A DNA stretch of 64,000 nucleotides from IMG/VR virus record IMGVR_UViG_3300035661_000004; one strand, given 5' to 3'. Shown here one piece after another: positions 1 to 64,000 of the stretch. The notes under the pieces were generated by a model. It was not told the origin of the DNA, searched no databases, and was given only the letters and a program-made list of their open reading frames with translations. Source of the DNA: a virus. Taxonomy: Duplodnaviria; Caudoviricetes. Position 1 is the stretch's first letter; every line of letters starts with the position of its first letter. The position numbers and the translations under genes are program-made.

Positions 1-120
1 GTCCAGGACCTTGCTCTCGGGCATGGACCTATTGACGCAGCCATTGTCGTAGGCGATCTCGAGAAATGCAAATTGGAGGCTCATGCCGTCTCCTTAAGTA
101 TCACTGTTGTCGATAAGATG

Positions 121-150
121 ATTGTACACCCATTCGGACCGTGATGTAAA
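121..150 (-). promoter_or_regulatory. sigma70-like early/middle promoter (TTTACA-N18-TACAAT)
   Basis: Same motif recurs upstream of many minus-strand gene blocks. Confidence 0.7.
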
Positions 151-156
151 CGGCTT

Positions 157-432
157 TCAGCTCTTTGGAGCTACGTTCCGCTTGCCGGTGAAGCCTTCAG
201 CCGCGGCGCGTGCCGCACGGTCCAAGGAGTTCTGGTAGTCCTGACCGGTGGCTTGCCGCAGCTCGGTCAAGCGGTCGCCAAGCTCCTTGGCCTCCTTGAC
301 CTCGACATCGGTCAAGCGGCCACCCAGGGCCTTGAGGACCAGCAGCGCGTCCTTCTTGCTCAAGGTGAAGGACCAGCGCGGGATGTAGGACACCTCGGGT
401 GCTGGGTTGATCTCGTCAAAGTCTTGGCTCAT
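157..432 (-). CDS. hypothetical protein
   Basis: ORF with GGAG-type RBS, tightly packed with neighbours. Confidence 0.7.
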   Translation of the reverse strand: MSQDFDEINPAPEVSYIPRWSFTLSKKDALLVLKALGGRLTDVEVKEAKELGDRLTELRQATGQDYQNSLDRAARAAAEGFTGKRNVAPKS

Positions 433-644
433 GGTGTTGCTCCTTTAGCAAGCAAAGCGATCAAAAAGCTCAGCAGGGCGACGCAGCCCAAGAGCAGGGC
501 GATGCCTGCATGGCGCCCGTTCAGGCGCTTGAGAGCCGTGTTGAGTCGGTCATACACAGGTCCGTCGAGAGCATCGAAGGTGATCAGGCCCATGGCAAGG
601 AGGGAGAAGGCGGTGATAGCGCCGCAGGCTTGGTAGATCATCAT
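429..644 (-). CDS. small two-TM membrane protein
   Basis: AAGGAG RBS before ATG at 644; two hydrophobic segments. Confidence 0.65.
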   Translation of the reverse strand: MMIYQACGAITAFSLLAMGLITFDALDGPVYDRLNTALKRLNGRHAGIALLLGCVALLSFLIALLAKGATP

Positions 645-882
645 GAGCTCCTTGTTTGGGTGAGCGTGAGCGCGGGAGTGCTCTGAATGTCCAGCTCCTC
701 CCGCACGGTGTTGCCGCTGTAGGTGACATGACACGGCCGAGTTGGACCTGGAAGCCGACACGTTTGAAGGAGCCAGCTAAAGCCTCGGCCTCCTCGCGCT
801 GGTCCATGGAGTATTCCAGCTTGAGCTGAACCAGGTCTACGAGAGCGTGAACAACGTACGTGATGCGGTGGGTGTTGTTCAT
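641..882 (-). CDS. hypothetical protein, apparent 1-nt frameshift near 735
   Basis: MNNTHRITY... frame; after a shift it reads HVTYSGNTVREELDIQ... and stops in an ATGA overlap with the next gene. Confidence 0.45.
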
Positions 883-1501
883 TTTGCCCTCTTCAGAGCC
901 TTGGCAAGCTCATCAGCGTAGATCGGCTTGGTGACGCCTTTCAGGCGAGCGCGCTCGACTACCCGGCTGGCCGCTTGGTGAGGCGTGAGCCAGTTACGAC
1001 CGTCGAACACGTGGTCGCCCGCCGGCTTGTTGCCAAGCTTGCGAGCCTCGGCCAGCTGCCGGCGGGCGGTCGGGTCCCGCCGCACCTCGGCTTCGGTCTT
1101 GCCTGACTTTGCCGCAGCTGCGTCATGAGCTTGCGCTCATGCTTGTTCATGACATGCTTGGTCGGAGCCGCATTGGCCTTACGCTCGCTCACGAAAGACT
1201 TTAGCTCCAAAGTCGGAGCGCGCATGACCCTGAAGCTCCAGTCTAGCGCCCTGAGCTCAGCAGCCGCTGTGGGAACAGGATCGTACCCGACTGGATACAT
1301 GCGGCTTTGGTCACCGCACTCGATGCTAAGGAAGCCTGTCTTGTAGGCCTCCCAGGTCATCGTCAAGGTGTCGCCGGCGTTGACCACTGTGACCTTGACT
1401 GTCCGCGCTTTGACTCGTTTGAAGGTCAGCTCATGGCCATCATCGATGCAGGCTTGCTGCATGATGAGGAGAGCTCGTCGCATGTCAGACGAATTGCTCA
1501 T
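879..1501 (-). CDS. hypothetical protein, apparent 1-nt frameshift near 1110
   Basis: ORF 959..1501 joins ORF 879..1085 (QL-AAKSGKTEAEVRRDP) if one G is added. Confidence 0.45.
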
Positions 1502-1732
1502 GCTACTTCCTGCGCCGACGAGCGCGCTTGCGCTTCGGCTTAGGGACCAGATCTGAGAGCGTTGCTTGTCGCTCGATGTAGTACTGCCGGCGAGCCAGCC
1601 GCAGCTCTTCAGTGACTTGGCCGATCATGCGCGAAGCACAGTCACGGGAGCAAGCTTTTTGGAACTCGCGCGCCGGCGTGAAGGTGTGGCCGCAGCCGCC
1701 CCGGTTAGAGGCACAGCAGATGGATGAGTAGG

Positions 1733-2077
1733 TCATACCAGCTCCGCAAAGCCAAACGGCTTGCACTCGTAGGCGCGGCCGTTGACCTCGATCACGTCAC
1801 CGACGGACATCGAGGTGTGGTTCAGCTCCTTGCTCGTGATTAGCTCGCGGGCTTCGCCGTTCGGGGACCAGCATTCACCTTGGAGAGAGCCGAAGATAGC
1901 TTCGAGGTGGGTTTCGGCGATGGAGCCCAACAGCACGTGCGTTGCCTCCAGGTTCTTCGGGTCAACCTTGACCTCGCCGAAGGTGATGTAGCGGGCGACC
2001 GCGGGCTTGTAGTACCAGACCTTCGTGGCGCCTGCATGCAGGGCGCAAAGGTTGGAATCATTGAGCGATTTGAGCAT
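1733..2077 (-). CDS. hypothetical protein
   Basis: GGAG RBS and ATG at 2077, downstream of promoter 2114..2142. Confidence 0.7.
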   Translation of the reverse strand: MLKSLNDSNLCALHAGATKVWYYKPAVARYITFGEVKVDPKNLEATHVLLGSIAETHLEAIFGSLQGECWSPNGEARELITSKELNHTSMSVGDVIEVNGRAYECKPFGFAELV

Positions 2078-2113
2078 CTTGCATCTCCAAGTATCACTGT
2101 TGCCGATATGATG

Positions 2114-2142
2114 ATTGTACACCAGTACGGCCTCCGTGTAAA
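2114..2142 (-). promoter_or_regulatory. early/middle promoter TTTACA-N17-TACAAT
   Basis: Consensus match. Confidence 0.75.
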
Positions 2143-2161
2143 CACTCGAGAGACAAAAAGA

Positions 2162-2257
2162 TGGCGGAAGGCTGAGTACTCGAAACCCATCCCGCTTGTT
2201 GAGAGCGAGACCCTCGGATTAGCAATCCGGTCCAGGCACCTACCTGGTTAACCTTCC
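2162..2257 (-). tRNA. tRNA-Ser(GCT)
   Basis: Cloverleaf, loop TT-GCT-AA, long variable arm, encoded CCA. Confidence 0.9.
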
Positions 2258-2274
2258 ATGAATTCGCGCTTTAC

Positions 2275-2673
2275 TCAGTCGTGATGATCTTCGAGCGGGT
2301 CGTCGTAGAGCCGTACATGTAAGCGTGCGTCAGGCCGTTTGTACAGCACCTCCTCGGACACAGCGCAACCTGTAGCCTCCTTCAGGTGGTTGAGCGTGTC
2401 GGGAGCGTCACGCAGCGTGATAAGCAAGCTTTGACCAGACGCGCGAAGCACCGTGCCGTACTCTGCATTGATTAGCCTTGCGGCGGTTTCGGGCGAGTAC
2501 TTTGCGTCAAGCCCAACACGGACAATGTACCGCTTTTCCTTGCCAAGTGCTTCTGCAGCTGGCTCTTGTTCTTCAGCCTTCTTGCCAAAGATTCGGTCCC
2601 ACCCGCTACGGTAGGAGTCGGTAGTTGACTTGGACTTGAGGGCATCGCCGGTAATGTCGTTGTGTGCTATCAT
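2275..2673 (-). CDS. hypothetical protein between tRNAs (NDITGD...WDRIFGK motif)
   Basis: 132-aa ORF filling the inter-tRNA gap; N-terminal motif resembles small T4-like phage proteins (from memory). Confidence 0.6.
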   Translation of the reverse strand: MIAHNDITGDALKSKSTTDSYRSGWDRIFGKKAEEQEPAAEALGKEKRYIVRVGLDAKYSPETAARLINAEYGTVLRASGQSLLITLRDAPDTLNHLKEATGCAVSEEVLYKRPDARLHVRLYDDPLEDHHD

Positions 2674-2767
2674 GGCGGATAGTTGAGTACTCGAAACCCA
2701 ATCCCTCGTTACCGAAGAATCCCACTGCTTTCCAAGCAGGTCCGGTCACCTAACCGGTTAACTATCC
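2673..2767 (-). tRNA. tRNA-Ser(GGA)
   Basis: Cloverleaf, loop TT-GGA-AA, long variable arm, CCA. Confidence 0.9.
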
Positions 2768-2771
2768 ATGT

Positions 2772-2856
2772 GTCCCGTACCGGACTCGAACCGGTACGCC
2801 TCTTCCGAGGCGGCAGAGTTTAAGCCTGCTGCGTCTACCAATTTCGCCAACGGGGC
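2772..2856 (-). tRNA. tRNA-Leu(TAA)
   Basis: GCG-AAATTGGTAGA-CGC D arm, loop CT-TAA-AC, variable arm, GGTTCGAGTCC. Confidence 0.9.
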
Positions 2857-2947
2857 GGTGGAAGACGGAGGACTTGAACCCCAAGCCACATCTCTGTGAC
2901 TCCCACTGCTTTCGAAGCAGGTCCGGACCCTGTCCGGTTCATCTTCC
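2857..2947 (-). tRNA. tRNA-Ser(CGA)
   Basis: Cloverleaf, loop TT-CGA-AA, long variable arm; discriminator A rather than the usual G. Confidence 0.85.
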
Positions 2948-2950
2948 GTA

Positions 2951-3095
2951 AGGTGACAGTAGGACTCGAACCTACGATGCATAGTCTGTCATGCTAGCTT
3001 ATGCCATCGGTTCCTGCCATGGGCATGCGAGGGTGATAAGGCCTCTCCGTCTTGACTTGACCGCGACGCTGTCTACCAATTTTCAGCATGTCACC
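2951..3095 (-). ncRNA. 145-nt tRNA-like RNA with enlarged central domain
   Basis: Perfect 7-bp acceptor GGTGACA/TGTCACC, Leu-type D arm, perfect T arm; about 90 nt replace the anticodon and variable arms. Confidence 0.7.
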
Positions 3096-3096
3096 T

Positions 3097-3179
3097 TGGT
3101 GCCCTCGGCGGGACTCGAACCCGCAAAAATCTAGCATCTCAAGCTAGTAGCTGTACCAATTTGCATTTATCACGAGGGC
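3097..3179 (-). tRNA. tRNA-Leu(GAG), short variable loop, enlarged D region
   Basis: CTAGC-TTGAGAT-GCTAG anticodon arm, T arm, ACCA end. Confidence 0.8.
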
Positions 3180-3227
3180 GTGATGTGTTTGCATTATATT
3201 ACCTTTTCGGCCAAGGTGATATAAAGC

Positions 3228-3320
3228 GGCGGATGACAGAGGACTCGAACCCCAGCCCGGGTACTAGCCGAACCGTACCGCTTTCAAGGCGGCCCCGGAC
3301 GCCCGCCCGGTTTATCATCC
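3228..3320 (-). tRNA. tRNA-Ser(TGA)
   Basis: Cloverleaf, loop CT-TGA-AA, long variable arm. Confidence 0.9.
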
Positions 3321-3875
3321 GATGATGAGGTGCTGCAGCTTAGCTACAGCTTCGTTCCAAGAGGCCCCAATGACGCTGTCAGGAACCCTTACGCTAATGC
3401 ACCACCGAGGCTCAGCCTCCACGTCAATGGAGTGCGGAACGTCCGTGCGCACGAGCGTAAGCTCTTGCTTGACCTCATGGCTGTCAATAAGCGTGAGCTC
3501 CGTCTTAGGCCATGAGAGGTAGTCTGTCTCGACCATGGTCAGGCTTGCGGCACCTGCTTTGCCCTCATGCCCTGTGTACCACAGCATCTTGCTCCCCTTG
3601 CCGCCTAGGACCCAGTTAAAAGCAAATGCTTTCGGCCTAGTCGGCGTGCTCATGTCGATGTGCGCGATGGGGCTTCGAGCCCAAGGCTGCTTGTAGAACA
3701 AGATAGCCTGGCAGACCGGCAGGCCGATCAAGGTCATCCAGCGTAACCAATCATCGGTGAAGATGTCGGTCAGCGTAGGGTCATAGATAGCCCAGGGCTT
3801 GGGGTCAGCGGGGAGCGTCCAACCAGGTCTTAGGGCGCCCGCTGTCGGGATAGTCAGTTCATGCCAGCACTTCAT
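3315..3875 (-). CDS. putative 2OG-Fe(II) oxygenase/cupin-like protein
   Basis: HID...PH...R-x-x-x-S-x-R pattern; TAAATA at 3881..3886. Confidence 0.5.
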   Translation of the reverse strand: MKCWHELTIPTAGALRPGWTLPADPKPWAIYDPTLTDIFTDDWLRWMTLIGLPVCQAILFYKQPWARSPIAHIDMSTPTRPKAFAFNWVLGGKGSKMLWYTGHEGKAGAASLTMVETDYLSWPKTELTLIDSHEVKQELTLVRTDVPHSIDVEAEPRWCISVRVPDSVIGASWNEAVAKLQHLIIG

Positions 3876-3883
3876 GCTGGTAT

Positions 3884-4105
3884 TTAGTCGCCACCGTGCC
3901 TCGCGATCCGGACGATGTCCTGGCTGGTCACGATCCGGCACTTCGCTTCGATCTCAGCGATGCGGCGCTTGGGAATGTCGTAGTGGTCCTTGTGGAACCA
4001 GCAGCGAGCGATGTTGAGCTCCTGCGCCATCAGGTGCAGGTTCTCGATTGAGTAGGGCAAGCAGATGAGGTGCCTTGCCTTATCGGTCAGGTACTCGAGC
4101 TTCAC
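3884..4105 (-). CDS. DUF4031-like protein
   Basis: LHLMAQELNIARCWFH..HYD pattern. Confidence 0.45.
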   Translation of the reverse strand: MKLEYLTDKARHLICLPYSIENLHLMAQELNIARCWFHKDHYDIPKRRIAEIEAKCRIVTSQDIVRIARHGGD

Positions 4106-4392
4106 CGCTTGAAGTTTCGGATGGCGTCGGACAGCGGCCCGAGCTCTGCGATCTCTTGGTCCTTGCGGTGGAAGGTGCAGCTAGGTTGTGAGCGCTTCCG
4201 TCCCTTGACAACCGGGTACAGCACGACAACCGGCTGATCGCACCCTGTGCGGTGGCACTTGTAGGGTGTCAGTTCGGTGCTTGAGCCATGACCGATGCGA
4301 GCCTTGCTCTTGTGCGCAAAGATGCCGCAGCTTGGGCAGCGGTAGACGGCGCGGACGCCTTCGACCGGCTTGTAGTTGTGAACGCAGCTCAT
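4102..4392 (-). CDS. Cys/His-rich putative Zn-binding protein
   Basis: CPSC and C-x4-C motifs; coupled overlaps with neighbours. Confidence 0.6.
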   Translation of the reverse strand: MSCVHNYKPVEGVRAVYRCPSCGIFAHKSKARIGHGSSTELTPYKCHRTGCDQPVVVLYPVVKGRKRSQPSCTFHRKDQEIAELGPLSDAIRNFKR

Positions 4393-4646
4393 TGAATCAC
4401 CTTGTCGGCGCCGGCTTCCGTGATGGTCGTAATGTAACCCATGCGGGCGATGCGCTCAGCGGCTTCGATGTAACTGGTGTAGTGGTAAGCGCAACCAATG
4501 AGTGGGCTTGCAAAGCAGATGAAGCCTCGCGCAGCAGAGTCCTCGCAGCCTGGGTAGGTCAGCGGTTGGCCGCGATGAATTCCTGCGACCGCGTTGAACA
4601 CCTCGACGCCGTCTTTTGTGACTACAATTTGTGTCGGGAAGGTCAT
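4389..4646 (-). CDS. hypothetical protein
   Basis: First gene after promoter 4683..4711; GGAG RBS. Confidence 0.65.
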   Translation of the reverse strand: MTFPTQIVVTKDGVEVFNAVAGIHRGQPLTYPGCEDSAARGFICFASPLIGCAYHYTSYIEAAERIARMGYITTITEAGADKVIQ

Positions 4647-4682
4647 GCTGTGCTCCTAAGTATCGGTTGGCAGAATGGAATG

Positions 4683-4711
4683 ATTGTACATCATCACGAT
4701 CCGCTTGTAAA
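4683..4711 (-). promoter_or_regulatory. internal promoter TTTACA-N17-TACAAT inside the tRNA region
   Basis: Consensus match. Confidence 0.75.
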
Positions 4712-4715
4712 CACT

Positions 4716-4800
4716 TGGTGCGCCCGGTCGGACTCGAACCGACACGCCTTGCGGCAACAGATTTTGAGTCTGCCGCGTCTACCCATTCCGCCACGGGCGC
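4716..4800 (-). tRNA. tRNA-Leu(CAA)
   Basis: Canonical cloverleaf, loop CT-CAA-AA, ACCA. Confidence 0.95.
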
Positions 4801-4804
4801 GTGA

Positions 4805-5314
4805 CTAAGTACGTTTCTTAAAACCCCACGTTGGAGTTTGTGTGTGACAGTTGGGACAGATCATGCGTAAGTTTTCACGCCGATTGTCCTTGTTATCACC
4901 ATTAGCGTGATCAAGCTGAAACACTAAGGGCTTGCCATTCCAAGTTTGTCCAAGGCCGCATTCTTTACAAATGCCGCCTTGCTCTAACAACACGCGCTCA
5001 TGGAAGCAGCTCTTAGGAACTTCGTGCCATGGTGCATCTGTTAAGTGGTGCTGCCGTTTGTCTTTTGCAATACGTGCGGCCATTAAACCGCCCTTGATTC
5101 TATCTTCGCGCATCGGCCCTGCAGTAGGTCTTCCTGCTTGATAGCCAGCTCTCAATGTAGCACTGCTTCTAGCTCGATTTGCTAAGCATTGATTAGCGCT
5201 CTTGCAGCAAATGTACTTTCCACTTGCACTAATGAATAGGGCAGTTTGCCCACAGTCGTAAGCACACATGTGTGCCGTTGAAATTGGTGTAGCTGGTTTA
5301 GGTCCGCGTTTCAT
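4805..5314 (-). CDS. HNH homing endonuclease
   Basis: CxxC...LDHANGD..DN..ENL...CPNCH; AT-rich; TAAATA at 5321..5326. Confidence 0.85.
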   Translation of the reverse strand: MKRGPKPATPISTAHMCAYDCGQTALFISASGKYICCKSANQCLANRARSSATLRAGYQAGRPTAGPMREDRIKGGLMAARIAKDKRQHHLTDAPWHEVPKSCFHERVLLEQGGICKECGLGQTWNGKPLVFQLDHANGDNKDNRRENLRMICPNCHTQTPTWGFKKRT

Positions 5315-5326
5315 GCTGCCTATTTA

Positions 5327-5411
5327 GGTGCACACGGGGGAGACTTGAACTCCCAATCCCGAAGGCCACAGTGTCTGAGGCTGTGATGTATACCAATTCC
5401 ATCACGTGTGC
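5327..5411 (-). tRNA. tRNA-Leu(CAG), long variable arm
   Basis: Loop CT-CAG-AC, variable arm, T arm. Confidence 0.85.
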
Positions 5412-5414
5412 ATA

Positions 5415-5493
5415 TGGTGCCCTAGGCGGGACTCGAACCCGCAGAATTCCGCTTCTGAGGCGGACATGTTTACCAAGATTTCATCACCAGGGC
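5415..5493 (-). tRNA. tRNA-Leu(CAG), short variable loop
   Basis: TCCGC-CTCAGAA-GCGGA, 5-nt variable loop, ACCA. Confidence 0.85.
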
Positions 5494-5497
5494 GGTG

Positions 5498-5580
5498 GGT
5501 GGAGGTAGAAGGAATCGAACCTTCATGACCGAAGTACCGGGGTTACAGTCCGGGCGCTCTCCATAGGCGTCTATACCTCC
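5498..5580 (-). tRNA. tRNA-Tyr(GTA)
   Basis: Loop CT-GTA-AC, variable arm, T arm. Confidence 0.85.
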
Positions 5581-5592
5581 AAGGGTCTTACG

Positions 5593-5675
5593 GGTGGATC
5601 AGGATAGGAGTCGAACCTACGTAGCTTTCGCGGGAGCCCAAACTGGCTCCTGGGCTCGTCTCACCCAGCTGATCC
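5593..5675 (-). ncRNA. atypical tRNA-like RNA (8-nt anticodon loop)
   Basis: Acceptor GGATCAG/CTGATCC, D, variable and T arms present; GGAGC-CAGTTTGG-GCTCC anticodon arm lacks U33. Confidence 0.7.
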
Positions 5676-5683
5676 ATTACTTT

Positions 5684-5768
5684 TGGTGGGGCCGCAAGGA
5701 ATCGAACCTTGTTGGTCAGGGACACCGGGTTTACAGGCCGGGCAGAAGCCATTACTGTCTACGACCCC
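5684..5768 (-). tRNA. tRNA-Tyr(GTA), second divergent copy
   Basis: Loop CT-GTA-AA, variable arm, ACCA. Confidence 0.9.
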
Positions 5769-5810
5769 AAAAGTAAAGCGCGAATTGTTAAAGAGCGTCA
5801 CACCAATGAG

Positions 5811-5843
5811 AAAAAGCCTCGGACCTTTCGGTCGGAGGCTTTT
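5811..5843 (-). terminator. intrinsic terminator (attenuator) upstream of tRNA cluster
   Basis: AAAAGCCTC-C-GACC-GAAA-GGTC-C-GAGGCTTTT followed by TCTC. Confidence 0.85.
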
Positions 5844-5894
5844 GCTAGGTGTGAAGGTAGAAGTTCTGTCTTACCCGATCATGCAAAAGCCTCC
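5834..5894 (-). promoter_or_regulatory. antiterminator helix
   Basis: GGAGGCTTTTGC (5894..5883) is perfectly complementary to GCAAAAGCCTCC (5845..5834), which contains the terminator 5' strand. Confidence 0.85.
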
Positions 5895-5945
5895 ATCGCT
5901 ATAAAGCGATGAGGAGCTCAAATATGATAGGGAGGTGTTCTTCAT
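5871..5945 (-). CDS. attenuator leader peptide MKNTSLSYLSSSSLYSDGGFCMIG
   Basis: Codons 5-16 are TCC CTA TCA TAT TTG AGC TCC TCA TCG CTT TAT AGC (all Ser/Leu/Tyr); below the ORF-track size cutoff. Confidence 0.8.
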   Translation of the reverse strand: MKNTSLSYLSSSSLYSDGGFCMIG

Positions 5946-5954
5946 GATGGTAGA

Positions 5955-5983
5955 ATTGTATTTACAGTCGAAGTCGTTGTAAA
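5955..5983 (-). promoter_or_regulatory. promoter of leader/tRNA operon TTTACA-N17-TACAAT
   Basis: Consensus match; -10 ends 9 nt before the leader ATG. Confidence 0.8.
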
Positions 5984-6015
5984 CCGGCTAAAGTGTAACA
6001 ATCCTACTTGTACCG

Positions 6016-6207
6016 TTACTTGTTGTCCAACTTGGACTTAGCGAGAGCGGCCAGGCCGTTCGCTTCTTGAGCCCACTGCTCGAGCTTTGCTGGGTTACGC
6101 TTCAGCATCCAGCGGTAGAACCAGGCGCCGACTGCAGCGCCGACGAATGCGCCCACCAGGAACGGGTGGGTGAGGAAGTTAAGGATGAAGGTGAGGATGT
6201 CCCACAT
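6016..6207 (-). CDS. small membrane protein
   Basis: One TM helix; GGAG RBS; TAAATA at 6242..6247. Confidence 0.65.
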   Translation of the reverse strand: MWDILTFILNFLTHPFLVGAFVGAAVGAWFYRWMLKRNPAKLEQWAQEANGLAALAKSKLDNK

Positions 6208-6251
6208 GGCGGTCTCCGAACGGCGAGCTTGCCGTGCCTAGTATTTAGCTG

Positions 6252-6935
6252 TCAGAACCGCTTATATGGCTTTAGGTTGTGGCTTGGATCTTGCATGTCG
6301 TCAGGCGTCATTTGCTTGATCGCCTCCGCGGCCTCTTTTAGCGCTTCATGGAGGTCGGTTGCTTCGGCTTTTGCGGCGTCATCGCCGTTGACATCATAGA
6401 TCCAGACTCGGACCGTCGAATGGGTGGTGATGTTGATGTTGATGTGAGAGACGATGTACTGGTCATACACCTGGTGACCTGGCAGGTTGAACGGCGGGAA
6501 GATGTCCCAGTGCGCAACGTAGTCGTTGTCCTCACCGATGCCTTGCCGTTGGTCAATTGATGTCACACCTAAGGCTGACTTCAGCTGCTGCTCAAACACC
6601 TTGAACATGAAGTCTCGCTGCATGACCTTGAAGATTTTCGGAATGTCAAACTTCTCCCCCGAAAAGACGCTACCGCTCGCAGCCGCCACGACGACATACT
6701 CTTCGGGTAGAGTCGGTGACGGTAGCAGGTCAACCCAGCCTTTGACTAAGCCGTGTGTGTCTGTGTAGGAGAGCCGTACGCCAGCCTTACCGGCTTCCTT
6801 AGCCTTGCCGTACACCTCTGTGGGGGCGAGGGTGATGTGAAGGTCAAGCGGGTAGTCAGCCATCGCCTGCTGAAGCTTTAGCGCAGCGGTGCGGGGTGAC
6901 CTATCTCGGTTGGTGAACACATCTTCGACTAGCAT
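6252..6935 (-). CDS. hypothetical late protein
   Basis: 227 aa; TAAATA at 6965..6970 followed by a hairpin. Confidence 0.7.
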   Translation of the reverse strand: MLVEDVFTNRDRSPRTAALKLQQAMADYPLDLHITLAPTEVYGKAKEAGKAGVRLSYTDTHGLVKGWVDLLPSPTLPEEYVVVAAASGSVFSGEKFDIPKIFKVMQRDFMFKVFEQQLKSALGVTSIDQRQGIGEDNDYVAHWDIFPPFNLPGHQVYDQYIVSHININITTHSTVRVWIYDVNGDDAAKAEATDLHEALKEAAEAIKQMTPDDMQDPSHNLKPYKRF

Positions 6936-6983
6936 AGAATAAAGGGGGTGGCAAATGCCACCCTTATTTAGCCGAGCTTGAAC

Positions 6984-7613
6984 TCAGCTCGTGATGAACT
7001 TCGGAGCCAAGTCACGGTACACGCGGCTGCGGTCCTTGTTGGCGATCCGTCCCAACAAGAAGGCCATCTGATCAGCCTGGATGTTGCGGTTGCGCATGAT
7101 CATGGCTTCGGCCTTGCACGGGATGTACGGCAGGTAGAGCGGATCCATGGTCCGAGTGCCTTGCGGGCTGTACTGTCCATGCGGCAGCGGCTTGCCTGGC
7201 AGCAAGTCACCCTTCAGGTTGTTGCAGGCCTTGCAGGCCGTGACCACGTTCATCCACACGTCCGGGCCGCCCTTCGACACCGGCATGATGTGGTCACGAG
7301 TCAGGTCATGGCTCGTGAACAAGCCAGAGCAGTAGGCGCACATGTAGCGGTCACGCTGGAACAGTGAGGAGTTCGTCAGCGCAGACGGCTTAACCCGCTT
7401 GACCGTTGACTCGCCCTTGATGACGATGATCGAAGCCGTCATCAGCTCGGACTGGGACTTGGTCACGGAGTTGTCACCACCACGGTAGGTGATGAGGTCA
7501 TCGCCCAGGTGATCCAGGACTTGGCCCTTGGCTTCGCACATGATGGCCTCGTCACGGGTGATCCACTCGTGAGGGGTCCAAGACTTGTCGAGTACCAGAA
7601 CTTGATGCTGCAT
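6984..7613 (-). CDS. HNH endonuclease (McrA-like)
   Basis: RDRYMCAYC...LTRDHIMPVSKGG...NVVTACKACNNLKG. Confidence 0.85.
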   Translation of the reverse strand: MQHQVLVLDKSWTPHEWITRDEAIMCEAKGQVLDHLGDDLITYRGGDNSVTKSQSELMTASIIVIKGESTVKRVKPSALTNSSLFQRDRYMCAYCSGLFTSHDLTRDHIMPVSKGGPDVWMNVVTACKACNNLKGDLLPGKPLPHGQYSPQGTRTMDPLYLPYIPCKAEAMIMRNRNIQADQMAFLLGRIANKDRSRVYRDLAPKFITS

Positions 7614-7695
7614 GATGTTCTCCTCTAGTTTCCAGCAGGTGCGGCTAAACCTATCTTCCTACGTCCGCTTTGGCGCCTTGCAGGCGGTATTTATG

Positions 7696-7724
7696 ATTGT
7701 ACCCGGACCTCTACAGAATGTAAA
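7696..7724 (-). promoter_or_regulatory. early/middle promoter, with adjacent TAAATA
   Basis: TTTACA-N17-TACAAT-CATAAATA. Confidence 0.7.
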
Positions 7725-7735
7725 CCAAGCGCGCA

Positions 7736-7769
7736 AGAAAAAACCGCCCAGCTGTTAGGCCGGGCGGTG
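7736..7769 (-). terminator. intrinsic terminator
   Basis: ACCGCCC...GGGCGGT hairpin plus T run. Confidence 0.7.
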
Positions 7770-7800
7770 AAAGCGTCGTTGCATGACGCCGGAGGGAGGA

Positions 7801-8295
7801 TCAGTAGTAGCGGCGGCTGCGCGTACGGTCAACCCATGTAGGCAGCTCGGTACGGTCGGAGAAGTCCACGCGGAAGCACATCTTGCCGGACCAGGACTCC
7901 CAGAGCTTGGTCAAGAAGTCGGGCTCGTAGGGCTCGGGCTCCACGGCTTTCTTGGCCTTTCGCTTGGCCTTCTTCCACTCGCCATAGTGGTAGCTGCCGA
8001 AGACAAAGCCGACAACGAAGAGGGAGACCGCTGCCATGAGCGGCAGGACCAGGACGATTGCGAGCAAGTCGCCGGCGTCAGGCAAAGCTCTGAGTTTCAC
8101 AAGCGCTGCAACCCAAGCTATGTCATGACCTGCAAGGAAGGCGATGAGGCCGCCGTAGGCTGTAATGAGCAGAGCCTTGACCGTACCCCAGAACACCCAG
8201 TGTGAGTAGGTGCAGATGTCCACCTGCACCTCAGGGTGTAGGTTGGCGCTGTGGTAATAGAAGGCGAGACGCCCGTGCCAGCTGTTGGCTTTCAC
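7801..8295 (-). CDS. membrane protein
   Basis: Two to three hydrophobic segments. Confidence 0.65.
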   Translation of the reverse strand: MKANSWHGRLAFYYHSANLHPEVQVDICTYSHWVFWGTVKALLITAYGGLIAFLAGHDIAWVAALVKLRALPDAGDLLAIVLVLPLMAAVSLFVVGFVFGSYHYGEWKKAKRKAKKAVEPEPYEPDFLTKLWESWSGKMCFRVDFSDRTELPTWVDRTRSRRYY

Positions 8296-8306
8296 AGAGC
8301 GTCTCC

Positions 8307-9479
8307 TTAGGCGCGGCCGCGGCGCTTGGCCACGGCGCGGACCATTGCAGAGCGGACCGACTTGGTCTCGACCGACAGCTGTTTCAGGTCGCTCTTCGGC
8401 ACCGGCTTGCCAGTGATCGAGGAGATGTAGGTGCCGTCTTGCTCGAAGGCGATCGTGTACTTCTCAGCCGGCAGCGGCCCCTTGGAGTCCTGGAAGCGGA
8501 CCCAGGCCTTGCCGTTCTTTGCCAGGCCGTAGCCTTCGGCCAGGACCTTCAGCGAAGGCTTCAGGTTGCCGATGGAGACGGTCTCCTTCGGCTGCGCCAC
8601 GTTCTTGCGGGCCTTCTGCTTGGCGCCTTCCGGACCTTGCTCCACGAACTTGACTTGCGGTGCGGCGTCCTTCATGTTCTCGTCGAAGATGAAGGGCTGC
8701 AGGAACAGCTCGTCCTTGGCCGCATCGCCCAGAGCTTCGCCGACGACGAAGTACTCGGAGGCACGACCCTTGGTGTTCTGGTAGTCCGTCGGGATGGCGA
8801 ACACGAAGCGCGGGTTGACCTTGACGATGACGGTGCGTGAGCTGACATCGCTGCGGTACTGGCTCAGGTAGGAGCGCGAGCAGAAGTGCAGGCCCACGGA
8901 GCAGGTCTGGTGACGGTTGACGTCGACCTTGTCCGGGTCCATGGCGACCAGCTTGCCGGGGCTGTTGTCCAGCGTGCCGGTGTAGATGTCCTTGAAGTTT
9001 CGCGCGACCTTCTTGTAGGCCAGGAAGCAACCGTCCTTCGTGATGGGCATCTTGCCGCTCATCAGGAACTGGTACAGCTCCTCGCGGAGGTCCTTCTTCT
9101 TGTTACGGCTGATGTTCTGCAGCAGCAGGACCAGCGGCTGAATGGACTCGGCCGTGCTGCCGTTGCGGACAGAGGCGATGATGCGGTCCACGAGTGGACC
9201 GGCGATCTTCTCGGGGCCCTTCGGGCCTTCCCAGTAGAGCTCACCATCAACGAAGCGCACGCGAGCGTTAGCGTTGGTGATCGCTTCGGCGACCGTACGC
9301 TTGACATTGGCGAGAGCCAGGACTCGGTCGTACTTGCCGGCGCGCAGCTCCTGCTCGATCAGGTCGAAGTTCGGGTTGGTCGTGTCAACGACCGCCGGCA
9401 CTCCGTTGACGATCAGGGTCAGACCGACTGCGTTCTTGGTCCAGAAGACCTGCGGCGCGCTCTTTGCATCGATTGCCAT
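8307..9479 (-). CDS. rIIB: rIIB-like protein
   Basis: PITKDGCFLAYKKV...DIYTGTLDNSPG...CSVGLHFCS motif; downstream of rIIA. Confidence 0.85.
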   Translation of the reverse strand: MAIDAKSAPQVFWTKNAVGLTLIVNGVPAVVDTTNPNFDLIEQELRAGKYDRVLALANVKRTVAEAITNANARVRFVDGELYWEGPKGPEKIAGPLVDRIIASVRNGSTAESIQPLVLLLQNISRNKKKDLREELYQFLMSGKMPITKDGCFLAYKKVARNFKDIYTGTLDNSPGKLVAMDPDKVDVNRHQTCSVGLHFCSRSYLSQYRSDVSSRTVIVKVNPRFVFAIPTDYQNTKGRASEYFVVGEALGDAAKDELFLQPFIFDENMKDAAPQVKFVEQGPEGAKQKARKNVAQPKETVSIGNLKPSLKVLAEGYGLAKNGKAWVRFQDSKGPLPAEKYTIAFEQDGTYISSITGKPVPKSDLKQLSVETKSVRSAMVRAVAKRRGRA

Positions 9480-9505
9480 GGCTCTCTCCGTGTTGTGGTA
9501 TGTGA

Positions 9506-9534
9506 ATTGTATACTGAAGCGGATCCGGTGTAAA
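9506..9534 (-). promoter_or_regulatory. early/middle promoter for rIIB
   Basis: TTTACA-N17-TACAAT. Confidence 0.7.
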
Positions 9535-9550
9535 CAAGTCCGTGATGTAT

Positions 9551-12151
9551 TTAAGCGGTCAGCAAAGCTTCGGCCCAGTAAGCAGCTTCGGTGTCGCGTC
9601 GTGCTTGGGCTTCAGCTTCAGCGATCGTGCGGTCAACACCCACCAAGTAGGCAACAACTTGGTGGAAGAAGGGCTCCTTGCGATCGTAGAGCTCATCGCC
9701 CAGGTGCTCGAGCAGCGGGTAAGCCTTGAGCACGTCGGCAAGGCGCACCTTGCCTTCTAGCAGGGTTCGCATGTCATCGAACTGACGCTCGATCGTGTGG
9801 ACCACGTACACGAGCGCCGAGCGCTTCGTGTTGCCGATCAGCGCGCTCTTGACCACGTTTGTGATGCCCCGCAGCTTAACAAAGACGTTGTTCGGGCCGA
9901 GCGGCCCCATCGCCTTGACAAACTTGGATTCATTGATGAAGGCCTTAGCGATCCGCGCGCCGTCCGACCGGTCAAGGGCGTTTAACCGGCTTTGCATTGC
10001 CTTGAGCAAGCCGGCGTCGGCTGTTACCATGTCCTTGATCGGCTTGAGCAGCTCAGCCATGTCGACAAGCTCTACGCCTTTGTTCTTGCATTCCTCTTGC
10101 TGCCGGTCAGACAGCAAGCCGATCATCAATGGCTTGCCGTCTGTCATGAAAGGCTCGAGCAAGCCGAGCGTGAACAAGGCGCCGACCAGCTCGTTCTCGA
10201 TCAACTGCTTGTGCACGCCCAGCGGTTGACCGTGCACGGTGGGCACGTACAGCATTGGCCGCTTCAGCTCGTGACGTGCATAGTCACGGCTGTGGGTGGG
10301 CTTGTAGAAGCTCAGGTTGATCAGGCCATCCAGCTTGTAGAGCTCGCGCTGAATGTGCTTGCCGGCTTGGTCAACGGGGAAGGTGTACATGTCGAAGCGC
10401 TGCTCGATCGTGCCCTTCTGCGCAGGCTTCTTTGCTGCTACGAAGTCACGCTTCGGTGGCTCAGGGAACTTGAACTTCGGCAGCGTGCTCAGCAGCACGA
10501 CCTTAGCGCCGTCCGCGATCGTGCCCTTGACATGCTCGCTGAACTTGACCAGAGTGTCCGCTGCGCTCAAGCCGCCGCCGAAGCCGTCGATGAAGTACAG
10601 AGCGGCGCTCTGGTAGGCTCGGATCAGGTCAGGGTCGTTGAACTGTTCAGCGTAGAAGCGGATGCCTTCCGAGCCACGCTCGCCTAGGTCATTGATGATG
10701 AAGGCGATGTTGCCTTCGCGCGTGTACAGGTCAAAGTTGGTGTTTGTGACCTTGTGGCCTTCATGCAGGTAGTTCGCCGCCCGCCGCTTCATGTTGACGT
10801 TCAGCAACGGCTTCGGCTCGAGCGCCGGCGAGAACCAGTCGATCGTGTTGTTCTGGGCACCGACCGTGCGCTTGGTCTTCGGGTCAACCGTGCCAGGATG
10901 CTCCACCATCACGAAGGAGATCGCCGTCAGGCCGAAGCGCTGCGGCCCCTTGACGTATATCTTGTAGTCCGCGGAGATCAACTGGACATTGAATAGCAGG
11001 TGCTCTCCCTTGCTGACATGAATGCGGTCGGTGCGCAGCTTGCTCGGCACGACCTCGCGGCCGTCGGCCAGCTTGAAGGTCTCGCCCATGATGATTTGAG
11101 CGACAAACGGGAAGCTTTCGTACAGCAGGCGGTACTTCTCGTTGAACTTCTTGAGGAAAGCGTTCGGCGAGTCCATGTTGTGCAGGTCCGACTTGGACTT
11201 TTCAACCAGCTCGCCAGCGATCCGGTCAAATGCAACGCTCAAGACCTTGCACGTCGGCTCGTCATAGCTGAGCTCCTCGCGCGAAGCCTGGAAGCTCAAG
11301 GCGCCAATGGGGAAGGTGATCGTGATCGGCTGGTTCAGGATGGCGCGAGCGCGATCTGAAACACGGGGCAAGGACTGGGCCGTGATGCGGTAGGGCACGC
11401 CGCCCATGACGGCGACCGGGCCGGCGTTGTCATGGCTGTACTTGCGGAGGTTCCAGTCGCTGCCGGTAGAGATCGGGTTGCCGCGGGCCTCTTCGATGGC
11501 CTTGACCACCGAGGTATCGCCTTGGAAGGTGGGCAGGTCAGCGGGGTTCCAGTAGCTGTAGAAGCGGATGATCCGTTGGCGGAAGGCTTTGATGTCATCG
11601 ATGCGAACCGCGAGCTCGACACGGACGCCGTTAGGCAAGTCAGTAGGAGCTTGGAAGACCAGCTTGCCGTCCGGCACGCCGCCTTCGTTGATGAAGCAGA
11701 AGTACTTGTACTCGACGCCGTTGTATCGGTTGATGACGAGGAACGAGCTCTTCGTGTAGGCGAACGGGCTCTTCGAGCCGAGGCCGAGAGCGCCGATGGC
11801 GTCATTCGTGTGGGTCTTGGTCGATGCGCCGTAGGTCCAGAAGATGTCGACGATGTGGTCGGGGTCGATGCCCAGGCCGACGTCCTCGACCCAGAAGTTG
11901 TTGTCGAGCGTGGTCGGCACGTTGACCATGAAGCCGAACTTGCGAGCAGGATCCGGGTCGGCGATGGCAGCCATGACCGCGGAGTCACGAGCGTTGCAGC
12001 TCAGCTCGCGGATGACGGCCATAATCTTGTCGGTGTAGATGCCGTCCGACAGGATCGCGAACATCTTCGGGTTGGACTTCAGCTTGAAGGTCAAGCGGTC
12101 ATCCTGGGGGAGGTTGCCTTCGAACTTGATCTCTTCCTCGAGCAGCTTCAT
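9551..12151 (-). CDS. rIIA: rIIA-like protein (N-terminal GHKL domain)
   Basis: LSDGIY...VIRELSCNARDS...EDVGLGI...STKT....IGALGLGSKSPFAY. Confidence 0.9.
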   Translation of the reverse strand: MKLLEEEIKFEGNLPQDDRLTFKLKSNPKMFAILSDGIYTDKIMAVIRELSCNARDSAVMAAIADPDPARKFGFMVNVPTTLDNNFWVEDVGLGIDPDHIVDIFWTYGASTKTHTNDAIGALGLGSKSPFAYTKSSFLVINRYNGVEYKYFCFINEGGVPDGKLVFQAPTDLPNGVRVELAVRIDDIKAFRQRIIRFYSYWNPADLPTFQGDTSVVKAIEEARGNPISTGSDWNLRKYSHDNAGPVAVMGGVPYRITAQSLPRVSDRARAILNQPITITFPIGALSFQASREELSYDEPTCKVLSVAFDRIAGELVEKSKSDLHNMDSPNAFLKKFNEKYRLLYESFPFVAQIIMGETFKLADGREVVPSKLRTDRIHVSKGEHLLFNVQLISADYKIYVKGPQRFGLTAISFVMVEHPGTVDPKTKRTVGAQNNTIDWFSPALEPKPLLNVNMKRRAANYLHEGHKVTNTNFDLYTREGNIAFIINDLGERGSEGIRFYAEQFNDPDLIRAYQSAALYFIDGFGGGLSAADTLVKFSEHVKGTIADGAKVVLLSTLPKFKFPEPPKRDFVAAKKPAQKGTIEQRFDMYTFPVDQAGKHIQRELYKLDGLINLSFYKPTHSRDYARHELKRPMLYVPTVHGQPLGVHKQLIENELVGALFTLGLLEPFMTDGKPLMIGLLSDRQQEECKNKGVELVDMAELLKPIKDMVTADAGLLKAMQSRLNALDRSDGARIAKAFINESKFVKAMGPLGPNNVFVKLRGITNVVKSALIGNTKRSALVYVVHTIERQFDDMRTLLEGKVRLADVLKAYPLLEHLGDELYDRKEPFFHQVVAYLVGVDRTIAEAEAQARRDTEAAYWAEALLTA

Positions 12152-12238
12152 TTCGCTTCCTTAAGTATCCGAGTTTCGATAGGAATGATTGTATCCCTTT
12201 CAAATGTCCAGGTAAACAGGTCTTGGCTAAATACTTCT

Positions 12239-12406
12239 ATGAAAGACCTGCTGACGCTCCAGAGCGCAGTGATTGCGCTGCATGAACTCGCTCGGAACAT
12301 TGATGATCCGGGCGTGGAGGCGCGCATTCGTCGGATCGCCGACAAGCTGCACGAAGTGGTTAAGGAGCTTCGGGAGACGCTCGCTTACTTGCCAGATCAG
12401 CCCTGA
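12239..12406 (+). CDS. small hypothetical late protein
   Basis: TAAATA at 12228..12233 then ATG. Confidence 0.5.
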   Translation: MKDLLTLQSAVIALHELARNIDDPGVEARIRRIADKLHEVVKELRETLAYLPDQP

Positions 12407-12812
12407 TTCCCATCAGCAGCCGACCTAGCCAGTTTTGACCGACGCCGTCACAGACGCCCCAGAAGGTGTCACCCCAGTGGTTTCCCTCCACAAGCTCCTC
12501 ATCACCCGTGGTTAGCAGCATCGCCGCAAGGCCGGTGTTTGAGAACTTGCTTTCAAGGATGTCACGCATCACCTGCACCTTGACCAGGTCCCAGTCAGGT
12601 CGAAGCGGCAGCTTGCGCCCGAGCCGCTTGACTTGACCCGCTGTCTTTGCTTCAAGGACCAGGTCCAAGACCGCGGGCCAAAGGTGCGGCTCGACTTTGG
12701 CCATGACATAAGCATGCTCCGATGACGGGAAGAGCACGTCCTTGTACTTGACGGTGCAAGGCCAAAAGTTGCTCAGCCAACGGTGTTCACCCTTGAACTC
12801 AGCGATCATCAT
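12360..12812 (-). CDS. NADAR (YbiA-like) protein
   Basis: WLSNFWP...SSEHAY..AK...KFS...LVEGNHWGDTFWG...GQNWLGRLLM. Confidence 0.9.
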   Translation of the reverse strand: MMIAEFKGEHRWLSNFWPCTVKYKDVLFPSSEHAYVMAKVEPHLWPAVLDLVLEAKTAGQVKRLGRKLPLRPDWDLVKVQVMRDILESKFSNTGLAAMLLTTGDEELVEGNHWGDTFWGVCDGVGQNWLGRLLMGIRADLASKRASPEAP

Positions 12813-13233
12813 GCACCTGCTTGTTAAAGTAAGCGTCGAGAGCTTTCTGATGAAGCGGGAAGCACAGCTTTGACTCGCGTGTCAGCACGCAAAAGCGCCG
12901 CACCTCTCGGTTAGGCTTGAGCTCAGCGATCTTCGGCTCGGGAATGCATACTATTGCCTCGCAGAAGATCAGCACACGGTTTGTAGCCGTAATCTCAGAG
13001 TGAGACAGCCTCCACATACTAGGGGAGAAGGAGATGCCTACCTCCTCCGCAAATTCGCGCGAAGCGGCTTGCTCGATGGACTCAAGCTTGTCGACGTAGC
13101 CACCAGGCATCGCCAGCCCGCCTAGCTGTGGCTCGATGCCCCGTTCGATCCCCAGCAGGCCGATGACATTGAGGTCACTGTCAAGGACTCTTACCATGTT
13201 GACCGCGACAGGTGTGGGATTCTCGTAGTTCAT
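12799..13233 (-). CDS. NUDIX hydrolase
   Basis: NPTPVA...PGGYVDKLESIEQAASREFAEEVG Nudix box. Confidence 0.85.
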   Translation of the reverse strand: MNYENPTPVAVNMVRVLDSDLNVIGLLGIERGIEPQLGGLAMPGGYVDKLESIEQAASREFAEEVGISFSPSMWRLSHSEITATNRVLIFCEAIVCIPEPKIAELKPNREVRRFCVLTRESKLCFPLHQKALDAYFNKQVHDDR

Positions 13234-13375
13234 GCTTGCAGCCTTTGGAGCTTGACGATGTCCTCGCGGAGCTGTCGAAGCAGCTCCTTGAGCTCATACG
13301 CCTGCTTGAGCTGTTGCTCTCGTAGGCGCATCTCCTTGCGGCACAATCTACTCAACCTATCGGCCATCACGACGC

Positions 13376-14953
13376 TCAGAATGTAAACACGCCCCAGCCG
13401 ATATCGATGCTGTTCTCAACCCTTGCGCCGTTGAGGGCCATGATGACATGCGGCACGCTGGTTTCACCGTCGCCGTCATCGATGTACATCGTCAGCTTGA
13501 CCGTGCCGCCCCAAAGGTAGGAGGCATGCGCGATCACGTCATTGGCTTGCTCTTCGTTGAGGGGGCGGTTGTTGACAACGAAGTGCTTCAACCTTAGCAC
13601 GTCATCGTCGTTTCCGATGACCTGGATGTCAGGCTTGTAGCGCGAGATGTGGTACTGTGCGGCCAGCTTAGCGCGCAGTTCACGGAAGGACTCAGGACGA
13701 GCCACCTCGGTGATTAGGTACTCTTCGTCATAGAGTCCGTGGTCACGGATCGCAAACATCTCGAGCTTCTTCGCTACCGACGGCGCCAAGAACTGCAGGA
13801 TGAAGGTCTCATCGGTATAGTTCATCATGGCTTCTTGCAAGACATCCTGCCACGGTTGCCCCTTCAAGTGGCCGTGGTACGGCTCGTCATCGGGGTCCTT
13901 GCAGCCATCCTCGCAGGCAGCCTTGAGGGACATGAAGATCTCAAAGCCGAGCTTGTACGGGTTGAAGGCGGCTTGCGCACGCTGCGCGATGACGCCCGAG
14001 TGCATTCGGAAGAACTCATGCATCGAACCTTCGTCGATTAGGCCCTTGTCATACAGCCTGTTGAGGATGTAGTAGTGAGTGAAGGTAGCGTAGCCCTCAT
14101 TCAGCACCTTGGTCTTGCGTTGTGGGTCAAAGTACTGAGCGATCATCCGGTTGATGCGGATGAGCTCCTTCTTCCACGCTGGGATCTTGCCGTGCTTCTC
14201 GATGAAGTAGAGGAGGTTCTCTTGCGGCTCTGCGAGCAAGCCTTCTTCGTCATCCTCGGCAGGCGGTGCTTGGTCAGCCTTTGCCTTGTCGACCAAGCCT
14301 TTGCCGACCTTCTGCCACACAGCGTCATAGTCATACAGCTGCTGAGCAAAGCGCTCGATGGCCTTCTTCTCCTCTTGCTCAGAGTTCAGAGCGCGGTTCC
14401 GCTTAGCGCTGTCTGTGCCGTACAGGCTCAGTGCATGGCACGCGTCAAGCACCGCTTCGACTTCGTCAACGCCGTAGCGCTCTTCGCACATCAAGATGTA
14501 ACGGCGAGCGAAGCTCAGGTAGCTGACGATGCCCGCCGCGTCCGTGTAGTTCTTGAACATGAAGTTGTTCTTGAAGACAGCGGAGTGGCCGATCGATGCG
14601 TGCGCGATGACCAACAGTTGGACCAACGCGTTGTTCTCCTCCATCAGGTAGGCGATGCAGGGATTCGAGTTGATGACGATCTCGTACGCCAGGCCCATGA
14701 GGCCCTTCTTGTAGTCTGCCTCCGACTTGACCAGCTCCTTGCCGTATGACCAGTGCGAGTACCAGACCGGCAAGCCGCTTGAGGTATAAGCTTCGAGCAT
14801 CTGTGCGGCCGAGACCACTTCAATCTGAGGCTCGTAGTAGGTCTGGCGCATGTCCTCTTGCGCGATGACCTTGCACTCCTCCCAGCAGCGTCGGAGGAGC
14901 TCTTCATTCCAGTCGGCGCCCGACGTGAACAGGAGCTTGCTATCTTCAGACAT
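13376..14953 (-). CDS. ycgB: SpoVR/YcgB family protein
   Basis: GLPVWYSHWSYGK...GLAYEIVINSNPCIAYLM...HASIGHSAVFKNN...KVLNEGYATFTH. Confidence 0.9.
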   Translation of the reverse strand: MSEDSKLLFTSGADWNEELLRRCWEECKVIAQEDMRQTYYEPQIEVVSAAQMLEAYTSSGLPVWYSHWSYGKELVKSEADYKKGLMGLAYEIVINSNPCIAYLMEENNALVQLLVIAHASIGHSAVFKNNFMFKNYTDAAGIVSYLSFARRYILMCEERYGVDEVEAVLDACHALSLYGTDSAKRNRALNSEQEEKKAIERFAQQLYDYDAVWQKVGKGLVDKAKADQAPPAEDDEEGLLAEPQENLLYFIEKHGKIPAWKKELIRINRMIAQYFDPQRKTKVLNEGYATFTHYYILNRLYDKGLIDEGSMHEFFRMHSGVIAQRAQAAFNPYKLGFEIFMSLKAACEDGCKDPDDEPYHGHLKGQPWQDVLQEAMMNYTDETFILQFLAPSVAKKLEMFAIRDHGLYDEEYLITEVARPESFRELRAKLAAQYHISRYKPDIQVIGNDDDVLRLKHFVVNNRPLNEEQANDVIAHASYLWGGTVKLTMYIDDGDGETSVPHVIMALNGARVENSIDIGWGVFTF

Positions 14954-15356
14954 TGGGACCCTCCTTGGGGCAGGCGAGATTGAGCTGAGCTTCGCTGATA
15001 GAGCCAGGCTCCATCACGATCTTGGTGTTCATCGTGGACTCTTGCACCGCATTTGAGTCGGCGTCATAAGCCACGAGGAACTTGATGGTAGAGGTGCGGG
15101 CCTTGCAGTCATGCTCAGTCCGCGAGACGTAGCTGGTCTTGTCGTCAAGGTTCTCGAGCAACGTGAACGTAATGGGAACCTTACCGCCTCGAGCTACCGT
15201 GACGTGAGCCAAGAGGTTGTCCTTGCGAAGCTCGACGATGCCATTGCGAACGGTAGCTTGCGGAGCTGCAACGATCGGATGACTTTCAACATTGATGCTG
15301 GCCTCGCAGCCAACAAGGAGCGCTAGGCACCAAAGCCATACTGCGCGACGACGCAT
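14946..15356 (-). CDS. putative lipoprotein
   Basis: Lipobox-like LLVG-C after a hydrophobic stretch. Confidence 0.6.
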   Translation of the reverse strand: MRRRAVWLWCLALLVGCEASINVESHPIVAAPQATVRNGIVELRKDNLLAHVTVARGGKVPITFTLLENLDDKTSYVSRTEHDCKARTSTIKFLVAYDADSNAVQESTMNTKIVMEPGSISEAQLNLACPKEGPNV

Positions 15357-15532
15357 TGAAGTACCTCTTGGGCGTTGATGATCTCGTAATCGGACTTCTT
15401 AATCTCGTTGAGGTATGAAGCGAGCGGCTGTTCAGCTCCGAGCATCTTGCCGTTCTCGTCCCTGGGAACACAAGTGACAAGGGAGCGACCGAAGATGTGC
15501 TTGACGGTCAATGCGGTGAGTTGGATTTTCAT
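15323..15532 (-). CDS. hypothetical protein
   Basis: ATGA-coupled to yeaH. Confidence 0.5.
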   Translation of the reverse strand: MKIQLTALTVKHIFGRSLVTCVPRDENGKMLGAEQPLASYLNEIKKSDYEIINAQEVLQCVVAQYGFGA

Positions 15533-16839
15533 GTCTTGGTGGTGGAGAAGAATGCGTGGAAAACGCCGAAGATGTCCCGCTCATGGTAGACTTGCTTGGA
15601 AGCGTGGTTGGGGTGCGCATCGCTGAGCGCCGAGTAGGTTGACCAGAGGCTATTGCGCGAGTAGTAGGACGGCGAGCTGTTCTGTGCTCCTTCCTGCTCT
15701 ACCTGCACGTAGGCGAAGTAGTTGACATACGGCAGGATGTCATCGATCAGCAGCTCGCTGCAAGTGCCGTTGTCGGTGCCTGTGTTGTCGCCGTCGGAGA
15801 CCTGCGCAACGTAGATGTTGGTCTTGCCTCTCAGGGACTCGATGCACTTAATTAGCAGGTCGAGCGCCGACGACACGATCGTGCCGCCGTTCTTGTGGGT
15901 GTTGAAGAACTCATCCTCGGGCAGCTCTTCGGCTTCAGTCGTGTGTGAGATGAAGCGCAGGTCGATCTGATCGTAGTTGCGGTCGAGGAAGAGGTACAGC
16001 AGGATGAAGAACTTGCGGGCGATGGTCTTCTCGCGTTCACCCATTGAGCCCGAGTTGTCCATCAGCATGAACATCGTAGCATGCGTCTTCGGCACCTTCT
16101 TCTCGATTCGAGTCCGAAAGCGGAGGTCAGATGAGTCAAAGAGCGGCAAGACGGTTTTACGGCGCAACAGCTCAGCGATCTGGTCACGTAGCTCGAACAC
16201 GCGCTTCGATGTCGGATGGTCAAGCGGTAGGTCGTTATCGACCATTTCAGCCGTGAGCCTGTTGAATTCCTCTTCGAGCTCCTTCAACTCAGCGCCGATC
16301 ATAGCGCCCGAGCTCAAGCGGCGGGCCTTCGAGTTCTTGTAGGAGCGGATCACCGACAGCCGGTTGGGCGAGCCTGCAACTTGGAAGCCTGCGTTCTCAT
16401 GCACGGTTTCCGTCTGCTTAGCCAGCAGGGTCTCGAGCATAAACGGCAGCTCGCAGTCCTCGAAGAGCATGTTGAGGAACTCGTCACGGGACAGCACTAT
16501 GCTAAACTCGTCCATGCCGTCAGGACCGTCACCTGCCCCACCGCTTTCGCCGCTCTCAGGCTTAGGCACTGTGTCGTACTCGACCCAGTCCTTGTTGCCT
16601 GGCAGGACCGTGTCTTTCATGCCGCCTTCACCGTAAGTGAACTGGGGCTCAGAGAGGTCACGCTTGGGAACGGTGACCTTGCCGCCGCCTCCCTTGATCG
16701 AGTCGAGCAGCTTGCGATCGCCTAGGATCTTCGGCAGCTGCTCTTTGATTGCACCCTTGTAGCGCCGCAGCAGCCTGCCGCGATTTTCAGAGGTTCGGTC
16801 GCGGTTTGCGGCCTTCCTGCGATCGATGATGATTGCCAT
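15529..16839 (-). CDS. yeaH: YeaH/UPF0229 (DUF444) vWA-like protein
   Basis: IIDRR...NRGRLLRRYK...EPQFTYG...MDNSGSMGEREK.IARKFF...GGTIVSSAL...SDGDN. Confidence 0.9.
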   Translation of the reverse strand: MAIIIDRRKAANRDRTSENRGRLLRRYKGAIKEQLPKILGDRKLLDSIKGGGGKVTVPKRDLSEPQFTYGEGGMKDTVLPGNKDWVEYDTVPKPESGESGGAGDGPDGMDEFSIVLSRDEFLNMLFEDCELPFMLETLLAKQTETVHENAGFQVAGSPNRLSVIRSYKNSKARRLSSGAMIGAELKELEEEFNRLTAEMVDNDLPLDHPTSKRVFELRDQIAELLRRKTVLPLFDSSDLRFRTRIEKKVPKTHATMFMLMDNSGSMGEREKTIARKFFILLYLFLDRNYDQIDLRFISHTTEAEELPEDEFFNTHKNGGTIVSSALDLLIKCIESLRGKTNIYVAQVSDGDNTGTDNGTCSELLIDDILPYVNYFAYVQVEQEGAQNSSPSYYSRNSLWSTYSALSDAHPNHASKQVYHERDIFGVFHAFFSTTKT

Positions 16840-16876
16840 GGTCTTCCTATTCCTCTGGTATGATTGTATCTATTGC

Positions 16877-17557
16877 TTAGACAATCAGTCCCCTTAACCC
16901 ACGGGGATCAAGCTCACCGTGGTAGTCAAAGTTGTCATTCAGCGCCTGCGTGAGGTGACCGTCTTGGAAGTAGCGCTGTACAAGAACCTGAATCGGTTGT
17001 GCGGCCTCGGCGTCAACCTTCAGCGCAGCGGCTTCAAAAATCTTGAGCAAGTGAAGGAACGCTGGGATGAAGATGCCTGAGCAAGTCAGCGAGCTGTTGC
17101 CAGCAACGTTGAGCGTGAAGTCCTCGCGATCGGCGATCTCAGCAAGCAGCCAAGCGACAGCGGCGTTGACCGTGTCTTGCTTGACCATTGTTCGCCACCC
17201 GTCACCACCTAGCACGAGCTTGTAGATCGGCTTCTGCGAGGTCTCTGCTGCGGCGATTGTTAGCCTTGTGCCGCTCGACTCCATGTCGTGCGCGATGATA
17301 AGCGTTGCGTCGCTCTCCTGCACGTTCTTGCGAGTGCGGTAGCTATAGCCACCGTGGCATTCGGTCAGGCCGAATGTCTTTGCCAGCGCAGGCTTGCCGC
17401 CGGCTGTGGTTTTAAAGCCAGTCGGGGCGAGGCCACCTGTGCGAAGGCCTACGCATTGTGCGGCTCGCAGGCCTGCGAGGTCAACCCCGGTTTGGCCGCC
17501 AGTTACGACGCGGAGATTGTGCTTCGTCGAGAGGGGGTTGTGCATGCGCGAGTCCAT
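16877..17557 (-). CDS. cpYpsA/SLOG (putative molybdenum-carrier-like) protein
   Basis: TGGQTGVDLAGL....GG.AP.G....Y..RT..NVQESDATL. Confidence 0.75.
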   Translation of the reverse strand: MDSRMHNPLSTKHNLRVVTGGQTGVDLAGLRAAQCVGLRTGGLAPTGFKTTAGGKPALAKTFGLTECHGGYSYRTRKNVQESDATLIIAHDMESSGTRLTIAAAETSQKPIYKLVLGGDGWRTMVKQDTVNAAVAWLLAEIADREDFTLNVAGNSSLTCSGIFIPAFLHLLKIFEAAALKVDAEAAQPIQVLVQRYFQDGHLTQALNDNFDYHGELDPRGLRGLIV

Positions 17558-17921
17558 TGTTCCAATTTTCGATTGCTGCTGTACGCGTGGGTCCTCGAGC
17601 TTCAACGTCACAGCCACCTTCTGGAAAGGAACAGCAGACAAGCCAAGTGCCGTCACGGCCAGCAGGGTAGGTAGTGTCAGAGAGGTCCTCGCTGGGCACA
17701 CGCCCACAGTGCGAGCAGGGTGCGATCAGCTCAGCCTCAAGCTCGTCGAGCTCAGCGAGCAACGATTCTAGCTGGCTATTCATGCCCTCGAGCTGCAGTT
17801 CATGCAACCGAGGGTCTACGTCTTCTGGGCAGCTAGCTTGACAGTCGGCGATGGCTAGCTTGAAGCTCCTAGCCGCGTCAACGGTTAGGTAATGCCGGTC
17901 GTACTTTACATCTGAGTGCAT
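17481..17921 (-). CDS. protein with C-terminal Lar-like Zn ribbon
   Basis: PCSHCG...C....GC...GPTRTAAIENWN. Confidence 0.5.
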   Translation of the reverse strand: MHSDVKYDRHYLTVDAARSFKLAIADCQASCPEDVDPRLHELQLEGMNSQLESLLAELDELEAELIAPCSHCGRVPSEDLSDTTYPAGRDGTWLVCCSFPEGGCDVEARGPTRTAAIENWNNGLAHAQPPLDEAQSPRRNWRPNRG

Positions 17922-18097
17922 TGAGCGATGCGAACTTGGGAGCCGGTGCCTTCGATGTTCAGCCTCAGCTGCTTGAGAGCGGCTTCGCATCGGTCCTTGG
18001 ACCCATGCTGTTGCTGAATCGTGGCCGTGGTCAGCTGACTGTTGGACGGACCTTGAACGGTAGACATGAAGGTGACGACAAAGATGAGGATGTACAT
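17906..18097 (-). CDS. small exported/membrane protein
   Basis: Hydrophobic N-terminus, GGAG RBS. Confidence 0.55.
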   Translation of the reverse strand: MYILIFVVTFMSTVQGPSNSQLTTATIQQQHGSKDRCEAALKQLRLNIEGTGSQVRIAQCTQM

Positions 18098-18250
18098 GGC
18101 GATCTCCTAAGACATTGCCAATTGTATCACATCCTCAATCTCCAGAGCCGTCGTAGCTTTTGTAACGGCCAAGCATGATGTTGACACATGCGGCGAGGGC
18201 GCCGACTATGATGACGCCTAAGGCGGCGACGGTGAGGAGGGTTGTGTTGC

Positions 18251-18571
18251 TCATTTCCAGAGTCCTTCTTTGATGTAGTGATCCCTCAAGTCCTCATAGG
18301 TCTTGTAGGGGCTTGCATAGAGGTACTCCTCCAGCTTGTCGCGGAGCGGAATCGTTTCGATCCGCAGCTCAGTGGTAGCCTTGCCGTTCTTCCACTGGCG
18401 TGGATAGTTCGTGTCATCCATCAGCACGTAGCTGCCGTAGGGGACTACGTTCGCCTTAGTGCAAGCGATGTAGGCCCTACGAGCAAGGTCGCTCGTAGGG
18501 AAGACAAGGGCAGGCCACTCCCGAGAGCCTGTGCCCCAGCTGCCTGGGACGTCGTCATACTGGAGTGGCAT
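18251..18571 (-). CDS. hypothetical protein
   Basis: Immediately downstream of yeaG. Confidence 0.6.
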   Translation of the reverse strand: MPLQYDDVPGSWGTGSREWPALVFPTSDLARRAYIACTKANVVPYGSYVLMDDTNYPRQWKNGKATTELRIETIPLRDKLEEYLYASPYKTYEDLRDHYIKEGLWK

Positions 18572-18575
18572 AGCT

Positions 18576-20507
18576 TTAGCTCGACTTGCGCACGCGCATG
18601 AACCACTCGCACAGGATGCGAGTTTGACGCTCGGTGTAGCCGCGGGTCCGCATGCGAGACAGGAAGTCGCGATGCTTCTTCGTGTCCTCTTCGGTGCGCT
18701 TCGGCGCGAACGAGATGACGGGCAGCAGCTCGTCGATGTTGCCGATCACGCGCTTCTCGATTGCGCTGCGGATCTTCTCGTAGGAGTTCCAAGCCGGCAG
18801 CTTCCCACCATGTTGCGCTTGGTAGCGGATGATGAAGTTGACGATGTCGTTCCGGAAGTCCTTGGGGTTGGAGATGCTTGCGGGCTTCTCCGTCTTGCTC
18901 AGCTCGCGGTCGAGGTCTTCGCGCTCGAGGACCGAGTTGGTCGACGGGTCACGGTAGTCGTCCTTGCCTTGCACCCAAGCGTCAGCGTAGTAGTAGTACT
19001 GCTCGAGCATGTTCTGGCACAGCTCGCTGTAGCTGTCCAGGAAGGCCGTGGTGATGTCCTTCTCCAGGAACTCGAGGTACTTCTCCTGCAGCACGCCGTC
19101 GATCAGCTCGATCAGGCCTTGCTCCTTCTCCTTCGGGAACTGCTCCTGCGGGATCTGGGTCTTCAGCACGTACATCAGGTGGATTGGGTTGGCTGCCTTC
19201 TCCTCGTTGTCGAACGCCAGGGTCTTCGACAGCATCTTGAAGGCGAAGCGGGTGCTCAGGCCCTCCATGCCTTCCTTGACGCCCGCATCATCGCGGTACT
19301 CTTGGATGGGCTTTGCCTTCGGGTCCTCGGCCTTGATGTTGATGCCGTCATAGACGCGCAGCTTCGAGAAGAGCGTGCTGTTCTGCGGCACAATCAGGCG
19401 GGACATGACGCAGAACTCAGCCAACATCTTCAGGGTGCCTGGAGCGATGCTGGCGGTGCGGCCGACTTCGGAGTTGCGGATGAGCTTCTCGTAGATCTGC
19501 TGCTCTTCGGTGACGCGCAGGCAGTACGGGACCTTGACGATGCAGACGCGGTCCAGGAAGGCCTCGTTGTTCTTATTGTTGCGGAAGGTGGACCACTCGC
19601 TCTCGTTGCTGTGGGCCAGGATGATACCGTCGAACGGGATGGAGCCGATGGCTTCGGTGCCGGCGTACATGCGCTCCTGGGTCGCGGTCAGCAATGGGTG
19701 CAGCATCTTGATCGGCGCCTTGAACATCTCGACCATCTCGACGATGCCGTTGTTGCCGCGGTTCAAGCCGCCTGAGAAGCTGTAGGCGTATGGGTGGTCC
19801 TGCTCGAACTTCTCAATCATGCGAATGTTCAGCTTGCCGACCATCGCGCTGACGTCCTGATTGTTCTCGTCGCCCGGCTCGACGCGCATCGAAGCTTGCT
19901 GACGCAGCTGCGACGGGTAGAGCTTGCGGACCTTCAGCCTGCCGATGCTGCCGACCTCTTCGAGCTTTTTGATCAGCCACGGAGACGGAATGGTGCGGAT
20001 GGCCGTGCGCGAGATGTTAAAGTCAGCTTCGAGCTTGTCTTGCAGCTCAGGGGTGTTGAAGATGGACAGTGGGCTCTCGAAGACAGGCGAGCCGTCAATG
20101 ACGTAGACAGGCTCCTGCTCCATCAGCTCGCGGAGGCGAGTCGCAATCGAGCTCTTGCCGCCGCCGACCGGGCCCAGCAGGTACAAGATCTGCTTGGACT
20201 CTTCGAGGCCGTCAGCCGCCGACCGGAAGTAGGCCACGATCTGTTCGACCGCGTCCTCCATGCCGTAGAAGTTGGCGAAGGCGGGATAGACCTTGATGGT
20301 CTTGTTGGAGAAGATCTGGCTCAGCCGCGGGTCGTTGCGGGTGTCAATCAGGGAGGGCTCTCCGATAGCCTTCAGCATCCGTTGCGCCGGCGAAGCATAG
20401 ACCGATGGGTCCTTCTTTGCCAGTTGGAGGAACTCGGTGAAGGTAAGGGTCTCCTCTTTCCGGGACTTGCTGAAGGATGTGTCGAAGTCTTCTAGAAGGG
20501 TCGTCAT
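18576..20507 (-). CDS. yeaG: PrkA/YeaG family AAA+ serine kinase
   Basis: LYLLGPVGGGKSS...EPGDENNQDVS.MVGK...YSFSGGLNRGNNG..EMVEMFKAPIKMLHPLLTATQE. Confidence 0.95.
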   Translation of the reverse strand: MTTLLEDFDTSFSKSRKEETLTFTEFLQLAKKDPSVYASPAQRMLKAIGEPSLIDTRNDPRLSQIFSNKTIKVYPAFANFYGMEDAVEQIVAYFRSAADGLEESKQILYLLGPVGGGKSSIATRLRELMEQEPVYVIDGSPVFESPLSIFNTPELQDKLEADFNISRTAIRTIPSPWLIKKLEEVGSIGRLKVRKLYPSQLRQQASMRVEPGDENNQDVSAMVGKLNIRMIEKFEQDHPYAYSFSGGLNRGNNGIVEMVEMFKAPIKMLHPLLTATQERMYAGTEAIGSIPFDGIILAHSNESEWSTFRNNKNNEAFLDRVCIVKVPYCLRVTEEQQIYEKLIRNSEVGRTASIAPGTLKMLAEFCVMSRLIVPQNSTLFSKLRVYDGINIKAEDPKAKPIQEYRDDAGVKEGMEGLSTRFAFKMLSKTLAFDNEEKAANPIHLMYVLKTQIPQEQFPKEKEQGLIELIDGVLQEKYLEFLEKDITTAFLDSYSELCQNMLEQYYYYADAWVQGKDDYRDPSTNSVLEREDLDRELSKTEKPASISNPKDFRNDIVNFIIRYQAQHGGKLPAWNSYEKIRSAIEKRVIGNIDELLPVISFAPKRTEEDTKKHRDFLSRMRTRGYTERQTRILCEWFMRVRKSS

Positions 20508-20669
20508 GTGATGTGGTCTTCCTATGAGATTACGGCCTATTACAAGCGGGTGTTGCCGCTATTGCAAGGGGTTTGGCATACCTTGCTGGAAATACGATTT
20601 TGATCTTAACACAAAAAGCTCTTAGAGAGCATTTAGCTCTTAAATATCAACACGAGAAGGGAGTCCCTC

Positions 20670-20957
20670 ATGGAATGGGTCACAGAACTAATTCATCAAA
20701 TCTTCACTGATGGTGCAGGAGCCATCAAGGCGATCCTGCTTCTCGTCTCAGCTGGTCTCGGCTACATGTACTTCACAGGCCAAAAGTCGGCTAAGGAGGA
20801 ACGTAAGGAGCTGATCGAATTGTTTCAGAAGCAGATCGAGTCCGACCACCGCGAGCTGATTGACATCATTGAGCGCTACCAAGAAAGTAACCTAAAAACG
20901 GTAGAGGCTATAAATGAGATCAAGGTGCTTGTCGCCACGATCGGCGCAAAGCTCTAA
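20670..20957 (+). CDS. single-TM coiled-coil protein (holin-like)
   Basis: N-terminal TM helix, charged C-terminus; TAAATA at 20641..20646. Confidence 0.6.
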   Translation: MEWVTELIHQIFTDGAGAIKAILLLVSAGLGYMYFTGQKSAKEERKELIELFQKQIESDHRELIDIIERYQESNLKTVEAINEIKVLVATIGAKL

Positions 20958-21023
20958 AAAGGTTTTGCTTAGCATAAGGGCCTCAGCTGAGGCCCTTTCC
21001 TACTGATACACACTGGAGATGAC

Positions 21024-21704
21024 ATGATCTTTAAGAAAGACCGCAGCGCAAAGCTGCAAGACCTAGCGGTTAGCGCAACGATGGCTCAACAACGTCAACG
21101 TTTGCAAGTGCTGAAGCAAGCTCTGCTTGCCGATAACGCTGCGTTGAATAAGTCTACTGAAGAGACCATTGCCGTTATCGCTGAAGTTTCTGAGAAGCTT
21201 AAGTCTGGCCTCAAAAAGCTCGATCAAAGCATCGGGCTATTCACCACAATGAAGGACGAAGGCGTAGCCTTTGTCGACTTTAAGGGTGATATCATCCATG
21301 TCAATCACGCGGGCGCCGAGCTACTAAACAGGCCCATTACCGAAATCATCGGGAAGCGCATTGACCACATCCTGACAGGCTCCCGCCGCAAGCGGATCTC
21401 AATCGCTGAATGCTCTAAGCTGATCATCAGCAAGGTCAAGGAAAGCGATGTCTGCACCTACAATGAGCTATGCGACACCGCTCGCACGGCGTACCTGCTA
21501 AAGACGCAGGAGGTAGCGATGCACCTTGACGAGCCTGTCTGCATCGTGCTCAAGTCAGGCGACTCAATCCACCCGCTGCGCGTCATCATCTCCTTGCTAG
21601 ACACACAGCCTAAGGAGCTTGAGGACGTGACCTTCCTCTGCAAGATCGCGCAGATCGCTGGCTCACCTGCCCCAACTTACGAGCACGCACGCGTAGAAAT
21701 CTGA
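21024..21704 (+). CDS. coiled-coil plus PAS-domain protein
   Basis: EGVAFVDFKGDIIHVNHAGAELLNRPITEIIGKRIDHIL matches a PAS core. Confidence 0.7.
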   Translation: MIFKKDRSAKLQDLAVSATMAQQRQRLQVLKQALLADNAALNKSTEETIAVIAEVSEKLKSGLKKLDQSIGLFTTMKDEGVAFVDFKGDIIHVNHAGAELLNRPITEIIGKRIDHILTGSRRKRISIAECSKLIISKVKESDVCTYNELCDTARTAYLLKTQEVAMHLDEPVCIVLKSGDSIHPLRVIISLLDTQPKELEDVTFLCKIAQIAGSPAPTYEHARVEI

Positions 21705-22063
21705 TGTTTCAGCTGTTACAACAGCTCAGCGAAAGCTTCGAGAAGCAGAAGTTCAAGTCGCTAATGCTGCGTGTCCAGCAAGAATGCGAGGACGCTGACA
21801 TCGATGTCAAGCTGACCAAGTTCGGCGACGAGGATGGCCCGAGCTCAAACTTCACTGCGTCAAAGGCAGATACTAGCCTCAAGATGTGCATGCATGCACC
21901 AAACGAGTGGTTAGGCGGGCGGGCAGAGAACCTAGTCGTGCTGGCCATTGACTGGGACGGCGATAATAACTACGACGTTGACGGCGACTGCGTCTTTGAG
22001 CCTGCTGTTGCAGCTGACATCGTGAAGATGATCAAGCTCAACCTAGACTCGCTGGAGGAATGA
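21704..22063 (+). CDS. paralog family member 1
   Basis: LLQQL.E...LMLRVQQ...DIDVKLTK. Confidence 0.65.
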   Translation: MFQLLQQLSESFEKQKFKSLMLRVQQECEDADIDVKLTKFGDEDGPSSNFTASKADTSLKMCMHAPNEWLGGRAENLVVLAIDWDGDNNYDVDGDCVFEPAVAADIVKMIKLNLDSLEE

Positions 22064-22248
22064 TGTTTTGCCCTGCTACAACAGCTCGTCGAGTCTCAGG
22101 CGTTCAACGCACGCAAGTTTATGCTGAAGTTTCAACAGCTCGCGGAGGATGCCGAGCTCGATGTCAAGCTAACCAAGATGCTCACCGATCATGCTGACGG
22201 CGGGCATCATGTAAATGCCTTCTTCGTGTTAAAAGGGAGAGTTCGGTG
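22063..22248 (+). CDS. paralog family member 2 (extra T in ATGTTTT breaks the frame)
   Basis: Removing one T gives MFALLQQLVESQAFNARKFMLKFQQLAEDAELDVKLTK. Confidence 0.5.
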
Positions 22249-22274
22249 AGGAAAAATACCTATACGGGAGCGCC

Positions 22275-22646
22275 ATGAAGCTTAGCCAACTGCTCGAAGA
22301 GGCCTTCAACATCAGACGGCTCATGCTCAAGTTTCAACAGCTAGCAAGCGACGTTGACATCGATGTCAAGCTGACAAAGCATGACGAGCAAGATGACAAG
22401 ACTCAATTGCGCTACTTTGAAGCCAACGGGGAGCCGTTTGTTGCTTGCTTCTATTGGGTATCAGAGGACCCAACAGATGGGGCTCCCAACGATATCTGGG
22501 TGGCGCCGTATACAAACGGTGACCCACATGACATCAATAACTTTAGCCACTCAAATGCAGGCCATTTCAGCAATGCTGAAGGCTTAGTGAAAACTGTTAA
22601 GCTAATGCTAACGGTTGACCGTAGTCAACGGCACGAGAGCGATTAG
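22275..22646 (+). CDS. paralog family member 3
   Basis: MKLSQLLEE...LMLKFQQLASDVDIDVKLTK. Confidence 0.65.
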   Translation: MKLSQLLEEAFNIRRLMLKFQQLASDVDIDVKLTKHDEQDDKTQLRYFEANGEPFVACFYWVSEDPTDGAPNDIWVAPYTNGDPHDINNFSHSNAGHFSNAEGLVKTVKLMLTVDRSQRHESD

Positions 22647-22978
22647 CAAGCCGCTCGGTCGAGACGCTCTAGCGTGTAGGCGAGCACGCGATCGCCGGCA
22701 ATCAGGTTGTAGAGGCTCTCAGCATTCGTGAAGTCGAGGTACTCGTGACGAGAGCGCCTAACGGCATGACCGCCTGCTTCCCGCAGGCCGAAGCCGATAG
22801 CCCAGACATGCCTGTTGACTGTTAAGTCAGCTGTCGCTGTATAGCCTTCGGTCTCGTCATAGCGCCGCAGGTCATGGAGTGTAGCCTCCAAGCCACGCTC
22901 GATGAGCAGCTGTTGGACTTTGAGCAGGACCTCTCGCCAATCTCTGTTAGGTTTGACAGGAGGTCCTGATAGGCTCAC
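22643..22978 (-). CDS. hypothetical protein
   Basis: Coupled to yqeY-like gene; VLLKVQQLL resembles the paralog motif. Confidence 0.55.
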   Translation of the reverse strand: MSLSGPPVKPNRDWREVLLKVQQLLIERGLEATLHDLRRYDETEGYTATADLTVNRHVWAIGFGLREAGGHAVRRSRHEYLDFTNAESLYNLIAGDRVLAYTLERLDRAAC

Positions 22979-23424
22979 AGCAGCTGGACCTTGATGATGA
23001 AGGAGGCCATGGCGCCGTCGTAGAGCCCCGCGTGCTTCTCCTTCAGGCGCGGCATCACGTCGCTGATCTTGACCTTGTAGTCCACCGGGTTGGCGCCCTG
23101 CACGTCGGCGATGATTGCCTTGATCGCAGCTGTCAGCTCCTGCTCGTTCATCTGCGTCGGTAAGAACTTTTCATACAGCGCCTTCTCAGCCTGCAGCACC
23201 TGTTTGGTGGCTTCGTCAGCGACCTGGTCGATGGTCTGGTTGACGTTGTCACGGAAGGTCTTCAGCTTGCCGACAACGTCAGCGTCGGTGACGGCACGGT
23301 TGGCGTTCTTGGCCAGCGTGCCGATGTCACCCATCAAGGTGGTCAACGGGTTGACGATGGCAGCGTCGCGCAGCTTGCGAGCGGCGAGCTGGGCTTCCTT
23401 GATAGCAGCGTACAGGTCAGACAT
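22975..23424 (-). CDS. GatB/YqeY domain protein
   Basis: IKEAQLAARK.RD....L..L....TDADVV..L...EKALYEKFLPTQMNEQEL...IKAII. Confidence 0.8.
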   Translation of the reverse strand: MSDLYAAIKEAQLAARKLRDAAIVNPLTTLMGDIGTLAKNANRAVTDADVVGKLKTFRDNVNQTIDQVADEATKQVLQAEKALYEKFLPTQMNEQELTAAIKAIIADVQGANPVDYKVKISDVMPRLKEKHAGLYDGAMASFIIKVQLL

Positions 23425-23624
23425 GGAACCTCCGTGGAAAGTTCCATTGTACCGCTAACGGCGCTTTTTGTAAACCCGAATGTAGAGCTCGAAGCAGAGC
23501 ATCATGACTGCTCCAATCCAGAAGCCTTCGCTGCGATAAGCATCGTCAAACATGCCTGCAACCATCGAGCCACAGATGCCGCCGCAGCCCGAGTAAAAGA
23601 TCGTCTGAAAGACAGGGCTGTCCA

Positions 23625-24101
23625 TCACTTGCCTGTTTGCCTGCGGCCTGCTTGCCTGCGCATCTGGTTGATGTTGGCGACGGTGTAGTCGTTCTGCAGC
23701 TCGGAGATGAAGCGGATGTCCTCGTAGTAGGAGTTCCGGTCGCTCGCTGTAGCGAAGATGCGGCAGAATTGGATCTGAGTGTGGCCAGGCTGAAAGACCG
23801 AGGCGTAGATCTTGACAGGCTCTGAGAACGAGTCGCAGATGGTCTGCAGCTCGATGTCGAGCAGCTTGCCCTCCTCGTTGACTTCGGCTGTCATCTTGAT
23901 GATACCTAGGTCAAGCTTGATGTAGCCGGCGCGCTGGTTATAAGCAACAGCAAAAAGCTCAGGTACTTTGCTCACACGCTCGCGCTCAGCCTCCACATGC
24001 TCCTTGAGCTCAGGGATAGTCAACCAGCGCTTGAAGCCATCTGCTGCCGCGCCGATCAAGTCGGTACCTTGGTTCATCTTCGTAACTTCTCGAGTGATCA
24101 C
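23625..24101 (-). CDS. hypothetical protein
   Basis: TAAATA at 24114..24119. Confidence 0.6.
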   Translation of the reverse strand: MITREVTKMNQGTDLIGAAADGFKRWLTIPELKEHVEAERERVSKVPELFAVAYNQRAGYIKLDLGIIKMTAEVNEEGKLLDIELQTICDSFSEPVKIYASVFQPGHTQIQFCRIFATASDRNSYYEDIRFISELQNDYTVANINQMRRQAGRRQTGK

Positions 24102-24116
24102 GTTGTCGTCTCCTAT

Positions 24117-25865
24117 TTAGCTACCCAAAATTACCCTGCTCGTAAACCACTTTGGAAGCATATGCTTCCAGGCCTTGAACGACCTTGGAAAAGACTCATC
24201 GAGGATGTAAGTCACCGACTCGTCGGACTCGTGCCGCGTGCTTCTGCCGCTGGCTTGCATGATGCTGATCCACACCTTGTTGGTGTACCAGTTGGAGTCC
24301 AAGTTCTTCTTCTGCTTGACACGCGGGTCAGCTAAGCTGGCCCACGGCATCTTAAGGATGATCTGGAATTCAGAGAGGTCATCGAACAAGTCGACACCTT
24401 CCATCATCGAGGGCGAGACCAGCACGCTATGCTTGTGCTTCTCGCTTTCGGAGTGCATCTGCAGCAGCTCCGTATTGCTGAACCTACGGCCGTACTTGGA
24501 GGCCTTGCCCTGCAGCGAGCCGTCTAGAACCTCCATGTCCTTGTAGAGGAGGCGGTCACGATGCTTCTGGCTCACCTGCTTGTAGAGCTCGCCGCCAAAC
24601 TCGTAGGTGGCGGAGTGGATGATGCCGCGCTGCTCAGCGTGCTCGTCGAGCAGCATGTCCACAATCGGGCCGATCTTCGGAATGTTGACGCGCTTGTTGC
24701 TGTAGGTCAGGTCCAGCATCGGCGTGGCGATGATAGGCGACTTCTCAGCCGCGAACGGTGTATCCACCTCGATGTAGAGCGCCTGTTCCTCTGGGATGCC
24801 TAGTTCGGCGCACAGAGCGGCCTTCGTGCCCAGCGTCGCGGACATGAAGATGAACTTGTCAGCGAGGCGGCCGAAGTACTCGTGGAAGAGGAAGTCTGCT
24901 GTGATCGGGCTCAGCTGGATCGTGTTGGCCTCAACGTCGGCGTGAATCAGCCAACGGCGTTGCAGCTCTTCAACCGAGCTGTGAGTGCCGAAGAAGATAT
25001 TGAGCGGCTGAATTGACTTGTCGAGAGCGTAGATCTTCGCATTCAGCTTCTTGACCTTCTCGGCGATCTTGGCGTCGAAGCCTCGAGCCCAGCTCTTGGT
25101 GCTAAAGTTGTCATGCGAGCCGCGTTGTGGGAACTCGGTGTCGAGCTTCTCCTTGTACTCGGCAGCCTTCTCTTCGAGCTTGCCTTTGAGAACCTGCAGC
25201 TTCTCATAGTCGTTCGCCAGGTCGCCGGTAAACTTGATACCCTTGAGGTTGACGCCGTGCTCCTGGGCGATCAGCTCAGGGTCAATCTTGGTCTCGGCGA
25301 AGGAGACCAGGTGCTGCTCGAGGTTGTGAGCCTCGTCGACGATCATCGCTTCACGGGCGACCCAGCCGTTCTCATCCTGCTCAGGAGCCTCCTCGCCGTC
25401 CTTAGCGAACCCGCAATGGGCGCTGTAGAGGAGGAACAGCGGGTTGGTGATCATCGCCTGCGAGCGCAGCGCCTTGTTTTTCTGGTTGTAGTAGGAGCAC
25501 GTCTCATTGATCATGCAGTCCTTCTTCAAAGCGTCATTGGCGCTGCACGGTGCGGCGTCAACGGTGAAGTTGGGGTTGACGTTGCACTGGTAGTTGCCGC
25601 GCCCTTTCAGGTTGACGATCTTCTTCCAGGAGGACTCGTACTGGTCCTGCAGCTGCAACGTCGAAGTGAGGATATAAGCGCGACCTGAGAGGCGGTCCGC
25701 TATCGAGCACGTGATGTACGTCTTGCCAACACCAGTCGGGGCGTTGACGATGAAGTACTTGTACTTGTCCCAGCTTGAGTCAATCGTCTCAACAACCTGC
25801 TTTTGCTGAGGACGGATGCTGAGTTTGTGAGTTTCAAAGAAGACGAGCGGGTGATGCTGGAGCAT
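24117..25865 (-). CDS. DinG/Rad3-like SF2 helicase
   Basis: APTGVGKT, VDEAHN, MSATL, RGIIH, MEGVD, QASGRSTRH; Cys cluster. Confidence 0.85.
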   Translation of the reverse strand: MLQHHPLVFFETHKLSIRPQQKQVVETIDSSWDKYKYFIVNAPTGVGKTYITCSIADRLSGRAYILTSTLQLQDQYESSWKKIVNLKGRGNYQCNVNPNFTVDAAPCSANDALKKDCMINETCSYYNQKNKALRSQAMITNPLFLLYSAHCGFAKDGEEAPEQDENGWVAREAMIVDEAHNLEQHLVSFAETKIDPELIAQEHGVNLKGIKFTGDLANDYEKLQVLKGKLEEKAAEYKEKLDTEFPQRGSHDNFSTKSWARGFDAKIAEKVKKLNAKIYALDKSIQPLNIFFGTHSSVEELQRRWLIHADVEANTIQLSPITADFLFHEYFGRLADKFIFMSATLGTKAALCAELGIPEEQALYIEVDTPFAAEKSPIIATPMLDLTYSNKRVNIPKIGPIVDMLLDEHAEQRGIIHSATYEFGGELYKQVSQKHRDRLLYKDMEVLDGSLQGKASKYGRRFSNTELLQMHSESEKHKHSVLVSPSMMEGVDLFDDLSEFQIILKMPWASLADPRVKQKKNLDSNWYTNKVWISIMQASGRSTRHESDESVTYILDESFPRSFKAWKHMLPKWFTSRVILGS

Positions 25866-26129
25866 TATAGCTTTCTATACCGTGACTCTTCAATTGTATC
25901 ACGGATTGTCATAATGCCCCAATTACCTGTCCGAAGTTGCCATGGTAGCTTGCTATCACCGTGGCTTGCTGTTTAACAACATTTTAACACCAATGTAATT
26001 CTCATGTAAACAAAAAGTTCATCCGCGATTACATACTCAATTCATCAAAGATTACAACAGGGGTTCATCTAGATGAACCGACAAAAGAAAACAGGCCCGC
26101 AGGCCCGTTTGAGGATTAAGCGATGAGGC

Positions 26130-27248
26130 TTAAGAGAACAGCGCGAGGATGCGGTGCCCCTGGTTTTCCATCACGAGAGCGCTAAAGTAAAGCAGCAGGC
26201 CAGTAACGCCGGTGCCGATGATCATGCCTGTCTTCCAGCTTGCCCAGAGGAGCCAGTCGAGGATGATGAGGAAAGCGCACACGTCGATGATTGCGCCGAT
26301 GGCATGCTCACCGAAGTAGCTGTAGCCAAAGTTGGCCAATGTGATCACCGTTGCCCCGCGAAGCAGAGCGCCGCCGTTGATACGGTCCATGAAGGGCGAG
26401 ATTTCAACCAGCAGCGCGATGCCGAGCGCGATCGAGCAGTAGTACTCGAAGCCTGAAGCAAACAAGGCGACATAAGGCACACCAGCATGCTTCAGCGCGA
26501 CATAGAGCATCAGCACGAGCGTATGGCTGAAGACGACGACAGGCGCCCAGTTGCGCCGAATGTCGAGATAGAGTGTGCCAGGCAGGTAGCTCATGCCGAA
26601 GCCGAAGAGCGATGAGAAGCTAACCGCAGCGAAGAAGCCGAAGATTTGCGAGTCGTAGCAGACTGTGAGGACGCCGAAGTACAGCACGGCGTAGAACGAA
26701 GCCACGATGCTAGGAGGAATGCCTAGGCTGAAGAACCTGAGCACGGCCTCCGTCAGCTTCGGGTATGTCGTGATGGTCCAGATAGCGACCATCGGCGCCG
26801 CGAAGGCGCAGAACAGCGCGATGTAGAAGCTTTGGCTAACCGAGAAGGTTTCAGGCACCGCTAGGCCCAGCGTAGTGACTCCAAACAGCACGAGCTGATA
26901 GAGCCAAGTCGGCACGCCGGTGATCAGGAACCAGCACGCTTTGACCATGTTCTTGATGATGCCCGAGAAGCAGATGAGGAGCGCCACGATAGCGATTGTC
27001 TTGAGCAGGTTGACCCATGACAGCCAGCGGGTCCATGACGTTTCCGATGCCTCTTGTAGCTTCACATCGGCCTTCTGATACACCTCGCTGAGCGCCTGAG
27101 CTTCTTGCTCGGTTGTCAGCATGCCCTTGAGGTGCAGGTCCTTGATCGTCTCGACGCGGACCTCGTTGGCGGTGGGTGGATCAGCGAGCACGTGCCCGCT
27201 GAAGAGCATGCCTATGATGAAGGCGATGGTTACAAGCAGCTTGGTCAT
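26130..27248 (-). CDS. multi-pass membrane protein
   Basis: About nine hydrophobic segments. Confidence 0.75.
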   Translation of the reverse strand: MTKLLVTIAFIIGMLFSGHVLADPPTANEVRVETIKDLHLKGMLTTEQEAQALSEVYQKADVKLQEASETSWTRWLSWVNLLKTIAIVALLICFSGIIKNMVKACWFLITGVPTWLYQLVLFGVTTLGLAVPETFSVSQSFYIALFCAFAAPMVAIWTITTYPKLTEAVLRFFSLGIPPSIVASFYAVLYFGVLTVCYDSQIFGFFAAVSFSSLFGFGMSYLPGTLYLDIRRNWAPVVVFSHTLVLMLYVALKHAGVPYVALFASGFEYYCSIALGIALLVEISPFMDRINGGALLRGATVITLANFGYSYFGEHAIGAIIDVCAFLIILDWLLWASWKTGMIIGTGVTGLLLYFSALVMENQGHRILALFS

Positions 27249-27829
27249 GAGATCCTCTCAAGGGTGATGAAGGTAAGGCCAGGTTCTTCGGGATAGGGTG
27301 TGGTGGGGGAATTCATGTCTCGCACAAGCCAGGTACGACCGAAGGCTTGCTCAGCCTTGATGAAGTCGACCCAGTTGTGGAGGTTGTGCTTGAGGCGAAC
27401 ATCCGCGCCAGAGGAGCCTGTCAAGCGGCCTAGCTGCGGCCCGGGCAGGTGGACACATGTGATATAGAGCTTGGTCACCAAGCCGTGGTCGAGAGCGTAG
27501 TCGTACAGCGATGCGCCGCCGATCAGCCATGCCTCTTTGTCAAAGGCGTACTCGCTAAGGCTCTGAGACAGCGCCTGAGCACCAGCGTCATCGATGCGCT
27601 TGTAGGCGTGCTGATCACGCGTTAGCACGAAGTTGACACGGTTGGGCAGAGGCTTGCCGATTGAGTCAAAGGTCTTGCGGCCCATGACCACAGTAGGTTG
27701 GCCGCCGTTAGCTCGAGGAGCGCTTGTCAGCTCCTTGAACCGCTTCATGTCACGCGTTGACTTCCACGGCAACCTACCGTCGGACCAGCCAATTGCGTTG
27801 TCAGCGTCAACCGCTACAATCATCCTCAT
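27245..27829 (-). CDS. folA: dihydrofolate reductase
   Basis: IVAVDADNAIG..GRLPWK...DMKRFK.LT...VVMGRKTFDSIGKPLPNRVNFVLTR...IGGA. Confidence 0.9.
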   Translation of the reverse strand: MRMIVAVDADNAIGWSDGRLPWKSTRDMKRFKELTSAPRANGGQPTVVMGRKTFDSIGKPLPNRVNFVLTRDQHAYKRIDDAGAQALSQSLSEYAFDKEAWLIGGASLYDYALDHGLVTKLYITCVHLPGPQLGRLTGSSGADVRLKHNLHNWVDFIKAEQAFGRTWLVRDMNSPTTPYPEEPGLTFITLERIS

Positions 27830-27902
27830 ATTGCTCTCCTCTTGGAAGAGCGGATTGTATACTAGTTGGGCGCCGCTAGCTTGTTAGTCTCTTTTGTGCG
27901 CA

Positions 27903-29432
27903 TCATTCGCCCATGTACTTCAGCAAGCGCTTCCACTCGGGATCGCCCGACGACGCTACGCCCAGTGCGCCGATGAAGGTGCGGATGGAGACATACTTCA
28001 TCTTCTTCGACGCTATCTGCTCTTGCAGGTACTCTAGCACCTCGCGCTTCGTCTCGATCGTGATGTCAAACGAGTTCGGCGCGGACAGCTTATCCATGAT
28101 GCCTTCAATCCGCTCGAACACCTGCTTGGATGTTAAGGTCATGTCAATGAACATCGAGCGGTTTAGCACGGCCGAGTCGAGCCCGCTGTGTGGCTTATTC
28201 GAGATGAAGATGATCCTGCCGGTGAAGTCAAACTCGCTTGGGAACTTAACCTTGGCTGAAGCGTTAGCCTTCAGCTCGTCATCGACCTGCTTGATGTACT
28301 CATTCTTCTCATCGTCCGTCATGTGCGTGACGGCTTGTGTCAGCGGCGAGGCCCACGAGACGTTGCGAACAGGGCTTGAGTCAAGGCCTGCCTTCAAGAT
28401 GTTGACGGCGTCATCATTCTCCCACAGCGAGTCGGTGTCGTCAAACACCAGCAGCTTGGATCGGTTGATGAACATCGTTGAGTACAGGGTCAACGGCGAA
28501 ATCTTACCCTTGACCTGGATCCAGCCGGAGCCCTTCTTCAAGCCAGCGTCATGGATACAGTCCATGATTGTCTTGGTCTTACCGGTGCCTGGGCCACCGA
28601 TGACCACGAGGGAAGGGCGAGCACCCTTGATCACCATCTTGGTCAGGCGCTCGAGGTCATCGAACAGCTCTTGGGCTGAGATCGGCTCGATGGCTTGCTC
28701 AAGAGCCTTTTGGTCGGCCTTTGAGATCGGCGCGCTCGCGTCAAACTTGAAGTGATGGCCTTGACCAGGTGGGTGGACCGTGATGATCGCGCCAGTGTGA
28801 TCCTGCTCGATGCGAGCCAAGTCATAGTGGGTGTCGCTGCGGCCGCCGACGCCTACGTCATAGAACGAGCCTGGCAGCAGCATGTTATACTCTGCGCCGA
28901 CTTGCTTGAGCTCAGGGTAAGTGAACAGTAGGTCGGTCTTGTTGTTTTTCATCGCCCACTGCTTAGCGGCGGAGATGAACTTCTCAACGCTAACGCGCGA
29001 CGCTTCGAGCAGGTCTTGGTAGGACGCTACCTCAACAGCTTCCTTGACATTGGTGTCAACCTTAGCCGGATACTCGCCGACCTTCGGATGCTTGATGAAG
29101 TTCGTGACCTGAGTCAGGATGCGGAAGACGGAGACATCGGCCGGCAGCTCGATCTGGTAGTCGGGCACGTGGCCTGCTACAGCCGATGCGCCTTCGTCCC
29201 AGAGGTCGATGTAGCCGATGCGACGATCATGCTTGGTGTAGTCAAGCCGGAACGCCCTACTGCCGAAGAAGTAGAGATAGCCAAGGTCACCCGCCGCGTC
29301 ATGCTGAACACCGGTCTCACCGCCGTAGCGGTAGATCTTGCCCAGCTTGGTCTTGATGATGCGTTCGAGACGATGGATGGTCTCGGGGGAGAAAGCGCCT
29401 TCGCGGCCGCCGTGAATCTCAAATAGCTTCAT
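27903..29432 (-). CDS. late protein with C-terminal AAA+ ATPase domain
   Basis: GGPGTGKT, LLVFDD, IIFISN, SAVLNR; TAAATA at 29454..29459. Confidence 0.75.
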   Translation of the reverse strand: MKLFEIHGGREGAFSPETIHRLERIIKTKLGKIYRYGGETGVQHDAAGDLGYLYFFGSRAFRLDYTKHDRRIGYIDLWDEGASAVAGHVPDYQIELPADVSVFRILTQVTNFIKHPKVGEYPAKVDTNVKEAVEVASYQDLLEASRVSVEKFISAAKQWAMKNNKTDLLFTYPELKQVGAEYNMLLPGSFYDVGVGGRSDTHYDLARIEQDHTGAIITVHPPGQGHHFKFDASAPISKADQKALEQAIEPISAQELFDDLERLTKMVIKGARPSLVVIGGPGTGKTKTIMDCIHDAGLKKGSGWIQVKGKISPLTLYSTMFINRSKLLVFDDTDSLWENDDAVNILKAGLDSSPVRNVSWASPLTQAVTHMTDDEKNEYIKQVDDELKANASAKVKFPSEFDFTGRIIFISNKPHSGLDSAVLNRSMFIDMTLTSKQVFERIEGIMDKLSAPNSFDITIETKREVLEYLQEQIASKKMKYVSIRTFIGALGVASSGDPEWKRLLKYMGE

Positions 29433-29464
29433 AGGAGGTGTTCCTGTTTTAGCTATTTAAGGGT

Positions 29465-29950
29465 TCACGACGCTGATGGTTGCTCAGGCAAGTTCGCTTC
29501 GATGTTCTCGACCAGCTGCTTCGCGTCAATCAGCCCCTGGTGGAATGCGATGACCGAGCTGTCACCCGGGTTCAACGTCCCAGCCAGGCTGATCGCGCCG
29601 AGAGAGGCAAACGCTGTCCCAAGCTGGTTGACAGCGACCGTCAGCTTGACAACGTCAGCCGTTGCGGCCTCAGTGTGCGCGGCGCGGTCGATGAGGACCT
29701 TGACCTGCTCCTGCAGCCAGTCGCATGCAGCGAGCGAGTTCTCGCTGTTCTGCGTGAACGCCATGCACTCGTTGAAGACCGTGACATCGGCCTCCTTGAG
29801 GTTGACGACATTCTGGCTCAGGTTGAACGCGCAGAGGCTGAGGATAGCCTTGCCAGGGTTATCCCACAGCGGTCGCCCACCGGCGACCTCCGTGTAGAAG
29901 TGAAAAGGGAAGCGAGCGTAAAGCAGCAGCTCGTTGACTTGTGCTTTCAT
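29465..29950 (-). CDS. hypothetical protein
   Basis: Coupled to the AAA ATPase. Confidence 0.6.
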   Translation of the reverse strand: MKAQVNELLLYARFPFHFYTEVAGGRPLWDNPGKAILSLCAFNLSQNVVNLKEADVTVFNECMAFTQNSENSLAACDWLQEQVKVLIDRAAHTEAATADVVKLTVAVNQLGTAFASLGAISLAGTLNPGDSSVIAFHQGLIDAKQLVENIEANLPEQPSAS

Positions 29951-32322
29951 TAGATGCGGTCAGAGTTCTCAAGGTTGTCGAAGTTCCTGCGCAGGCCTGC
30001 ATTCTTGGCCTTTGCTTCCTCTTCGAGCTGCGCCAGCCAATCTTTAGCCGACAGCGTTGCGTCAAACAGAGCCGCTTGCCGCTTGACGGTGGCGAAGTCG
30101 CCAGGCGTCAGGTGAGCGATCTTCAACAGCTCGAAGTGCATCGGGTCATCGACCGTCAGCTCGACACCCGACTCGTTTGCGAACATCTTGACGCGCTGTG
30201 ACTCGGTCAGCTCGAGGAAGTTGAACTTGAACGTGAAGCGGCGCAGCGCGGCAGCGTCGAGCTGGCTGAATAAGTTGGAGGCGCAGATGAAGATGCCCTT
30301 GAAGCGCTCCATGCCTTGCAGCAGCTCGTTGACCATGGTCACCTCCCACGAGTTCTTGCTCATGGCGCGGTCACGCAGGAAGCTGTCGGCTTCGTCCAGC
30401 AGGAGGATAGCGCCTTCAGCGGAGGCCTCACGGAACATCTCAGCCAGGTTCTGCTCGTTCTCACCGACCCACTTGGACAGGATGTCCGAGGCCCGCTTGA
30501 CGAGCAACGGCTTGTCCAGCTTGTCGGCGATGTACTCGGCCAGCTGGGTCTTGCCGGTGCCTGGCAAGCCGTAGAAGCAGAGGGTTGCTTGGGGCTTCTT
30601 CTTCAGGGCGTCGATCACCTGCTCAGGCGAGAACTTGCTGCGGATGTTCAGCAGGCCAAGGTCATACTTGGTGACGGAGGAGCGCAGCTCTTCAGTCTTG
30701 TCACGACCCAAGGCACGCTGGCTCTCTTCAACCAGCTGCAGCAGCGTGTCGTAGCTGCCAGGTTCTTGCAGCTCGAGCAGCTGGACCACCTTGGCGGCTG
30801 TCTCGACCTGCACGGCGCCGAGTTCCATGTACTTGGACAGAGCCTGCCGCACTTCAGCAGGCAGGTTCAAGCTGTTGGCGATCTTCTCGACTTCGAGCTT
30901 GCGGTCAGCACGCGTACCCGGGATCACCTCGAGGTGAAGCATGAACTTGCCGACGGCTTCCTTGGACAGGCGTTGAGGGTCGGCTGTGTACCAGATGGTA
31001 GCGATGCAGGACTTGGTCAGCAGCTGCTCATCAGAGTCCAGCTCGACTTTCTCATTGCTTGCCGAGTCTTTGTCCTCGAAGAGGGAGGCGAAGGACCTGC
31101 GAGAGGCACCTTTGCTCAGCACCGCTGCGGCGTCACGCACCAGCAGGACGTGCTTGACATCGGCGTCCTTGGCGGCACGGCCTTCCAGGATCCGCTGAGC
31201 GGCCCAAGTGATGGAGGCTTCGTCACCCCATGAGTCAGTACGTGCCACCGTCTCATACAGCTCGAACTCGATGCCTTCGAGAGCGCGTTGCAGCGCTTGA
31301 TCCTTGTCGAGCTTGCTCGGGCCGTAGACCAGGATGTTGACGCCAGGTTCTTGGCAGAGCGGGTCCTTGTGGATGACCTTTGTGAAGACGTCGCGAGCCA
31401 GCGTGATCATCTTCTCGTTGACACGAGCGATGACCGACGAATAGGTCTTCTGTGGCTTGACCGCGTTGACGAAGAGCGCGTCAAAGCCTTCGATGCCGTC
31501 TTTGTGGTCATAGCCGATGACCTTGCTCCAGAACTGGCTCAGCCGTTGGAAGCGGCCCTCAGTCGTCACCTTGACGATGTTGAATGCGAGCGGCTTGGAC
31601 GTGTCATGTGCGAGCACGCGCTCGGTCTCTTTCATCGCGGCGCTTATACTAGCGCCGGGGTCATCAGCGTCGGAGACGATGATGGACGTGAGGGCGTCTT
31701 CGAGCTGTTGGCGGAAAGCACCCTTGCGGCCGTCGGCCATCTCGAGCAGCTGCAGGAAGATGAAGGCTTCATGGTCGATCGTGACCGCCGTTGCATGCTC
31801 AAGGACGTAGGTCTCAGCCTGGGACAGGTCATAGATGCGAGCGACGTTGAGCACGTTGGCTTCGATCGAGGTCGTGATATCGGCGCGCTCGCGGGCTTGC
31901 CTTGCGGAGTCACAGATGTGCTCGCCGATGGCCTGGATGGCCGGCGGGATGTCCTTGGCCTCGCGCTTTTGGTACAACGAGTGGAAGAGGTCAGCGAAGG
32001 CCAGGAACTTGCCCAGGTACTCCGACGTGACGTGCTGGCCCAACGTCTTGCGGATCGAGTCGGCCAGCTTCGTGGACTCGGCAAGCTCATCCATCGAGAA
32101 GGACTTCGAGTCGATGTGGGCGACTTTGTTGATAAGGCTCATCGTCTCGCGGTCGATCGGCAGCGCGTCATCGGCTTCAGACTGGAAGGCCACAACCTTC
32201 AGCGCCATCGAGAAGAAGGCGCCAAAGAGCTGTTGATCAAGCGCGATCTGCTGGGCAACCTTCGGCTGCTGGATCATGCGGCCGATGACATTGTAGACCG
32301 TATAGGGAAAGACTGGCTTCAT
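29950..32322 (-). CDS. AAA+ ATPase (SpoVK/Cdc48-like, degenerate plus intact module)
   Basis: YGLPGTGKT, SKWVGENEQN, LLLDEADS, VNELLQGME, ASN, LDAAALRRF. Confidence 0.85.
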   Translation of the reverse strand: MKPVFPYTVYNVIGRMIQQPKVAQQIALDQQLFGAFFSMALKVVAFQSEADDALPIDRETMSLINKVAHIDSKSFSMDELAESTKLADSIRKTLGQHVTSEYLGKFLAFADLFHSLYQKREAKDIPPAIQAIGEHICDSARQARERADITTSIEANVLNVARIYDLSQAETYVLEHATAVTIDHEAFIFLQLLEMADGRKGAFRQQLEDALTSIIVSDADDPGASISAAMKETERVLAHDTSKPLAFNIVKVTTEGRFQRLSQFWSKVIGYDHKDGIEGFDALFVNAVKPQKTYSSVIARVNEKMITLARDVFTKVIHKDPLCQEPGVNILVYGPSKLDKDQALQRALEGIEFELYETVARTDSWGDEASITWAAQRILEGRAAKDADVKHVLLVRDAAAVLSKGASRRSFASLFEDKDSASNEKVELDSDEQLLTKSCIATIWYTADPQRLSKEAVGKFMLHLEVIPGTRADRKLEVEKIANSLNLPAEVRQALSKYMELGAVQVETAAKVVQLLELQEPGSYDTLLQLVEESQRALGRDKTEELRSSVTKYDLGLLNIRSKFSPEQVIDALKKKPQATLCFYGLPGTGKTQLAEYIADKLDKPLLVKRASDILSKWVGENEQNLAEMFREASAEGAILLLDEADSFLRDRAMSKNSWEVTMVNELLQGMERFKGIFICASNLFSQLDAAALRRFTFKFNFLELTESQRVKMFANESGVELTVDDPMHFELLKIAHLTPGDFATVKRQAALFDATLSAKDWLAQLEEEAKAKNAGLRRNFDNLENSDRI

Positions 32323-32323
32323 G

Positions 32324-32605
32324 TTACGGCCTCCTAGCCGTGTAACCTTCAAGTTGGTTATCCTCTGTCTGCAGCTCGTCCCAATGCTTGTCAGCAAGGG
32401 AACGATCCTCAAAGTGGGTGGTAAAGCTTTGCTCGTTGACGCCGAGCAGGATCGGATCCTGCAAGGCAGCAACGCTGCCGTCAGGAAGAATCTTGACTTC
32501 GAGGTACTGGTCCTCGAGCTCGTTGACCAGACGTTCGGTCCAAGCCTTGTCAGGATTGACCATGTGTGCTCCTAGTAGCAGCACCAGCCGCCGTACTTGC
32601 GGCAT
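32324..32605 (-). CDS. hypothetical protein
   Basis: ORF with GGAG RBS (likely start at an internal Met). Confidence 0.5.
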   Translation of the reverse strand: MPQVRRLVLLLGAHMVNPDKAWTERLVNELEDQYLEVKILPDGSVAALQDPILLGVNEQSFTTHFEDRSLADKHWDELQTEDNQLEGYTARRP

Positions 32606-32812
32606 TTGATACCGCCGTCTGACGGGTGAATGATCTCATGCTCGCAGTTAGGATCGGCCGCCCACAGCTCTTCACCGGCGGGCAGCCGTTTGCGGTTTGT
32701 ATACAGCCCACCCCCAAGGCTGGCCTTTCAAATGCGCCGTTACTTGAGCCTTAGCGGCCTCAGGGGGTGTCAGCTTCAACCTGAAGGTTGACGCTTATGC
32801 TGTATTTCATGC

Positions 32813-33325
32813 TCAAGCCTTGATGGCGTCATGGTACTCGAGCAAGGCCTTGATGGTCTTGTCGAAGTCACCGTCATGGTGGATGCCGTGGCCACCCTTG
32901 ACCACCCAGTCGTGGAGGTTGCCTTCGGTGTCATCGATGAGGACACGGTACGGCTTCGACCACAACTGCTTGTCGCGTCGCTTGACCACGTTGGTCTCGT
33001 ACTGCGGGCCGAACTTCTTAGCGACCCACTCACGTTTCTGCTGCTGGGAGGCGACCGAAGCCGGCGCTCCCGTCAGAAACTTGATCTTGTGGTCCGGCAA
33101 CAAGTCCTTGATCGCCGCCCACAGGCGTTCAGAGCCTGGGATCAGCTTCAGGTTGGCGAAGAACTGCTTGTCCCTGTGGATCGTGGCCCACAGGTGCTTC
33201 TTCTCCAAGTGCTTTGGGTGGCGGCCTCCGGACAACTCGGTCACGCGCAGGTCAAAGTCGGCGAACAAGCCGTCCAAGTCCAGGTGGAGCTCCTCGATCA
33301 GGGATTCTTCGTGTACTTTTATCAT
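32813..33325 (-). CDS. 5'(3')-deoxyribonucleotidase, HAD superfamily
   Basis: LDLDGLFADF...FFANL...LTG...K..W...LIDD; probably leaderless from promoter 33333..33361. Confidence 0.8.
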   Translation of the reverse strand: MIKVHEESLIEELHLDLDGLFADFDLRVTELSGGRHPKHLEKKHLWATIHRDKQFFANLKLIPGSERLWAAIKDLLPDHKIKFLTGAPASVASQQQKREWVAKKFGPQYETNVVKRRDKQLWSKPYRVLIDDTEGNLHDWVVKGGHGIHHDGDFDKTIKALLEYHDAIKA

Positions 33326-33593
33326 GGTGCGGATTGTAATCGGCCTTCTCGTGCCTGTAAACTTTCCAGGTCTGAATTTGTGATGCCCATTTGATCACAA
33401 TACCCCTTGCAGTAGCGCTTCGGCGCCCATCCGCAGGGGAACGCCGTCTCGACACGGACGGCGTGCGGCAGGGTCATGATGTCCAGCGCCTCGGGGTCAG
33501 GCGGGTGGTGAGGACGGGCAGTGCTTGCAGGGAGCCGTGTGGGCTCGCGCTTCAGGCTTGACCAGCTTGGCCGCCTGGCGCTCGACGGCGAGC

Positions 33594-33881
33594 TTAATGC
33601 GGCTCTTCATCGAACGGCCACACCGTGTCTTCGAAGTCGAAGTCGCTCACAGGTTGCGGCTGCAGCGTTGGCACGGCCATCCGTGTGTAGGACCAGCCAA
33701 GCAGCACCAACCCTAGGAAGCTCCAAGCCTTGATCTCGTGCCCGTCATAGTAGATGACGGTCCGTTTGAACCAGCCGTAGTCTCGGGGGTTAAAGCCGGC
33801 AAAGAGGCACCACTCATCGAGCGACTCCCACGACTCGTTGAAGTAGTCATTGTGGTAGGCCTCATGAGCCCACCTGTACAC
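33594..33881 (-). CDS. hypothetical protein
   Basis: Aromatic-rich ORF. Confidence 0.45.
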   Translation of the reverse strand: MYRWAHEAYHNDYFNESWESLDEWCLFAGFNPRDYGWFKRTVIYYDGHEIKAWSFLGLVLLGWSYTRMAVPTLQPQPVSDFDFEDTVWPFDEEPH

Positions 33882-33945
33882 CCAATAGAGGACGCCGGCG
33901 CGAACCTCAATGGGCGGTGACTTGCGGAGACGGGTCCATGGCGTG

Positions 33946-34389
33946 TCACCGGAAGGGCACGACCGAGATGCTGTTCTTCGGCGAGCCGTCGATCAGCTTG
34001 TCGCTATAGGCCAGGTACACCAGGACTTGGCGCGGCTGATCCCAGAAGCGGACGACACGGAGCTTCTTGAACAGCGGCGAGCGGGACTCATCGAACACCT
34101 GCTCACCCGGGCCGAACTGGGTCGTGACCTTCAGCGGGCCGGTGGCACGGCAGGCGATGCCGACGTCCGACTTGTCCTCGGCCAAGCCCACGGAACCCAT
34201 GAGGCCGCCGGTGATCGGGCGGCTCAGGTAGCAAGTCGAGCCTTGCACCTTGGGGTCATCGAAGGCGATGACCTCGATCTTGTGGTTGGCGCCCAGCCAC
34301 TTGAAGGCTGTGTCCACGGACCCGATGGTTTGAGCGGCAGCAATGCCACAGAGGAGGGCTGCGGCGGCCAGGAGGATGCTTCGCTTCAT
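33946..34389 (-). CDS. creA: CreA family periplasmic protein
   Basis: Signal peptide; IGSVDTAFKWLG.NHKI...FDDPKV.G.TCYLSR...GLAED.SD...IACR...LVYLAYSDKLIDGSPKNSIS. Confidence 0.85.
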   Translation of the reverse strand: MKRSILLAAAALLCGIAAAQTIGSVDTAFKWLGANHKIEVIAFDDPKVQGSTCYLSRPITGGLMGSVGLAEDKSDVGIACRATGPLKVTTQFGPGEQVFDESRSPLFKKLRVVRFWDQPRQVLVYLAYSDKLIDGSPKNSISVVPFR

Positions 34390-34399
34390 GGTGACTTCC

Positions 34400-34792
34400 T
34401 TAGTCAACGAGTTGGACGGTGCCTGTGAGCTCAAACGGCTCGAGGGCGGTGGGGGAAACGAGCTTGTTGGAGTCGACTGGTTTGGCGGGTGACTCGAGGC
34501 TGACGGTGACGTGGTAAAAGCCGCCGTTGTTCCTCGCTGTGCCGCCGTTGACCTTGACACCTACTGCGTGGATATGCTCACCCACGTAGTGGTTGATGAC
34601 CTTGACCGTAGGCTTCGTGCCCGAGATGCTCGTGAGGCTCAAGTACACGCGGCGCATCTCGGCTTTTTCTTCCTCAGTCTTCGGAAAGATGAGCGTCACG
34701 TGGTGAGCGATCACCCTCTCGAACATGGCCGGCACTTCGTTCAAGAGCTTAGCCCGAGAAGCGGCGTCAAGAACGAAGGCGAGGTAGGTCAT
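34400..34792 (-). CDS. 2H phosphoesterase-like protein
   Basis: Two HxT motifs (HVTL, HVTV). Confidence 0.65.
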   Translation of the reverse strand: MTYLAFVLDAASRAKLLNEVPAMFERVIAHHVTLIFPKTEEEKAEMRRVYLSLTSISGTKPTVKVINHYVGEHIHAVGVKVNGGTARNNGGFYHVTVSLESPAKPVDSNKLVSPTALEPFELTGTVQLVD

Positions 34793-35214
34793 GTTGCAGC
34801 AGCGGCCACGTCAGTGGCAGGGTCCTTGTAGACAGCGATGACTTCGGGCGAGGGTTCAGCCGGCGGGACCTCAAACGATCCCACCGTCGAGCCGATAGCC
34901 GTCAGCTCCATGACCATGCGGCTGAGCTGGTCATCGTCGCGGAGGCGAGCGCGGCGCACAGCGCGGCCATCCTTGACCAAAGCCTTGACCGCGTCTTCGA
35001 GCACGCCCAGGTTGTCGAGCAGGCGCTTGAAGATCTCTTCGCGCACGGTCCGGGTCAGGTACTGCAGATTGCTGGTGACCATGAGGTTGCTCAGGGTCAA
35101 GACATCATCCTCCAAGGAGAGCATGCTCTCCTTGATCTCGACGATGATCGGGGGCTCAGGTGTCATGTTCAGGTCCATAGGGTGTCTTTGTCTTGGTAAA
35201 GGCGTTGTCTCCAC
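34789..35214 (-). CDS. hypothetical protein
   Basis: Coupled ORF. Confidence 0.55.
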   Translation of the reverse strand: METTPLPRQRHPMDLNMTPEPPIIVEIKESMLSLEDDVLTLSNLMVTSNLQYLTRTVREEIFKRLLDNLGVLEDAVKALVKDGRAVRRARLRDDDQLSRMVMELTAIGSTVGSFEVPPAEPSPEVIAVYKDPATDVAAAAT

Positions 35215-35717
35215 ACTCGAACGAGCGTAGAGAACACATGCTTGTTGTAGAGCATGTAGGTTTCAGGGAACGGAAAGCTGAAGTACATCGCGGCAAACTT
35301 TGACACCGCAGCGGACCTGGAGATGCCTGCCTCGCAATGAGCGACGATGACCTTGGCTGTGTGGCGTTGCCGCTCGAGAGCGTCGATGATCTTGTTGGCC
35401 ATGTCGTCATCAAACAACGTCCACTGCGCTGTCCATTCGTCAGAGCAGTGCGTTGGGTCAATATCGTTGAACTCGAGCTTGACGACTTCAAGCCAGTTTG
35501 ACGAGTCGACCTCTGCTGGCTTATATGGAGCACCTGCCCACTTGACCAGCGTGGACTTCGGTGTCGATGCCGGCAGGAGCTTCAAGTCTTTGTCATCGGG
35601 CGAGCCGATGGAGATCAACATAGCCTTCCCTGCCAGCATGGGCTCTTGCCCAGCGTTCATCCGCGTCGTCAGCTTCTCAGCGTCAGGCTTGGACAAAAAG
35701 AAGGTGGTCTTTTGCAT
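35169..35717 (-). CDS. Cys-dependent (PTP/dual-specificity) phosphatase
   Basis: HCEAGISRS (CX5R); ATG 6 nt after TACAAT, likely leaderless. Confidence 0.85.
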   Translation of the reverse strand: MQKTTFFLSKPDAEKLTTRMNAGQEPMLAGKAMLISIGSPDDKDLKLLPASTPKSTLVKWAGAPYKPAEVDSSNWLEVVKLEFNDIDPTHCSDEWTAQWTLFDDDMANKIIDALERQRHTAKVIVAHCEAGISRSAAVSKFAAMYFSFPFPETYMLYNKHVFSTLVRVWRQRLYQDKDTLWT

Positions 35718-35772
35718 ACTAGAATTGTATTCGGCAAGAGACCTAAAGTAAATAAGTCATAGGGAGAAAACA

Positions 35773-36402
35773 ATGTCTATTCGCAGCATTTATGAACGCA
35801 TCACCCGCTGGTTCCTGCTCGATTTCGCAAGCAAAGTTCATTGGAGGCTCAGGGGTGGCTTGACTGACGAAGACCGTGCTCAGCTTAAAGAGCTGCTCGC
35901 TAAGGACTACTACGTGATCGTCACGCGACGGCGTAACCACTTGACCACATACCTAACTGCGATTGGCAACTTCATCCTGTCAGGCAAGTTCAGCTACTGG
36001 GGCCACGTGCTCATGAACCTCGAAGACAAGGTCAATGACGTGAGCGACTTCCGGCTGGTAGAGGCGATCACCCCTGGCGTTGAGTACACGCCGTTTGACA
36101 AAGTGTTTGACTGCTCTGCCGTCGCGCTGCTAAAGCCGAAGGGCGGCGCGCAAGGCTACTGGACGATGGCGATGGACGCGTCAAAGACCTATGTGGGCAG
36201 GCCGTATGACACACTATTTGACTTGGCCCATGACAACAAGATGAGCTGTGTTGAAGTCGTGCTGGACGCAATTCGCGCGATCCCTAACCACATGACATGG
36301 TTCAGCGAGTTTGAAAATGACATCGCTAAGCGCAAGAACCTAACTCCGCAGATGTTCTATGACTGCTCGGACTTTGAGGTGGTCTGGGAAGTCAGGAAGT
36401 AA
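35773..36402 (+). CDS. permuted papain-like amidase (YiiX/YaeF-like)
   Basis: WGHV...VEA...G...GRPYD..F......SCVE; TAAATA at 35749..35754. Confidence 0.7.
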   Translation: MSIRSIYERITRWFLLDFASKVHWRLRGGLTDEDRAQLKELLAKDYYVIVTRRRNHLTTYLTAIGNFILSGKFSYWGHVLMNLEDKVNDVSDFRLVEAITPGVEYTPFDKVFDCSAVALLKPKGGAQGYWTMAMDASKTYVGRPYDTLFDLAHDNKMSCVEVVLDAIRAIPNHMTWFSEFENDIAKRKNLTPQMFYDCSDFEVVWEVRK

Positions 36403-36625
36403 GGGCTTTGAGCTCCTTGAGCTTACTCCCGAACGGCGCTATGGCTACCAGCTCTGCTGCGAGCCTGCGCTTCAGCTCACGCTGACCTGCCACATAGCGC
36501 TTTCGAATGGCAGCCAGCTCGTTGACGACTGGGCCGTTCTTGACTAACGGCGTGCGTGCCTTCATGAAAGTACTCGATCTCGCCGCCGTACATGTGCGGG
36601 TACTCTTTGACCCACCCGATGTCAC
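36392..36625 (-). CDS. hypothetical protein
   Basis: Short ORF after a promoter-like motif. Confidence 0.4.
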   Translation of the reverse strand: MTSGGSKSTRTCTAARSSTFMKARTPLVKNGPVVNELAAIRKRYVAGQRELKRRLAAELVAIAPFGSKLKELKALTS

Positions 36626-36711
36626 CTGCTTTGGGCTCGTACGTATACATGTTGCATCCTCAAAACAAAGTTAAGCAAATTATACCTTAAAGCACGGCTT
36701 TGTACACCGGC

Positions 36712-37395
36712 TTAAGCGTATTTCTTGACGTAGGCTTGTAGCTTAGCCAGGCTGCCTGTCACAAAGGCGCCGCTGTTGTCGAGGATGTTAGCTAGACGTG
36801 GGCTGAGCTCTTGAATCATCTCGATGCCTGTCATGCTTAACATGTCTTTGACGTGCACGTCATGCGCCAGGCCTGCAGCTGCAGCTTCGAGCTCAGCGTC
36901 GTCATTGATGACGGATGTTAGCGGTCTGTAGAAGATCTGGCAGTCTTGGCCGTGGCATCGGTGAATCAGCTGATGCAGGCATACGCTCTGAAACATGAGT
37001 GCCTTGGTAATGACAGTGCTGATTGTCGAGTCGAAGAACTTTCCGCTGACATAGACTGTGATCCGCTCGCCTTCAATGCGCGCGGCGATGATGCCGAGCT
37101 CCAGCAGGTACGGGTTGGTGACCAAGCCAAGTGGTGGCTCAATGAGCTGCACTACGCTGACCTGGTGCTTCTCAAGCAACTCATTGAGCTTGTCAATCGG
37201 GTCGGATGCTCGAAACGCCGCCAACACCGCTCGTGTGGGAAATCCGTCGGCTAGGTCATTCCGACGGGCGTAGAGGATACGCTTGAGCTGTACCATTGGA
37301 CAGGTCTCAATTGGACAGGTCTCAGTGCTGAACCTTTGTCTTGAGCTTGTCAATAGCCTTGATGACCTGGTTAGCCAACATCTGCAGGGCTTCAA
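36712..37395 (-). CDS. hypothetical protein
   Basis: ORF; true start probably internal (MVQLKR). Confidence 0.55.
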   Translation of the reverse strand: MKPCRCWLTRSSRLLTSSRQRFSTETCPIETCPMVQLKRILYARRNDLADGFPTRAVLAAFRASDPIDKLNELLEKHQVSVVQLIEPPLGLVTNPYLLELGIIAARIEGERITVYVSGKFFDSTISTVITKALMFQSVCLHQLIHRCHGQDCQIFYRPLTSVINDDAELEAAAAGLAHDVHVKDMLSMTGIEMIQELSPRLANILDNSGAFVTGSLAKLQAYVKKYA

Positions 37396-37831
37396 CAGCC
37401 TTTTCTCGTTCTGGGCTCTTCGGGCCCACTAGCTTCTTCAGGGCTTCGAGCTCCTTAGCCCGAGTCGACTTGGACATCAGAGCGATAGCCTTGATGATCT
37501 CCTTGGTCGCTCCTGGCAGCGCACGGCTGGGATCGCTAGGAATCGTGTCCAACATCTTGAGAAGCTCTTCGGAGTTGTTCGGGTCAATGCCGATGTCACC
37601 CCTCGTCATCGCCTGCCGATTATCGGAGTTTGTCAACAGCTTGATAGCTGTGATCACATCAGCGAGTTGTTCAAAGTCAAACTTCTCAAGCTTGTCTCGA
37701 TCAGCCTTAGCTGTGCGAGCAGCATTCATTAGAGCGACGCCTGCGTCTTCAAGCACAAGCTGAAGCTCCGGGCGAGCGTGAATGGCTTCGAGGTAACGGT
37801 TGAGGATCAGGTTGCGTAGCAGCATGGTCAC
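37322..37831 (-). CDS. hypothetical protein
   Basis: Coupled ORF in a late block. Confidence 0.6.
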   Translation of the reverse strand: MTMLLRNLILNRYLEAIHARPELQLVLEDAGVALMNAARTAKADRDKLEKFDFEQLADVITAIKLLTNSDNRQAMTRGDIGIDPNNSEELLKMLDTIPSDPSRALPGATKEIIKAIALMSKSTRAKELEALKKLVGPKSPEREKAVEALQMLANQVIKAIDKLKTKVQH

Positions 37832-37833
37832 GA

Positions 37834-38970
37834 TTATGAGTTGATTGTTGTGTCACCCTCGACGGTGCCGTTGGTGAGCTCAGCGGTGCCCTGGATAACA
37901 GCGCGCCCTTGGACGCGAGCTGTGCCAAGCACCTTCGCGTTTCCCTTGATGATTGCGGTGCCTGCGATAACGGCGTCGCCGCTAACTACGGCCGTGCCGG
38001 CAAGCTTAGCGGCGCCTAGCACCCGAGCAAGCCCGCGGACGACAGCGAACTCGCTGGCGTTAATAGCGCCTGAGAGGATAGCACCCTCGCTAATGATGAC
38101 CGAGCCAAACACCTTGGACTCTTGCTCAACGATAGCGTTGCCGAGAATTTGAACCGAGCCGCTGACTTGCGAGTTGCCCTGCACGACAGCGTTGCCCGCT
38201 ACCTTGGCTGTGCCAAAGATGCGAGCGTTGTCAAGAACAGTGGCGTTGCCTGTTACAAGCGAGTTTTCAGTTAACAGTGCATGCCCTTCAACCGTGGCCT
38301 CGTTGGCTACCGTTGCGTAGCCGCTGACTTGAGCGGAACCCTGCACGACGGCTTCGTCATAGACCTGAGCATTGCCTGAAATGACAGCGTTCTCTTGGAT
38401 AACGCACGCGTCATAGACCTGGGCTCGGTCCTTGAGGACAGCGTCTCCGCGAACTGTTGAGTCAACGTAGACGATAGCATTGTCTTGCACGACAGCGTCG
38501 CCGTACACTTCAGCGGTGTCATAGACCTTGGCGTTGCCAAGCACCTGCGCGGTGTCGAAGACCTTTGCGGCTGAACCGACATAAGCCGTGGCCGCAACCG
38601 TAGCCGACAGCTGAACTTTGCCGCCGCCGTTTGGGTGGATGCGAGCGCCTACATCGCCGCTGCCGAAGTCAAAGATGATCGAGCCGGCGGGCAAGACGGT
38701 TAGCGAGACACTGACTTCACCTACATCGGCGAGCGAGTCGGTGACTTGCACCGTAAAGGCGTAGAGGCCCTCAACCGTATCGGTCGCTGCGTTGAGCTTG
38801 CAATAGCTGCCATCAGATGCAACGACAAATGTCACGCCGACGGGCAGCGTCGTGAGCATGGCGTAGGTATACGGCCCTGTGCCACCCGAGGGAACCAAGT
38901 TGGCGCCGGTGTAAGCCACGCCGGCAATTGCGAGCGTCAGCGCGCCTGAAGGCGTAAGCGTAATGGACAT
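37834..38970 (-). CDS. Ig-like domain plus left-handed beta-helix (hexapeptide repeat) late protein
   Basis: SGGTGPYTY...FTVQVTDS Ig motif; [AV]-x-V-x-G-[ND] hexapeptide repeats; TAAATA at 38990..38995. Confidence 0.75.
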   Translation of the reverse strand: MSITLTPSGALTLAIAGVAYTGANLVPSGGTGPYTYAMLTTLPVGVTFVVASDGSYCKLNAATDTVEGLYAFTVQVTDSLADVGEVSVSLTVLPAGSIIFDFGSGDVGARIHPNGGGKVQLSATVAATAYVGSAAKVFDTAQVLGNAKVYDTAEVYGDAVVQDNAIVYVDSTVRGDAVLKDRAQVYDACVIQENAVISGNAQVYDEAVVQGSAQVSGYATVANEATVEGHALLTENSLVTGNATVLDNARIFGTAKVAGNAVVQGNSQVSGSVQILGNAIVEQESKVFGSVIISEGAILSGAINASEFAVVRGLARVLGAAKLAGTAVVSGDAVIAGTAIIKGNAKVLGTARVQGRAVIQGTAELTNGTVEGDTTINS

Positions 38971-39010
38971 TCAGTTTCCCTCCGTAGGCTATTTATGATA
39001 CAATTGGTAG

Positions 39011-39271
39011 ATGACAGCGCCTATCGGTACGACTCACACCGCAGACTTCTACGGTGATACCCACTTTTACAAGATCGTCTACTACCCGCACCTCAACCAG
39101 GTCTATGAGGAGTGGCAAACCAGGGCAAACGTGTACTGGTGGGACCTGGGCAAGTGGGTTGATGTCGGCCCTGGCTTTAGCGGACGCAAGCTGAAAGTAT
39201 ATGAAGAACCACTACGTCAAGTACTCCCGCACGATGCACGTGCCTCACTCGCCGGGCACGCAGTCCGATGA
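39011..39271 (+). CDS. hypothetical protein
   Basis: ORF preceding the RNA ligase-like gene. Confidence 0.5.
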   Translation: MTAPIGTTHTADFYGDTHFYKIVYYPHLNQVYEEWQTRANVYWWDLGKWVDVGPGFSGRKLKVYEEPLRQVLPHDARASLAGHAVR

Positions 39272-39709
39272 CCGGCTGCTGAAGACCCTTGACCACCTGC
39301 TAGGTGTCGAGGTTGTGATCACTGAGAAGCGTGACGGTGAAAACACGTCGCTCTACTCGAATCACATGCATGCGCGAAGCTTGGACTCCAAGCATCATGA
39401 GTCGCGCAACTACTTCGAAGCGTTTTCGGTGTGGAACGAGCGAAATGAGCGTTTGCACTGGGACGAGCAAGCGGCCTTCCTCGCCAGCATCTGGGTCAAG
39501 GTTGTGCCTCAGCTATACCGTGGGCCGTTGACAATGGACGTGCTAGCAAGCTCGACATCGAACGGTGTGAAGGCTACGTCATCGCGACGGTAGCAGGCTT
39601 CCACTATGACGACTTCGGCGCTCACGTCGCCAAGTGGGTCAGGCCGAAGCACGTGCAGACCGACAAGCACTGGATGACCCAGGCTGTCGTGCCTAACAAG
39701 CTGGCTTAA
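39201..39709 (+). pseudogene. RNA ligase family protein, frameshifted and apparently internally deleted
   Basis: KYSRT.H.P.S...EKRDGEN motif I; after a shift near 39548 reads CEGYV...AKWVRPKHVQTDKHWM; the GEN motif III region appears missing. Confidence 0.65.
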
Positions 39710-40374
39710 CGGCCTTTCCAAAATGCTTCGACTGCGGCTTCGTAGTCGGAGCACTTGATCGGGTCTTCGAGCAGCAGCAAGAAGGCGATGACGTGCAGGC
39801 TCAGCCTGCACGTCCTTAAGCTCTTGGGCGATGGGCACGTAATGGTAGAGCCGTTCGGCGCGGTCACGGATCGCCTCAAGGTTGTCATTGAGCGCCTTGA
39901 TGAGCCGTTACTGTTGGCTGCGCGCACGCGCCTTGGCTTGCTGAAGCAAGCGACCCTGCTCCTTGAGCGTAAACACGTCATTGATGACGCGCTTCATCTC
40001 GGTTGCGACCTCGAACGTGGCGCTGTGCATGAACTCGACAGGCCGCATCTCGTTGTTCATGTAGCCGGAGGCATGCGAGGTGTTGCGCCAGGCCCAGGAG
40101 CCTACGTCTTCGCCAAATGCTTTGACCGCCAACCCGATGGCCCACTCAGGCGCCAGCGCCCATGAAGGTTTTGCCGGTCTCGAGCATGCATCGCCGGCAT
40201 TCGACGTAGGTGCCATCTTCGAGCATGGTGAAAGCAGGATTCTCGGTGATCGGGTGCTCGATGATGCCAGTCACGGTGCCAAGCTTAGCACCTGACTTCC
40301 CGCTCTCCTTGTAGACCTGCTTACCGATCCAGGTCTCCCAAACGACTCGTTGCTGCAGAGGTGTTGCACTCATC

Positions 40375-41109
40375 TCAGTCTCCAGTTAGCTCGTCAAGAG
40401 CGATGTTGTGGGCGTCGATCAGAGCTAAGGCTTTCTCGAGAGCCCAAATCTTTGCCTTCATGCTAACGCCGCCCTTTCGGCCAGCCTTTGCTTTGAGCTT
40501 GGGTTCAATCAATGGCTTGAGCTTAGCCTTAGGCTTTGCTTTCTTTGCCCACTTGCCGCAGGGCGTGACTTGGTAAGGGAGCAGTTGACAGTCAGCCGCT
40601 TCGACCTTGAGATGCATCACGTGCTTGAGGGTGCGCTGAAGCCACAGCGTGATAGCGGTCCTTGTGGGCAGCGGGCTCATGGTGACAGGCAGTGCGTGCA
40701 GGATAGCTGTAGCGCCGTGGCCGTTGATATCATGCTGCGCGATAGCCCACTTGACAAGGTCCAGCGGCCACTTGAAATCGGTCTTGTACTTGTACTTGCG
40801 TTGTGCAGGAGCAGATGGTGGCTCGTCGCGCACGGTCATGTAGGTCAGCTCTGGCTTGTAAGCGGCCCAGCTTTCCTTGACGAGTAGCTTACGACCGAGG
40901 GCGATGGCTCGCAGCACTTGGGCCCTATCCATGCCCAGCTCAGTGGCAATCACGCTTGGCGGCGTGTGCTTATAGACGTTGCGCGCATTGATCGCTTTGA
41001 TGAGCTCAGGTGTGTAGACCAGCACCTTCCGATCACGCGCCGTGAAGGGCGTTGACTTAACCTTGTGCACGTTCGGGAGGATCTGCCGAGCTACGGTATT
41101 ATCTGTCAT
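40375..41109 (-). CDS. hypothetical basic protein, possible HTH
   Basis: 244-aa ORF after a promoter-like motif. Confidence 0.55.
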   Translation of the reverse strand: MTDNTVARQILPNVHKVKSTPFTARDRKVLVYTPELIKAINARNVYKHTPPSVIATELGMDRAQVLRAIALGRKLLVKESWAAYKPELTYMTVRDEPPSAPAQRKYKYKTDFKWPLDLVKWAIAQHDINGHGATAILHALPVTMSPLPTRTAITLWLQRTLKHVMHLKVEAADCQLLPYQVTPCGKWAKKAKPKAKLKPLIEPKLKAKAGRKGGVSMKAKIWALEKALALIDAHNIALDELTGD

Positions 41110-41249
41110 GAGCTACCTTTTGAATGGTTAATTATAAACCTCAAGCCGTCAAATGTAAACGGCTTTTACTCAGTTGTAATACACACTTTGGATGCCGCTT
41201 TTGCCTACGGCCTATGCCTAAATAGCAATGACCAACTGAGCAACAAATT

Positions 41250-42395
41250 ATGCAACCCAAAGTCCTCTTCATCCTCAAGCAGCGCATGCCAGGCCCATAC
41301 GGCTCCTGGAGCTATAGCTCGCAGGGTACGCCACTCGCTTCGGGCTTGAACGTGTCAGCAGGGCAGATGGCTAAGGCGCTTGACGAGCTCGGCATTGACA
41401 ACAAGCTAGTCCACGTCGTGGATAATAACTGCATTGACCGTGAGGTTTACGCTTACAAGCCAACCCACGTGATCATTGAAGCCTTCTGGGTCGTGCCTGA
41501 GAAGTTTGACGTGCTGCGTAAGCTGCACCCAAACGTACAGTGGATCGTGCGCAACCACTCGAAGCTGCCGTTCTTGGCTAACGAAGGGGGCATGATCGGT
41601 TGGGCGGTTGACTACATGAAGCGCGGAGTTGTAGTAGCGAGCAACTCGCCCGAGGCTACACGTGATCTTAGGGTGCTTGCCAAAGCCGCTGGCTCGGAAT
41701 GCCGCTTCAGCGTCTTCCTGCCGAACTACTATCAAACGCTTGGCCCAAAGCATTCAGGCTTGCTCTTGAGCTGGAACAAGTTCACCCGTTGGCTCGGCTT
41801 CAATGAAGGCATGAACACGCTGCCGACAGAGCTGAACATCGGCTGCTTCGGCGCTGTGCGCCCAATGAAAAACCACTTGTCACAAGCTGTGGCTGCAATC
41901 GAAGCCGCTGAGCACCTGGGCTCGAAGCTGCACTTCTGGATCAATGGCAACCGCGTTGAAGGCAAGGGCGAGTCATTCTTGCGCAGCGTGCGCGAGCTGT
42001 TCAAGCGCTATCCAAGGCATGAGCTACATGAGCTCGACTGGATGCCTCATGACGAGTTTGTCAAGGTGATTGCGAAGATGGACCTCGTGATGCAAGTCTC
42101 GAACTCCGAAACTTTCAACATCGTAGCTGCTGACGCTGTAGCTAACCACGTGCCAGTCATCGGCTCAACAGAGATTCCTTGGCTCGACCTTGAGTACACG
42201 GCTGACCCGAGTCAAGCGCTTGACATGACCGAAAAGGTGCTGTACATCTTGGCTAACCGTCGGCGCGGCCTCTTGCAAGAGGATCAGCTTCGGGGCTTGA
42301 AGGACTACACCGAACACGCAAAGATGCTTTGGTCGTTGTACCTCTTTGGCTCTAGCTCGATGCATAACAGAGTGAAGTGCATGCACTGCGCTTGA
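41250..42395 (+). CDS. GT-B fold glycosyltransferase
   Basis: IGCFGAVRPMKNH...MDLVMQVSNSETFNIVAADA; TAAATA at 41219..41224. Confidence 0.75.
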   Translation: MQPKVLFILKQRMPGPYGSWSYSSQGTPLASGLNVSAGQMAKALDELGIDNKLVHVVDNNCIDREVYAYKPTHVIIEAFWVVPEKFDVLRKLHPNVQWIVRNHSKLPFLANEGGMIGWAVDYMKRGVVVASNSPEATRDLRVLAKAAGSECRFSVFLPNYYQTLGPKHSGLLLSWNKFTRWLGFNEGMNTLPTELNIGCFGAVRPMKNHLSQAVAAIEAAEHLGSKLHFWINGNRVEGKGESFLRSVRELFKRYPRHELHELDWMPHDEFVKVIAKMDLVMQVSNSETFNIVAADAVANHVPVIGSTEIPWLDLEYTADPSQALDMTEKVLYILANRRRGLLQEDQLRGLKDYTEHAKMLWSLYLFGSSSMHNRVKCMHCA

Positions 42396-42432
42396 GGCAT
42401 GTAAATAGCCCTGTCATCGCATAGGAGCTACC

Positions 42433-42753
42433 ATGACATACTTCGCTGATCATTGGCACGGCCGCTTGCCCCTTTGGCAAGCATACTGGCTCAACGTGAT
42501 CCTTGGCCCAATGGTGGTCGGGGTCATCCTCACAGCCTTGTTCACGGCCGCGCCCAGCGTTGTTGCAGCGCTATTGACAATGGGTATCGTGCTGTCAATG
42601 ACGGTGTGGGGCTTAGTCGGCGTGTGGGGCTCAGCCACAGCTTACATCGAAGAGTACAGCTATCCCCGCGCGCTGCTTGGTTGGCTAGCTTACGGCGCAG
42701 TATGCGTAGGTTGGCTCAAAGTGGTTGTAGCCCTGATCTCGCTTAACGCTTAA
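42433..42753 (+). CDS. membrane protein
   Basis: WHGRLPLWQAYW plus three TM segments; TAAATA at 42402..42407. Confidence 0.65.
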   Translation: MTYFADHWHGRLPLWQAYWLNVILGPMVVGVILTALFTAAPSVVAALLTMGIVLSMTVWGLVGVWGSATAYIEEYSYPRALLGWLAYGAVCVGWLKVVVALISLNA

Positions 42754-43406
42754 TCGGTACCCCAGCTACCGCCGCTATCAGACGGCGATGGCCCGGGTTC
42801 AGGCAAAGACGACGGCGAGTCACAGCTATAGCTGTAACTCGGCGCTGGCGAAGGAGCTGGCTCGTAGCAAGGCGCCGGGACAGGCTCAGGCGCCTGGCAC
42901 ACGGGCTCTGGGCTTGGCGAAGGTGCCAACCATGTAGACAAGCCGGCGTCAGGTGTGATGAGCACGGATTGTTGGTCATCGTCATTCCGCCGACGCAGCG
43001 CCCGCGCTTCCTCTTCGGCGAGCAACAGCGCCGCAGCCGTAGCAGCCGCACGTTGGTTCTCAAGGTAGAGGCGATCAGCTTCACCCTCATCACGCCTTTG
43101 CTGCATCTGAGCGAGCGAGCTGTGGTAGGGCATCGGCAGCGATGGCATGCGAGGCACCGCTTTAGCCGCGGGCGCTGCCTTGACTGCAGGCATTGACGGC
43201 GTCGTCATCTTGACTTCAGCCTTTCGAGGCCAAGGCTTGTCAGGCTCGCCGTATGCTGATTTAGGGATAAGCAGCGGCTCCTCGACAAAGAGCCAGCTCC
43301 ACAGGAGCTTCGGGACCCAGTTAGGGCGTTGCATCGCGTTTCCTTTGCTCCAGAGCTTTACACGCCTCACCCGCGAGCTGGAGCAACTCAGGGTCAAGGT
43401 CATCAA
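42750..43406 (-). CDS. Pro/Ser-rich low-complexity protein
   Basis: Tail ...SYSYSCDSPSS...DSGGSWGTD. Confidence 0.5.
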   Translation of the reverse strand: MMTLTLSCSSSRVRRVKLWSKGNAMQRPNWVPKLLWSWLFVEEPLLIPKSAYGEPDKPWPRKAEVKMTTPSMPAVKAAPAAKAVPRMPSLPMPYHSSLAQMQQRRDEGEADRLYLENQRAAATAAALLLAEEEARALRRRNDDDQQSVLITPDAGLSTWLAPSPSPEPVCQAPEPVPAPCYEPAPSPAPSYSYSCDSPSSLPEPGPSPSDSGGSWGTD

Positions 43407-43666
43407 AAAACACCGGTTCGCATCTGCTCGAGCAGCTTGTTGATCCGAAGCTGACTTTCAGTCAAGTCGACCCACACGAGCAGCTGGCCACAAACCTCAA
43501 GCAGCTCATTGCTACGGAGGTGGTTTGCGTTTGGTCCGCATGGGAGGCCTCGAGGCAAGCCGTCGCCGATGTAGAGGCCTAGGCCGTCGGCGGGCAGCTT
43601 GTTGCCTTTGCTCATGCTATAGAGCAGGTCGATCATCTCTTGGAGACGCTCACGAGAAACTAGCAT
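43403..43666 (-). CDS. hypothetical protein
   Basis: Coupled ORF. Confidence 0.5.
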   Translation of the reverse strand: MLVSRERLQEMIDLLYSMSKGNKLPADGLGLYIGDGLPRGLPCGPNANHLRSNELLEVCGQLLVWVDLTESQLRINKLLEQMRTGVF

Positions 43667-43672
43667 GTTGAC

Positions 43673-43927
43673 CTACGTCCTCCATGTTAAACGACCGCCA
43701 AGTGCCGTTCCGGTAGGCTGGGAGATGATTTCCTTGAGGAAGGCCTCATAGGCACCGTCCGAGCTAAACTCACGCTTGTAGCTGGTGAGGACCGAGGCTG
43801 AAGGGCCAAGGGTGTTCCGCACAGCATCAGCCACGTCAACGCCAATGTCAATCAATACGGCTGGACCGCCATAGCCTAGCTGCGCTCGCTGTGAGTCTGT
43901 CAATGTTCGGATGAGCTTCATGTGCAT
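43673..43927 (-). CDS. hypothetical protein
   Basis: Coupled ORF. Confidence 0.5.
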   Translation of the reverse strand: MHMKLIRTLTDSQRAQLGYGGPAVLIDIGVDVADAVRNTLGPSASVLTSYKREFSSDGAYEAFLKEIISQPTGTALGGRLTWRT

Positions 43928-44226
43928 CAGTAGAATTGTATCTGATGCCGACCTGGATGTAAACGGTCAAGAAGAGTCGTGGCTTTCTGGAAGATGTAAG
44001 GGCGCTTGATGTAGGTCCACTTCGTCTCGAGCTTCTGAAGCGCGTCGACTTGAGCGCTCGACGCGCTCGCCTCGGTGAAGAAGGCTGAAGCGCCGACCAG
44101 GTGCCGCTTGTTGCGCCCATCGATGGCCCAGCTCCACTTACGGACCACGATCTCGCAGCGCATCACCTTGATCGGGCGCCACGGGTACTTGAGCTCGACG
44201 ACGATGTACACGTCAACGTGGTTCAT
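43927..44226 (-). CDS. hypothetical protein
   Basis: Coupled ORF. Confidence 0.5.
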   Translation of the reverse strand: MNHVDVYIVVELKYPWRPIKVMRCEIVVRKWSWAIDGRNKRHLVGASAFFTEASASSAQVDALQKLETKWTYIKRPYIFQKATTLLDRLHPGRHQIQFY

Positions 44227-44283
44227 TCAAACCCTTCGCCACGCATCACGTCGATGATTTCGGTGTAAGCCGAACGGACGCCG

Positions 44284-44571
44284 TCATCGATGCCCCTCGT
44301 GCCTTGCTGGATGGATGAACAGGGTTGTGACCCGCTTCTTGCTTGAGTTAACGAGCGCGCAAGACTGTGTGGGCGTCAAGCCAGTTCCATTGCCAAACGG
44401 CTGTGTGAGCACGAACGTGCTCATGGTGTCAACCATGTCGCTGATAGCGGCTGCCAGGCCATCACGCCCCTTCTCCATGAAGCCAAAGAAGAGCAGGTCA
44501 ACGAAGAATGGGTGCAGGTCATTGAACGTGCAGCTCTTCAACGCTTTGCCATTGATCTCAGGGTAAACCAT
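44284..44571 (-). CDS. hypothetical protein
   Basis: AGGAG RBS. Confidence 0.45.
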   Translation of the reverse strand: MVYPEINGKALKSCTFNDLHPFFVDLLFFGFMEKGRDGLAAAISDMVDTMSTFVLTQPFGNGTGLTPTQSCALVNSSKKRVTTLFIHPARHEGHR

Positions 44572-44581
44572 GATGGGGCTC

Positions 44582-45451
44582 CTAAAGAGACGCTATCTCT
44601 AGCAGGTTGTTGGGCTCGTAGCCTTCGCCGTTGCCGTCGATGACTTCGTAGCCGCGCGGGTTTGACATCACCCACATGCCGTAGGCTGGGTTGTACCGCT
44701 TGGGCTGGTGGACATGGCCGTGCACCCAGAGGCACACGTCCTTGCAATGGGTCTGCATGGACTCGGTCAGGTTGGAAAAGTACCAGTAGTCGGTGTCGTC
44801 GGCGCGACGGGCGGTGTCCAGCGATTCATAATGCGGCGTCATGTGGGTGACGATCACGACCTTCTGGCCTGGCTCATCGGCCTTGCAGTTGGTGAAGATG
44901 TACTTCGCTGTCTGGCGGTGCAGGTCAAAGAAGTCAGTATGCCGAACCCTGCGGCGCACACGGGTGTCACCGTATGTGATGTGCCTGAAGTCATTGCCCA
45001 TCGTCTTGGCGATGTGCTCAGCGATGATTGGGCTACGGTTGAAGTCCGTCCACAGCGTGCCGCCCAAGAACTTGACTCCGCTGTGTACCAGCGTGTCCCG
45101 CTCAAGCAGGGTGACGTTCGGCAAGGCGGCGCAATGCTTGCGAGCCTTCCGCACGGCTGATTGTAGGCTCAAGCCCCAGTAGTCATGGTTGCCAAGCACG
45201 ACGATGACATGCTCGAAACGTTTAGCAACGTTGCTGATCCATGACCGGCCGTCTGCCGTCACTTTGAAAGGCAGGTTGTCGGTCCACAGGTCACCTGCAA
45301 GGATCAGGATTGACTCGCTGTCCTGCAGCAACACGCTCGGAGCCCAGACCTGCTCGACTCGGGTGTAAGGCACGAGCGGGCGACCCTTGTCATTGCAAGG
45401 AATGTCAAAGTCAAGGTGGATGTCGCTGTAGACGCGCAAGTACTTAGCCAC
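44582..45451 (-). CDS. calcineurin-like metallophosphoesterase
   Basis: SDIH, AGDL, GNHDY, THM, HGHVH. Confidence 0.85.
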   Translation of the reverse strand: MAKYLRVYSDIHLDFDIPCNDKGRPLVPYTRVEQVWAPSVLLQDSESILILAGDLWTDNLPFKVTADGRSWISNVAKRFEHVIVVLGNHDYWGLSLQSAVRKARKHCAALPNVTLLERDTLVHSGVKFLGGTLWTDFNRSPIIAEHIAKTMGNDFRHITYGDTRVRRRVRHTDFFDLHRQTAKYIFTNCKADEPGQKVVIVTHMTPHYESLDTARRADDTDYWYFSNLTESMQTHCKDVCLWVHGHVHQPKRYNPAYGMWVMSNPRGYEVIDGNGEGYEPNNLLEIASL

Positions 45452-46106
45452 GGCGTTTCCTCAAGGCGATCAAGCCAATGCCAGCAGCGAGCATGTACCA
45501 GCTCGGCGGCTCAGGGATGGGTGGAGCCGGCGGCAGCGGCGGTACGTAGACCGTGACAAGCCTGTTGATCGAAGAGTCAAACGATATCAGCTTCATGGAC
45601 GGCGCACCAAGGGTCAAAGTCTCGGGAGCATCTGTCTCAAGCGGCATGGGCTCCAAGCTTAGCACCGGCGCTGGCTCTAGCGCAATGGCTTCGCGCTGAA
45701 TCGGCTCGACACGTGCGGCCATGGCTCGGAGCTTAGGCTGTCGGTTGACACGGCTCAGGTTGCCACAGACTGTAGGCAAGGCGACGCAGTAGTCAGTCGA
45801 GCAGAAGATCATGGCACGTTCGGTTTGGCCTTCTGTCCAGGCGCTGCGGTCAACCTCATGGCATAGCTTATTGGCTCCGAAGTGCATGTCAAACAGCGGT
45901 CCGAAATCGCTGCTTACTGAGTCACGCGTGATGGTCACGAGCGTGTCATAGCTCTTGCTTGCGAGCAGCTCCTTCAAGCGAATACGGTCAGCGCTCGGGA
46001 TGTCCGAGTAGTGGTCAATCGCAGCGGCAGGGTCTCCTGTGAAGCGGTTAGCCCCAGGATGCGCCCACGAGCAGGACGCGATGAGGGCGAGGGTGGCAAC
46101 AGGCAT
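45444..46106 (-). CDS. MHFG-type PEP-CTERM protein
   Basis: CSW..PGANRF.GD...DMHFG...C...DRS.W...CGN.S...; C-terminal IPEP, TM helix and RKRR. Confidence 0.8.
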   Translation of the reverse strand: MPVATLALIASCSWAHPGANRFTGDPAAAIDHYSDIPSADRIRLKELLASKSYDTLVTITRDSVSSDFGPLFDMHFGANKLCHEVDRSAWTEGQTERAMIFCSTDYCVALPTVCGNLSRVNRQPKLRAMAARVEPIQREAIALEPAPVLSLEPMPLETDAPETLTLGAPSMKLISFDSSINRLVTVYVPPLPPAPPIPEPPSWYMLAAGIGLIALRKRRG

Positions 46107-47392
46107 TAGATCATCCAGGACTTGACATCAGCTGCGGTCGGGCCGTAGCTACAGAGCGTAACCGTGATGTCACGGCCTAGCTCTCGAGCGATGGCCTGCG
46201 GCAGGTCAGCGCTCAGCACCGTGGTCAGCTGACCTGCCACGGTAACGATGTTTACTTCAGGGCCAAGCTGATCAAGGCATGTGACCATCAGCTGAGGTCG
46301 CTTGACCACTAAGCCTCGCGAGAGCACAGCGGCTGACTTGTGTGTGCGGGCCACGTCAGCGTCAATCAATCCCTTCATGCGCAACAGGTTAAGCGGCGCA
46401 CGGCGCAGCGAACCTTGCCACTGGTTATCAACGTTGGTAGCATCTGCCAGCTCTTTAGCTGTGATCGGCTCGAATTCAAAGCTCAGCGGGCCAGCGCCGT
46501 GCCTCGTTGTGTAAGCCCGAGTAATGTACAAGGGCTCGATCTCAAAGACATTGAGCTCGTAAGCCGCAACGGCGCCGGCAGCCAACAGGCCGGTAACCGA
46601 CCGCGTGACGTAGGGGAAGTCACCCAACTGCTCGTCGAGAGCCAAGCCCTGTGCGCCTTCAAGGATGTAATCCTGGCCGTCGGCCATCGAGCCGATCAGG
46701 TGGTCCAAGCCTGCCTTGTCCAAGATCGTGAACGCTGGCATGAGCTCCGCTTGCAAGAACTCGGCTTGCTGTTGGTAGTTCGAGGGGCGCAACATCCTAG
46801 CATAGACATCATGCTGGACAAGGTCGTTCTCTGTGATGCCAAGCTGCTCGAGGCGGTGGGGCACGTAAGTCTCGCAGATGTCCTTGAGCAAGTGCGCGAG
46901 CTCTTCAGGCTTTGCACGGATGACTTGCTGAGTTCGCAACGGAAAGCCTGCATCGGTGCGGGTCACAGTCTCGTTGATGCCCATGCCGCACGAGCCGTGC
47001 CGTGAGATGCCGCGGCTCAGCTCAGCAAGCGAGTTAATGGCCATGTCATAGACGGTGGTCACGCTGCATTGCGGGTGGGTGAGAAGCTGTGGACGGTCTA
47101 CGCCGACGACGTTCAACGCCGCCAGCTCCTTGTGGAGGGTGTACGGGTTGATGATGAACCTACTCGAGAGGTAGGTGCGAGCGCCTGGGACGAAGGAGCC
47201 GGCCCCTACATGCTGGAACACGTGGCGCTTGCCGTCAGCCGTCACTACCGTATGGCCTGCTTGCCCGCCGCCGTTGAAGCGGACAATGACCGGCTTCCAG
47301 CCTCGCAGCGCGTGCTGGTGAGCGAGGTAGTCAACCGTTAGACCTTTGCCCTCATCTCCGTAGTTAGCGCCGATCACGGCAATTGCTTTCAT
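46106..47392 (-). CDS. purA: adenylosuccinate synthetase-like protein
   Basis: GANYGDEGKG, RFNGGGQAGHTV, HGSCGMGI.ET, EGAQGLALD, TR.G.GP. Confidence 0.85.
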   Translation of the reverse strand: MKAIAVIGANYGDEGKGLTVDYLAHQHALRGWKPVIVRFNGGGQAGHTVVTADGKRHVFQHVGAGSFVPGARTYLSSRFIINPYTLHKELAALNVVGVDRPQLLTHPQCSVTTVYDMAINSLAELSRGISRHGSCGMGINETVTRTDAGFPLRTQQVIRAKPEELAHLLKDICETYVPHRLEQLGITENDLVQHDVYARMLRPSNYQQQAEFLQAELMPAFTILDKAGLDHLIGSMADGQDYILEGAQGLALDEQLGDFPYVTRSVTGLLAAGAVAAYELNVFEIEPLYITRAYTTRHGAGPLSFEFEPITAKELADATNVDNQWQGSLRRAPLNLLRMKGLIDADVARTHKSAAVLSRGLVVKRPQLMVTCLDQLGPEVNIVTVAGQLTTVLSADLPQAIARELGRDITVTLCSYGPTAADVKSWMI

Positions 47393-47446
47393 GCGGTCTC
47401 CTATGGGATGGTTGATAGTATATCAAAAAGCAAGCTATGTAAAGTA

Positions 47447-47472
47447 AAAACAGCGCCCGAAGGCGCTGTTAC
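47447..47472 (-). terminator. intrinsic terminator
   Basis: AACAGCGCC-TTCG-GGCGCTGTT plus T run. Confidence 0.7.
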
Positions 47473-47643
47473 CAAAAAAAACTGGTTTGAGTGGGTCAGG
47501 CTTGAGCTTTGGCTTGCGGCGCTCGAAGTTGAGCCCTGGATAATTACCGCATTCTCCTCTCTTGAGGTAAGCCGAGGCGCTCTTGGTCACACGGGCGTTA
47601 AGCACCTTAGCACCCTGCTCATAGCTTCAAGCCTTACACCAGC

Positions 47644-48543
47644 TCACACCGTTTCAGCGAGGGCGTTGCCGAAGGCGTGCTCGAGCAGGGTGCTTTGGTC
47701 GGCAGAAGCGATGACCTTGCCGATTTCAGCGCCGCGGACGATCTTCAGGGTCGCCAGGATCAGGTCAGGCAGAGCGCGGAAGTCCTTGAGGAACAGGACG
47801 TTCGGGCCCATCAGGTCAGTCCAGGTGCGCCGCACAGCTTCGGAGCATGTGCGGGCGTAGTCGCCCTGCTCGATGACAATGTGGAACACGTGGTAGCGCT
47901 CCTTGGCCTCGGCCAGCATCTCGGCCGGCGTCATGTCCTGGTACTCGCCCGTGCCGAACACCTGGCGGAACTTGTCAGCGGTCATGGTCCGATACGGCGC
48001 TTCCTCGTCGCCCATCGTGAAGAGAAAGCCCTTCTCGCCCCGCTTGTCGAAGCAGTCGATCTTGGTCTTGTGGGCCGCAAAGTACCACGGCAGGTCGTAG
48101 CTCTCTGATCGGTTGCCGCCGCCGCCTGAGACCAAGAAGATCTCGCGCAGCTGCTCGAGGATCCGCAGGTCGGCTTCGAACTGGCTCACCTGCAGCGAGT
48201 CACGCACCTTGTAGGTGTGGGCGTCATCGACGCCCATGAACATGATGTGCGGGTTCGAGACCGGCTTGTCGGTCATGATCGCCGTCATCAGCGCCGGCAG
48301 GCCTTCCTTGGCGATTAGCGCAGCGTACTCACCCATGGAGCCTGTCACGTCGAGCGCGAAGATCAGCGGCGTGCTGGCCGGGTTGTCAACCGAGTCACAG
48401 GACTCGCGGATCGTCACCCGTTGCGGATCGAGCGCCGCCGGTACCGACGAGCTGGCGAAGACCTCGCGCGTCGACTTCGTTGTGTATGCCGTGCGGGCCG
48501 AGTAGTCCTCGTAGTCCCGCGAATTCCATGTTCCACCACCCAT
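47644..48543 (-). CDS. vWA (MIDAS) domain protein
   Basis: MGGGTW...LDVTGSMG...QVSQFE...GGGGN.SESY...FTMGDE. Confidence 0.8.
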   Translation of the reverse strand: MGGGTWNSRDYEDYSARTAYTTKSTREVFASSSVPAALDPQRVTIRESCDSVDNPASTPLIFALDVTGSMGEYAALIAKEGLPALMTAIMTDKPVSNPHIMFMGVDDAHTYKVRDSLQVSQFEADLRILEQLREIFLVSGGGGNRSESYDLPWYFAAHKTKIDCFDKRGEKGFLFTMGDEEAPYRTMTADKFRQVFGTGEYQDMTPAEMLAEAKERYHVFHIVIEQGDYARTCSEAVRRTWTDLMGPNVLFLKDFRALPDLILATLKIVRGAEIGKVIASADQSTLLEHAFGNALAETV

Positions 48544-48553
48544 GATGGGCTCC

Positions 48554-48991
48554 TTAAAGAGGTTTGTGTTGAGCGTGCTTCCGAGCCACGCGTTCGTAGA
48601 CAAGGCCAAGGCCTGCTACACAGACAGATGACGCCCACACAGAGCGCCCGTTAACACCTTCTGGCAGTACGAGCGGAGCGAGGGATACAACGATGACCTG
48701 GTCTTGCCCACGGTCGAGCGAAGCGTTGTCGAGAAACTCTCGAATGACGCATGCATCCTTGGTCACGACACGGCCAAGCTTGTTGACGCCGTCATGCAGC
48801 ATCACGGCGTCAGGGTCAAGCCTGTTGTTGGTGTCGGCTACCAGGTAGAGCTGTTGCTCACCCAGCGGCTGGTTTGACACCTGCACGAGACGACTGAAGG
48901 CTTCCTTGACGCCTACAACAGTGACCTTTGACAGCATCTTGCTGACCGAGGCCGAGAGCGGCTCAAGCCCACTGAAGAGCTTAAACCGCAC
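48554..48991 (-). CDS. HIRAN-like domain protein
   Basis: VVG...L.AD..N..DPDAV......KLG.V....A. Confidence 0.45.
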   Translation of the reverse strand: MRFKLFSGLEPLSASVSKMLSKVTVVGVKEAFSRLVQVSNQPLGEQQLYLVADTNNRLDPDAVMLHDGVNKLGRVVTKDACVIREFLDNASLDRGQDQVIVVSLAPLVLPEGVNGRSVWASSVCVAGLGLVYERVARKHAQHKPL

Positions 48992-49008
48992 ACGACCGCC
49001 GGATTCGA

Positions 49009-49797
49009 TCAGCGATTGCGAAAAGGGCCGCCGACCGAGCCGGAGTTGTCATAGCTGTCACGCTTGTTGCGCTTACCGACGCCACCACCCATCAGCTTGG
49101 CCATCAGCATGGTCTGCATCATCTGGTTCATGCCGTTGGCAGCGCCAGGATCAGCTTGGCCCGTGCCCATCAGTGCGCCGACGCCACCCATCTGGGACAT
49201 CAGCATCATCGGCATGATGTCCTCGAGGTCGCCGCTGTCACTGCCGAACATGCCCATCATCATCATCATGTTCTGCATCTGGCCCAGACCACCTTGGCCG
49301 CCCGGCAGCATCGAGATCAGCGAGCGCACGACCATGACGCCGCTGGTGTCCAGGCCGAGGACCACGACCTTGGGAGCGCGGTACTTGGTGGTGGTGCCGT
49401 CGGCGCGCAGGAGCTCGAAGGAGACGTTGACCTTGACAGGCTGCGGGACAACGCCGGCGACCACTGCCGCGTCATACGCGTTGCGGGAGGCCTTGTCCTC
49501 GGTCTCGATGCGGGCGACGACCCATGCTGGCTTGTCATTGGCCTGCAAGATCATGTCGCCGACCTTGACATCGCTGATCGAGGTTTGCTGAGCGAAGGCC
49601 GGCACGGCCATGCTGAACTGCTCGACCAGGTTGGTCGTGATGGTGGCGCCGTCGCCTTCGCCGTCGATGGAGGAGATGCCGCCGTTGCTGAGGATGCCGA
49701 TCTTGCCGGTCATCATGTCCCAAACAACGTTGTCGACTTTGCGGAAGATCCGCGACATCATCGTTCCAGGGTTGAAGAATTTGTTGGTGTCAAACAT
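49009..49797 (-). CDS. hypothetical protein with Met/Gly-rich tail
   Basis: MMMMMGM and MPMMLMSQMGG tracts. Confidence 0.65.
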   Translation of the reverse strand: MFDTNKFFNPGTMMSRIFRKVDNVVWDMMTGKIGILSNGGISSIDGEGDGATITTNLVEQFSMAVPAFAQQTSISDVKVGDMILQANDKPAWVVARIETEDKASRNAYDAAVVAGVVPQPVKVNVSFELLRADGTTTKYRAPKVVVLGLDTSGVMVVRSLISMLPGGQGGLGQMQNMMMMMGMFGSDSGDLEDIMPMMLMSQMGGVGALMGTGQADPGAANGMNQMMQTMLMAKLMGGGVGKRNKRDSYDNSGSVGGPFRNR

Positions 49798-49983
49798 GTA
49801 GTGTCCTTGAGCGTTTGAGTTGAAAACGCTTGGTAAACCCCAAGCTGGCTGTTGCTTGTGGGAATGAGACTACGGGGGATGCTGCTGAGGCATTTGAAGC
49901 TCCTTCAAATGTAGAAGCCGGCGGTATCTTTTACCAGCGGCGGGGTATTTACTGCTTGATTATACACCATTTTCATCGCGGTG

Positions 49984-50601
49984 TTATTTGGTCAAGTCAG
50001 CCAAGGTCAGCTTGCGTAGTGTGCCTGTCATTCCGTAGGCTCCGGCCTGCTCAGCTTGTGCGCCGTCAAACATGGTCGCTCGCTCGAGGCCAGCAGCCCA
50101 CATTCGGCCGTTGTCATCGATCATCCAACCATCACCCACGCCGCTGAAGAGCGCGTCGCCAGCATAGCGAAAGTAGGCACGGCTGATGTCCTCGTCTGAG
50201 TAGGTGCGGCGGGCGGCTGCAAGCGCCTGCTCTCCCTTGCGCAAAGCCTTGTAGCCTCGCGCTGTACGCTCAGCAAAGTACGGGTCACCACGGCTCATAT
50301 CGGCGCACATCGACAACGAGCCATGTAGGCTCACGGTGGCCGCGTAAAGGCGCTTGACCTCAAGCAAAAGCTCATCCTTGCTCAGGTTGTCCCATGGGGT
50401 CTCGCCAAATTCAAGAGGCATGTCAAACTTTCTTGCCTTGAGCCCGACCGCAAAGGCTGCACGTCCGGCGCTGTCTAAATTCGAAGCCGATAGGGGTCGA
50501 CCTACTCCATTGATTCCAGCTATGAAAGCCGAAACGGCAGAAGAGGCGTGCCCAGAAAGACCGATAAGTTTTGAGCGCAGCCGGTCGAACAGGTTTTGCA
50601 T
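49984..50601 (-). CDS. hypothetical protein
   Basis: ORF; start uncertain. Confidence 0.5.
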   Translation of the reverse strand: MQNLFDRLRSKLIGLSGHASSAVSAFIAGINGVGRPLSASNLDSAGRAAFAVGLKARKFDMPLEFGETPWDNLSKDELLLEVKRLYAATVSLHGSLSMCADMSRGDPYFAERTARGYKALRKGEQALAAARRTYSDEDISRAYFRYAGDALFSGVGDGWMIDDNGRMWAAGLERATMFDGAQAEQAGAYGMTGTLRKLTLADLTK

Positions 50602-50609
50602 TGGCTCGC

Positions 50610-51098
50610 TTATGCATGCTGCTTCCAGAGGTCATACGCCGCAAAGACCCCTTCGTTGTACTTAGCGAACGGTGAGACGCCCGCATTAGTCAGCTCGTCT
50701 CGAGTCAGCCAGTCAATGACCAGGCCCTCCTCAGCTGTCAGCCCGGTCAACGGGAATTCACGGCCCATCCAGAGATAGGTCGTGACCCAGTAGTTGACCT
50801 TGCCTGGGCAGAAGCCTGCATAGAGCGGCTGAAAGTCCGTCAAGAAGCTGCTCAGGTCAACCTCTTCGGCGGTCTCGCGGCCAATGGCTTCAGCGTCCGA
50901 CTCGCCTGGGTCAACCTTGCCGCCCGGCAAGCCGAAGCGCGATGCGTTCTTGCGGCGTGACACGGCGAGGAAGAGATTGTCTGGGACATAGCCACCTTTG
51001 ACGGAGCTGCCAGACACCAGCAAGCAGACGGCGGTTTTCACTTGACGGTGACCTTGTCGTGGCGAATATGGCAGAACTGCGGGAAGCGAGCGGCCCAT
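50610..51098 (-). CDS. NUDIX hydrolase
   Basis: GLPGGKVDPGESDAEAIGRETAEEV. Confidence 0.85.
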   Translation of the reverse strand: MGRSLPAVLPYSPRQGHRQVKTAVCLLVSGSSVKGGYVPDNLFLAVSRRKNASRFGLPGGKVDPGESDAEAIGRETAEEVDLSSFLTDFQPLYAGFCPGKVNYWVTTYLWMGREFPLTGLTAEEGLVIDWLTRDELTNAGVSPFAKYNEGVFAAYDLWKQHA

Positions 51099-52495
51099 TC
51101 GGTGGCGCCGTCAGCGAGGCTCAGCTCCTGGCACTCGATCATTGCGGTCTGCCCGAGGAACTCGGCCTGGTGGGACCAGACATAGGCACGGAACCACTGG
51201 TCACGGTTCATCGTCTTGAGGTTCAAGCCTTCGGCCGCTGCCTTCTCATCGATGAACTTCTTGGTGTCGGGGTCCGTCACCTTGAAGCCGCCGCAGTGGG
51301 TGAAGATCGGACGGTCGTTCTCGTCCCTGCCGCGCATGATCATGCCGCCCAGCTTGCCTTCGTTCTTCTTACCGGCGTCGCCTTCATAGAAGCCCACGAT
51401 TTCGAGGTCAAGGTCAAGCACCGGCTTCCACTTGAACCAATTCTTCGAGCGGTCCCACTCGTAGAGGCCGTCATGATTCTTGATGATCAAGCCTTCACCC
51501 AAGCCGTTGATCGTGCCGTCGGCGTTGACGCCGTCCTTAAGCACTTCAGCGTAGAAAGCCTTCAGGTCAGCGATGCTGTAGACCGTCTTGCTCTTGCTCT
51601 TCGTGATCTTGGTCAGACCCAGGGTGGTAATGAACCCGAGAACCTCGGCCGACCGGCGATGCTGCGGGCTCGTGGCCGAACGGTTCTGCCAGACGCTCAG
51701 GGACATCCAGTCGAAGGCGAAGAACTTGCAGTGGCGGCGAGCTTCCAAGGCGTCGGCGTCAGAGCCCGAAGCCGAAGCTGTTTCTTGGAAGGAGCGACCA
51801 AGGACTTCGCCGTCCAGGACGAAGGGATAGCCGAGCAGCTGTTCGATCCGGATGAGCTCGGCGTCGAAGAGGCCATCGCACCATTCAGCCTTGTTGCCCG
51901 AGCGGGTCAGGTATTCGACCCTGCCGCCGTTGACGTAGGCCAGCAGGCGCTTGCCGTCATACTTGGCTTCGGCGATCATCGGAAAGCGCAGCTTGTACTT
52001 CTTCTCGAGGATGCCCGGCGTCAGCAGCACGTCGGTCTTGCGAACAACCTCCGGCTTCTCATCGATCTTGGCGGCGAGCATCAGCTCGAATTCGGGAAAA
52101 AAATCATCAGCGTGCAGCGGGTACAGCTTCTTGAAGACCGAGACGCCGGCGCCGCACTTGAGGTCCTTCAGCAGCACTCGCTGCAAGACCGTAGCGGTGC
52201 GCTCGGTGTAGGAGCCGAGGATAGCTGTGACAGCGGCCTTCGCGGCGTTGCCGGACAGCTCTCGAGTCACCAGCTGGTCGAGCAGCTTGAGGAACAAGCT
52301 GTAGTCAGGGTCGTCATTGGCGAAGACCTTCGGCTTGTCAAACTTCTTGATGTTGAAGACGCGATAGGGGTTCAGCGCCTCCATGGCGAGCTTCAGCTCG
52401 GGCCCTTCGAGGCCGCTCAACGCTGCGTGCTTCAGTGCATGTTGGCCGTGCTTTTCGGCCTCGAAGATTGCGTCAGCGAAGGTTTTGTGGGTCAT
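51038..52495 (-). CDS. ATP-dependent DNA ligase (T4 gp30-like)
   Basis: EAKYDG, VLDGEV, FAFD, EGLIIK, WFKWK, OB fold with RFP. Confidence 0.9.
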   Translation of the reverse strand: MTHKTFADAIFEAEKHGQHALKHAALSGLEGPELKLAMEALNPYRVFNIKKFDKPKVFANDDPDYSLFLKLLDQLVTRELSGNAAKAAVTAILGSYTERTATVLQRVLLKDLKCGAGVSVFKKLYPLHADDFFPEFELMLAAKIDEKPEVVRKTDVLLTPGILEKKYKLRFPMIAEAKYDGKRLLAYVNGGRVEYLTRSGNKAEWCDGLFDAELIRIEQLLGYPFVLDGEVLGRSFQETASASGSDADALEARRHCKFFAFDWMSLSVWQNRSATSPQHRRSAEVLGFITTLGLTKITKSKSKTVYSIADLKAFYAEVLKDGVNADGTINGLGEGLIIKNHDGLYEWDRSKNWFKWKPVLDLDLEIVGFYEGDAGKKNEGKLGGMIMRGRDENDRPIFTHCGGFKVTDPDTKKFIDEKAAAEGLNLKTMNRDQWFRAYVWSHQAEFLGQTAMIECQELSLADGATEWAARFPQFCHIRHDKVTVK

Positions 52496-52521
52496 TGTGC
52501 GCCCTCATTTTGGATATGATG

Positions 52522-52550
52522 ATTGTATTCCTTTAGACTCAGCTTGTAAA
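52522..52550 (-). promoter_or_regulatory. early/middle promoter
   Basis: TTTACA-N17-TACAAT. Confidence 0.7.
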
Positions 52551-53330
52551 CTACAAGTATGCCTCTAAGTCATAGTCAATGAACACTTGCTCCGCTGCAA
52601 GCCTGCGAGCTACAGGAGTTGGGTGCTCTCGCAGCACGTTGATGAGCGCTCGCTTCGCAACGTCAAAGGTACTGCCAAGCGAGAAGTTGGTCAGGTCGTT
52701 GATCATGAACAGCTTTGATACCCCTTTGCATTCATGAGCAAAGGTGGCATACACAGAGAGGCAGCTTTTCGGCAGCTCAGTCACCTCGTGCAAGCCTCCT
52801 GGCAGCTCGAGCGATGCAAAAGCGGTTGCCTTCAAGCCGTTGGTTGTCTTGACGCCTGAGCACTGTGCAAAGTGCCCCGCCTCATAGTAGGAGGCTAAGC
52901 CGCTTAAGGAGGTAAGGCCGCTCGACACCACCTTGAGCGTGTCGGCTTGCTTTGCAACGCCCGCCAAGGTTTTAAGCGCATTGGCTTCAACGTGATACGT
53001 GCTTGTGATGCTAGGCCCGCCGACAAGCGTGGTCAAGTAGGGTGACCGTACGTCAAAGACGCCTAAGACTTGCTCAGGCCCGTCCTCTAAGCTGAAGACG
53101 TTGTTGACCGAGAAGATGGTTGTGTTGACGGTGCCAAACGCGACGTTAAACCGGCCGCCGCGGGCGAAGTCATCACCCTTGATCGGCCCGCTAACGTTGA
53201 CTCGCCCTTCAGGCGTGACTGACCAGCTAGTTTTCTTCCTGTCGGTCCGAGTGTTGAACAGGAAGTTGATCTGTTCAACCTGCGAGGCGGTGACGGCGCC
53301 GTGGGCTAACGTGTTGCTGATGTTAAGCAT
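52551..53330 (-). CDS. late protein with LRR-like repeats
   Basis: SLEDGP, LTTLVGGP, LKTLAG, LTSLSGL; TAAATA at 53336..53341. Confidence 0.6.
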   Translation of the reverse strand: MLNISNTLAHGAVTASQVEQINFLFNTRTDRKKTSWSVTPEGRVNVSGPIKGDDFARGGRFNVAFGTVNTTIFSVNNVFSLEDGPEQVLGVFDVRSPYLTTLVGGPSITSTYHVEANALKTLAGVAKQADTLKVVSSGLTSLSGLASYYEAGHFAQCSGVKTTNGLKATAFASLELPGGLHEVTELPKSCLSVYATFAHECKGVSKLFMINDLTNFSLGSTFDVAKRALINVLREHPTPVARRLAAEQVFIDYDLEAYL

Positions 53331-53359
53331 GGCTGTATTTTAACACAGCCTACGCTAGG

Positions 53360-54154
53360 TCACATTTTAGCCATGTCGTCAAAGCCTGCATCGATCAGCT
53401 TCTGCTGAATCGTTAGCACGTCACGGCGGGTAGCGCTGCCTTCCTCCTGCAGCTTGACAATCTCATTGTACAGCTCAATGGGGAAGTCCTCGCCGAAGGT
53501 ACGTTCACGGTCGCACTTAATGCCGCACGTCTTGGGGATCATGACAAACCAAGGGATGCCGCGTGTCAGCTTGTTGTACTTGATGTCTAGCTTTTTGCAA
53601 GTCTTTGGGAAGTTCTTGAACGACACGTTGTTGCAGCTCGAGAGGCTGATCTCTGTAGCGCCTTCAAGGCCTTCCAAGGTTTGCAGCTTTGGCATCGCCG
53701 TGAGCTGTACCTCAACCTTGTCGCCGACCAGCTGCAAGCCGACCAACGATGTCAGCTCTGGGCAGTTGACGACGTTGAGCTTGTGCAGAACTTTAGGGCT
53801 GTGCTTGAATGACGCTAGCTTATTAGGTACGCTGCTGCTGTCATAGCCGGTGGCTTGCTTAGTTGCATGCCCAATCTTCAGCTCACCAGCCTCAAGGTTC
53901 TCAAACCCCTTCAATGTGGTCAGTGTGCCAAGCTCGATGATCAAGCGAGCGACCTCACCCTTTGCAAAGGAGAACGGCAAGGTGCCAGGCGTGACTAATT
54001 TGTCAAGCTTGAGGGTGTTGTCATTAGTGACTTTGACTGTTGACGCGTCAATCGCTTCTAGCCCGTCAATGCCCGCAACGTCAAGCATCTTCTGCAAGTC
54101 AGCCACAGTCTTTGCGCGCTTAGCGATCGTTTCGTGAAGAAGTGTTAGCAACAT
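53360..54154 (-). CDS. late protein with LRR-like repeats
   Basis: LTTLKGF, LASFKHSP, LTSLVGL, LQTLEGL; TAAATA at 54179..54184. Confidence 0.6.
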   Translation of the reverse strand: MLLTLLHETIAKRAKTVADLQKMLDVAGIDGLEAIDASTVKVTNDNTLKLDKLVTPGTLPFSFAKGEVARLIIELGTLTTLKGFENLEAGELKIGHATKQATGYDSSSVPNKLASFKHSPKVLHKLNVVNCPELTSLVGLQLVGDKVEVQLTAMPKLQTLEGLEGATEISLSSCNNVSFKNFPKTCKKLDIKYNKLTRGIPWFVMIPKTCGIKCDRERTFGEDFPIELYNEIVKLQEEGSATRRDVLTIQQKLIDAGFDDMAKM

Positions 54155-54205
54155 GAAAAAGCCCAGGAAGTCCTGGGCTATTTATGTGTGGGCGGGATCC
54201 CAGTG

Positions 54206-54814
54206 TTACTTCTTCCTGGACGTGGGAGCAGGCGGTGGCGGCGCCGAGATGCGGACTGCTGCCTTCGGAGCAAGGGCAGGTGCAGCCGCGCGAACAGCGG
54301 GCGGCGGTGCTGCTACCGAAACCTTCGTCGGAGCTGGCACGGCCGGTGCGGCGGCCTTCAGGTCCATCTTGGTCGAAACGGGCGTAGGCGCCGCTGCATA
54401 GCGGCCGGTCGAGTCATGCCAACGGCCTGCCGAGTCGCGCGAGTAGCCGGCGTATGGGTCACGGTAGACGGTGCGCTCGCGGATGACCGTTGTCGTTTGC
54501 GGCTGATTGTTGTTGCTCAGCATGTGACCGAGCGCCATGCCGGCGACCAGGCCGGTGGCAGCGGCAGTGCCGCTGTGGTCCTGCTGGATGACCTGCGGCT
54601 GAGCGTAGACCACCTGCGGCTGTGCTTGCTGGTACACGACCTGCGGCTGAGCCTGCACCACCTGCGGCTGTTGATAGTTGGGGTCAGCGACCTGAGGTTG
54701 CACGACCGCTTGCTGGCCGCCAGGCACGCCCGGCTGGACCAAGACGGGTTCAGGGGCTTTGCTGCATGCGGCGAGCGCAACAGCCATGATGAGGGCGAGA
54801 TGAGAAAAACGCAT
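54206..54814 (-). CDS. lipoprotein with Gln/Pro/Ala-rich regions
   Basis: Lipobox LAA-C. Confidence 0.7.
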   Translation of the reverse strand: MRFSHLALIMAVALAACSKAPEPVLVQPGVPGGQQAVVQPQVADPNYQQPQVVQAQPQVVYQQAQPQVVYAQPQVIQQDHSGTAAATGLVAGMALGHMLSNNNQPQTTTVIRERTVYRDPYAGYSRDSAGRWHDSTGRYAAAPTPVSTKMDLKAAAPAVPAPTKVSVAAPPPAVRAAAPALAPKAAVRISAPPPPAPTSRKK

Positions 54815-54825
54815 GGTCTGTCCTG

Positions 54826-55990
54826 TCAGAGGTTGTAGAAAGTTCGAAGCCAGTCGAGCGTCCAAGCCTCAAGCTTGTGCTTGAAGTCAGGGTCCGTTGA
54901 AGATGGCAGGCCTGATGCGGCTGAGAGCTCCTTCAAGGAGTCCAGCTTTGTGACAAACTCGTCTTTCAACGGCTCAAGCGGCAGCTCACCACGCTTGATT
55001 TGCAGCAACCGATCGACCTTCTCGGGCGAGTTCGGCAACGTGATGCGGCGATGAGAGCAGCTCGATGCCCTCATCGATGATTCGGACAGCGTGCATCATC
55101 GCTTTCCAGTCCACGTTGCTCTCCGAGGCCTGGTTGGCGCGGGTGCCGTACTTGTTGATCAGCCCTTCAGCGACCCTGAGGGAATGCATCAGGGTGTTTG
55201 ACCATGGGAAGGTCTTCTCAAGCACCGTGAAGCACGGACGCATCCGGCCTTCGCCGATGTCGTACTCGGTCACCTTGAAGTACTTCGGGTACTTGGTTTC
55301 GAGAGCCTTGAACTTGGCCAGGTGCTCGTCACGCTTGCGCTCGACTTCGGCTCCCAGCTCTTCGCCGTAGAACTCCTTGTAGCTCGAACCCGTTTGCTCG
55401 GCGATTGTTTCGCCGGCAGCAGACAAGCTCGCGAGGTTTTCCTTGTAGGCTTTGAGGCCAGGGTCAGGCAAGCTGTCATGCAGCTGGTCATCGCCTGCAT
55501 CAGTGTCCGTGAACTGTGTCGCCAGCAGGTCACGGAACTCGCGTGCGCAGTTGAGCCGCTCGCCCTTGAAGGAGTAGATGTTGGCCTGGTTGAAGACGTA
55601 GCCCATCATCGCCTTGACGTTCGAGGTCAGGAACTGCGTCCGCAGCTCAGTGACAAGCTTGATGAGCTTCTGGGCGTCAGAGTGATCAAAGAACTTTTGA
55701 TCAGCATGTGTGCAGTCTATGCTGAAGGCCAGCTCGATTGCGTAGGTCTGGCCAGCGACAAAGTCTTGGATGAAGACCTGCAGCGGGATGTCCTCTTGGT
55801 CCACGTCATCGACCGAGTTCTTCGTGTTCTTGGCCGTGTTGGTCTTCTTGACCCGGTTGACGATGGGCTTGCCCAAGAGCAAGTCATTCATTGACGGCAG
55901 CACGATCCGCTTGATGTCCAAGTCGGAAGTCGGCGTGTTGGTGCCGTAGAGGTGTGACCCGAAGAGGGTCTGATAGAGGAGCTTATCCAT
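54826..55990 (-). CDS. Pol-beta superfamily nucleotidyltransferase (RlaP-like), frameshift near 55050
   Basis: GSHLYGTNTPTSDLD; KAMMHAVR; ORF 54826..55074 supplies LLQIKRGEL. Confidence 0.75.
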
Positions 55991-56065
55991 GAGGTGAGAC
56001 TATATCACCTTCCGGTCAACTTGTAAACTAAAGAAGCGAACACTTGAGGGCTAGTAAATACCTGC

Positions 56066-56694
56066 ATGGATTTCTTCTTAGTATACAAAACTACGCACAG
56101 ACCGACGGGCAAGTTCTACATTGTCAGGCACGTGACTACAAAGCTAAACGACGGCTATTACGGATCCGGAAAGATCATCAAAGACTACTTGAAGACTCAT
56201 CCCATCGAACAGTTTGAAAGAGCAATCTTGTTCCATGCATTCTCGATTGCCGATATGAAGCACGTGGAAGCCGAGTTAATCATGGAGCACTATGATGATC
56301 CCAAATGCATCAACGTAGGGAAGTTTATCGACTCACTGCCAATCATGTCGGATGAAGGTAGGGCCGCTCTAAGCGCATACAGAAAAATTACAAGATGCCC
56401 GATGAACTGAAGGCTAAAATCTCACAAAAGCTGAAAGGACGGTCAACGGTCTCTACTGAAGTTAGACTGGAATCCTGGACTCTAAAACGGCGAACAACTC
56501 GAAGTGTGTCATATTCAGGAGATGGCAATCCAAGAGCTAAAGCTTGGACAATTAACTTTCAAGATCAACGGCCGCCTCTTAAAGTGATCGGCCTAAAAAC
56601 TTGGTGCAGGGAACATGGTGTAAAGCACACATCACTCATAGCGTCACAACACACCAGCTCTTATTATCAAGGAATGAAACTTCATCATGGCTAA
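56066..56694 (+). CDS. GIY-YIG (Seg-like) homing endonuclease, frameshift at an A run near 56385
   Basis: VYKTT...FYI..H....DGYYGSG; NUMOD3-like continuation; AT-rich. Confidence 0.7.
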
Positions 56695-57106
56695 AACACC
56701 CCCATTGGTCTTTGAGACCATTCAGAATGACCTCAATTACCAATTTCTTACATTGATCGAGTACAAGCGGGTCAAGTACCTGACCGTCGTTGAGAACGTG
56801 CTCAATAACGAGATTCACGCCTACGTGCTTGACAACTTAGCAGCTGAAGGGCTTGACCAGCAGTGGTTCCTCTCGGTCGCCACTCGCTGGTTCTACGCTG
56901 CCTCTGACCGCTACCCGCTCAGCTTCGAGTTCACCAAGTTTGGACGCGGCGATGCGGTCAAGAAGGTCCTCAAGACCTTCAACATCAACTCGACCAGCCG
57001 CGTCATTGGCAAGCTCTTTGTCTATGAAACTTCAGCTAAGCCGAAGATCAAGCGCCGTAAGGTTCAACAGTACGTTGAGGTCGCGTCGATCAAGCTCAAG
57101 GCTTAA
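56687..57106 (+). CDS. conserved hypothetical protein
   Basis: Phage-typical codon usage. Confidence 0.6.
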   Translation: MAKTPPLVFETIQNDLNYQFLTLIEYKRVKYLTVVENVLNNEIHAYVLDNLAAEGLDQQWFLSVATRWFYAASDRYPLSFEFTKFGRGDAVKKVLKTFNINSTSRVIGKLFVYETSAKPKIKRRKVQQYVEVASIKLKA

Positions 57107-57292
57107 TCGTAGACCTTGTGGAACTCGATGCCGAAGGCCTCAGCGAGGTCTTCAGCCAGCTTGACAAGCTTGCGCATGCCATCGCTGCCGTCCTCGTCAT
57201 AGCTGGCTGAAGCGATGACTTCACCGTTGACCTCGATGTCCCAAGGACCTTCGTCCTCATTCTTGCAACGCGATGATGCTTGTGCTCATGTG

Positions 57293-57517
57293 TTATCCTA
57301 GAAGCAAGTGGTAAACGAGCCCACCCAAACCCACGACGAAGTCAACGGGAACGGCGAACAGGGCCGAAAAGAAAGGGCCGAAGTAGCCGGTCCTGTCGAG
57401 CAGCGCGATGCCGACCACGAAGAAGATGATGCCCGTAACATGAGCTACGGCGCGGAACTTTGGGCTCTTAACATACCAGAGCCCAAGAGCAATCACAAGC
57501 AAGTACCAGGCCATCAT
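57293..57517 (-). CDS. small membrane protein
   Basis: Hydrophobic. Confidence 0.55.
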   Translation of the reverse strand: MMAWYLLVIALGLWYVKSPKFRAVAHVTGIIFFVVGIALLDRTGYFGPFFSALFAVPVDFVVGLGGLVYHLLLG

Positions 57518-57889
57518 TCGCTCCTATAGACCAGCATCTCGACACGAGAGCCTTTGGCTGCCACAATAATGAACACCAGCGGTTCGCTCATGAACACCAG
57601 CTTGGTGTTCCAACCTGCGTCAACGAGGCTGGCTTGAGCGTCAAGCGTGTGCAGCCGAACGGCTGCCTTGTCACGGAAGTTCAATGCGTGCGCTGACATC
57701 CGCAGCGAGTCAATCTTTAGAGTGTCGGGGTCAAGCGCCTTGCTCATGTACAGTATCGCCGCGTCTAAAGCCTTATGCCTTTTCTTACTGCTACTATGAC
57801 TGATTAGACGCAAGATGCCTGCGTAAATCCCACAACCCACGAGAACTGTCATGGCACCGGAAAAAAGCAGTTCGGGTGTCATGTAAGCC

Positions 57890-58498
57890 TCAGAAGCCGT
57901 AGTTCTTGTGTGGGATGCGGCTCTTGACCTGCCAGGCGTTGTTCGAGTCGTGCTTGAAGCACGGCGCGAGCTTGGCTGCCGGCTGCTTGAGGACCAAGCC
58001 TTCATCCTCAGGCTTGAGGTTGTCAAACAGCTTGTCGAAGCCTGCCTTGAAGTTCTTAGCGAGGGAGACGTGCTCGCCGATTCGTAGCTGAGTAGGCTCG
58101 CTTACTTGCTGAGGCCAGCGCTCGCGCAGCATGCTTTGCCGATCCCTGAAGGTCGTGCCCACCAAGTGGACGCCGTCACGGACGATCTGGTCAAAGATGT
58201 AGAGCTGGTCCTTGATGTACGGCGTCTTACTGTGCAGCAGCTCAGCGACGAAGACATTCCAGGTAGGAGGACCTACAAAGAAAGCAGCGTGCTCGCGCTT
58301 CGGAGTCCACATCTTGTGGTCATCGTCATGGCGAGTCTTGAAGATGACCTCAGAGCCGCGAGCGAAGATGACGGTACATGTACCGTTCTTCTTGACCTGA
58401 GCGTGCCAGCCCTCGCGCTCGTAGTGGCTCAGGAGATCACGAGGCACCTTGACCTCAGGACGAGGAGGCCACAGATACGTATATTCTCTGTACTTCAT
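57890..58498 (-). CDS. stand-alone ligase/capping-type nucleotidyltransferase domain
   Basis: QVKKNG, VAELL, YIFD, EGLVLK, WQVK. Confidence 0.7.
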   Translation of the reverse strand: MKYREYTYLWPPRPEVKVPRDLLSHYEREGWHAQVKKNGTCTVIFARGSEVIFKTRHDDDHKMWTPKREHAAFFVGPPTWNVFVAELLHSKTPYIKDQLYIFDQIVRDGVHLVGTTFRDRQSMLRERWPQQVSEPTQLRIGEHVSLAKNFKAGFDKLFDNLKPEDEGLVLKQPAAKLAPCFKHDSNNAWQVKSRIPHKNYGF

Positions 58499-58529
58499 GT
58501 TGCAGCCTAAGTTTACAAGTTGCGGTATG

Positions 58530-58558
58530 ATTGTATTCGGCCTACCGCTCCTTGTAAA
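58530..58558 (-). promoter_or_regulatory. early/middle promoter
   Basis: TTTACA-N17-TACAAT. Confidence 0.7.
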
Positions 58559-58892
58559 CTAGATCCGCTGCACCCTGTAGATTGTGCCGTCGGCCCATTG
58601 AAAGACTGTGAACCTGCTCTTGCCATCCAGGGTGGACAGGGTTGCTCGTCGACAGCCTGACAGCGCTTGGCCGTAGGTCACGAGAGCGTCACACTTCAGC
58701 TCAACACCCTTGATGGCGAAACGCTGCCGTAGGTCAATCAGAGGGATGCGTTGCATTGTTTGCCTCAGCGTCTTCCAAGTCCTTGATGAACGCGGGCGAG
58801 CTCAGCAGAGTCGGCGACAGCTGGTAACGACTTCGGCTTTGGCTCGACCTCGGGCGCTGGCTGCTTGGGCTTTGGGATGTAGCCGAACGCGA

Positions 58893-59189
58893 TCATTGGA
58901 CTTCCCTATCGGTCAGGAGGGCCGCGTAGGTCTCGATCAGCTTCGGCGTCGCCGTGTAGAGCCGGTCAGTCTTGGGGAAGTCCGGGTCCGAACCGAACTT
59001 GACTTCAGCGAGGCCACGCTTGCGGAGCTCAGCCAGCGCGGAGCTGATGTGCGGCGCTTGATCAGCCGGCAAGCCGGCGTTGACACAGATGCGCCGGCTT
59101 GACAGCGCTGCCTTGGACAGGACCAGGACAGACTCCACGGCCTTGACCAAGCCCGCAGCCCTGGGTGCGCGTTGTTGACGGGCCGTCAT
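58893..59189 (-). CDS. putative winged-HTH protein
   Basis: ISSALAELRKRGL pattern. Confidence 0.45.
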   Translation of the reverse strand: MTARQQRAPRAAGLVKAVESVLVLSKAALSSRRICVNAGLPADQAPHISSALAELRKRGLAEVKFGSDPDFPKTDRLYTATPKLIETYAALLTDREVQ

Positions 59190-59190
59190 A

Positions 59191-59412
59191 TCAGACCTCG
59201 ACGATCTCGAGGGTCAGGACGCTGTTTGCGGTCAGCGTCTCGCCGATGAGGTGGACCTTGCTGCCGTCGGTCAGCTGTGCCGAGCTCAAGCCGTTATTCT
59301 GGATCTGAGCGGCCAGCGCTTGGGCTTGCTCAGCCGTGCCCACTGTTGAAACGATGCCCTGGGCAAGAACTTGGCCTGTCGGGCCGGTGACGGTGATTTG
59401 CAATGCGAACAT
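59191..59412 (-). CDS. hypothetical protein
   Basis: GAGGAGG RBS. Confidence 0.6.
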   Translation of the reverse strand: MFALQITVTGPTGQVLAQGIVSTVGTAEQAQALAAQIQNNGLSSAQLTDGSKVHLIGETLTANSVLTLEIVEV

Positions 59413-59448
59413 GTCGCCTCCTCAGTGATGCCCAGCGGGCGGTTTGAA

Positions 59449-59835
59449 TTAGTCGCAGCAGTCGACCTGGTCGAGCAAGGCCTTCATCCTCTGTAAGACG
59501 GCGCGCTGCGCTTCGACAACCTGCTTAAGTGCGGCGTTCTCGGCCTGTTCAGGCGTTAGGTCCGTTGAGCCCTTGTTAGCCTCATCGGCCAAGATGTCCA
59601 TGGCGTGCACGTGACCTGGCCGACGTTGAGCAAAGGACAAGTCACCGTAGCCGCTGACGCTGTAGCCGAGCAGCTGAGCCAGCTGGCAACGGTCCTCGTC
59701 GGGGAAGTTGAGGGTAGCTGTAGCGTTGAGGTCCAGCTTGCCGGTCTCAAAGAACCGCGTTTTCTTTGAAGCGCCAGACGCCGTGGCCGTCAGCCCCGAT
59801 TGCACCGGGTGTTGGAGTTCGGTGCAGAGCTTCAT
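59449..59835 (-). CDS. hypothetical protein (EDRCQLAQLLGYSVSG motif)
   Basis: Phage-type motif; an alternative frame gives GVWRFKENAV, suggesting paired indels. Confidence 0.5.
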   Translation of the reverse strand: MKLCTELQHPVQSGLTATASGASKKTRFFETGKLDLNATATLNFPDEDRCQLAQLLGYSVSGYGDLSFAQRRPGHVHAMDILADEANKGSTDLTPEQAENAALKQVVEAQRAVLQRMKALLDQVDCCD

Positions 59836-60521
59836 GCTTCTTCGACTTCGGTCGTGGTGGCGGTCAGCAGCTTGGCGATCTTGGCCATCACGTTGTTGAA
59901 GTCGGTTTCCGCGAGCTTGGGCTTGACGGCCTGGGTGGTCACGATCTTGACGAGCTGCTCGAACGTGTCCTTGTTCAGCTTCGGTCGGGCGGCGAAGACC
60001 TCGTCCACGTTGGCCTCGCTGACCACCATCTTGCTGACCTCGTCCTGCTGGACGATGAAGTCCTCGGGCAGGCCCTTGACCTTGCTCAGGGCGGCTTCGA
60101 CGGAGCCGAGCAGCTTGGCATCGGCGGCGTACTTGGGGTTGATGGCGAACAGCTGTTGGGTGACGAGCTGCTTGATCGGCGTGAAGCCGTTGCTCAGCAG
60201 CAGCGCCTGCTCTTCTTCCTTGAGCGGGCTGTTGGTGCCGCGCTTGCGCAGCTCCATGGAGGCGGTTGCGTCGCCGTCGGTGCCGGTGAAGCTTTCGGGC
60301 TTCTTGTTGTCGGCGGTGCACAGGGTCATGAAGGAGTCAAAGGCCAGGCCTTTGACCTTCGGCTCGTAGCTCGCCTTCAGGCCTTCGAGCGCCTTGATGG
60401 CGGCATCGATGTTAGCGTAGGCGAACAGGCCGTCGATCGGGATTTCCTTGCGAGCCTTACCTGCAGCGCCTGCCTTGATGGTGGGCGTCAGGGAAGCAGC
60501 CTTTGCGAACATTCCAGCCAT
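59832..60521 (-). CDS. hypothetical protein
   Basis: Strong codon bias, AAGGAG RBS, promoter 60561..60589. Confidence 0.75.
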   Translation of the reverse strand: MAGMFAKAASLTPTIKAGAAGKARKEIPIDGLFAYANIDAAIKALEGLKASYEPKVKGLAFDSFMTLCTADNKKPESFTGTDGDATASMELRKRGTNSPLKEEEQALLLSNGFTPIKQLVTQQLFAINPKYAADAKLLGSVEAALSKVKGLPEDFIVQQDEVSKMVVSEANVDEVFAARPKLNKDTFEQLVKIVTTQAVKPKLAETDFNNVMAKIAKLLTATTTEVEEA

Positions 60522-60618
60522 GGTGATCTCCTTAAGTATCCGTTGATTGCCGATAGAACGATTGTATTCTAGTCGGCCTCTCGTGTAAACCAGTTAGAGG
60601 CAAATTATTTCCGAGCGG

Positions 60619-61005
60619 TCAACCTTTCAGGATGAGCTCATCGGTCGTGGGGTCATAGCCCCAGCGGGCGTAATGGCCATTGACCTGGGTGTAATGCGCG
60701 TAGTAGCAGCCTTCACGGAACCACTCGCGGGCGCTGCGCTTGTTCTGGACGAGCGCCCGCGACGCTTCGACCAGCTGCCCGCCTCTGAGCACGTTAAAGA
60801 CCTGGAAGTCTCGTTGCTCATGCACGTAGATGATGGTGGAAATCCGCAACAGCAGGATCTTCAGCGCTGACTCATGAACGCCGAAAGGCTCATCGGTGAG
60901 CAGCGTCCGGCCGCTGAAGAGGTCTCGTGTATGCACGTTCCGTCCGATCACGTCACAGAGCGAGACCTCAGTCTTCAACTCTGCCATCAGCTTGTCTAGC
61001 ATCAC
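60619..61005 (-). CDS. hypothetical protein
   Basis: GGAGG RBS, promoter 61025..61054. Confidence 0.6.
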   Translation of the reverse strand: MMLDKLMAELKTEVSLCDVIGRNVHTRDLFSGRTLLTDEPFGVHESALKILLLRISTIIYVHEQRDFQVFNVLRGGQLVEASRALVQNKRSAREWFREGCYYAHYTQVNGHYARWGYDPTTDELILKG

Positions 61006-61054
61006 AACCTCCGTTGTTTGCGGGATTGTACACTAAGCCGAGACTGCTTGTAAA

Positions 61055-61498
61055 CTATTTTGCTCGCGTGTGCTTCAGCACGTAGTTGGCAAGCGTGTAG
61101 TAGCCGGCGCGAATTCCTGAGTCACCCATGCCCCCTACCTCGCGCAAAGCTTTGGCCGCGATCGCTATAATGTTCTCATCGCTGTAGTCACAGCACCCAT
61201 CTTGTTTGTGCCCCGCGATGTACTCGTCGATATCCATGTTCTGAACTGCGTACATGTCCTTGACCTGCTCAAACTCGGCCGCCAGCACAGCCTTGGTGAC
61301 AATCAAGGTCAGGTTGTACCCGGCTGCCTCATGTCGCCGCATCGACTGCTCATTCACATAAGTTTTCGCGTTCTTGACGTAGCGAATGACCGGGTAGAGG
61401 ATCGAGTACTGAGTACCGTCAAGGCTGCCGCACTGGTTGAAGTTAGAGACGGTCTCTTCAACGAAGAGGTCACCGGTGGCTTTGTGTTTGAGGATCAT
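61055..61498 (-). CDS. hypothetical protein
   Basis: Coupled ORF. Confidence 0.6.
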   Translation of the reverse strand: MILKHKATGDLFVEETVSNFNQCGSLDGTQYSILYPVIRYVKNAKTYVNEQSMRRHEAAGYNLTLIVTKAVLAAEFEQVKDMYAVQNMDIDEYIAGHKQDGCCDYSDENIIAIAAKALREVGGMGDSGIRAGYYTLANYVLKHTRAK

Positions 61499-62083
61499 GT
61501 TGTTCCTTTTACTTGATGCAGCTGCAGCACGATGACGTATGCATAGGCGATGGCGTGAGCCTTCTTGAAAGCATAGGCGTCACCTTGCTCCTTGGTGTAG
61601 AGCAAGCGGCGAGCAGAGGTTGGGTCCTTGAGGTAGAGCGGCAGGAGATACCGCTTCTGCGGGCGGATGAGCGCTTGCACGTCGGCAAGCTCAAGGACTG
61701 AGTCGGGCTTGACCTGCTGGAGGATGTCGAGGTGCTTGGAGACCTGAGCGAGGTTCTCAACCACGGAGGGAATCTGCAGGAGGTTCCAATCAGGCTCGAG
61801 CCTGACAAGCCGTTGAATGTCAGCTCGAGACTTGAAGCTGTCATAGACAGTCAGGTGGAGGAAATCCACCTTGAAGCAGCCTAGCTCCTCGGCCAGCTCA
61901 TAGGGTGCCGCCGCGAGCCCTGTGACCGGGTCCTTGGGTACGTCTTGAAAGTAGACGCCGCAAGGGTGAGGTGCAAGCTCGCCGTTGCGGACCATCGACG
62001 CCCGAACGGCTTGCTTGAAGACCTTCAGCGGATCGAAGTCCGTCTTTAGGTCAATGTCGATGTCAAAAATCGTTCTTCTCCAT
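61495..62083 (-). CDS. minimal DNA polymerase III alpha-like catalytic domain (extra T in homopolymer near 62066)
   Basis: Corrected start MEKNDFDIDIDL; HPCGVY, FKVDFL, IRP, YAFKKAHAIAY. Confidence 0.75.
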
Positions 62084-62093
62084 AGATACTAAC

Positions 62094-62873
62094 ATGTCAA
62101 CACACTTCAATGTCAGCAAATACACAAAGTGGTACAATAGTATCATACAACGAGCTTGGACTAGGCAAAAATTACATTCTTACGTTGAACGCCATCATGT
62201 GATCCCAAAGTGCATGAACGGCAGTAACAGCAAAGAAAACTTAGTCGAGCTTACACCCAGAGAGCATTTCATTTGTCACCGCTTGCTTGTTAGAATGACA
62301 GATGACGCTAAGCTTAAGAAGTCATTTCGCTGGGCTCTTCATCGAATGATGTTTAGCAAAGCTGACACACATGAAAGCAAGTACGTACCTAACGGCCGCA
62401 TCTTCGAGCTACTTCGACTTGAATTTAATGAAGCTGCCAAGAAACCTCGAGTGCTTAGTCCTGAGCACCGCGCTAAGCTCATAGCATTTAATGAGTCACG
62501 CAAAGGGCGAAAGCTATCAGATGAAACTCGAGCTAAGATGTCTGCGGCTCGTATGGGGAAAGAATCACCCAACAAAGGTAAGGCGCGATCCGAAGACTCA
62601 AAACGAAAACAGCGCGAATCAATTGCAGCTAGAGATAACTACGTACCTTGGAATAAGGGCATACGGCTATCTGATGAAGACAAGCAGAAAATTTCAGACG
62701 GGCTTAAGGCAAGCAAACGCTTTCAGCAAGTCAAGCATGATCGCGTTGGCGTCAAGCTATCCGATGACACACGTAAGAAAATGTCAGAGGCTCATAAAAA
62801 CAAACCGCTGACAGCAGAGCATGCTCAAGCTATTAAAGATGGCCATAAGCGAAAATTCACTTCATGTGGCTGA
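62094..62873 (+). CDS. HNH homing endonuclease with NUMOD3 repeats
   Basis: ERHHVIPKCMNGSN..ENLV.LT.REHF..H; repeated SDETR.KMS.A; AT-rich. Confidence 0.85.
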   Translation: MSTHFNVSKYTKWYNSIIQRAWTRQKLHSYVERHHVIPKCMNGSNSKENLVELTPREHFICHRLLVRMTDDAKLKKSFRWALHRMMFSKADTHESKYVPNGRIFELLRLEFNEAAKKPRVLSPEHRAKLIAFNESRKGRKLSDETRAKMSAARMGKESPNKGKARSEDSKRKQRESIAARDNYVPWNKGIRLSDEDKQKISDGLKASKRFQQVKHDRVGVKLSDDTRKKMSEAHKNKPLTAEHAQAIKDGHKRKFTSCG

Positions 62874-63147
62874 GGTACCAGTCGACCTCGGTCAGGTCAT
62901 GCAAGCAATACTCCCGCTCCGTGTAGGAGCAGATTTGCTCCTCGCTGCCTTGCAGCTGCAGCAACGGATTGCCGCCGGCCCGGCCGTTTTCGGTGAGGAT
63001 GGTGTAGGTCAGGACGTGCTCGCCGATCTTGGCCAGGATGGCCTCACGAGTTGTGGGCTTGCCTTCGAAGGTATGGGCGTGGTCAAGGACAAAGTCCAGC
63101 TCGATGGTGCGAACAGCTTCAGCGACTTCAGTCATAGCAACCTCCAA
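62857..63147 (-). CDS. hypothetical protein
   Basis: ORF after a promoter-like motif. Confidence 0.5.
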   Translation of the reverse strand: MEVAMTEVAEAVRTIELDFVLDHAHTFEGKPTTREAILAKIGEHVLTYTILTENGRAGGNPLLQLQGSEEQICSYTEREYCLHDLTEVDWYLSHMK

Positions 63148-63172
63148 TGTGGGAGGTTGATTGTATCACATC

Positions 63173-63493
63173 TTAAGCCGAGGGGGGACTGGGGTACGAC
63201 TCAAACGAGTCGCCGACGATCCAGTCAGGTCGGTCATCGATCCAGATGCATGGGCGAACCGAGCGGGCCGCCAGCACAGCCTTCTTTCCCATGCCTGAGG
63301 TGAAGTGGATCATAAGCTGGCTTGTCAGCCTCGGGTCCATATCGTGCCGCTCGCTCTCGTCGCGCATCGTGGCAACGACTACGTCATGCCCGCGAGAGCG
63401 CAGCAGGTCGATGAACGTGAGCCAGAGCTCAGGGTCCCGAGTGTAGGTGCCGTCGTAGTCAAGAGCAAAGAGAATCTTCTTCATATGTGTCAT
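63173..63493 (-). CDS. small HAD-superfamily phosphatase
   Basis: ALDYDGT, ATMR, WIDD. Confidence 0.7.
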   Translation of the reverse strand: MTHMKKILFALDYDGTYTRDPELWLTFIDLLRSRGHDVVVATMRDESERHDMDPRLTSQLMIHFTSGMGKKAVLAARSVRPCIWIDDRPDWIVGDSFESYPSPPSA

Positions 63494-63531
63494 ATTTGTA
63501 TCATTAAGCCGTCTAAGGTGTCATATGACAC

Positions 63532-63726
63532 TTAAGCGTGCTCCGCCGCGTCAAGCGCGTAAGCCGAAGGGCAGTCAGGGCAAGGCATCGTGGTGCCGGG
63601 TTCAGGGCCCATCACTTCGCCGTAGCCTCCGTTGCAGGTGTTGTTGCCGCGGGTACCACAGAGCACCGCTTGGCGCTCGCAGTGGTCACAGTAAAAGAGT
63701 TTATGCGGAGCGGAAGAGGTTGTCAT
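63532..63726 (-). CDS. Cys-rich Zn-finger protein
   Basis: CDHC...NNTCNGG...CPDC. Confidence 0.55.
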   Translation of the reverse strand: MTTSSAPHKLFYCDHCERQAVLCGTRGNNTCNGGYGEVMGPEPGTTMPCPDCPSAYALDAAEHA

Positions 63727-64000
63727 TGAGCTCCCTCGCGAGGCGCCAAGAAGCCGTCACCGATACCCAAAGCGGTGAAGGTTGCGCCCGCAAAATGCTG
63801 TCACATGAGGTCCGTCGCTTCGTCAACTGACTTGGTGCAGGCCCACCCAACGAGCAGAAGCAAGAGCGCAATATTGCCGATCATAGGATTCCGATAGCTC
63901 GATAGCCACGCCGCAGAGCGTGCATGAATTCGATGAACTTCAAGAACTCGACGTCCTGCTGCATGTCAGCAATATGGGTGTCAAAGATGCCGTCAGCTAC

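Follow-up and report, generated by a model that had tools for sequence, protein, structure and literature searches.

Precedents for a bacterial defense directed at the tRNA families discussed here come from several toxin systems. Retron-Eco7 PtuAB depletes tRNA-Tyr, and a phage-encoded tRNA-Tyr rescues infection (PMC11555353); this precedent was cited in the preliminary description of our locus and is real. The nucleotidyltransferase toxins AbiEii (an abortive-infection toxin) and MenT3 have a reported preference for class II or Ser tRNAs (bioRxiv 10.64898/2026.01.19.700257). Class I tRNAs are the substrates of the bacterial Schlafen studied to date (PMC13056530); AbiEii/MenT3 is a better precedent.

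The window analyzed here, a 64-kb stretch of DNA from an uncultured giant phage, contains 11 tRNAs (four Ser, five Leu and two Tyr), all on the minus strand between positions 2162 and 5768 (Table 1). Seven of them were called by ARAGORN at default settings (Ser GCT, Leu TAA, Leu CAA, both Leu CAG and both Tyr GTA), while Ser TGA, Ser CGA, Ser GGA and Leu GAG were added by a combination of relaxed ARAGORN, Rfam with an E-value threshold and paralogy alignments. All 11 tRNAs listed in the preliminary description were thereby recovered, with the same families and positions. Its further claim that the cluster is exclusively class II holds for family membership, since only Ser, Leu and Tyr are represented, but not for the tRNA bodies: the shorter Leu(CAG) and Leu(GAG) have the shape of class I tRNAs. 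Because these two Leu tRNAs are devoid of a long variable arm, the array is sorted by amino-acid family and not by tRNA shape. No further tRNAs were detected in the 64-kb window by default ARAGORN or at Rfam gathering thresholds; the fifth Leu isoacceptor, Leu TAG, is located ~3.7 kb past the window start.

Several members of the array are related to each other. The four Ser genes are paralogues that share 66-93% identity over 29-nt blocks (repeat families D1/D2), with Ser(GGA) and Ser(GCT) forming a close pair (D1, 90%). Leu(GAG), for which Rfam gave no call, and the short Leu(CAG) are paralogues: their 3' halves are 91% identical (repeat family D3), and their acceptor and anticodon stems differ by compensatory changes. 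The long-arm and short-arm versions of Leu(CAG) adjoin each other. The full sets of Ser and Leu isoacceptors probably arose from local duplications with changes of anticodon, an easy route in these families, whose synthetases SerRS and LeuRS ignore the anticodon. Two additional tRNA-like genes reside within the array. The 83-nt gene has an anticodon loop of 6 or 8 nt (AGTTTG or CAGTTTGG) without U33, and the ~145-nt gene has no clear anticodon loop and an internal fold no better than shuffled sequences (z = -0.95).

Table 1. Features of the Ser/Leu/Tyr array and its leader, by descending position.
Feature	Position	Strand	Characteristics
Sigma-70-type promoter, array head	5955..5983	-	TTTACA-N17-TACAAT
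Leader ORF MKNTSLSYLSSSSLYSDGGFCMIG	5871..5945	-	24 codons
Antiterminator arm GGAGGCTTTTGC	5883..5894	-	alternative partners: leader Ser/Leu codons 5919-5905 or terminator 5' arm 5845-5834
Intrinsic terminator	5806..5846	-	stem around GACCGAAAGGTC hairpin, then TTTTTCT
rrn-type boxA GCTCTTTAACAA	5785..5796	-	exact; between terminator and first tRNA
Perfect 15-bp inverted repeat	5' arm 5772-5786; 3' arm 2261..2275	-	5' arm just before tRNA-Tyr no. 1
tRNA-Tyr(GTA) no. 1	5684..5768	-	long variable arm, A73, CCA encoded; ARAGORN default, Rfam
tRNA-like gene, 83 nt	5593..5675	-	acceptor, D and T arms, short variable hairpin; fold z = -3.65
tRNA-Tyr(GTA) no. 2	5496..5581	-	long variable arm, A73; ARAGORN default, Rfam
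tRNA-Leu(CAG), short	5415..5493	-	5-nt variable loop, Leu-type D arm, A73-CCA; 59.5 bits Rfam
tRNA-Leu(CAG), long variable arm	5327..5412	-	ARAGORN default, Rfam
HNH homing-endonuclease-like ORF, 169 aa	4805..5314	-	inserted in array; phrog_10822, E = 9e-22
tRNA-Leu(CAA)	4716..4800	-	long arm, A73-CCA; 60 bits
Internal promoter	4683..4711	-	TTTACA-N17-TACAAT with conserved early 5'UTR; repeat families D7/D8
Four ORFs between tRNA sub-arrays	3315..4646	-	85, 96, 73 and 186 aa
tRNA-Ser(TGA)	3228..3320	-	long arm, G73; 43.3 bits to long-arm tRNA-Sec model
Probable tRNA-Leu(GAG)	3097..3179	-	5-nt variable loop, irregular D arm
tRNA-like gene, ~145 nt	2950..3096	-	Leu-type acceptor, D and T arms; ~60-90-nt insert
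tRNA-Ser(CGA)	2857..2947	-	long arm, A73; Rfam, relaxed ARAGORN
tRNA-Leu(TAA)	2770..2856	-	long arm; 46.8 bits
tRNA-Ser(GGA)	2673..2767	-	long arm, G73
ORF, 132 aa	2275..2673	-	no family match
tRNA-Ser(GCT)	2162..2257	-	long arm, G73-CCA; ARAGORN default

Within the sub-arrays the tRNAs are separated by 1-3 nt. Of the ORFs between the sub-arrays, the 73-aa product is a DUF4031 protein and the 186-aa product belongs to a phage-only family for which a cupin-like fold is a lead. On the transcript, 3.5 kb of the array would lie between the arms of the perfect inverted repeat; the chance expectation for such repeats is ~0.02 in 7 kb. Other counter-defense or rescue genes, an Acb1 homologue and a tmRNA, are present nearby.

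The head of the array has the layout of an attenuator. Only 9 nt separate the end of the promoter's -10 box from the leader ATG, which makes for an almost leaderless mRNA. Codons 5-16 of the leader ORF all specify Ser, Leu or Tyr (TCC CTA TCA TAT TTG AGC TCC TCA TCG CTT TAT AGC), and this run, SLSYLSSSSLYS, is the longest consisting of only these three amino acids in six frames of ~139 kb of this phage (12 codons compared to 8 for the next). It samples eight of the 10 anticodons supplied, and tRNAs encoded in this region can read all 12 of its codons. The boxA is the sole exact match in 64 kb. Folding of the leader yields alternative 1:2, 2:3 and 3:4 pairings, with a z-score of -5.97 for the whole leader and -25 kcal/mol for the 2:3 pairing. 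When ribosome footprints were modeled by thermodynamic masking, which approximates a kinetic switch only crudely, the antiterminator won at two of four footprint ends (5910 and 5895), whereas the terminator fold won at 5905, at 5900 and beyond. From this folding model we infer that the switch would work in vivo. All contigs that match this exact array are at least 99.7% identical, and none is a diverged relative.

To place the array in a wider context, we scanned 136 kb of contiguous sequence from the same phage, with continuity established by 100% identical overlaps. All the Ser, Leu and Tyr tRNAs detected in these 136 kb belong to the group described above. Class I tRNAs, for which the preliminary description had proposed a genome-wide check, do lie elsewhere: 21 of them are encoded on the same strand at ~+77.2 to +88.3 kb, ~71 kb from the Ser/Leu/Tyr block. 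No credible Ser, Leu or Tyr tRNA occurs in the class I region, and no tRNAs were found outside the two regions within the 136 kb scanned. Chance is excluded for this partition of 12 Ser/Leu/Tyr and 21 class I tRNAs, given a Fisher p of 2.8e-9. The class I array is packed as tightly as its counterpart and has its own upstream ORF (MFTQVHHQFWQENQPIIRKNDEPKIN...), the first 26 residues of which include no Ser, Leu or Tyr. This ORF falls within the longest codon run free of Ser, Leu, Tyr, Ala, Gly and Cys (35 codons versus 24 for the next) and is followed by the sole other copy of the GACCGAAAGGTC hairpin. The folding model of the class I leader contains no antiterminator, and the T tract of its hairpin is weak.

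We take the Ser/Leu/Tyr array to be a genuine module under separate control, and not a supplement for codon bias. Its separation from the class I tRNAs and its Ser/Leu/Tyr leader ORF, tied to a terminator and antiterminator, uphold the earlier view of the cluster as a functional unit. We consider it likely that the phage, a T4-like giant phage with a near-complete tRNA set, has two or more tRNA operon groups under separate control and that the array, as one of them, is gated by feedback. Transcription would begin at the host-type promoter and enter the nearly leaderless 24-codon ORF. If codons 5-16 are read rapidly, the ribosome would cover GGAGGCUUUUGC, the terminator would form and little tRNA would be made. 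A shortage of charged Ser, Leu or Tyr tRNA would turn a codon of the run into a slow one and stall the ribosome there, leaving GGAGGCUUUUGC free to pair with the 5' arm of the terminator, so that RNA polymerase could read on. The polymerase would next acquire the rrn-type boxA antitermination signal and transcribe the array. The outcome would be a negative-feedback supply of exactly those tRNAs that the leader tests. An additional, constitutive promoter may serve the second half of the array: the hexamer pair of the head promoter, TTTACA/TACAAT, recurs at 4711, 2142 and 150, and transcription from the copy at 4711 is predicted to bypass the attenuator and to cover the four small ORFs along with the array's second half. 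The seven tRNA or tRNA-like genes downstream of it would then not depend on the attenuator alone.

Phage tRNAs are classically explained as a supplement for codons more frequent in the phage than in its host, and the leader itself consists mostly of minor codons (CTA, TCA, TAT, TTG, CTT). We nevertheless regard a codon supplement as the least probable reading here, in keeping with the preliminary description, which had rejected it. The Ser and Leu anticodon sets, four and five respectively, are complete whatever the codon frequency, and serve the most frequent codons (CTG 34%, AGC 36%) as well as the least frequent (TTA 3%, AGT 4%); the values for CTG and TTA are shares of Leu codons in the phage. 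In addition, Leu (10.0%), Ser (6.3%) and Tyr (3.0%) make up an ordinary 19% of phage codons. A shared maturation need, in which common precursor processing, a modification enzyme or timing groups the long-arm tRNAs independently of decoding supply, would be in line with the close spacing within the sub-arrays, with the long-range inverted repeat, which resembles rRNA processing stems, and with a boxA as in rrn operons. It is very unlikely in our opinion, since two members with class I bodies are kept in the array, the class I array is equally tight and no sequence sign of a class II-specific processing factor was seen. The grouping could also be a historical by-product of tandem duplication and anticodon change, without selection for the unit, the leader composition simply following the downstream genes. 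The identities among the Ser genes and between the short Leu genes fit such a history, as do the different partition of arrays in megaphage LR756502.1 and the mixed arrays of relatives and of XacN1. Duplication accounts for isoacceptors within a family, but not for the assembly of three unrelated families without class I tRNAs (p = 3e-9), and a sorted state, if derived, needed a matching leader to evolve alongside; we therefore find this history improbable.

It is also conceivable that the array replaces class II tRNAs destroyed or blocked by a host anti-phage effector and that the leader senses the attack, in which case the Leu tRNAs with a short arm and both tRNA-like RNAs, which lack an anticodon, would be resistant variants or decoys. 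The sole property that Ser, Leu and Tyr tRNAs are known to share is their bacterial class II architecture, and from a separate sensor for exactly these families it follows that they can run short while the others do not. The PtuAB/tRNA-Tyr, AbiEii and MenT3 precedents, the side-by-side long-arm and short-arm forms of Leu(CAG), and the neighboring Acb1 homologue and tmRNA point in the same direction. On the other hand, no tRNA-repair, CCA-repair or antitoxin genes were recognized in the array or its surroundings, the phage also carries at least 21 class I tRNAs behind a leader of similar style, and LR756502.1 has the same control design with Ser, Leu and Tyr mixed with class I families across three arrays. 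The characterized bacterial Schlafen targets class I tRNAs (PMC13056530), and the two class I-shaped members again indicate grouping by amino-acid family instead of body shape. A host-defense purpose is plausible, if doubtful as the actual explanation; it is compatible with feedback-gated supply, to which it adds a specific selective cause.

The leader-terminator-array design has a parallel in LR756502.1 (GenBank), where it recurs at all four arrays examined: each has a -10 box and a leaderless ORF in which the amino acids of its array are overrepresented, followed by a strong terminator and then the tRNAs. An array's own leader was its best match in five of six arrays compared, namely the four of LR756502.1 and the Ser/Leu/Tyr array of the window. 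The two phages differ in how the families are distributed. In LR756502.1, Ser, Leu and Tyr are divided among three arrays that they share with class I families, whereas the phage analyzed here gathers them in one block. Around the same DUF8224 gene, relatives with 37-56% protein identity carry arrays of mixed families, and XacN1, unlike our phage, likewise has a mixed array. This mixed arrangement in relatives suggests that the sorted state may be derived.

The Ser/Leu/Tyr array, eleven tRNA genes headed by a leader ORF and a terminator, is one half of a sorted, near-complete tRNA complement and not a stand-alone cassette. The preliminary description had proposed a check for class I tRNAs elsewhere in the phage, under separate control; they are present, ~71 kb away and behind a leader ORF of their own. 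This picture comes from a contiguous 136 kb, -42.1 to +93.8 kb in window coordinates, all of which was scanned and which was assembled by joining contigs through exact-protein look-ups. The contigs stem from several samples of one study; they are 100% identical to the window in the overlaps, and among themselves their identity is 99.7% or more. On the low side of the window, the only tRNA-type genes on contigs reaching to -42.1 kb are a tmRNA and Leu(TAG), the fifth Leu isoacceptor, ~3.7 kb past the window start. On the high side no tRNA occurs before ~+77.2 kb, where 22 tRNA genes on the same strand as the Ser/Leu/Tyr array begin, extending to ~+88.3 kb. In listed order these are Pro, Ile, Asn, Lys, Glu, Trp, Val, His, Asp, Phe, Gln, Asp, Lys, Trp, Thr, Arg, Met, Val, Met, Ile and Arg, plus one odd gene of 80 nt. 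The resulting partition, 12 Ser/Leu/Tyr genes in one region versus 21 class I genes in the other, has a Fisher p of 2.8e-9 (2.4e-8 with the odd gene counted as Ser); scanning the 136 kb gave no tRNA for Ala, Gly or Cys. The odd gene, with the anticodon loop CGUGAAA, is called Ser(TGA) by ARAGORN and scores only 29.5 bits in Rfam. We rejected this assignment because the gene lacks a long arm (variable region of 5-7 nt) and carries G33 for U33 as well as C73, and because its acceptor stem is 8 bp long and of His type. A normal tRNA-His lies ~280 nt downstream of it.

All eleven tRNAs named in the preliminary description, Ser GCT/GGA/CGA/TGA, Leu TAA/GAG/CAA/CAG (x2) and Tyr GTA (x2), were found. 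With default settings, ARAGORN called seven tRNAs across the 64 kb of the window, each of them for Ser, Leu or Tyr and each at 2162-5768 on the minus strand; Ser(TGA), Ser(CGA), Ser(GGA) and Leu(GAG) were added by relaxed ARAGORN, Rfam at an E-value threshold, direct reading and paralogue alignment. Neither Rfam at the gathering threshold nor default ARAGORN gave any further tRNA in the window. A 7-nt loop with a Ser, Leu or Tyr anticodon is present in every one of the eleven, and also in Leu(TAG) outside the window. Rfam tRNA or tRNA-Sec models match 8/11 genes at E <= 0.02, five of these over the tRNA gathering score; Ser(GCT), Ser(GGA) and the short Leu(GAG) go undetected by the general tRNA model. 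In relaxed ARAGORN, Ser(CGA), Ser(TGA) and Leu(GAG) appear only at ps90, the last miscalled as Ser(ACT), and Ser(GGA) only at ps80-85, either undetermined or with a 6-nt 'intron'. The genes recovered in this way are backed by paralogy and compensatory pairs. Ser(GGA) draws mainly on manual reading and paralogy, and Leu(GAG), with its irregular D arm, is the least certain of the eleven calls. As read from the sequence, A73 is found in all Leu and Tyr genes and G73 in Ser GCT, GGA and TGA, leaving Ser(CGA), with A73, as the sole discriminator exception.

The view that the array consists exclusively of class II (long-variable-arm) tRNAs stands for amino-acid family and fails for tRNA shape, since two Leu genes, one Leu(CAG) and Leu(GAG), have 5-nt variable loops; the other nine of the eleven possess a long variable arm (over ~10 nt, folded as a stem-loop). 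A73 and a Leu-type D loop are retained in both short-arm genes. Between the two, compensatory changes affect the acceptor stem (G6-U67 versus C6-G67) and the entire length of the anticodon stem. The four Ser genes are mutual paralogues, as are the two short Leu genes, and duplication probably explains the many isoacceptors. SerRS and LeuRS do not read the anticodon, so that anticodon changes following duplication would preserve charging identity. The array contains two additional tRNA-like genes, which lack a usable anticodon loop. One, of 83 nt, lies between the two Tyr genes and has an anticodon arm closing a 6- or 8-nt loop. The other, of ~145 nt, has Leu-type acceptor, D and T arms around an insert for which we found no convincing fold, its internal fold stability being no better than that of shuffles; ARAGORN's intron mode reads this element as Arg(CCT), an assignment that we rejected because the anticodon stem is weak. 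The array also encloses a 186-aa ORF of a phage-only protein family, for which an ESM Atlas model (pTM 0.83) suggests, as a lead only, a cupin or 2OG-oxygenase-like fold.

Features of the phage and of the compared megaphage (window coordinates unless a contig or accession is named; negative positions and those beyond 64 kb lie on flanking contigs of the same phage, L039 and L048)
Feature	Position	Strand	Remark
Promoter TTTACA-N17-TACAAT	5983-5955	-	
Leader ORF MKNTSLSYLSSSSLYSDGGFCMIG	5945-5871	-	24 codons; ATG nine bases past the -10 box
Ser/Leu part of leader ORF	5919-5905		predicted to pair with GGAGGCUUUUGC
GGAGGCUUUUGC	5894-5883		
GCAAAAGCCUCC	5845-5834		5' arm of terminator hairpin
Exact rrn-type boxA GCTCTTTAACAA	5796-5785	-	only exact copy in window
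Perfect 15-bp inverted repeat	5786-5772 and 2275-2261		would close 3.5 kb of minus-strand transcript
Short-arm Leu(CAG)	5493-5415		
Short-arm Leu(GAG)	3179-3097		
186-aa ORF inside array	3315-3875	-	
Repeated promoter block TTTACA-N17/18-TACAAT	96-150, 2089-2146, 4680-4715	-	
rIIB	8307-9479	-	
rIIA	9551-12151	-	
PrkA/YeaG-type kinase (643 aa), SpoVR-like protein (436 aa) and circularly permuted YpsA SLOG-domain protein	15529-20507, 16877-17707	-	
PurA/PurZ-like homologue	46106-47392	-	phrog_1211, E = 7e-55
Permuted (two-piece) tmRNA	L039:15658-16005, ~-7.1 to -6.8 kb	-	betaproteobacterial type; tag ANDSVYAMAA
Acb1 homologue	L039:6822-7400, ~-16 kb	+	PF23474; beside NUDIX gene
Uncalled leader-like ORF MFTQVHHQFWQENQPIIRKNDEPKINALVKAEGLPA	L048:2925-3035, ~+88.6 kb	+	upstream of first class I tRNA
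Leader-like ORF with hairpin	L048:2925-3085		
Odd 80-nt tRNA-like gene in class I array	L048:3904-3983	+	ARAGORN Ser(TGA)
LR756502.1 arrays (L054-L057)	372300-376600, 387800-391600, 400800-404900, 421500-423800		

The leader ORF of the Ser/Leu/Tyr array is written in the codons of the tRNAs behind it. Codons 5-16 (TCC CTA TCA TAT TTG AGC TCC TCA TCG CTT TAT AGC) sample the anticodons of 4/4 Ser, 3/5 Leu and Tyr, and these 12 codons are the longest run of Ser, Leu and Tyr alone in six frames of ~139 kb of the phage, the next being 8. The leader folds far better than shuffles (z = -5.97). It is predicted to pair either the Ser/Leu part of the ORF with GGAGGCUUUUGC, or GGAGGCUUUUGC with GCAAAAGCCUCC in an antiterminator of -25 kcal/mol; GCAAAAGCCUCC is otherwise the 5' arm of a terminator hairpin (-21 kcal/mol) followed by UUUUUCU. 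When a ribosome footprint was simulated by masking leader RNA during folding, the terminator formed with no ribosome or with a ribosome that had reached the last part of the ORF. Footprints ending at 5910 or 5895, fitting a ribosome stalled around codons 8-13, gave the antiterminator, and the terminator still formed at the intermediate footprint ends 5905 and 5900. In this modelling, the leader would thus combine a terminator with a mutually exclusive antiterminator, the choice depending on ribosome position.

The attenuator is not the sole input to the array, since a second TTTACA-type promoter at 4711, accompanied by the conserved early 5'UTR of the phage, drives four small ORFs and a second sub-array. 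The same promoter block recurs within the window, where the copies at either of the two lowest positions share ~40 nt of common 5'UTR ending in a AGTGATACTTGGAG-like ribosome-binding region, and further copies occur in flanking loci; it is probably an early-promoter cassette of the phage. The loop of the 15-bp inverted repeat would hold 12 tRNA or tRNA-like genes and six ORFs, with Ser(GCT) left outside, an arrangement reminiscent of the stems that RNase III processes in rRNA operons.

The ORF MFTQVHHQFWQENQPIIRKNDEPKINALVKAEGLPA lies ahead of the class I array. Its residues 1-26 belong only to amino-acid families that are served by tRNAs of the class I region, and its frame holds the longest run without Ser, Leu, Tyr, Ala, Gly or Cys in 139 kb (35 codons versus 24). 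A hairpin built on GACCGAAAGGTC follows, and the one other place where this 12-mer occurs is the terminator of the Ser/Leu/Tyr leader. Folding of the class I leader gave no antiterminator and the T tract of its hairpin is weak, for which reasons we rate it as a candidate second switch only. An apparent homologue of this leader in the metagenomic relative L023 was rejected because it is the C-terminal portion of an ORF of 61 aa; this ORF has CxxC motifs and a ribosome-binding site, and its product is most likely a small zinc-ribbon protein.

A similar design recurs in LR756502.1, a 642-kb GenBank megaphage with 51 tRNA hits in several arrays. In four of four arrays examined, a -10-like box lies ~8 nt before the ATG of a leaderless ORF of 28-35 codons, and a strong intrinsic terminator separates this ORF from the tRNAs; the leader ORFs are enriched in amino acids of the array behind, much as in the window. 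For example, ...NKHKHFSKLNKWFSNHRF... stands ahead of Phe-His-Phe-Lys-Lys-Lys-Arg-Ser-Arg and ...QVQRQVVVDQDQPD... ahead of Pro-Pro-Asp-Asp-Asp-Gln x4. When every leader was scored against every array, those of the window's phage included, the array's own leader had the top score in 5/6 cases, namely the four LR756502.1 arrays and the Ser/Leu/Tyr array of the window. This phage differs in being AT-rich and in its groupings, which place Ser with Phe/His/Lys/Arg, Tyr with Glu/Ile/Gly/Ala and Leu with Asn/Val/Thr/Ile. Given these four arrays and the scoring matrix, and since Ser, Tyr and Leu are there split over three arrays, codon-matched leader gating is the general rule and the Ser/Leu/Tyr grouping is one particular partition. 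LR756502.1 also carries long-bodied Lys tRNAs and, for some anticodons, a long and a short tRNA body next to each other (Glu TTC 86/73 nt, Leu TAG 84/74, Leu TAA 85/76, Gln TTG 85/72 and Thr TGT 81/73); these pairs mirror the long and short Leu(CAG) of the window.

The source of the window is a giant phage, T4-like and uncultured. Among the window's genes are those for rIIA, rIIB, helicases and DNA ligase, and flanking contigs of the same phage encode gp32, UvsX, UvsW, the large terminase and tail genes. No close relative was found among 50,697 phage records, which gave generic tRNA-Leu matches only, or in IMG/VR, where an exact 40-mer and rIIB as queries did not retrieve the phage itself either. 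Homologues of the PrkA-type kinase with 52-58% identity occur in Ralstonia jumbo phage RsoM2USA, three metagenomic megaphages of 630-640 kb and Enterobacter phage LAU1, in a comparison that concerns the kinase; for RsoM2USA and the megaphages the identity is 52-55%. The adenylosuccinate-synthetase homologue of PurA/PurZ type raises the question of 2-aminoadenine in the phage DNA. The tmRNA, ~3 kb downstream of Leu(TAG) and on the strand of the tRNAs, may hint at ribosome rescue within the same translation toolkit. Its type hints at a betaproteobacterial host, and the boxA, which we take to match the E. coli rrn consensus, is a weaker pointer to the host; neither identifies it. Farther out lies a homologue of Acb1, a phage anti-CBASS phosphodiesterase family.

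What purpose might such a unit serve? The preliminary description regarded it as a functional module rather than a codon-usage supplement, and our analysis supports this, all Ser and Leu isoacceptors being supplied regardless of codon frequency. Leu, Ser and Tyr account for an ordinary 10.0%, 6.3% and 3.0% of codons in 75 window ORFs, and tRNAs are provided for the rarest codons (TTA, 3% of Leu; AGT, 4% of Ser) along with the commonest (CTG, 34%; AGC, 36%). A codon supplement would favor over-used codons, and no such selectivity is seen, judged by the codon usage of the phage. To our knowledge, a class II body is the only property common to the Ser, Leu and Tyr families in bacteria, and the existence of a private Ser/Leu/Tyr sensor suggests that the supply of these tRNAs can fail on its own. 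T-even infection itself cleaves a host tRNA-Leu. A host defence directed against type II tRNAs, as the preliminary description envisaged, would be a reasonable cause of the grouping, if an unlikely one by our estimate. The most fitting candidates for a class II-specific insult may be the DUF1814 nucleotidyltransferase toxins MenT3 and AbiEii, the latter from an abortive-infection system, as they are reported to prefer tRNA-Ser or class II tRNAs (bioRxiv 10.64898/2026.01.19.700257). They block the 3' end and do not cut the tRNA, and extra tRNA substrate may or may not overcome them. Retron-Eco7 PtuAB, which depletes tRNA-Tyr, is a further candidate cause. A bacterial Schlafen as the class II nuclease is not supported, the characterised enzyme cleaving the class I tRNAs Lys, Met, Val, Phe and Ile (PMC13056530).

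The array might be read as a sense-and-respond counter-defence against host toxins for which the class II tRNA body is the recognition feature, a composite that we think rather improbable. The toxin would be an AbiEii/MenT-like nucleotidyltransferase, a PtuAB-type effector or an unknown class II nuclease; the stall it caused on Ser, Leu and Tyr codons would be sensed by the leader, and the operon would then flood the cell with replacement tRNAs. Leu tRNAs without the long arm would be invisible to the toxin, and the two anticodon-less class II look-alikes would act as decoys that soak it up. An Acb1 homologue and a tmRNA lie near the array; no genes for tRNA repair, CCA addition, RNA ligase, synthetases or antitoxins were found with Pfam and PHROGs in ~40 ORFs or with the Atlas for two array ORFs.

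Codon compensation has been the explanation for phage tRNA genes, joined more recently by escape from defences that cut tRNA. Either account treats the phage tRNAs as passive extra copies. In this locus they are sorted in units, each behind a small test ORF composed in the codons of that unit, and if the switch works it constitutes a feedback homeostat for decoding capacity, a form of control known for amino-acid synthesis genes. The Ser/Leu/Tyr unit makes it testable whether class II tRNA supply fails alone during infection, and from what cause, and the natural short-arm Leu tRNAs and anticodon-less look-alikes provide material for testing how toxins recognise tRNA.

Our full-text literature search found no description of leader-peptide control of tRNA genes, nor of a class-sorted phage tRNA complement. 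The closest regulatory parallels are the multivalent leader attenuators of enterobacteria (ilvGMEDA, thr, leu, his and trp), which share a short ORF carrying consecutive regulatory codons, exclusive 1:2, 2:3 and 3:4 pairings and an intrinsic terminator ahead of the regulated genes; as in ilvL and thrL, one leader would sense several amino acids. They regulate biosynthetic enzymes, whereas here the predicted control acts on the very tRNAs that read the leader codons, and the system is phage-encoded, with a nearly leaderless mRNA and a boxA past the terminator.

Among counter-defence tRNAs, the tRNA-Tyr of T5 and SP15 counters Retron-Eco7 PtuAB, which depletes tRNA-Tyr (PMC11555353), T5 tRNA-Lys counters PARIS (PMC11464382), and phage tRNAs with anticodon-loop variants have been described (PMC10264068). 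The likeness lies in phage copies of effector-depleted tRNAs, tRNA-Tyr included, in a strong promoter and in altered tRNA bodies, here the short-arm Leu genes. Those cases concern single tRNAs with a demonstrated effector and rescue, whereas the present array supplies three whole families. In gene organization, the array resembles the tRNA regions of large virulent phages such as T4, with its segB homing endonuclease (PMC2330249), T5 and the Xanthomonas phage XacN1 (AP018399.1), where tRNA genes are packed on one strand with small ORFs and a homing-endonuclease gene between them and early host-type promoters. The near-complete tRNA set is a further likeness to jumbo phages such as XacN1. Relatives found through the neighbouring DUF8224 gene are 37-56% identical and have not kept the array; in two of them, L023 and L008, as in XacN1, class I tRNAs lie among those for Ser, Leu and Tyr, whereas here the classes are sorted 71 kb apart, each with its own leader ORF.

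Follow-up and report, generated by a model that had tools for sequence, protein, structure and literature searches.

The window analysed here is the whole 64,000-nucleotide (64 kb) stretch of the genome of a large, uncultured Caudoviricetes phage (IMG/VR record IMGVR_UViG_3300035661_000004). On its minus strand, a phage promoter is followed by a short leader ORF, an intrinsic terminator and an array of tRNA genes. The features of the locus are as follows:

5988..6001, minus strand: conserved motif TTGTTACACTTTAG, directly upstream of the -35 box
5955..5983, minus strand: phage promoter TTTACA-N17-TACAAT (-35 TTTACA at 5983..5978, -10 TACAAT at 5960..5955)
5871..5945, minus strand: leader ORF of 24 codons plus TAA, with its ATG 9 nt past the -10 box
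5898..5933, minus strand: putative control run, codons 5-16 of the leader ORF, all Ser/Leu/Tyr, mostly rare synonymous codons
5874..5932, minus strand: predicted 1:2 hairpin (anti-antiterminator), whose 3' arm includes region 2 and whose tip is a 7-bp hairpin at 5911..5894
5883..5894, minus strand: region 2, predicted antiterminator 5' arm, codons 18-21, GGAGGCTTTTGC, exact 12-nt complement of 5845..5834
5834..5845, minus strand: region 3, GCAAAAGCCTCC, predicted antiterminator 3' arm and terminator 5' arm, common to both helices
5811..5843, minus strand: intrinsic terminator with a 13-bp stem carrying one C-C mismatch, a GAAA loop and five U
5785..5796, minus strand: rrn-type boxA GCTCTTTAACAA, between the terminator and the first tRNA, the sole exact copy in the window
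5772..5786, minus strand: 5' half of a long-range helix, with its exact complement at 2275..2261
5768..5684, minus strand: first tRNA, Tyr-GUA
5327..5768, minus strand: first tRNA block (Tyr-GUA, an odd tRNA-like RNA, Tyr-GUA, Leu-CAG, Leu-CAG)
2162..4800, minus strand: remaining Ser/Leu tRNA array, with small ORFs between the tRNAs and an internal promoter at 4711..4683
2261..2275, minus strand: long-range helix, 3' half, which stops 3 nt short of tRNA-Ser(GCU)

A first-pass annotation, made without database searches, had described the promoter, the ORF, its Ser/Leu/Tyr run, the 7-bp hairpin, the 12-bp complement, the terminator and the first tRNA, and all of these were re-found on the minus strand at the coordinates above. 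The 7-bp hairpin only caps a longer 1:2 hairpin (5932..5874), which had been missed. Adding this longer hairpin improved the model to a full four-region attenuator. The anatomy of the leader at these coordinates far exceeds what is expected by chance; the whole leader fold has an energy of -53.4 kcal/mol (z = -5.4).

Eight further variants of the leader were identified in related metagenomic phages, in which rIIB was 48-80% identical to that of the window. Nine variants were therefore available for comparison (the window, L001, L007, L005, L004, L014, L012, L016 and L015). The leaders of seven complete relatives are followed by Tyr/Leu/Ser tRNAs, while the contig of the eighth ends inside the terminator. 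In every complete variant, Tyr or Leu tRNAs of an array restricted to Ser, Leu and Tyr lie within 40-70 nt. Another relative, L011, has neither the tRNAs nor the leader at the syntenic place.

Outside this group, megablast and blastn identified no close DNA relative among GenBank phages, their one hit being a tRNA-like stretch of 66 nt, and a tblastn search with a 227-aa neighbour protein returned nothing. IMG/VR yielded no hit for either of two exact leader patterns and no relative of either of two neighbour proteins, and a scan of one JGI metagenome with the 63-aa upstream protein found solely unrelated context. The sequencing runs that contain this DNA are sediment and microbial-mat metagenomes, possibly its source. 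A metatranscriptome contig from a relative (contig X6, record 16) covers the tRNA-Tyr, boxA and the terminator, and another contig from the small-share wastewater RNA libraries reaches upstream of the -35 box. Such terminator-spanning contigs could come from DNA or from upstream readthrough, and no inference on expression is drawn from them.

The promoter TTTACA-N17-TACAAT occurs in 11 exact copies in the 64 kb window, all on the minus strand, where 0.00 are expected. A -10-like box is present at a constant distance in all nine variants, and the TTTACA -35 box in all except L015. The TTGTTACACTTTAG motif, with minor changes, is found in the window, L001, L004, L005, L007 and L012, and it might be an UP element or an operator.

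The leader ORF has no Shine-Dalgarno sequence, as the first-pass annotation had cautioned, and its start codon lies 9-10 nt after the -10 box across the variants. The mRNA is inferred to be near-leaderless, with a 5' UTR that is probably only 2-3 nt long if the transcription start has been placed correctly. With so short a 5' UTR and no Shine-Dalgarno sequence, initiation on the leader ORF may be poor. The annotation had also claimed that other genes of this phage start close to their -10 boxes, and clear leaderless genes were found at promoters 43963 and 33361, with the ATG 7 nt after the -10 box, closer than the 9-10 nt of the leader. Leaderless leader peptides have been documented in attenuators (PMC4007540; 10.1101/834739). 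An alternative reading with an internal Shine-Dalgarno sequence (GGAGG-N7-ATG) was rejected, as that ATG is missing in L004, L014, L012 and L016.

The run of 12 Ser/Leu/Tyr codons has no equal in any of the six frames of the 64 kb, the runner-up having 8 codons. Runs of at least 12 codons are expected 0.001 times, and 200 block shuffles produced no run of that length. The leader uses codons that are rare in the phage (among Leu codons, 5% are CTA, 9% CTT and 13% TTG, and TAT accounts for 21% of those for Tyr), and it avoids the common Leu codons CTG (44%) and CTC (28%). The remaining two frames of the leader ORF contain stops.

In all nine variants, the ORF is 22-25 codons long and has a run of 11-14 codons for Ser, Leu and Tyr only, in which the codon order has diverged. 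None of the homologues that keep the tRNA cluster has lost the run, a loss that the first-pass annotation had named as a refutation. The AUG and the stop codon are conserved and the reading frame is kept in the nine variants, with length changes in frame in all six variants inspected. When the window was compared with L004, L014 and L005, there were 9, 10 and 6 nucleotide differences, respectively, in 33 nt. Across these three comparisons, 10 codon changes were synonymous, 7 were within the Ser/Leu/Tyr set and none left the set. Replacements among the leaders include Tyr>Leu and Ser>Tyr, and the order of residues is reshuffled. Random placement of an equal number of changes kept the set in only 0.02%, 0.009% and 0.28% of trials for L004, L014 and L005, respectively (p = 9e-5 to 3e-3 for within-set substitution). 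The class of codon has thus been respected by evolution while the order diverged. As approximately four codons of the run (UCG CUN ... AGC) make the stems of the small hairpin, these codons are under a constraint at the RNA level as well.

The extended 1:2 hairpin, an antiterminator of 11-14 bp and the terminator hairpin are retained in all nine variants. The 1:2 hairpin sequesters the 5' arm of the antiterminator; it is part of the minimum free energy (MFE) structure of the leader in 8 of the 9 variants, and 10 of its pairs have changed on both sides (alignment A6). The antiterminator duplex of the window has an energy of -23.7 kcal/mol, compared with -9.3 +/- 2.1 kcal/mol in dinucleotide shuffles of the ORF, none of which (0/500) reached the observed value. 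In each variant, codons 16-23 pair with the 5' arm of the terminator at -19 to -25 kcal/mol. The shuffled duplexes gave -9 to -14 kcal/mol, with 0-1 of 500 reaching the observed value, also in the sequence-divergent L012, L015 and L016. The C-terminal residues of the leader follow the nucleotides of the antiterminator, and one region 3 pair changes from C-G in the window to U-G in L007 and U-A in L001.

The terminator hairpin has an energy of -20.2 kcal/mol (RNAfold), is directly followed by the five U and ends 42 nt ahead of the first tRNA. Across the nine variants, 97% of its alignment cells are paired, and the U tracts are interrupted in L012 and L016. A simple terminator scan of the window did not report 5843..5811, the stem of which has the C-C mismatch. 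The MFE structure combines 1:2 and 3:4 in 8 of the 9 variants, and 2:3 is the MFE structure before arm 4 has been transcribed. Folding and covariation together predict that 1:2, 2:3 and 3:4 are mutually exclusive helices in the full four-region layout of a trp-type leader.

A covariance model was trained on six variants. The three untrained variants were recovered at E = 3e-17 to 4e-9, with one leader per locus. Because MAFFT misaligned the terminators of L015 and L016, the covariance-model alignment was used instead. For the terminated fold, 88% of cells on this alignment were paired and 12 pairs had changed on both sides, which none of 500 shuffles matched. The alignment had not been fitted to the antiterminator; here, 90% of cells were paired and 3 pairs had changed on both sides. 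No Rfam family reached its gathering score at the leader, with weak sub-threshold hits to unrelated RNAs only, and cmscan of positions 1..9000 at E <= 1 found no Trp, His, Leu, Thr or Phe leader family or T-box there.

The effect of ribosome position was modelled by equilibrium folding, in which a ribosome footprint masks the RNA and no kinetics are included. For the window without a ribosome, the probability of the terminator was 0.89, and placing the A site on codons 15-25 raised it to 0.99 or more. An A site on codons 8-13 gave the antiterminator a probability of 0.86-0.99. L001, L007 and L004 showed window-like switching and L014 also agreed, the agreement was weak in L005 and L016, which switch weakly, and L012 favoured the antiterminator even without a ribosome. 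Extending the 3' end by 3 nt made the terminator more stable in the model. The model predicts that ribosome position sets the fold, with a stall in the run giving the antiterminator and a ribosome at the stop codon giving the terminator, a behaviour that is not clean in every variant.

Only Ser, Leu and Tyr codons are read by the tRNAs identified in the window (Tyr-GUA x2, Leu-CAG x2, Leu-CAA, Ser-UGA, Leu-GAG, Ser-CGA, Leu-UAA, Ser-GGA and Ser-GCU), as had been claimed from the first pass. The claimed match between leader codons and anticodons held for seven of the eight codon types; the eighth, CUA, requires Leu-UAG, which was seen only in the relatives L001, L004 and L015. No promoter-like site was found in a scan of the minus strand between 5811 and 4711, so the first block has no promoter of its own. 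The internal promoter at 4711..4683, raised as a caveat in the first-pass annotation, was re-found and may express the Ser-rich half of the array independently. Pfam searches of the small ORFs inside the array gave no function except DUF4031 and a weak, sub-threshold HNH match.

The sequence GCTCTTTAACAA equals the boxA core of E. coli rrnB (PMC2176067) and fits the boxA consensus GYTCTTTAANA (PMC5725501). All eight complete variants retain it, none with more than one change. The region from the terminator to the tRNA was also considered as a site for a promoter, a reading that was rejected because the conserved sequence in it is boxA and L015 does not preserve the -35 spacing. The long-range helix is 15 nt long with its partner 3.5 kb downstream, and in L001 its halves carry matching C>T and G>A changes.

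The most likely explanation, to which we assign a probability of about 0.8, is that the leader controls tRNA genes by transcription attenuation of the trp/his/ilv type, in which a ribosome translating a leader peptide decides the outcome. The attenuator architecture had been proposed in the first-pass annotation, and it is supported by the comparison of nine variants, the key check named there. The sequence anatomy, its conservation, the covariation and the thermodynamic switch behaviour are shown here, while the inferences made from sequence alone are where transcription starts, that the ORF is translated, that readthrough is regulated, that Nus factors are recruited and what the biological trigger is. 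Transcription would start approximately 7 nt after the -10 box, placing the AUG no more than about 3 nt from the 5' end, and a ribosome would translate the 24-codon leader ORF. With smooth decoding, the ribosome would reach codon 15 or beyond, or the stop codon, and cover region 2; 3:4 would then fold into the terminator and stop transcription at 5811. Without a loaded ribosome, the 1:2 hairpin would keep region 2 and the terminator would form again. A stall on the Ser/Leu/Tyr codons, with the A site at approximately codons 8-13, would break 1:2 and free region 2, which could then pair with region 3 over 12 bp, blocking the terminator and allowing the polymerase to continue. The polymerase would then transcribe boxA, probably recruiting host Nus factors, followed by the Tyr/Leu/Ser tRNA genes. 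These tRNAs are probably made when ribosomes read the corresponding codons slowly, an inference from the layout. Because the output tRNAs are the molecules whose shortage would cause the stall, the element would act as a negative-feedback controller of tRNA supply.

The rival that survives best is that the switch senses translation generally, by coupling as in pyrBI and pyrE, with the Ser/Leu/Tyr content being secondary. In its favour, free RNA prefers 2:3 at equilibrium until arm 4 has been made, L012 leans to the antiterminator with no ribosome present, and a near-leaderless start may load ribosomes inefficiently. However, we consider it unlikely, as it leaves unexplained why nine diverged variants have an 11-14-codon Ser/Leu/Tyr run with substitutions within the set, the choice of rare codons and the restriction of the downstream array to the same three amino acids.

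A second possibility is that the element acts only as RNA, either as a terminated small RNA of approximately 135 nt or as a riboswitch-like element (for example, tRNA-sensing like a T-box), with the ORF untranslated. The lack of a Shine-Dalgarno sequence and the strong conserved structure (z = -5.4) are consistent with this, and terminated attenuator RNAs can act in trans elsewhere (PMC6614838). However, the in-frame length changes in the variants inspected, the mostly synonymous codon changes, the conserved AUG and stop, and the stops in the other frames all speak against it. Such features are signatures of a translated frame. There was also no Rfam match at gathering score and no T-box or known leader at E <= 1, and this rival is regarded as very unlikely.

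Still less likely is a small protein gene with a constitutive terminator, in which the 24-residue peptide is functional and the tRNAs come from leaky readthrough or other promoters; a conserved ORF between promoter and terminator and the internal promoter at 4711 would fit, but Tyr>Leu and Ser>Tyr replacements in a reshuffled order would be odd for a functional peptide, its C-terminal residues change with the antiterminator nucleotides, no separate promoter serves the first five tRNA genes and the significant 2:3 helix is given no role.

The attenuator reading can be compared with several known systems. The multivalent leaders of enterobacteria (ilvGMEDA for Ile/Leu/Val and thrL for Thr/Ile, with trpL, hisL, leuL and pheL) likewise have a short promoter-proximal ORF with a run of codons for multiple amino acids, and four RNA regions forming exclusive 1:2, 2:3 and 3:4 helices with the terminator before the regulated genes. 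leuL uses rare codons, as the phage leader does. Those leaders regulate biosynthetic enzymes, whereas the phage leader would regulate tRNAs, and its amino acids are grouped by the long variable arm of their tRNAs and not by pathway. The phage element also differs in being near-leaderless without a Shine-Dalgarno sequence, in being phage-borne, in having boxA after the terminator and in lacking sequence or Rfam similarity to them.

In the pheST (pheM) attenuator and in T-boxes, genes for the decoding apparatus are likewise under feedback from the supply of charged tRNA, exerted by a choice between terminator and antiterminator. However, in pheST a synthetase is regulated and one amino acid is sensed, and a T-box binds uncharged tRNA through a specifier loop and the T-box motif, with no such motif at the phage leader. 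To our knowledge, neither the pheST attenuator nor a T-box regulates tRNA genes. Leaderless attenuators in Deinococcus deserti (PMC4007540) and polycysteine leaderless short ORFs in mycobacteria (10.1101/834739) resemble the phage leader in having the ORF at or near the 5' end without a Shine-Dalgarno sequence. They are cellular and associated with synthetase, amino-acid or cysteine-metabolism genes, whereas the phage leader has tRNA genes as its predicted targets and an ATG that probably follows a 5' UTR of 2-3 nt.

As in rrn leaders, the exact boxA core lies upstream of stable-RNA genes, together with a long-range stem that has a compensatory change in L001. The phage boxA differs in lying downstream of a regulated terminator, and no rRNA is encoded in the operon, which contains tRNAs and small ORFs; the binding of Nus factors and the processing are both inferred. 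In the literature searched, control in the style of the trp operon is described for genes that make or charge amino acids and not for tRNA genes. The first-pass annotation knew of no described peptide-leader attenuator on a phage tRNA operon, and no paper describing one was found in that literature.

The Ralstonia phage RsoM2USA, a cultured distant relative, appears to carry codon-matched leaders of this kind, with candidates that start at record positions 112124 and 87361. The leader covariance model did not match RsoM2USA (E = 0.25), and its leaders are analogous and not homologous in sequence. This phage would allow study in real infections, and the leader element itself is small, modular and testable with reporters.

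A bolder reading, which is no more than a possibility, is that the leader is a sensor of damage to class II (long-variable-arm) tRNAs. A host defence that inactivates Ser/Leu/Tyr tRNAs would stall the leader ribosome and trigger a full replacement set, with boxA and the long-range stem giving the array rrn-like expression and processing. The whole could form an inducible, self-limiting counter-defence circuit that reads the decoding state of the host. Candidate defences include the AbiEii/MenT3-type nucleotidyltransferases, which are reported to prefer class II tRNAs (preprint 10.64898/2026.01.19.700257), and PtuAB as a nuclease for tRNA-Tyr (PMC11555353). In phage T5, tRNA-Tyr rescues infection from retron Eco7/PtuAB (PMC11555353), and the phage of the window likewise carries tRNAs, more than one of them for Tyr, that could stand in for host tRNAs that have been damaged. 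T5 differs in that no regulation by a decoding sensor has been described, and for the phage of the window the link to defence is a hypothesis. The counter-defence switch suggested in the first-pass annotation has not been shown, and its purpose remains an inference only.

To summarise, the proposed sensor, a ribosome decoding Ser, Leu and Tyr codons, and the output, tRNAs of the same class, would close a direct feedback loop on tRNA supply. The presence of boxA and the long-range helix suggests that phage tRNA arrays may use the host machinery for rRNA transcription and processing, with Nus binding and processing being inferred. That the array is restricted to three tRNA families, all with long variable arms, points towards a pressure specific to this class, for example a defence that targets tRNAs. 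The finding bears on the reasons large phages have for carrying tRNA genes and on the timing of their use, as in this system the tRNAs would be made on demand.

The first-pass annotation had proposed a ribosome-stalling transcription attenuator ahead of the Ser/Leu/Tyr tRNA operon on the minus strand. Each leader element that it described was confirmed to be present and in place, and both comparison and folding give good support to an attenuator, with a probability of about 0.8; its purpose remains an inference.

Leader elements in the window
6001..5988, minus strand: conserved motif
5983..5955, minus strand: promoter TTTACA-N17-TACAAT
5945..5871, minus strand: 24-codon ORF, ATG 9 nt past the -10 box
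5933..5898, minus strand: run of 12 Ser/Leu/Tyr codons
5894..5883, minus strand: GGAGGCTTTTGC (region 2), exact complement at 5845..5834 (region 3)
5843..5811, minus strand: terminator hairpin and five U
5796..5785, minus strand: GCTCTTTAACAA (boxA core)
5768..5684, minus strand: tRNA-Tyr, first of the array

The promoter motif occurs 11 times in the window, only on the minus strand, against 0.00 copies expected. The run of 12 Ser/Leu/Tyr codons is the longest across the six frames of the window (the runner-up has 8); 0.001 runs of at least 12 are expected, and none of 200 shuffles reached this length. The duplex between regions 2 and 3 (12 bp) has an energy of -23.7 kcal/mol, compared with -9.3 +/- 2.1 for shuffled ORFs (0 of 500 as low), and the whole leader folds at -53.4 kcal/mol (z = -5.4).

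The window belongs to a large, uncultured phage from sediment and microbial-mat metagenomes (longest contig 201 kb), which carries genes for PrkA, a DUF444 (YeaH-like) protein, SpoVR and rIIB and for which no close relatives were found among GenBank phages. The PrkA and SpoVR genes lie within 13376-20507 on the minus strand, and in the matching stretch of the twin contig L002 the DUF444 (YeaH-like) gene is just upstream of SpoVR. The order PrkA, DUF444, SpoVR is the same in all relatives reaching that far (L001, L002, L011, L012, L013, L015 and L016); in L013 (3767-6751) the SpoVR gene is about twice its usual length and has a match to an intein-splicing domain.

Relatives were sought from the neighbouring 227-aa, 63-aa and rIIB proteins, and the syntenic contigs were compared. 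Besides the leader of the window's own phage (also in L002 and L003), eight further variants were found, in phages whose rIIB is from 80% down to 48% identical to that of the window; contigs L008 and L009 are further sightings of the L001 variant, and the partial L006 equals L007 over their overlap.

Ser/Leu/Tyr runs of the nine leader variants (L numbers are contigs of related phages)
Window and L001: SLSYLSSSSLYS
L007: SLSYLSSSLYS
L005: SLSLLSYSSLY
L004: SLSLLSYSSLYLS
L014: SLLSLSLSSLYYS
L012: LLSLSYSYSSLLSS
L016: LSLSSLYLSSLSS
L015: LSYSYSSLSLLSS

The order of residues has diverged among the variants, while the Ser/Leu/Tyr alphabet is unchanged. When 11 codons are compared without gaps, the run of the window differs from those of L004, L014 and L005 by 9, 10 and 6 nucleotides, respectively, giving 10 synonymous codon changes, 7 within the Ser/Leu/Tyr set (including Tyr to Leu and Ser to Tyr, through two-base changes) and none outside it. 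Random placement of the same numbers of changes keeps the set in only 0.02% (L004), 0.009% (L014) and 0.28% (L005) of cases. All length changes inspected (window, L001, L007, L005, L004 and L009) are either a whole codon or a frame-restoring pair of indels, and both other frames of the ORF contain stops. Together, the in-set substitutions, frame-keeping length changes and stops in the other frames are strong evidence, although inferred from sequence alone, that the leader frame is read and that selection very likely acts on which tRNA families are called. A caveat is that the UCG CUN ... AGC codons form the stems of a small hairpin, so about four codons per run are also constrained by the RNA. 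The relative L011, which has the same gene order, lacks both the tRNAs and the leader.

The alternative helices are also retained. In every variant, codons 16-23 can form a duplex of 11-14 bp (-19 to -25 kcal/mol) with the 5' arm of that variant's terminator, with energies matched by 0-1 of 500 shuffles; in L012, L015 and L016 both strands differ from those of the window and remain complementary to each other. Among close variants, one antiterminator pair is C-G (window), U-G (L007) or U-A (L001). A covariance model trained on six variants recovered the three others (E = 3e-17, 7e-10 and 4e-9), and its hits were a single leader per locus, with none at loci without tRNAs. In its alignment, 88% of cells are paired for the terminated fold, and both partners have changed in 12 pairs (0 of 500 shuffles as good); as the alignment was fitted to this fold, the count is biased towards it. 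For the antiterminator, which was not used to fit the alignment, 90% of cells are paired and both partners have changed in 3 pairs, values reached by 7 to 39 of 500 shuffles depending on the measure, and this column-based count is lowered by the shifted registers in L012, L014 and L015.

The 7-bp hairpin that had been noticed inside the ORF held only in part, as it is merely the tip of an overlooked 21-pair hairpin (5932..5874), in which region 2 and the final ORF codons form the partner strand of the control codons. With this hairpin included, the leader comprises the four regions of a trp-type attenuator. By itself, the upstream RNA adopts this 1:2 fold (-27.4 kcal/mol); when region 3 is added, the minimum-energy fold becomes 2:3 (-32.8 kcal/mol), and when arm 4 is added, it becomes 1:2 with 3:4. 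Ribosome position was modelled by masking a 29-nt footprint around every A-site codon and computing pair probabilities at equilibrium. For the window, the predicted probability of the terminator is 0.89 without a ribosome, that of the antiterminator is 0.86-0.99 with the A site at codons 8-13, and that of the terminator is at least 0.99 from codon 15 through the stop. The same switching is predicted for L001, L007, L004 and L014; it is weak for L005 and L016, and in L012 the antiterminator is favoured even in free RNA. As a kinetic process was treated at equilibrium, these predictions are consistent with the attenuator mechanism and do not prove it. Three extra nucleotides at the 3' end stabilise the terminator through additional CACACC/GGUGUG pairing; these segments (5848-5853 and 5799-5804, minus strand) flank the terminator and could lengthen its stem after readthrough.

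A weak point of the model is the probable 2-3-nt 5' extension before the leader ATG. In all variants the ATG lies 9-10 nt past the -10 box, inside a conserved ATCATG, too close for a Shine-Dalgarno sequence to fit. The phage probably uses leaderless initiation, as two of its ordinary genes (84 and 170 aa, with promoters at 43963 and 33361, minus strand) have their ATG 7 nt past the -10 of the same promoter type, without a Shine-Dalgarno sequence; their mRNAs are likely to be truly leaderless. Leaderless leader peptides are known in Deinococcus deserti (PMC4007540) and mycobacteria (10.1101/834739).

tRNA and tRNA-like genes of the window array
5768, minus strand: Tyr-GUA
5675 (5593-5675), minus strand: odd tRNA-like RNA; cloverleaf, abnormal anticodon loop, no U33
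5581, minus strand: Tyr-GUA
5493 (5418-5493), minus strand: Leu-CAG; short variable region, class I-like body
5412, minus strand: Leu-CAG
4800, minus strand: Leu-CAA
3320, minus strand: Ser-UGA
3179 (3097-3179), minus strand: Leu-GAG; short variable region, class I-like body
2951-3095, minus strand: 145-nt tRNA-like RNA; acceptor and T arms, large structured insert
2947, minus strand: Ser-CGA
2856, minus strand: Leu-UAA
2767, minus strand: Ser-GGA
2257, minus strand: Ser-GCU

No tRNAs for other amino acids were found in the window or in the leader-bearing loci L001, L004, L012, L015 and L016. The leader uses the codons UCC, CUA, UCA, UAU, UUG, AGC, UCG and CUU, preferring the rare synonymous codons of the phage, and the window array holds a cognate anticodon for each of them except CUA, whose Leu-UAG was seen only in the relatives L001, L004 and L015. 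The Leu-CAG at 5418-5493 and the Leu-GAG, with their short variable regions, stand beside normal long-arm Leu tRNAs. From the terminator as far as 4711 the promoter scan listed nothing promoter-like, so transcription of at least the first five RNA genes, of Leu-CAA and of an ORF whose match to HNH is weak has to come from readthrough; a promoter at 4711 could possibly drive the rest of the array independently.

Between the terminator and the first tRNA lies GCTCTTTAACAA (5785-5796, minus strand), which has no other exact copy in the 64 kb. It corresponds to the core of boxA in E. coli rrnB (from a primer sequence, PMC2176067) and matches the boxA consensus GYTCTTTAANA derived for gamma-proteobacteria (PMC5725501); each of the eight complete variants retains it with no more than one change. 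The lengthened terminator stem would be a long hairpin immediately upstream, an order like that of boxB and boxA in rrn leaders. Directly after boxA, a 15-nt segment (5786..5772, minus strand) has its exact complement about 3.5 kb downstream (2275..2261), 3 nt ahead of tRNA-Ser(GCU), the last tRNA of the array; in L001 (about 11135 and 13572) both halves have changed compatibly, C to T with G to A. The pair resembles the long-range processing helices of rrn operons and would enclose the array. The boxA hints, from its sequence only, at Nus-factor antitermination of the array and a proteobacterial host. Polymerases past the attenuator may then be loaded with Nus factors, although this loading is untested, and may transcribe the array in the manner of an rrn operon, resistant to Rho and with a long-range helix for processing, which is likewise untested. 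A boxA placed after the terminator would make sense because the termination decision precedes polymerase modification.

The leader would work like the multivalent enterobacterial attenuators, and by sequence it belongs neither to the T-box family nor to any of the Rfam leader families. No account of tRNA genes controlled by leader-peptide attenuation was found in the open-access literature searched, subscription journals being outside its scope. The cultured Ralstonia phage RsoM2USA (MG752970.1) is a distant relative (PrkA 52% and rIIB 40% identical) with 42 tRNA matches, 40 of which exceed the Rfam cut-off; no GenBank tRNA annotation was present in the parts of its record examined. Its 25-codon ORF from 112124 (minus strand) has only S, H, W, Y, L, P, V, E and C at residues 3-23, a set identical to the nine identities found among the 16 tRNAs downstream; after the ORF come a hairpin ending in a T tract and a possible 8-bp antiterminator. 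In a second ORF, from 87361 (minus strand), 92% of residues are within the tRNA set of its block.

In bacteria, a long variable arm characterises the tRNA families for Ser, Leu and Tyr. A 2026 preprint reports a probable preference of the abortive-infection toxin AbiEii for such class II tRNAs, like that of MenT3 for tRNA-Ser (10.64898/2026.01.19.700257), and a phage-encoded tRNA-Tyr can restore infection in the face of a retron effector (PMC11555353). A counter-defence role of the leader is therefore plausible, and no more than that, its purpose being inferred. In our view, the quantity sensed is likely to be the usable tRNA pool, because extra tRNA would be no help against amino-acid starvation; this pool could shrink through damage or demand. 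The leader would represent a known attenuation mechanism in a new form, the control of tRNA genes by a leader peptide.
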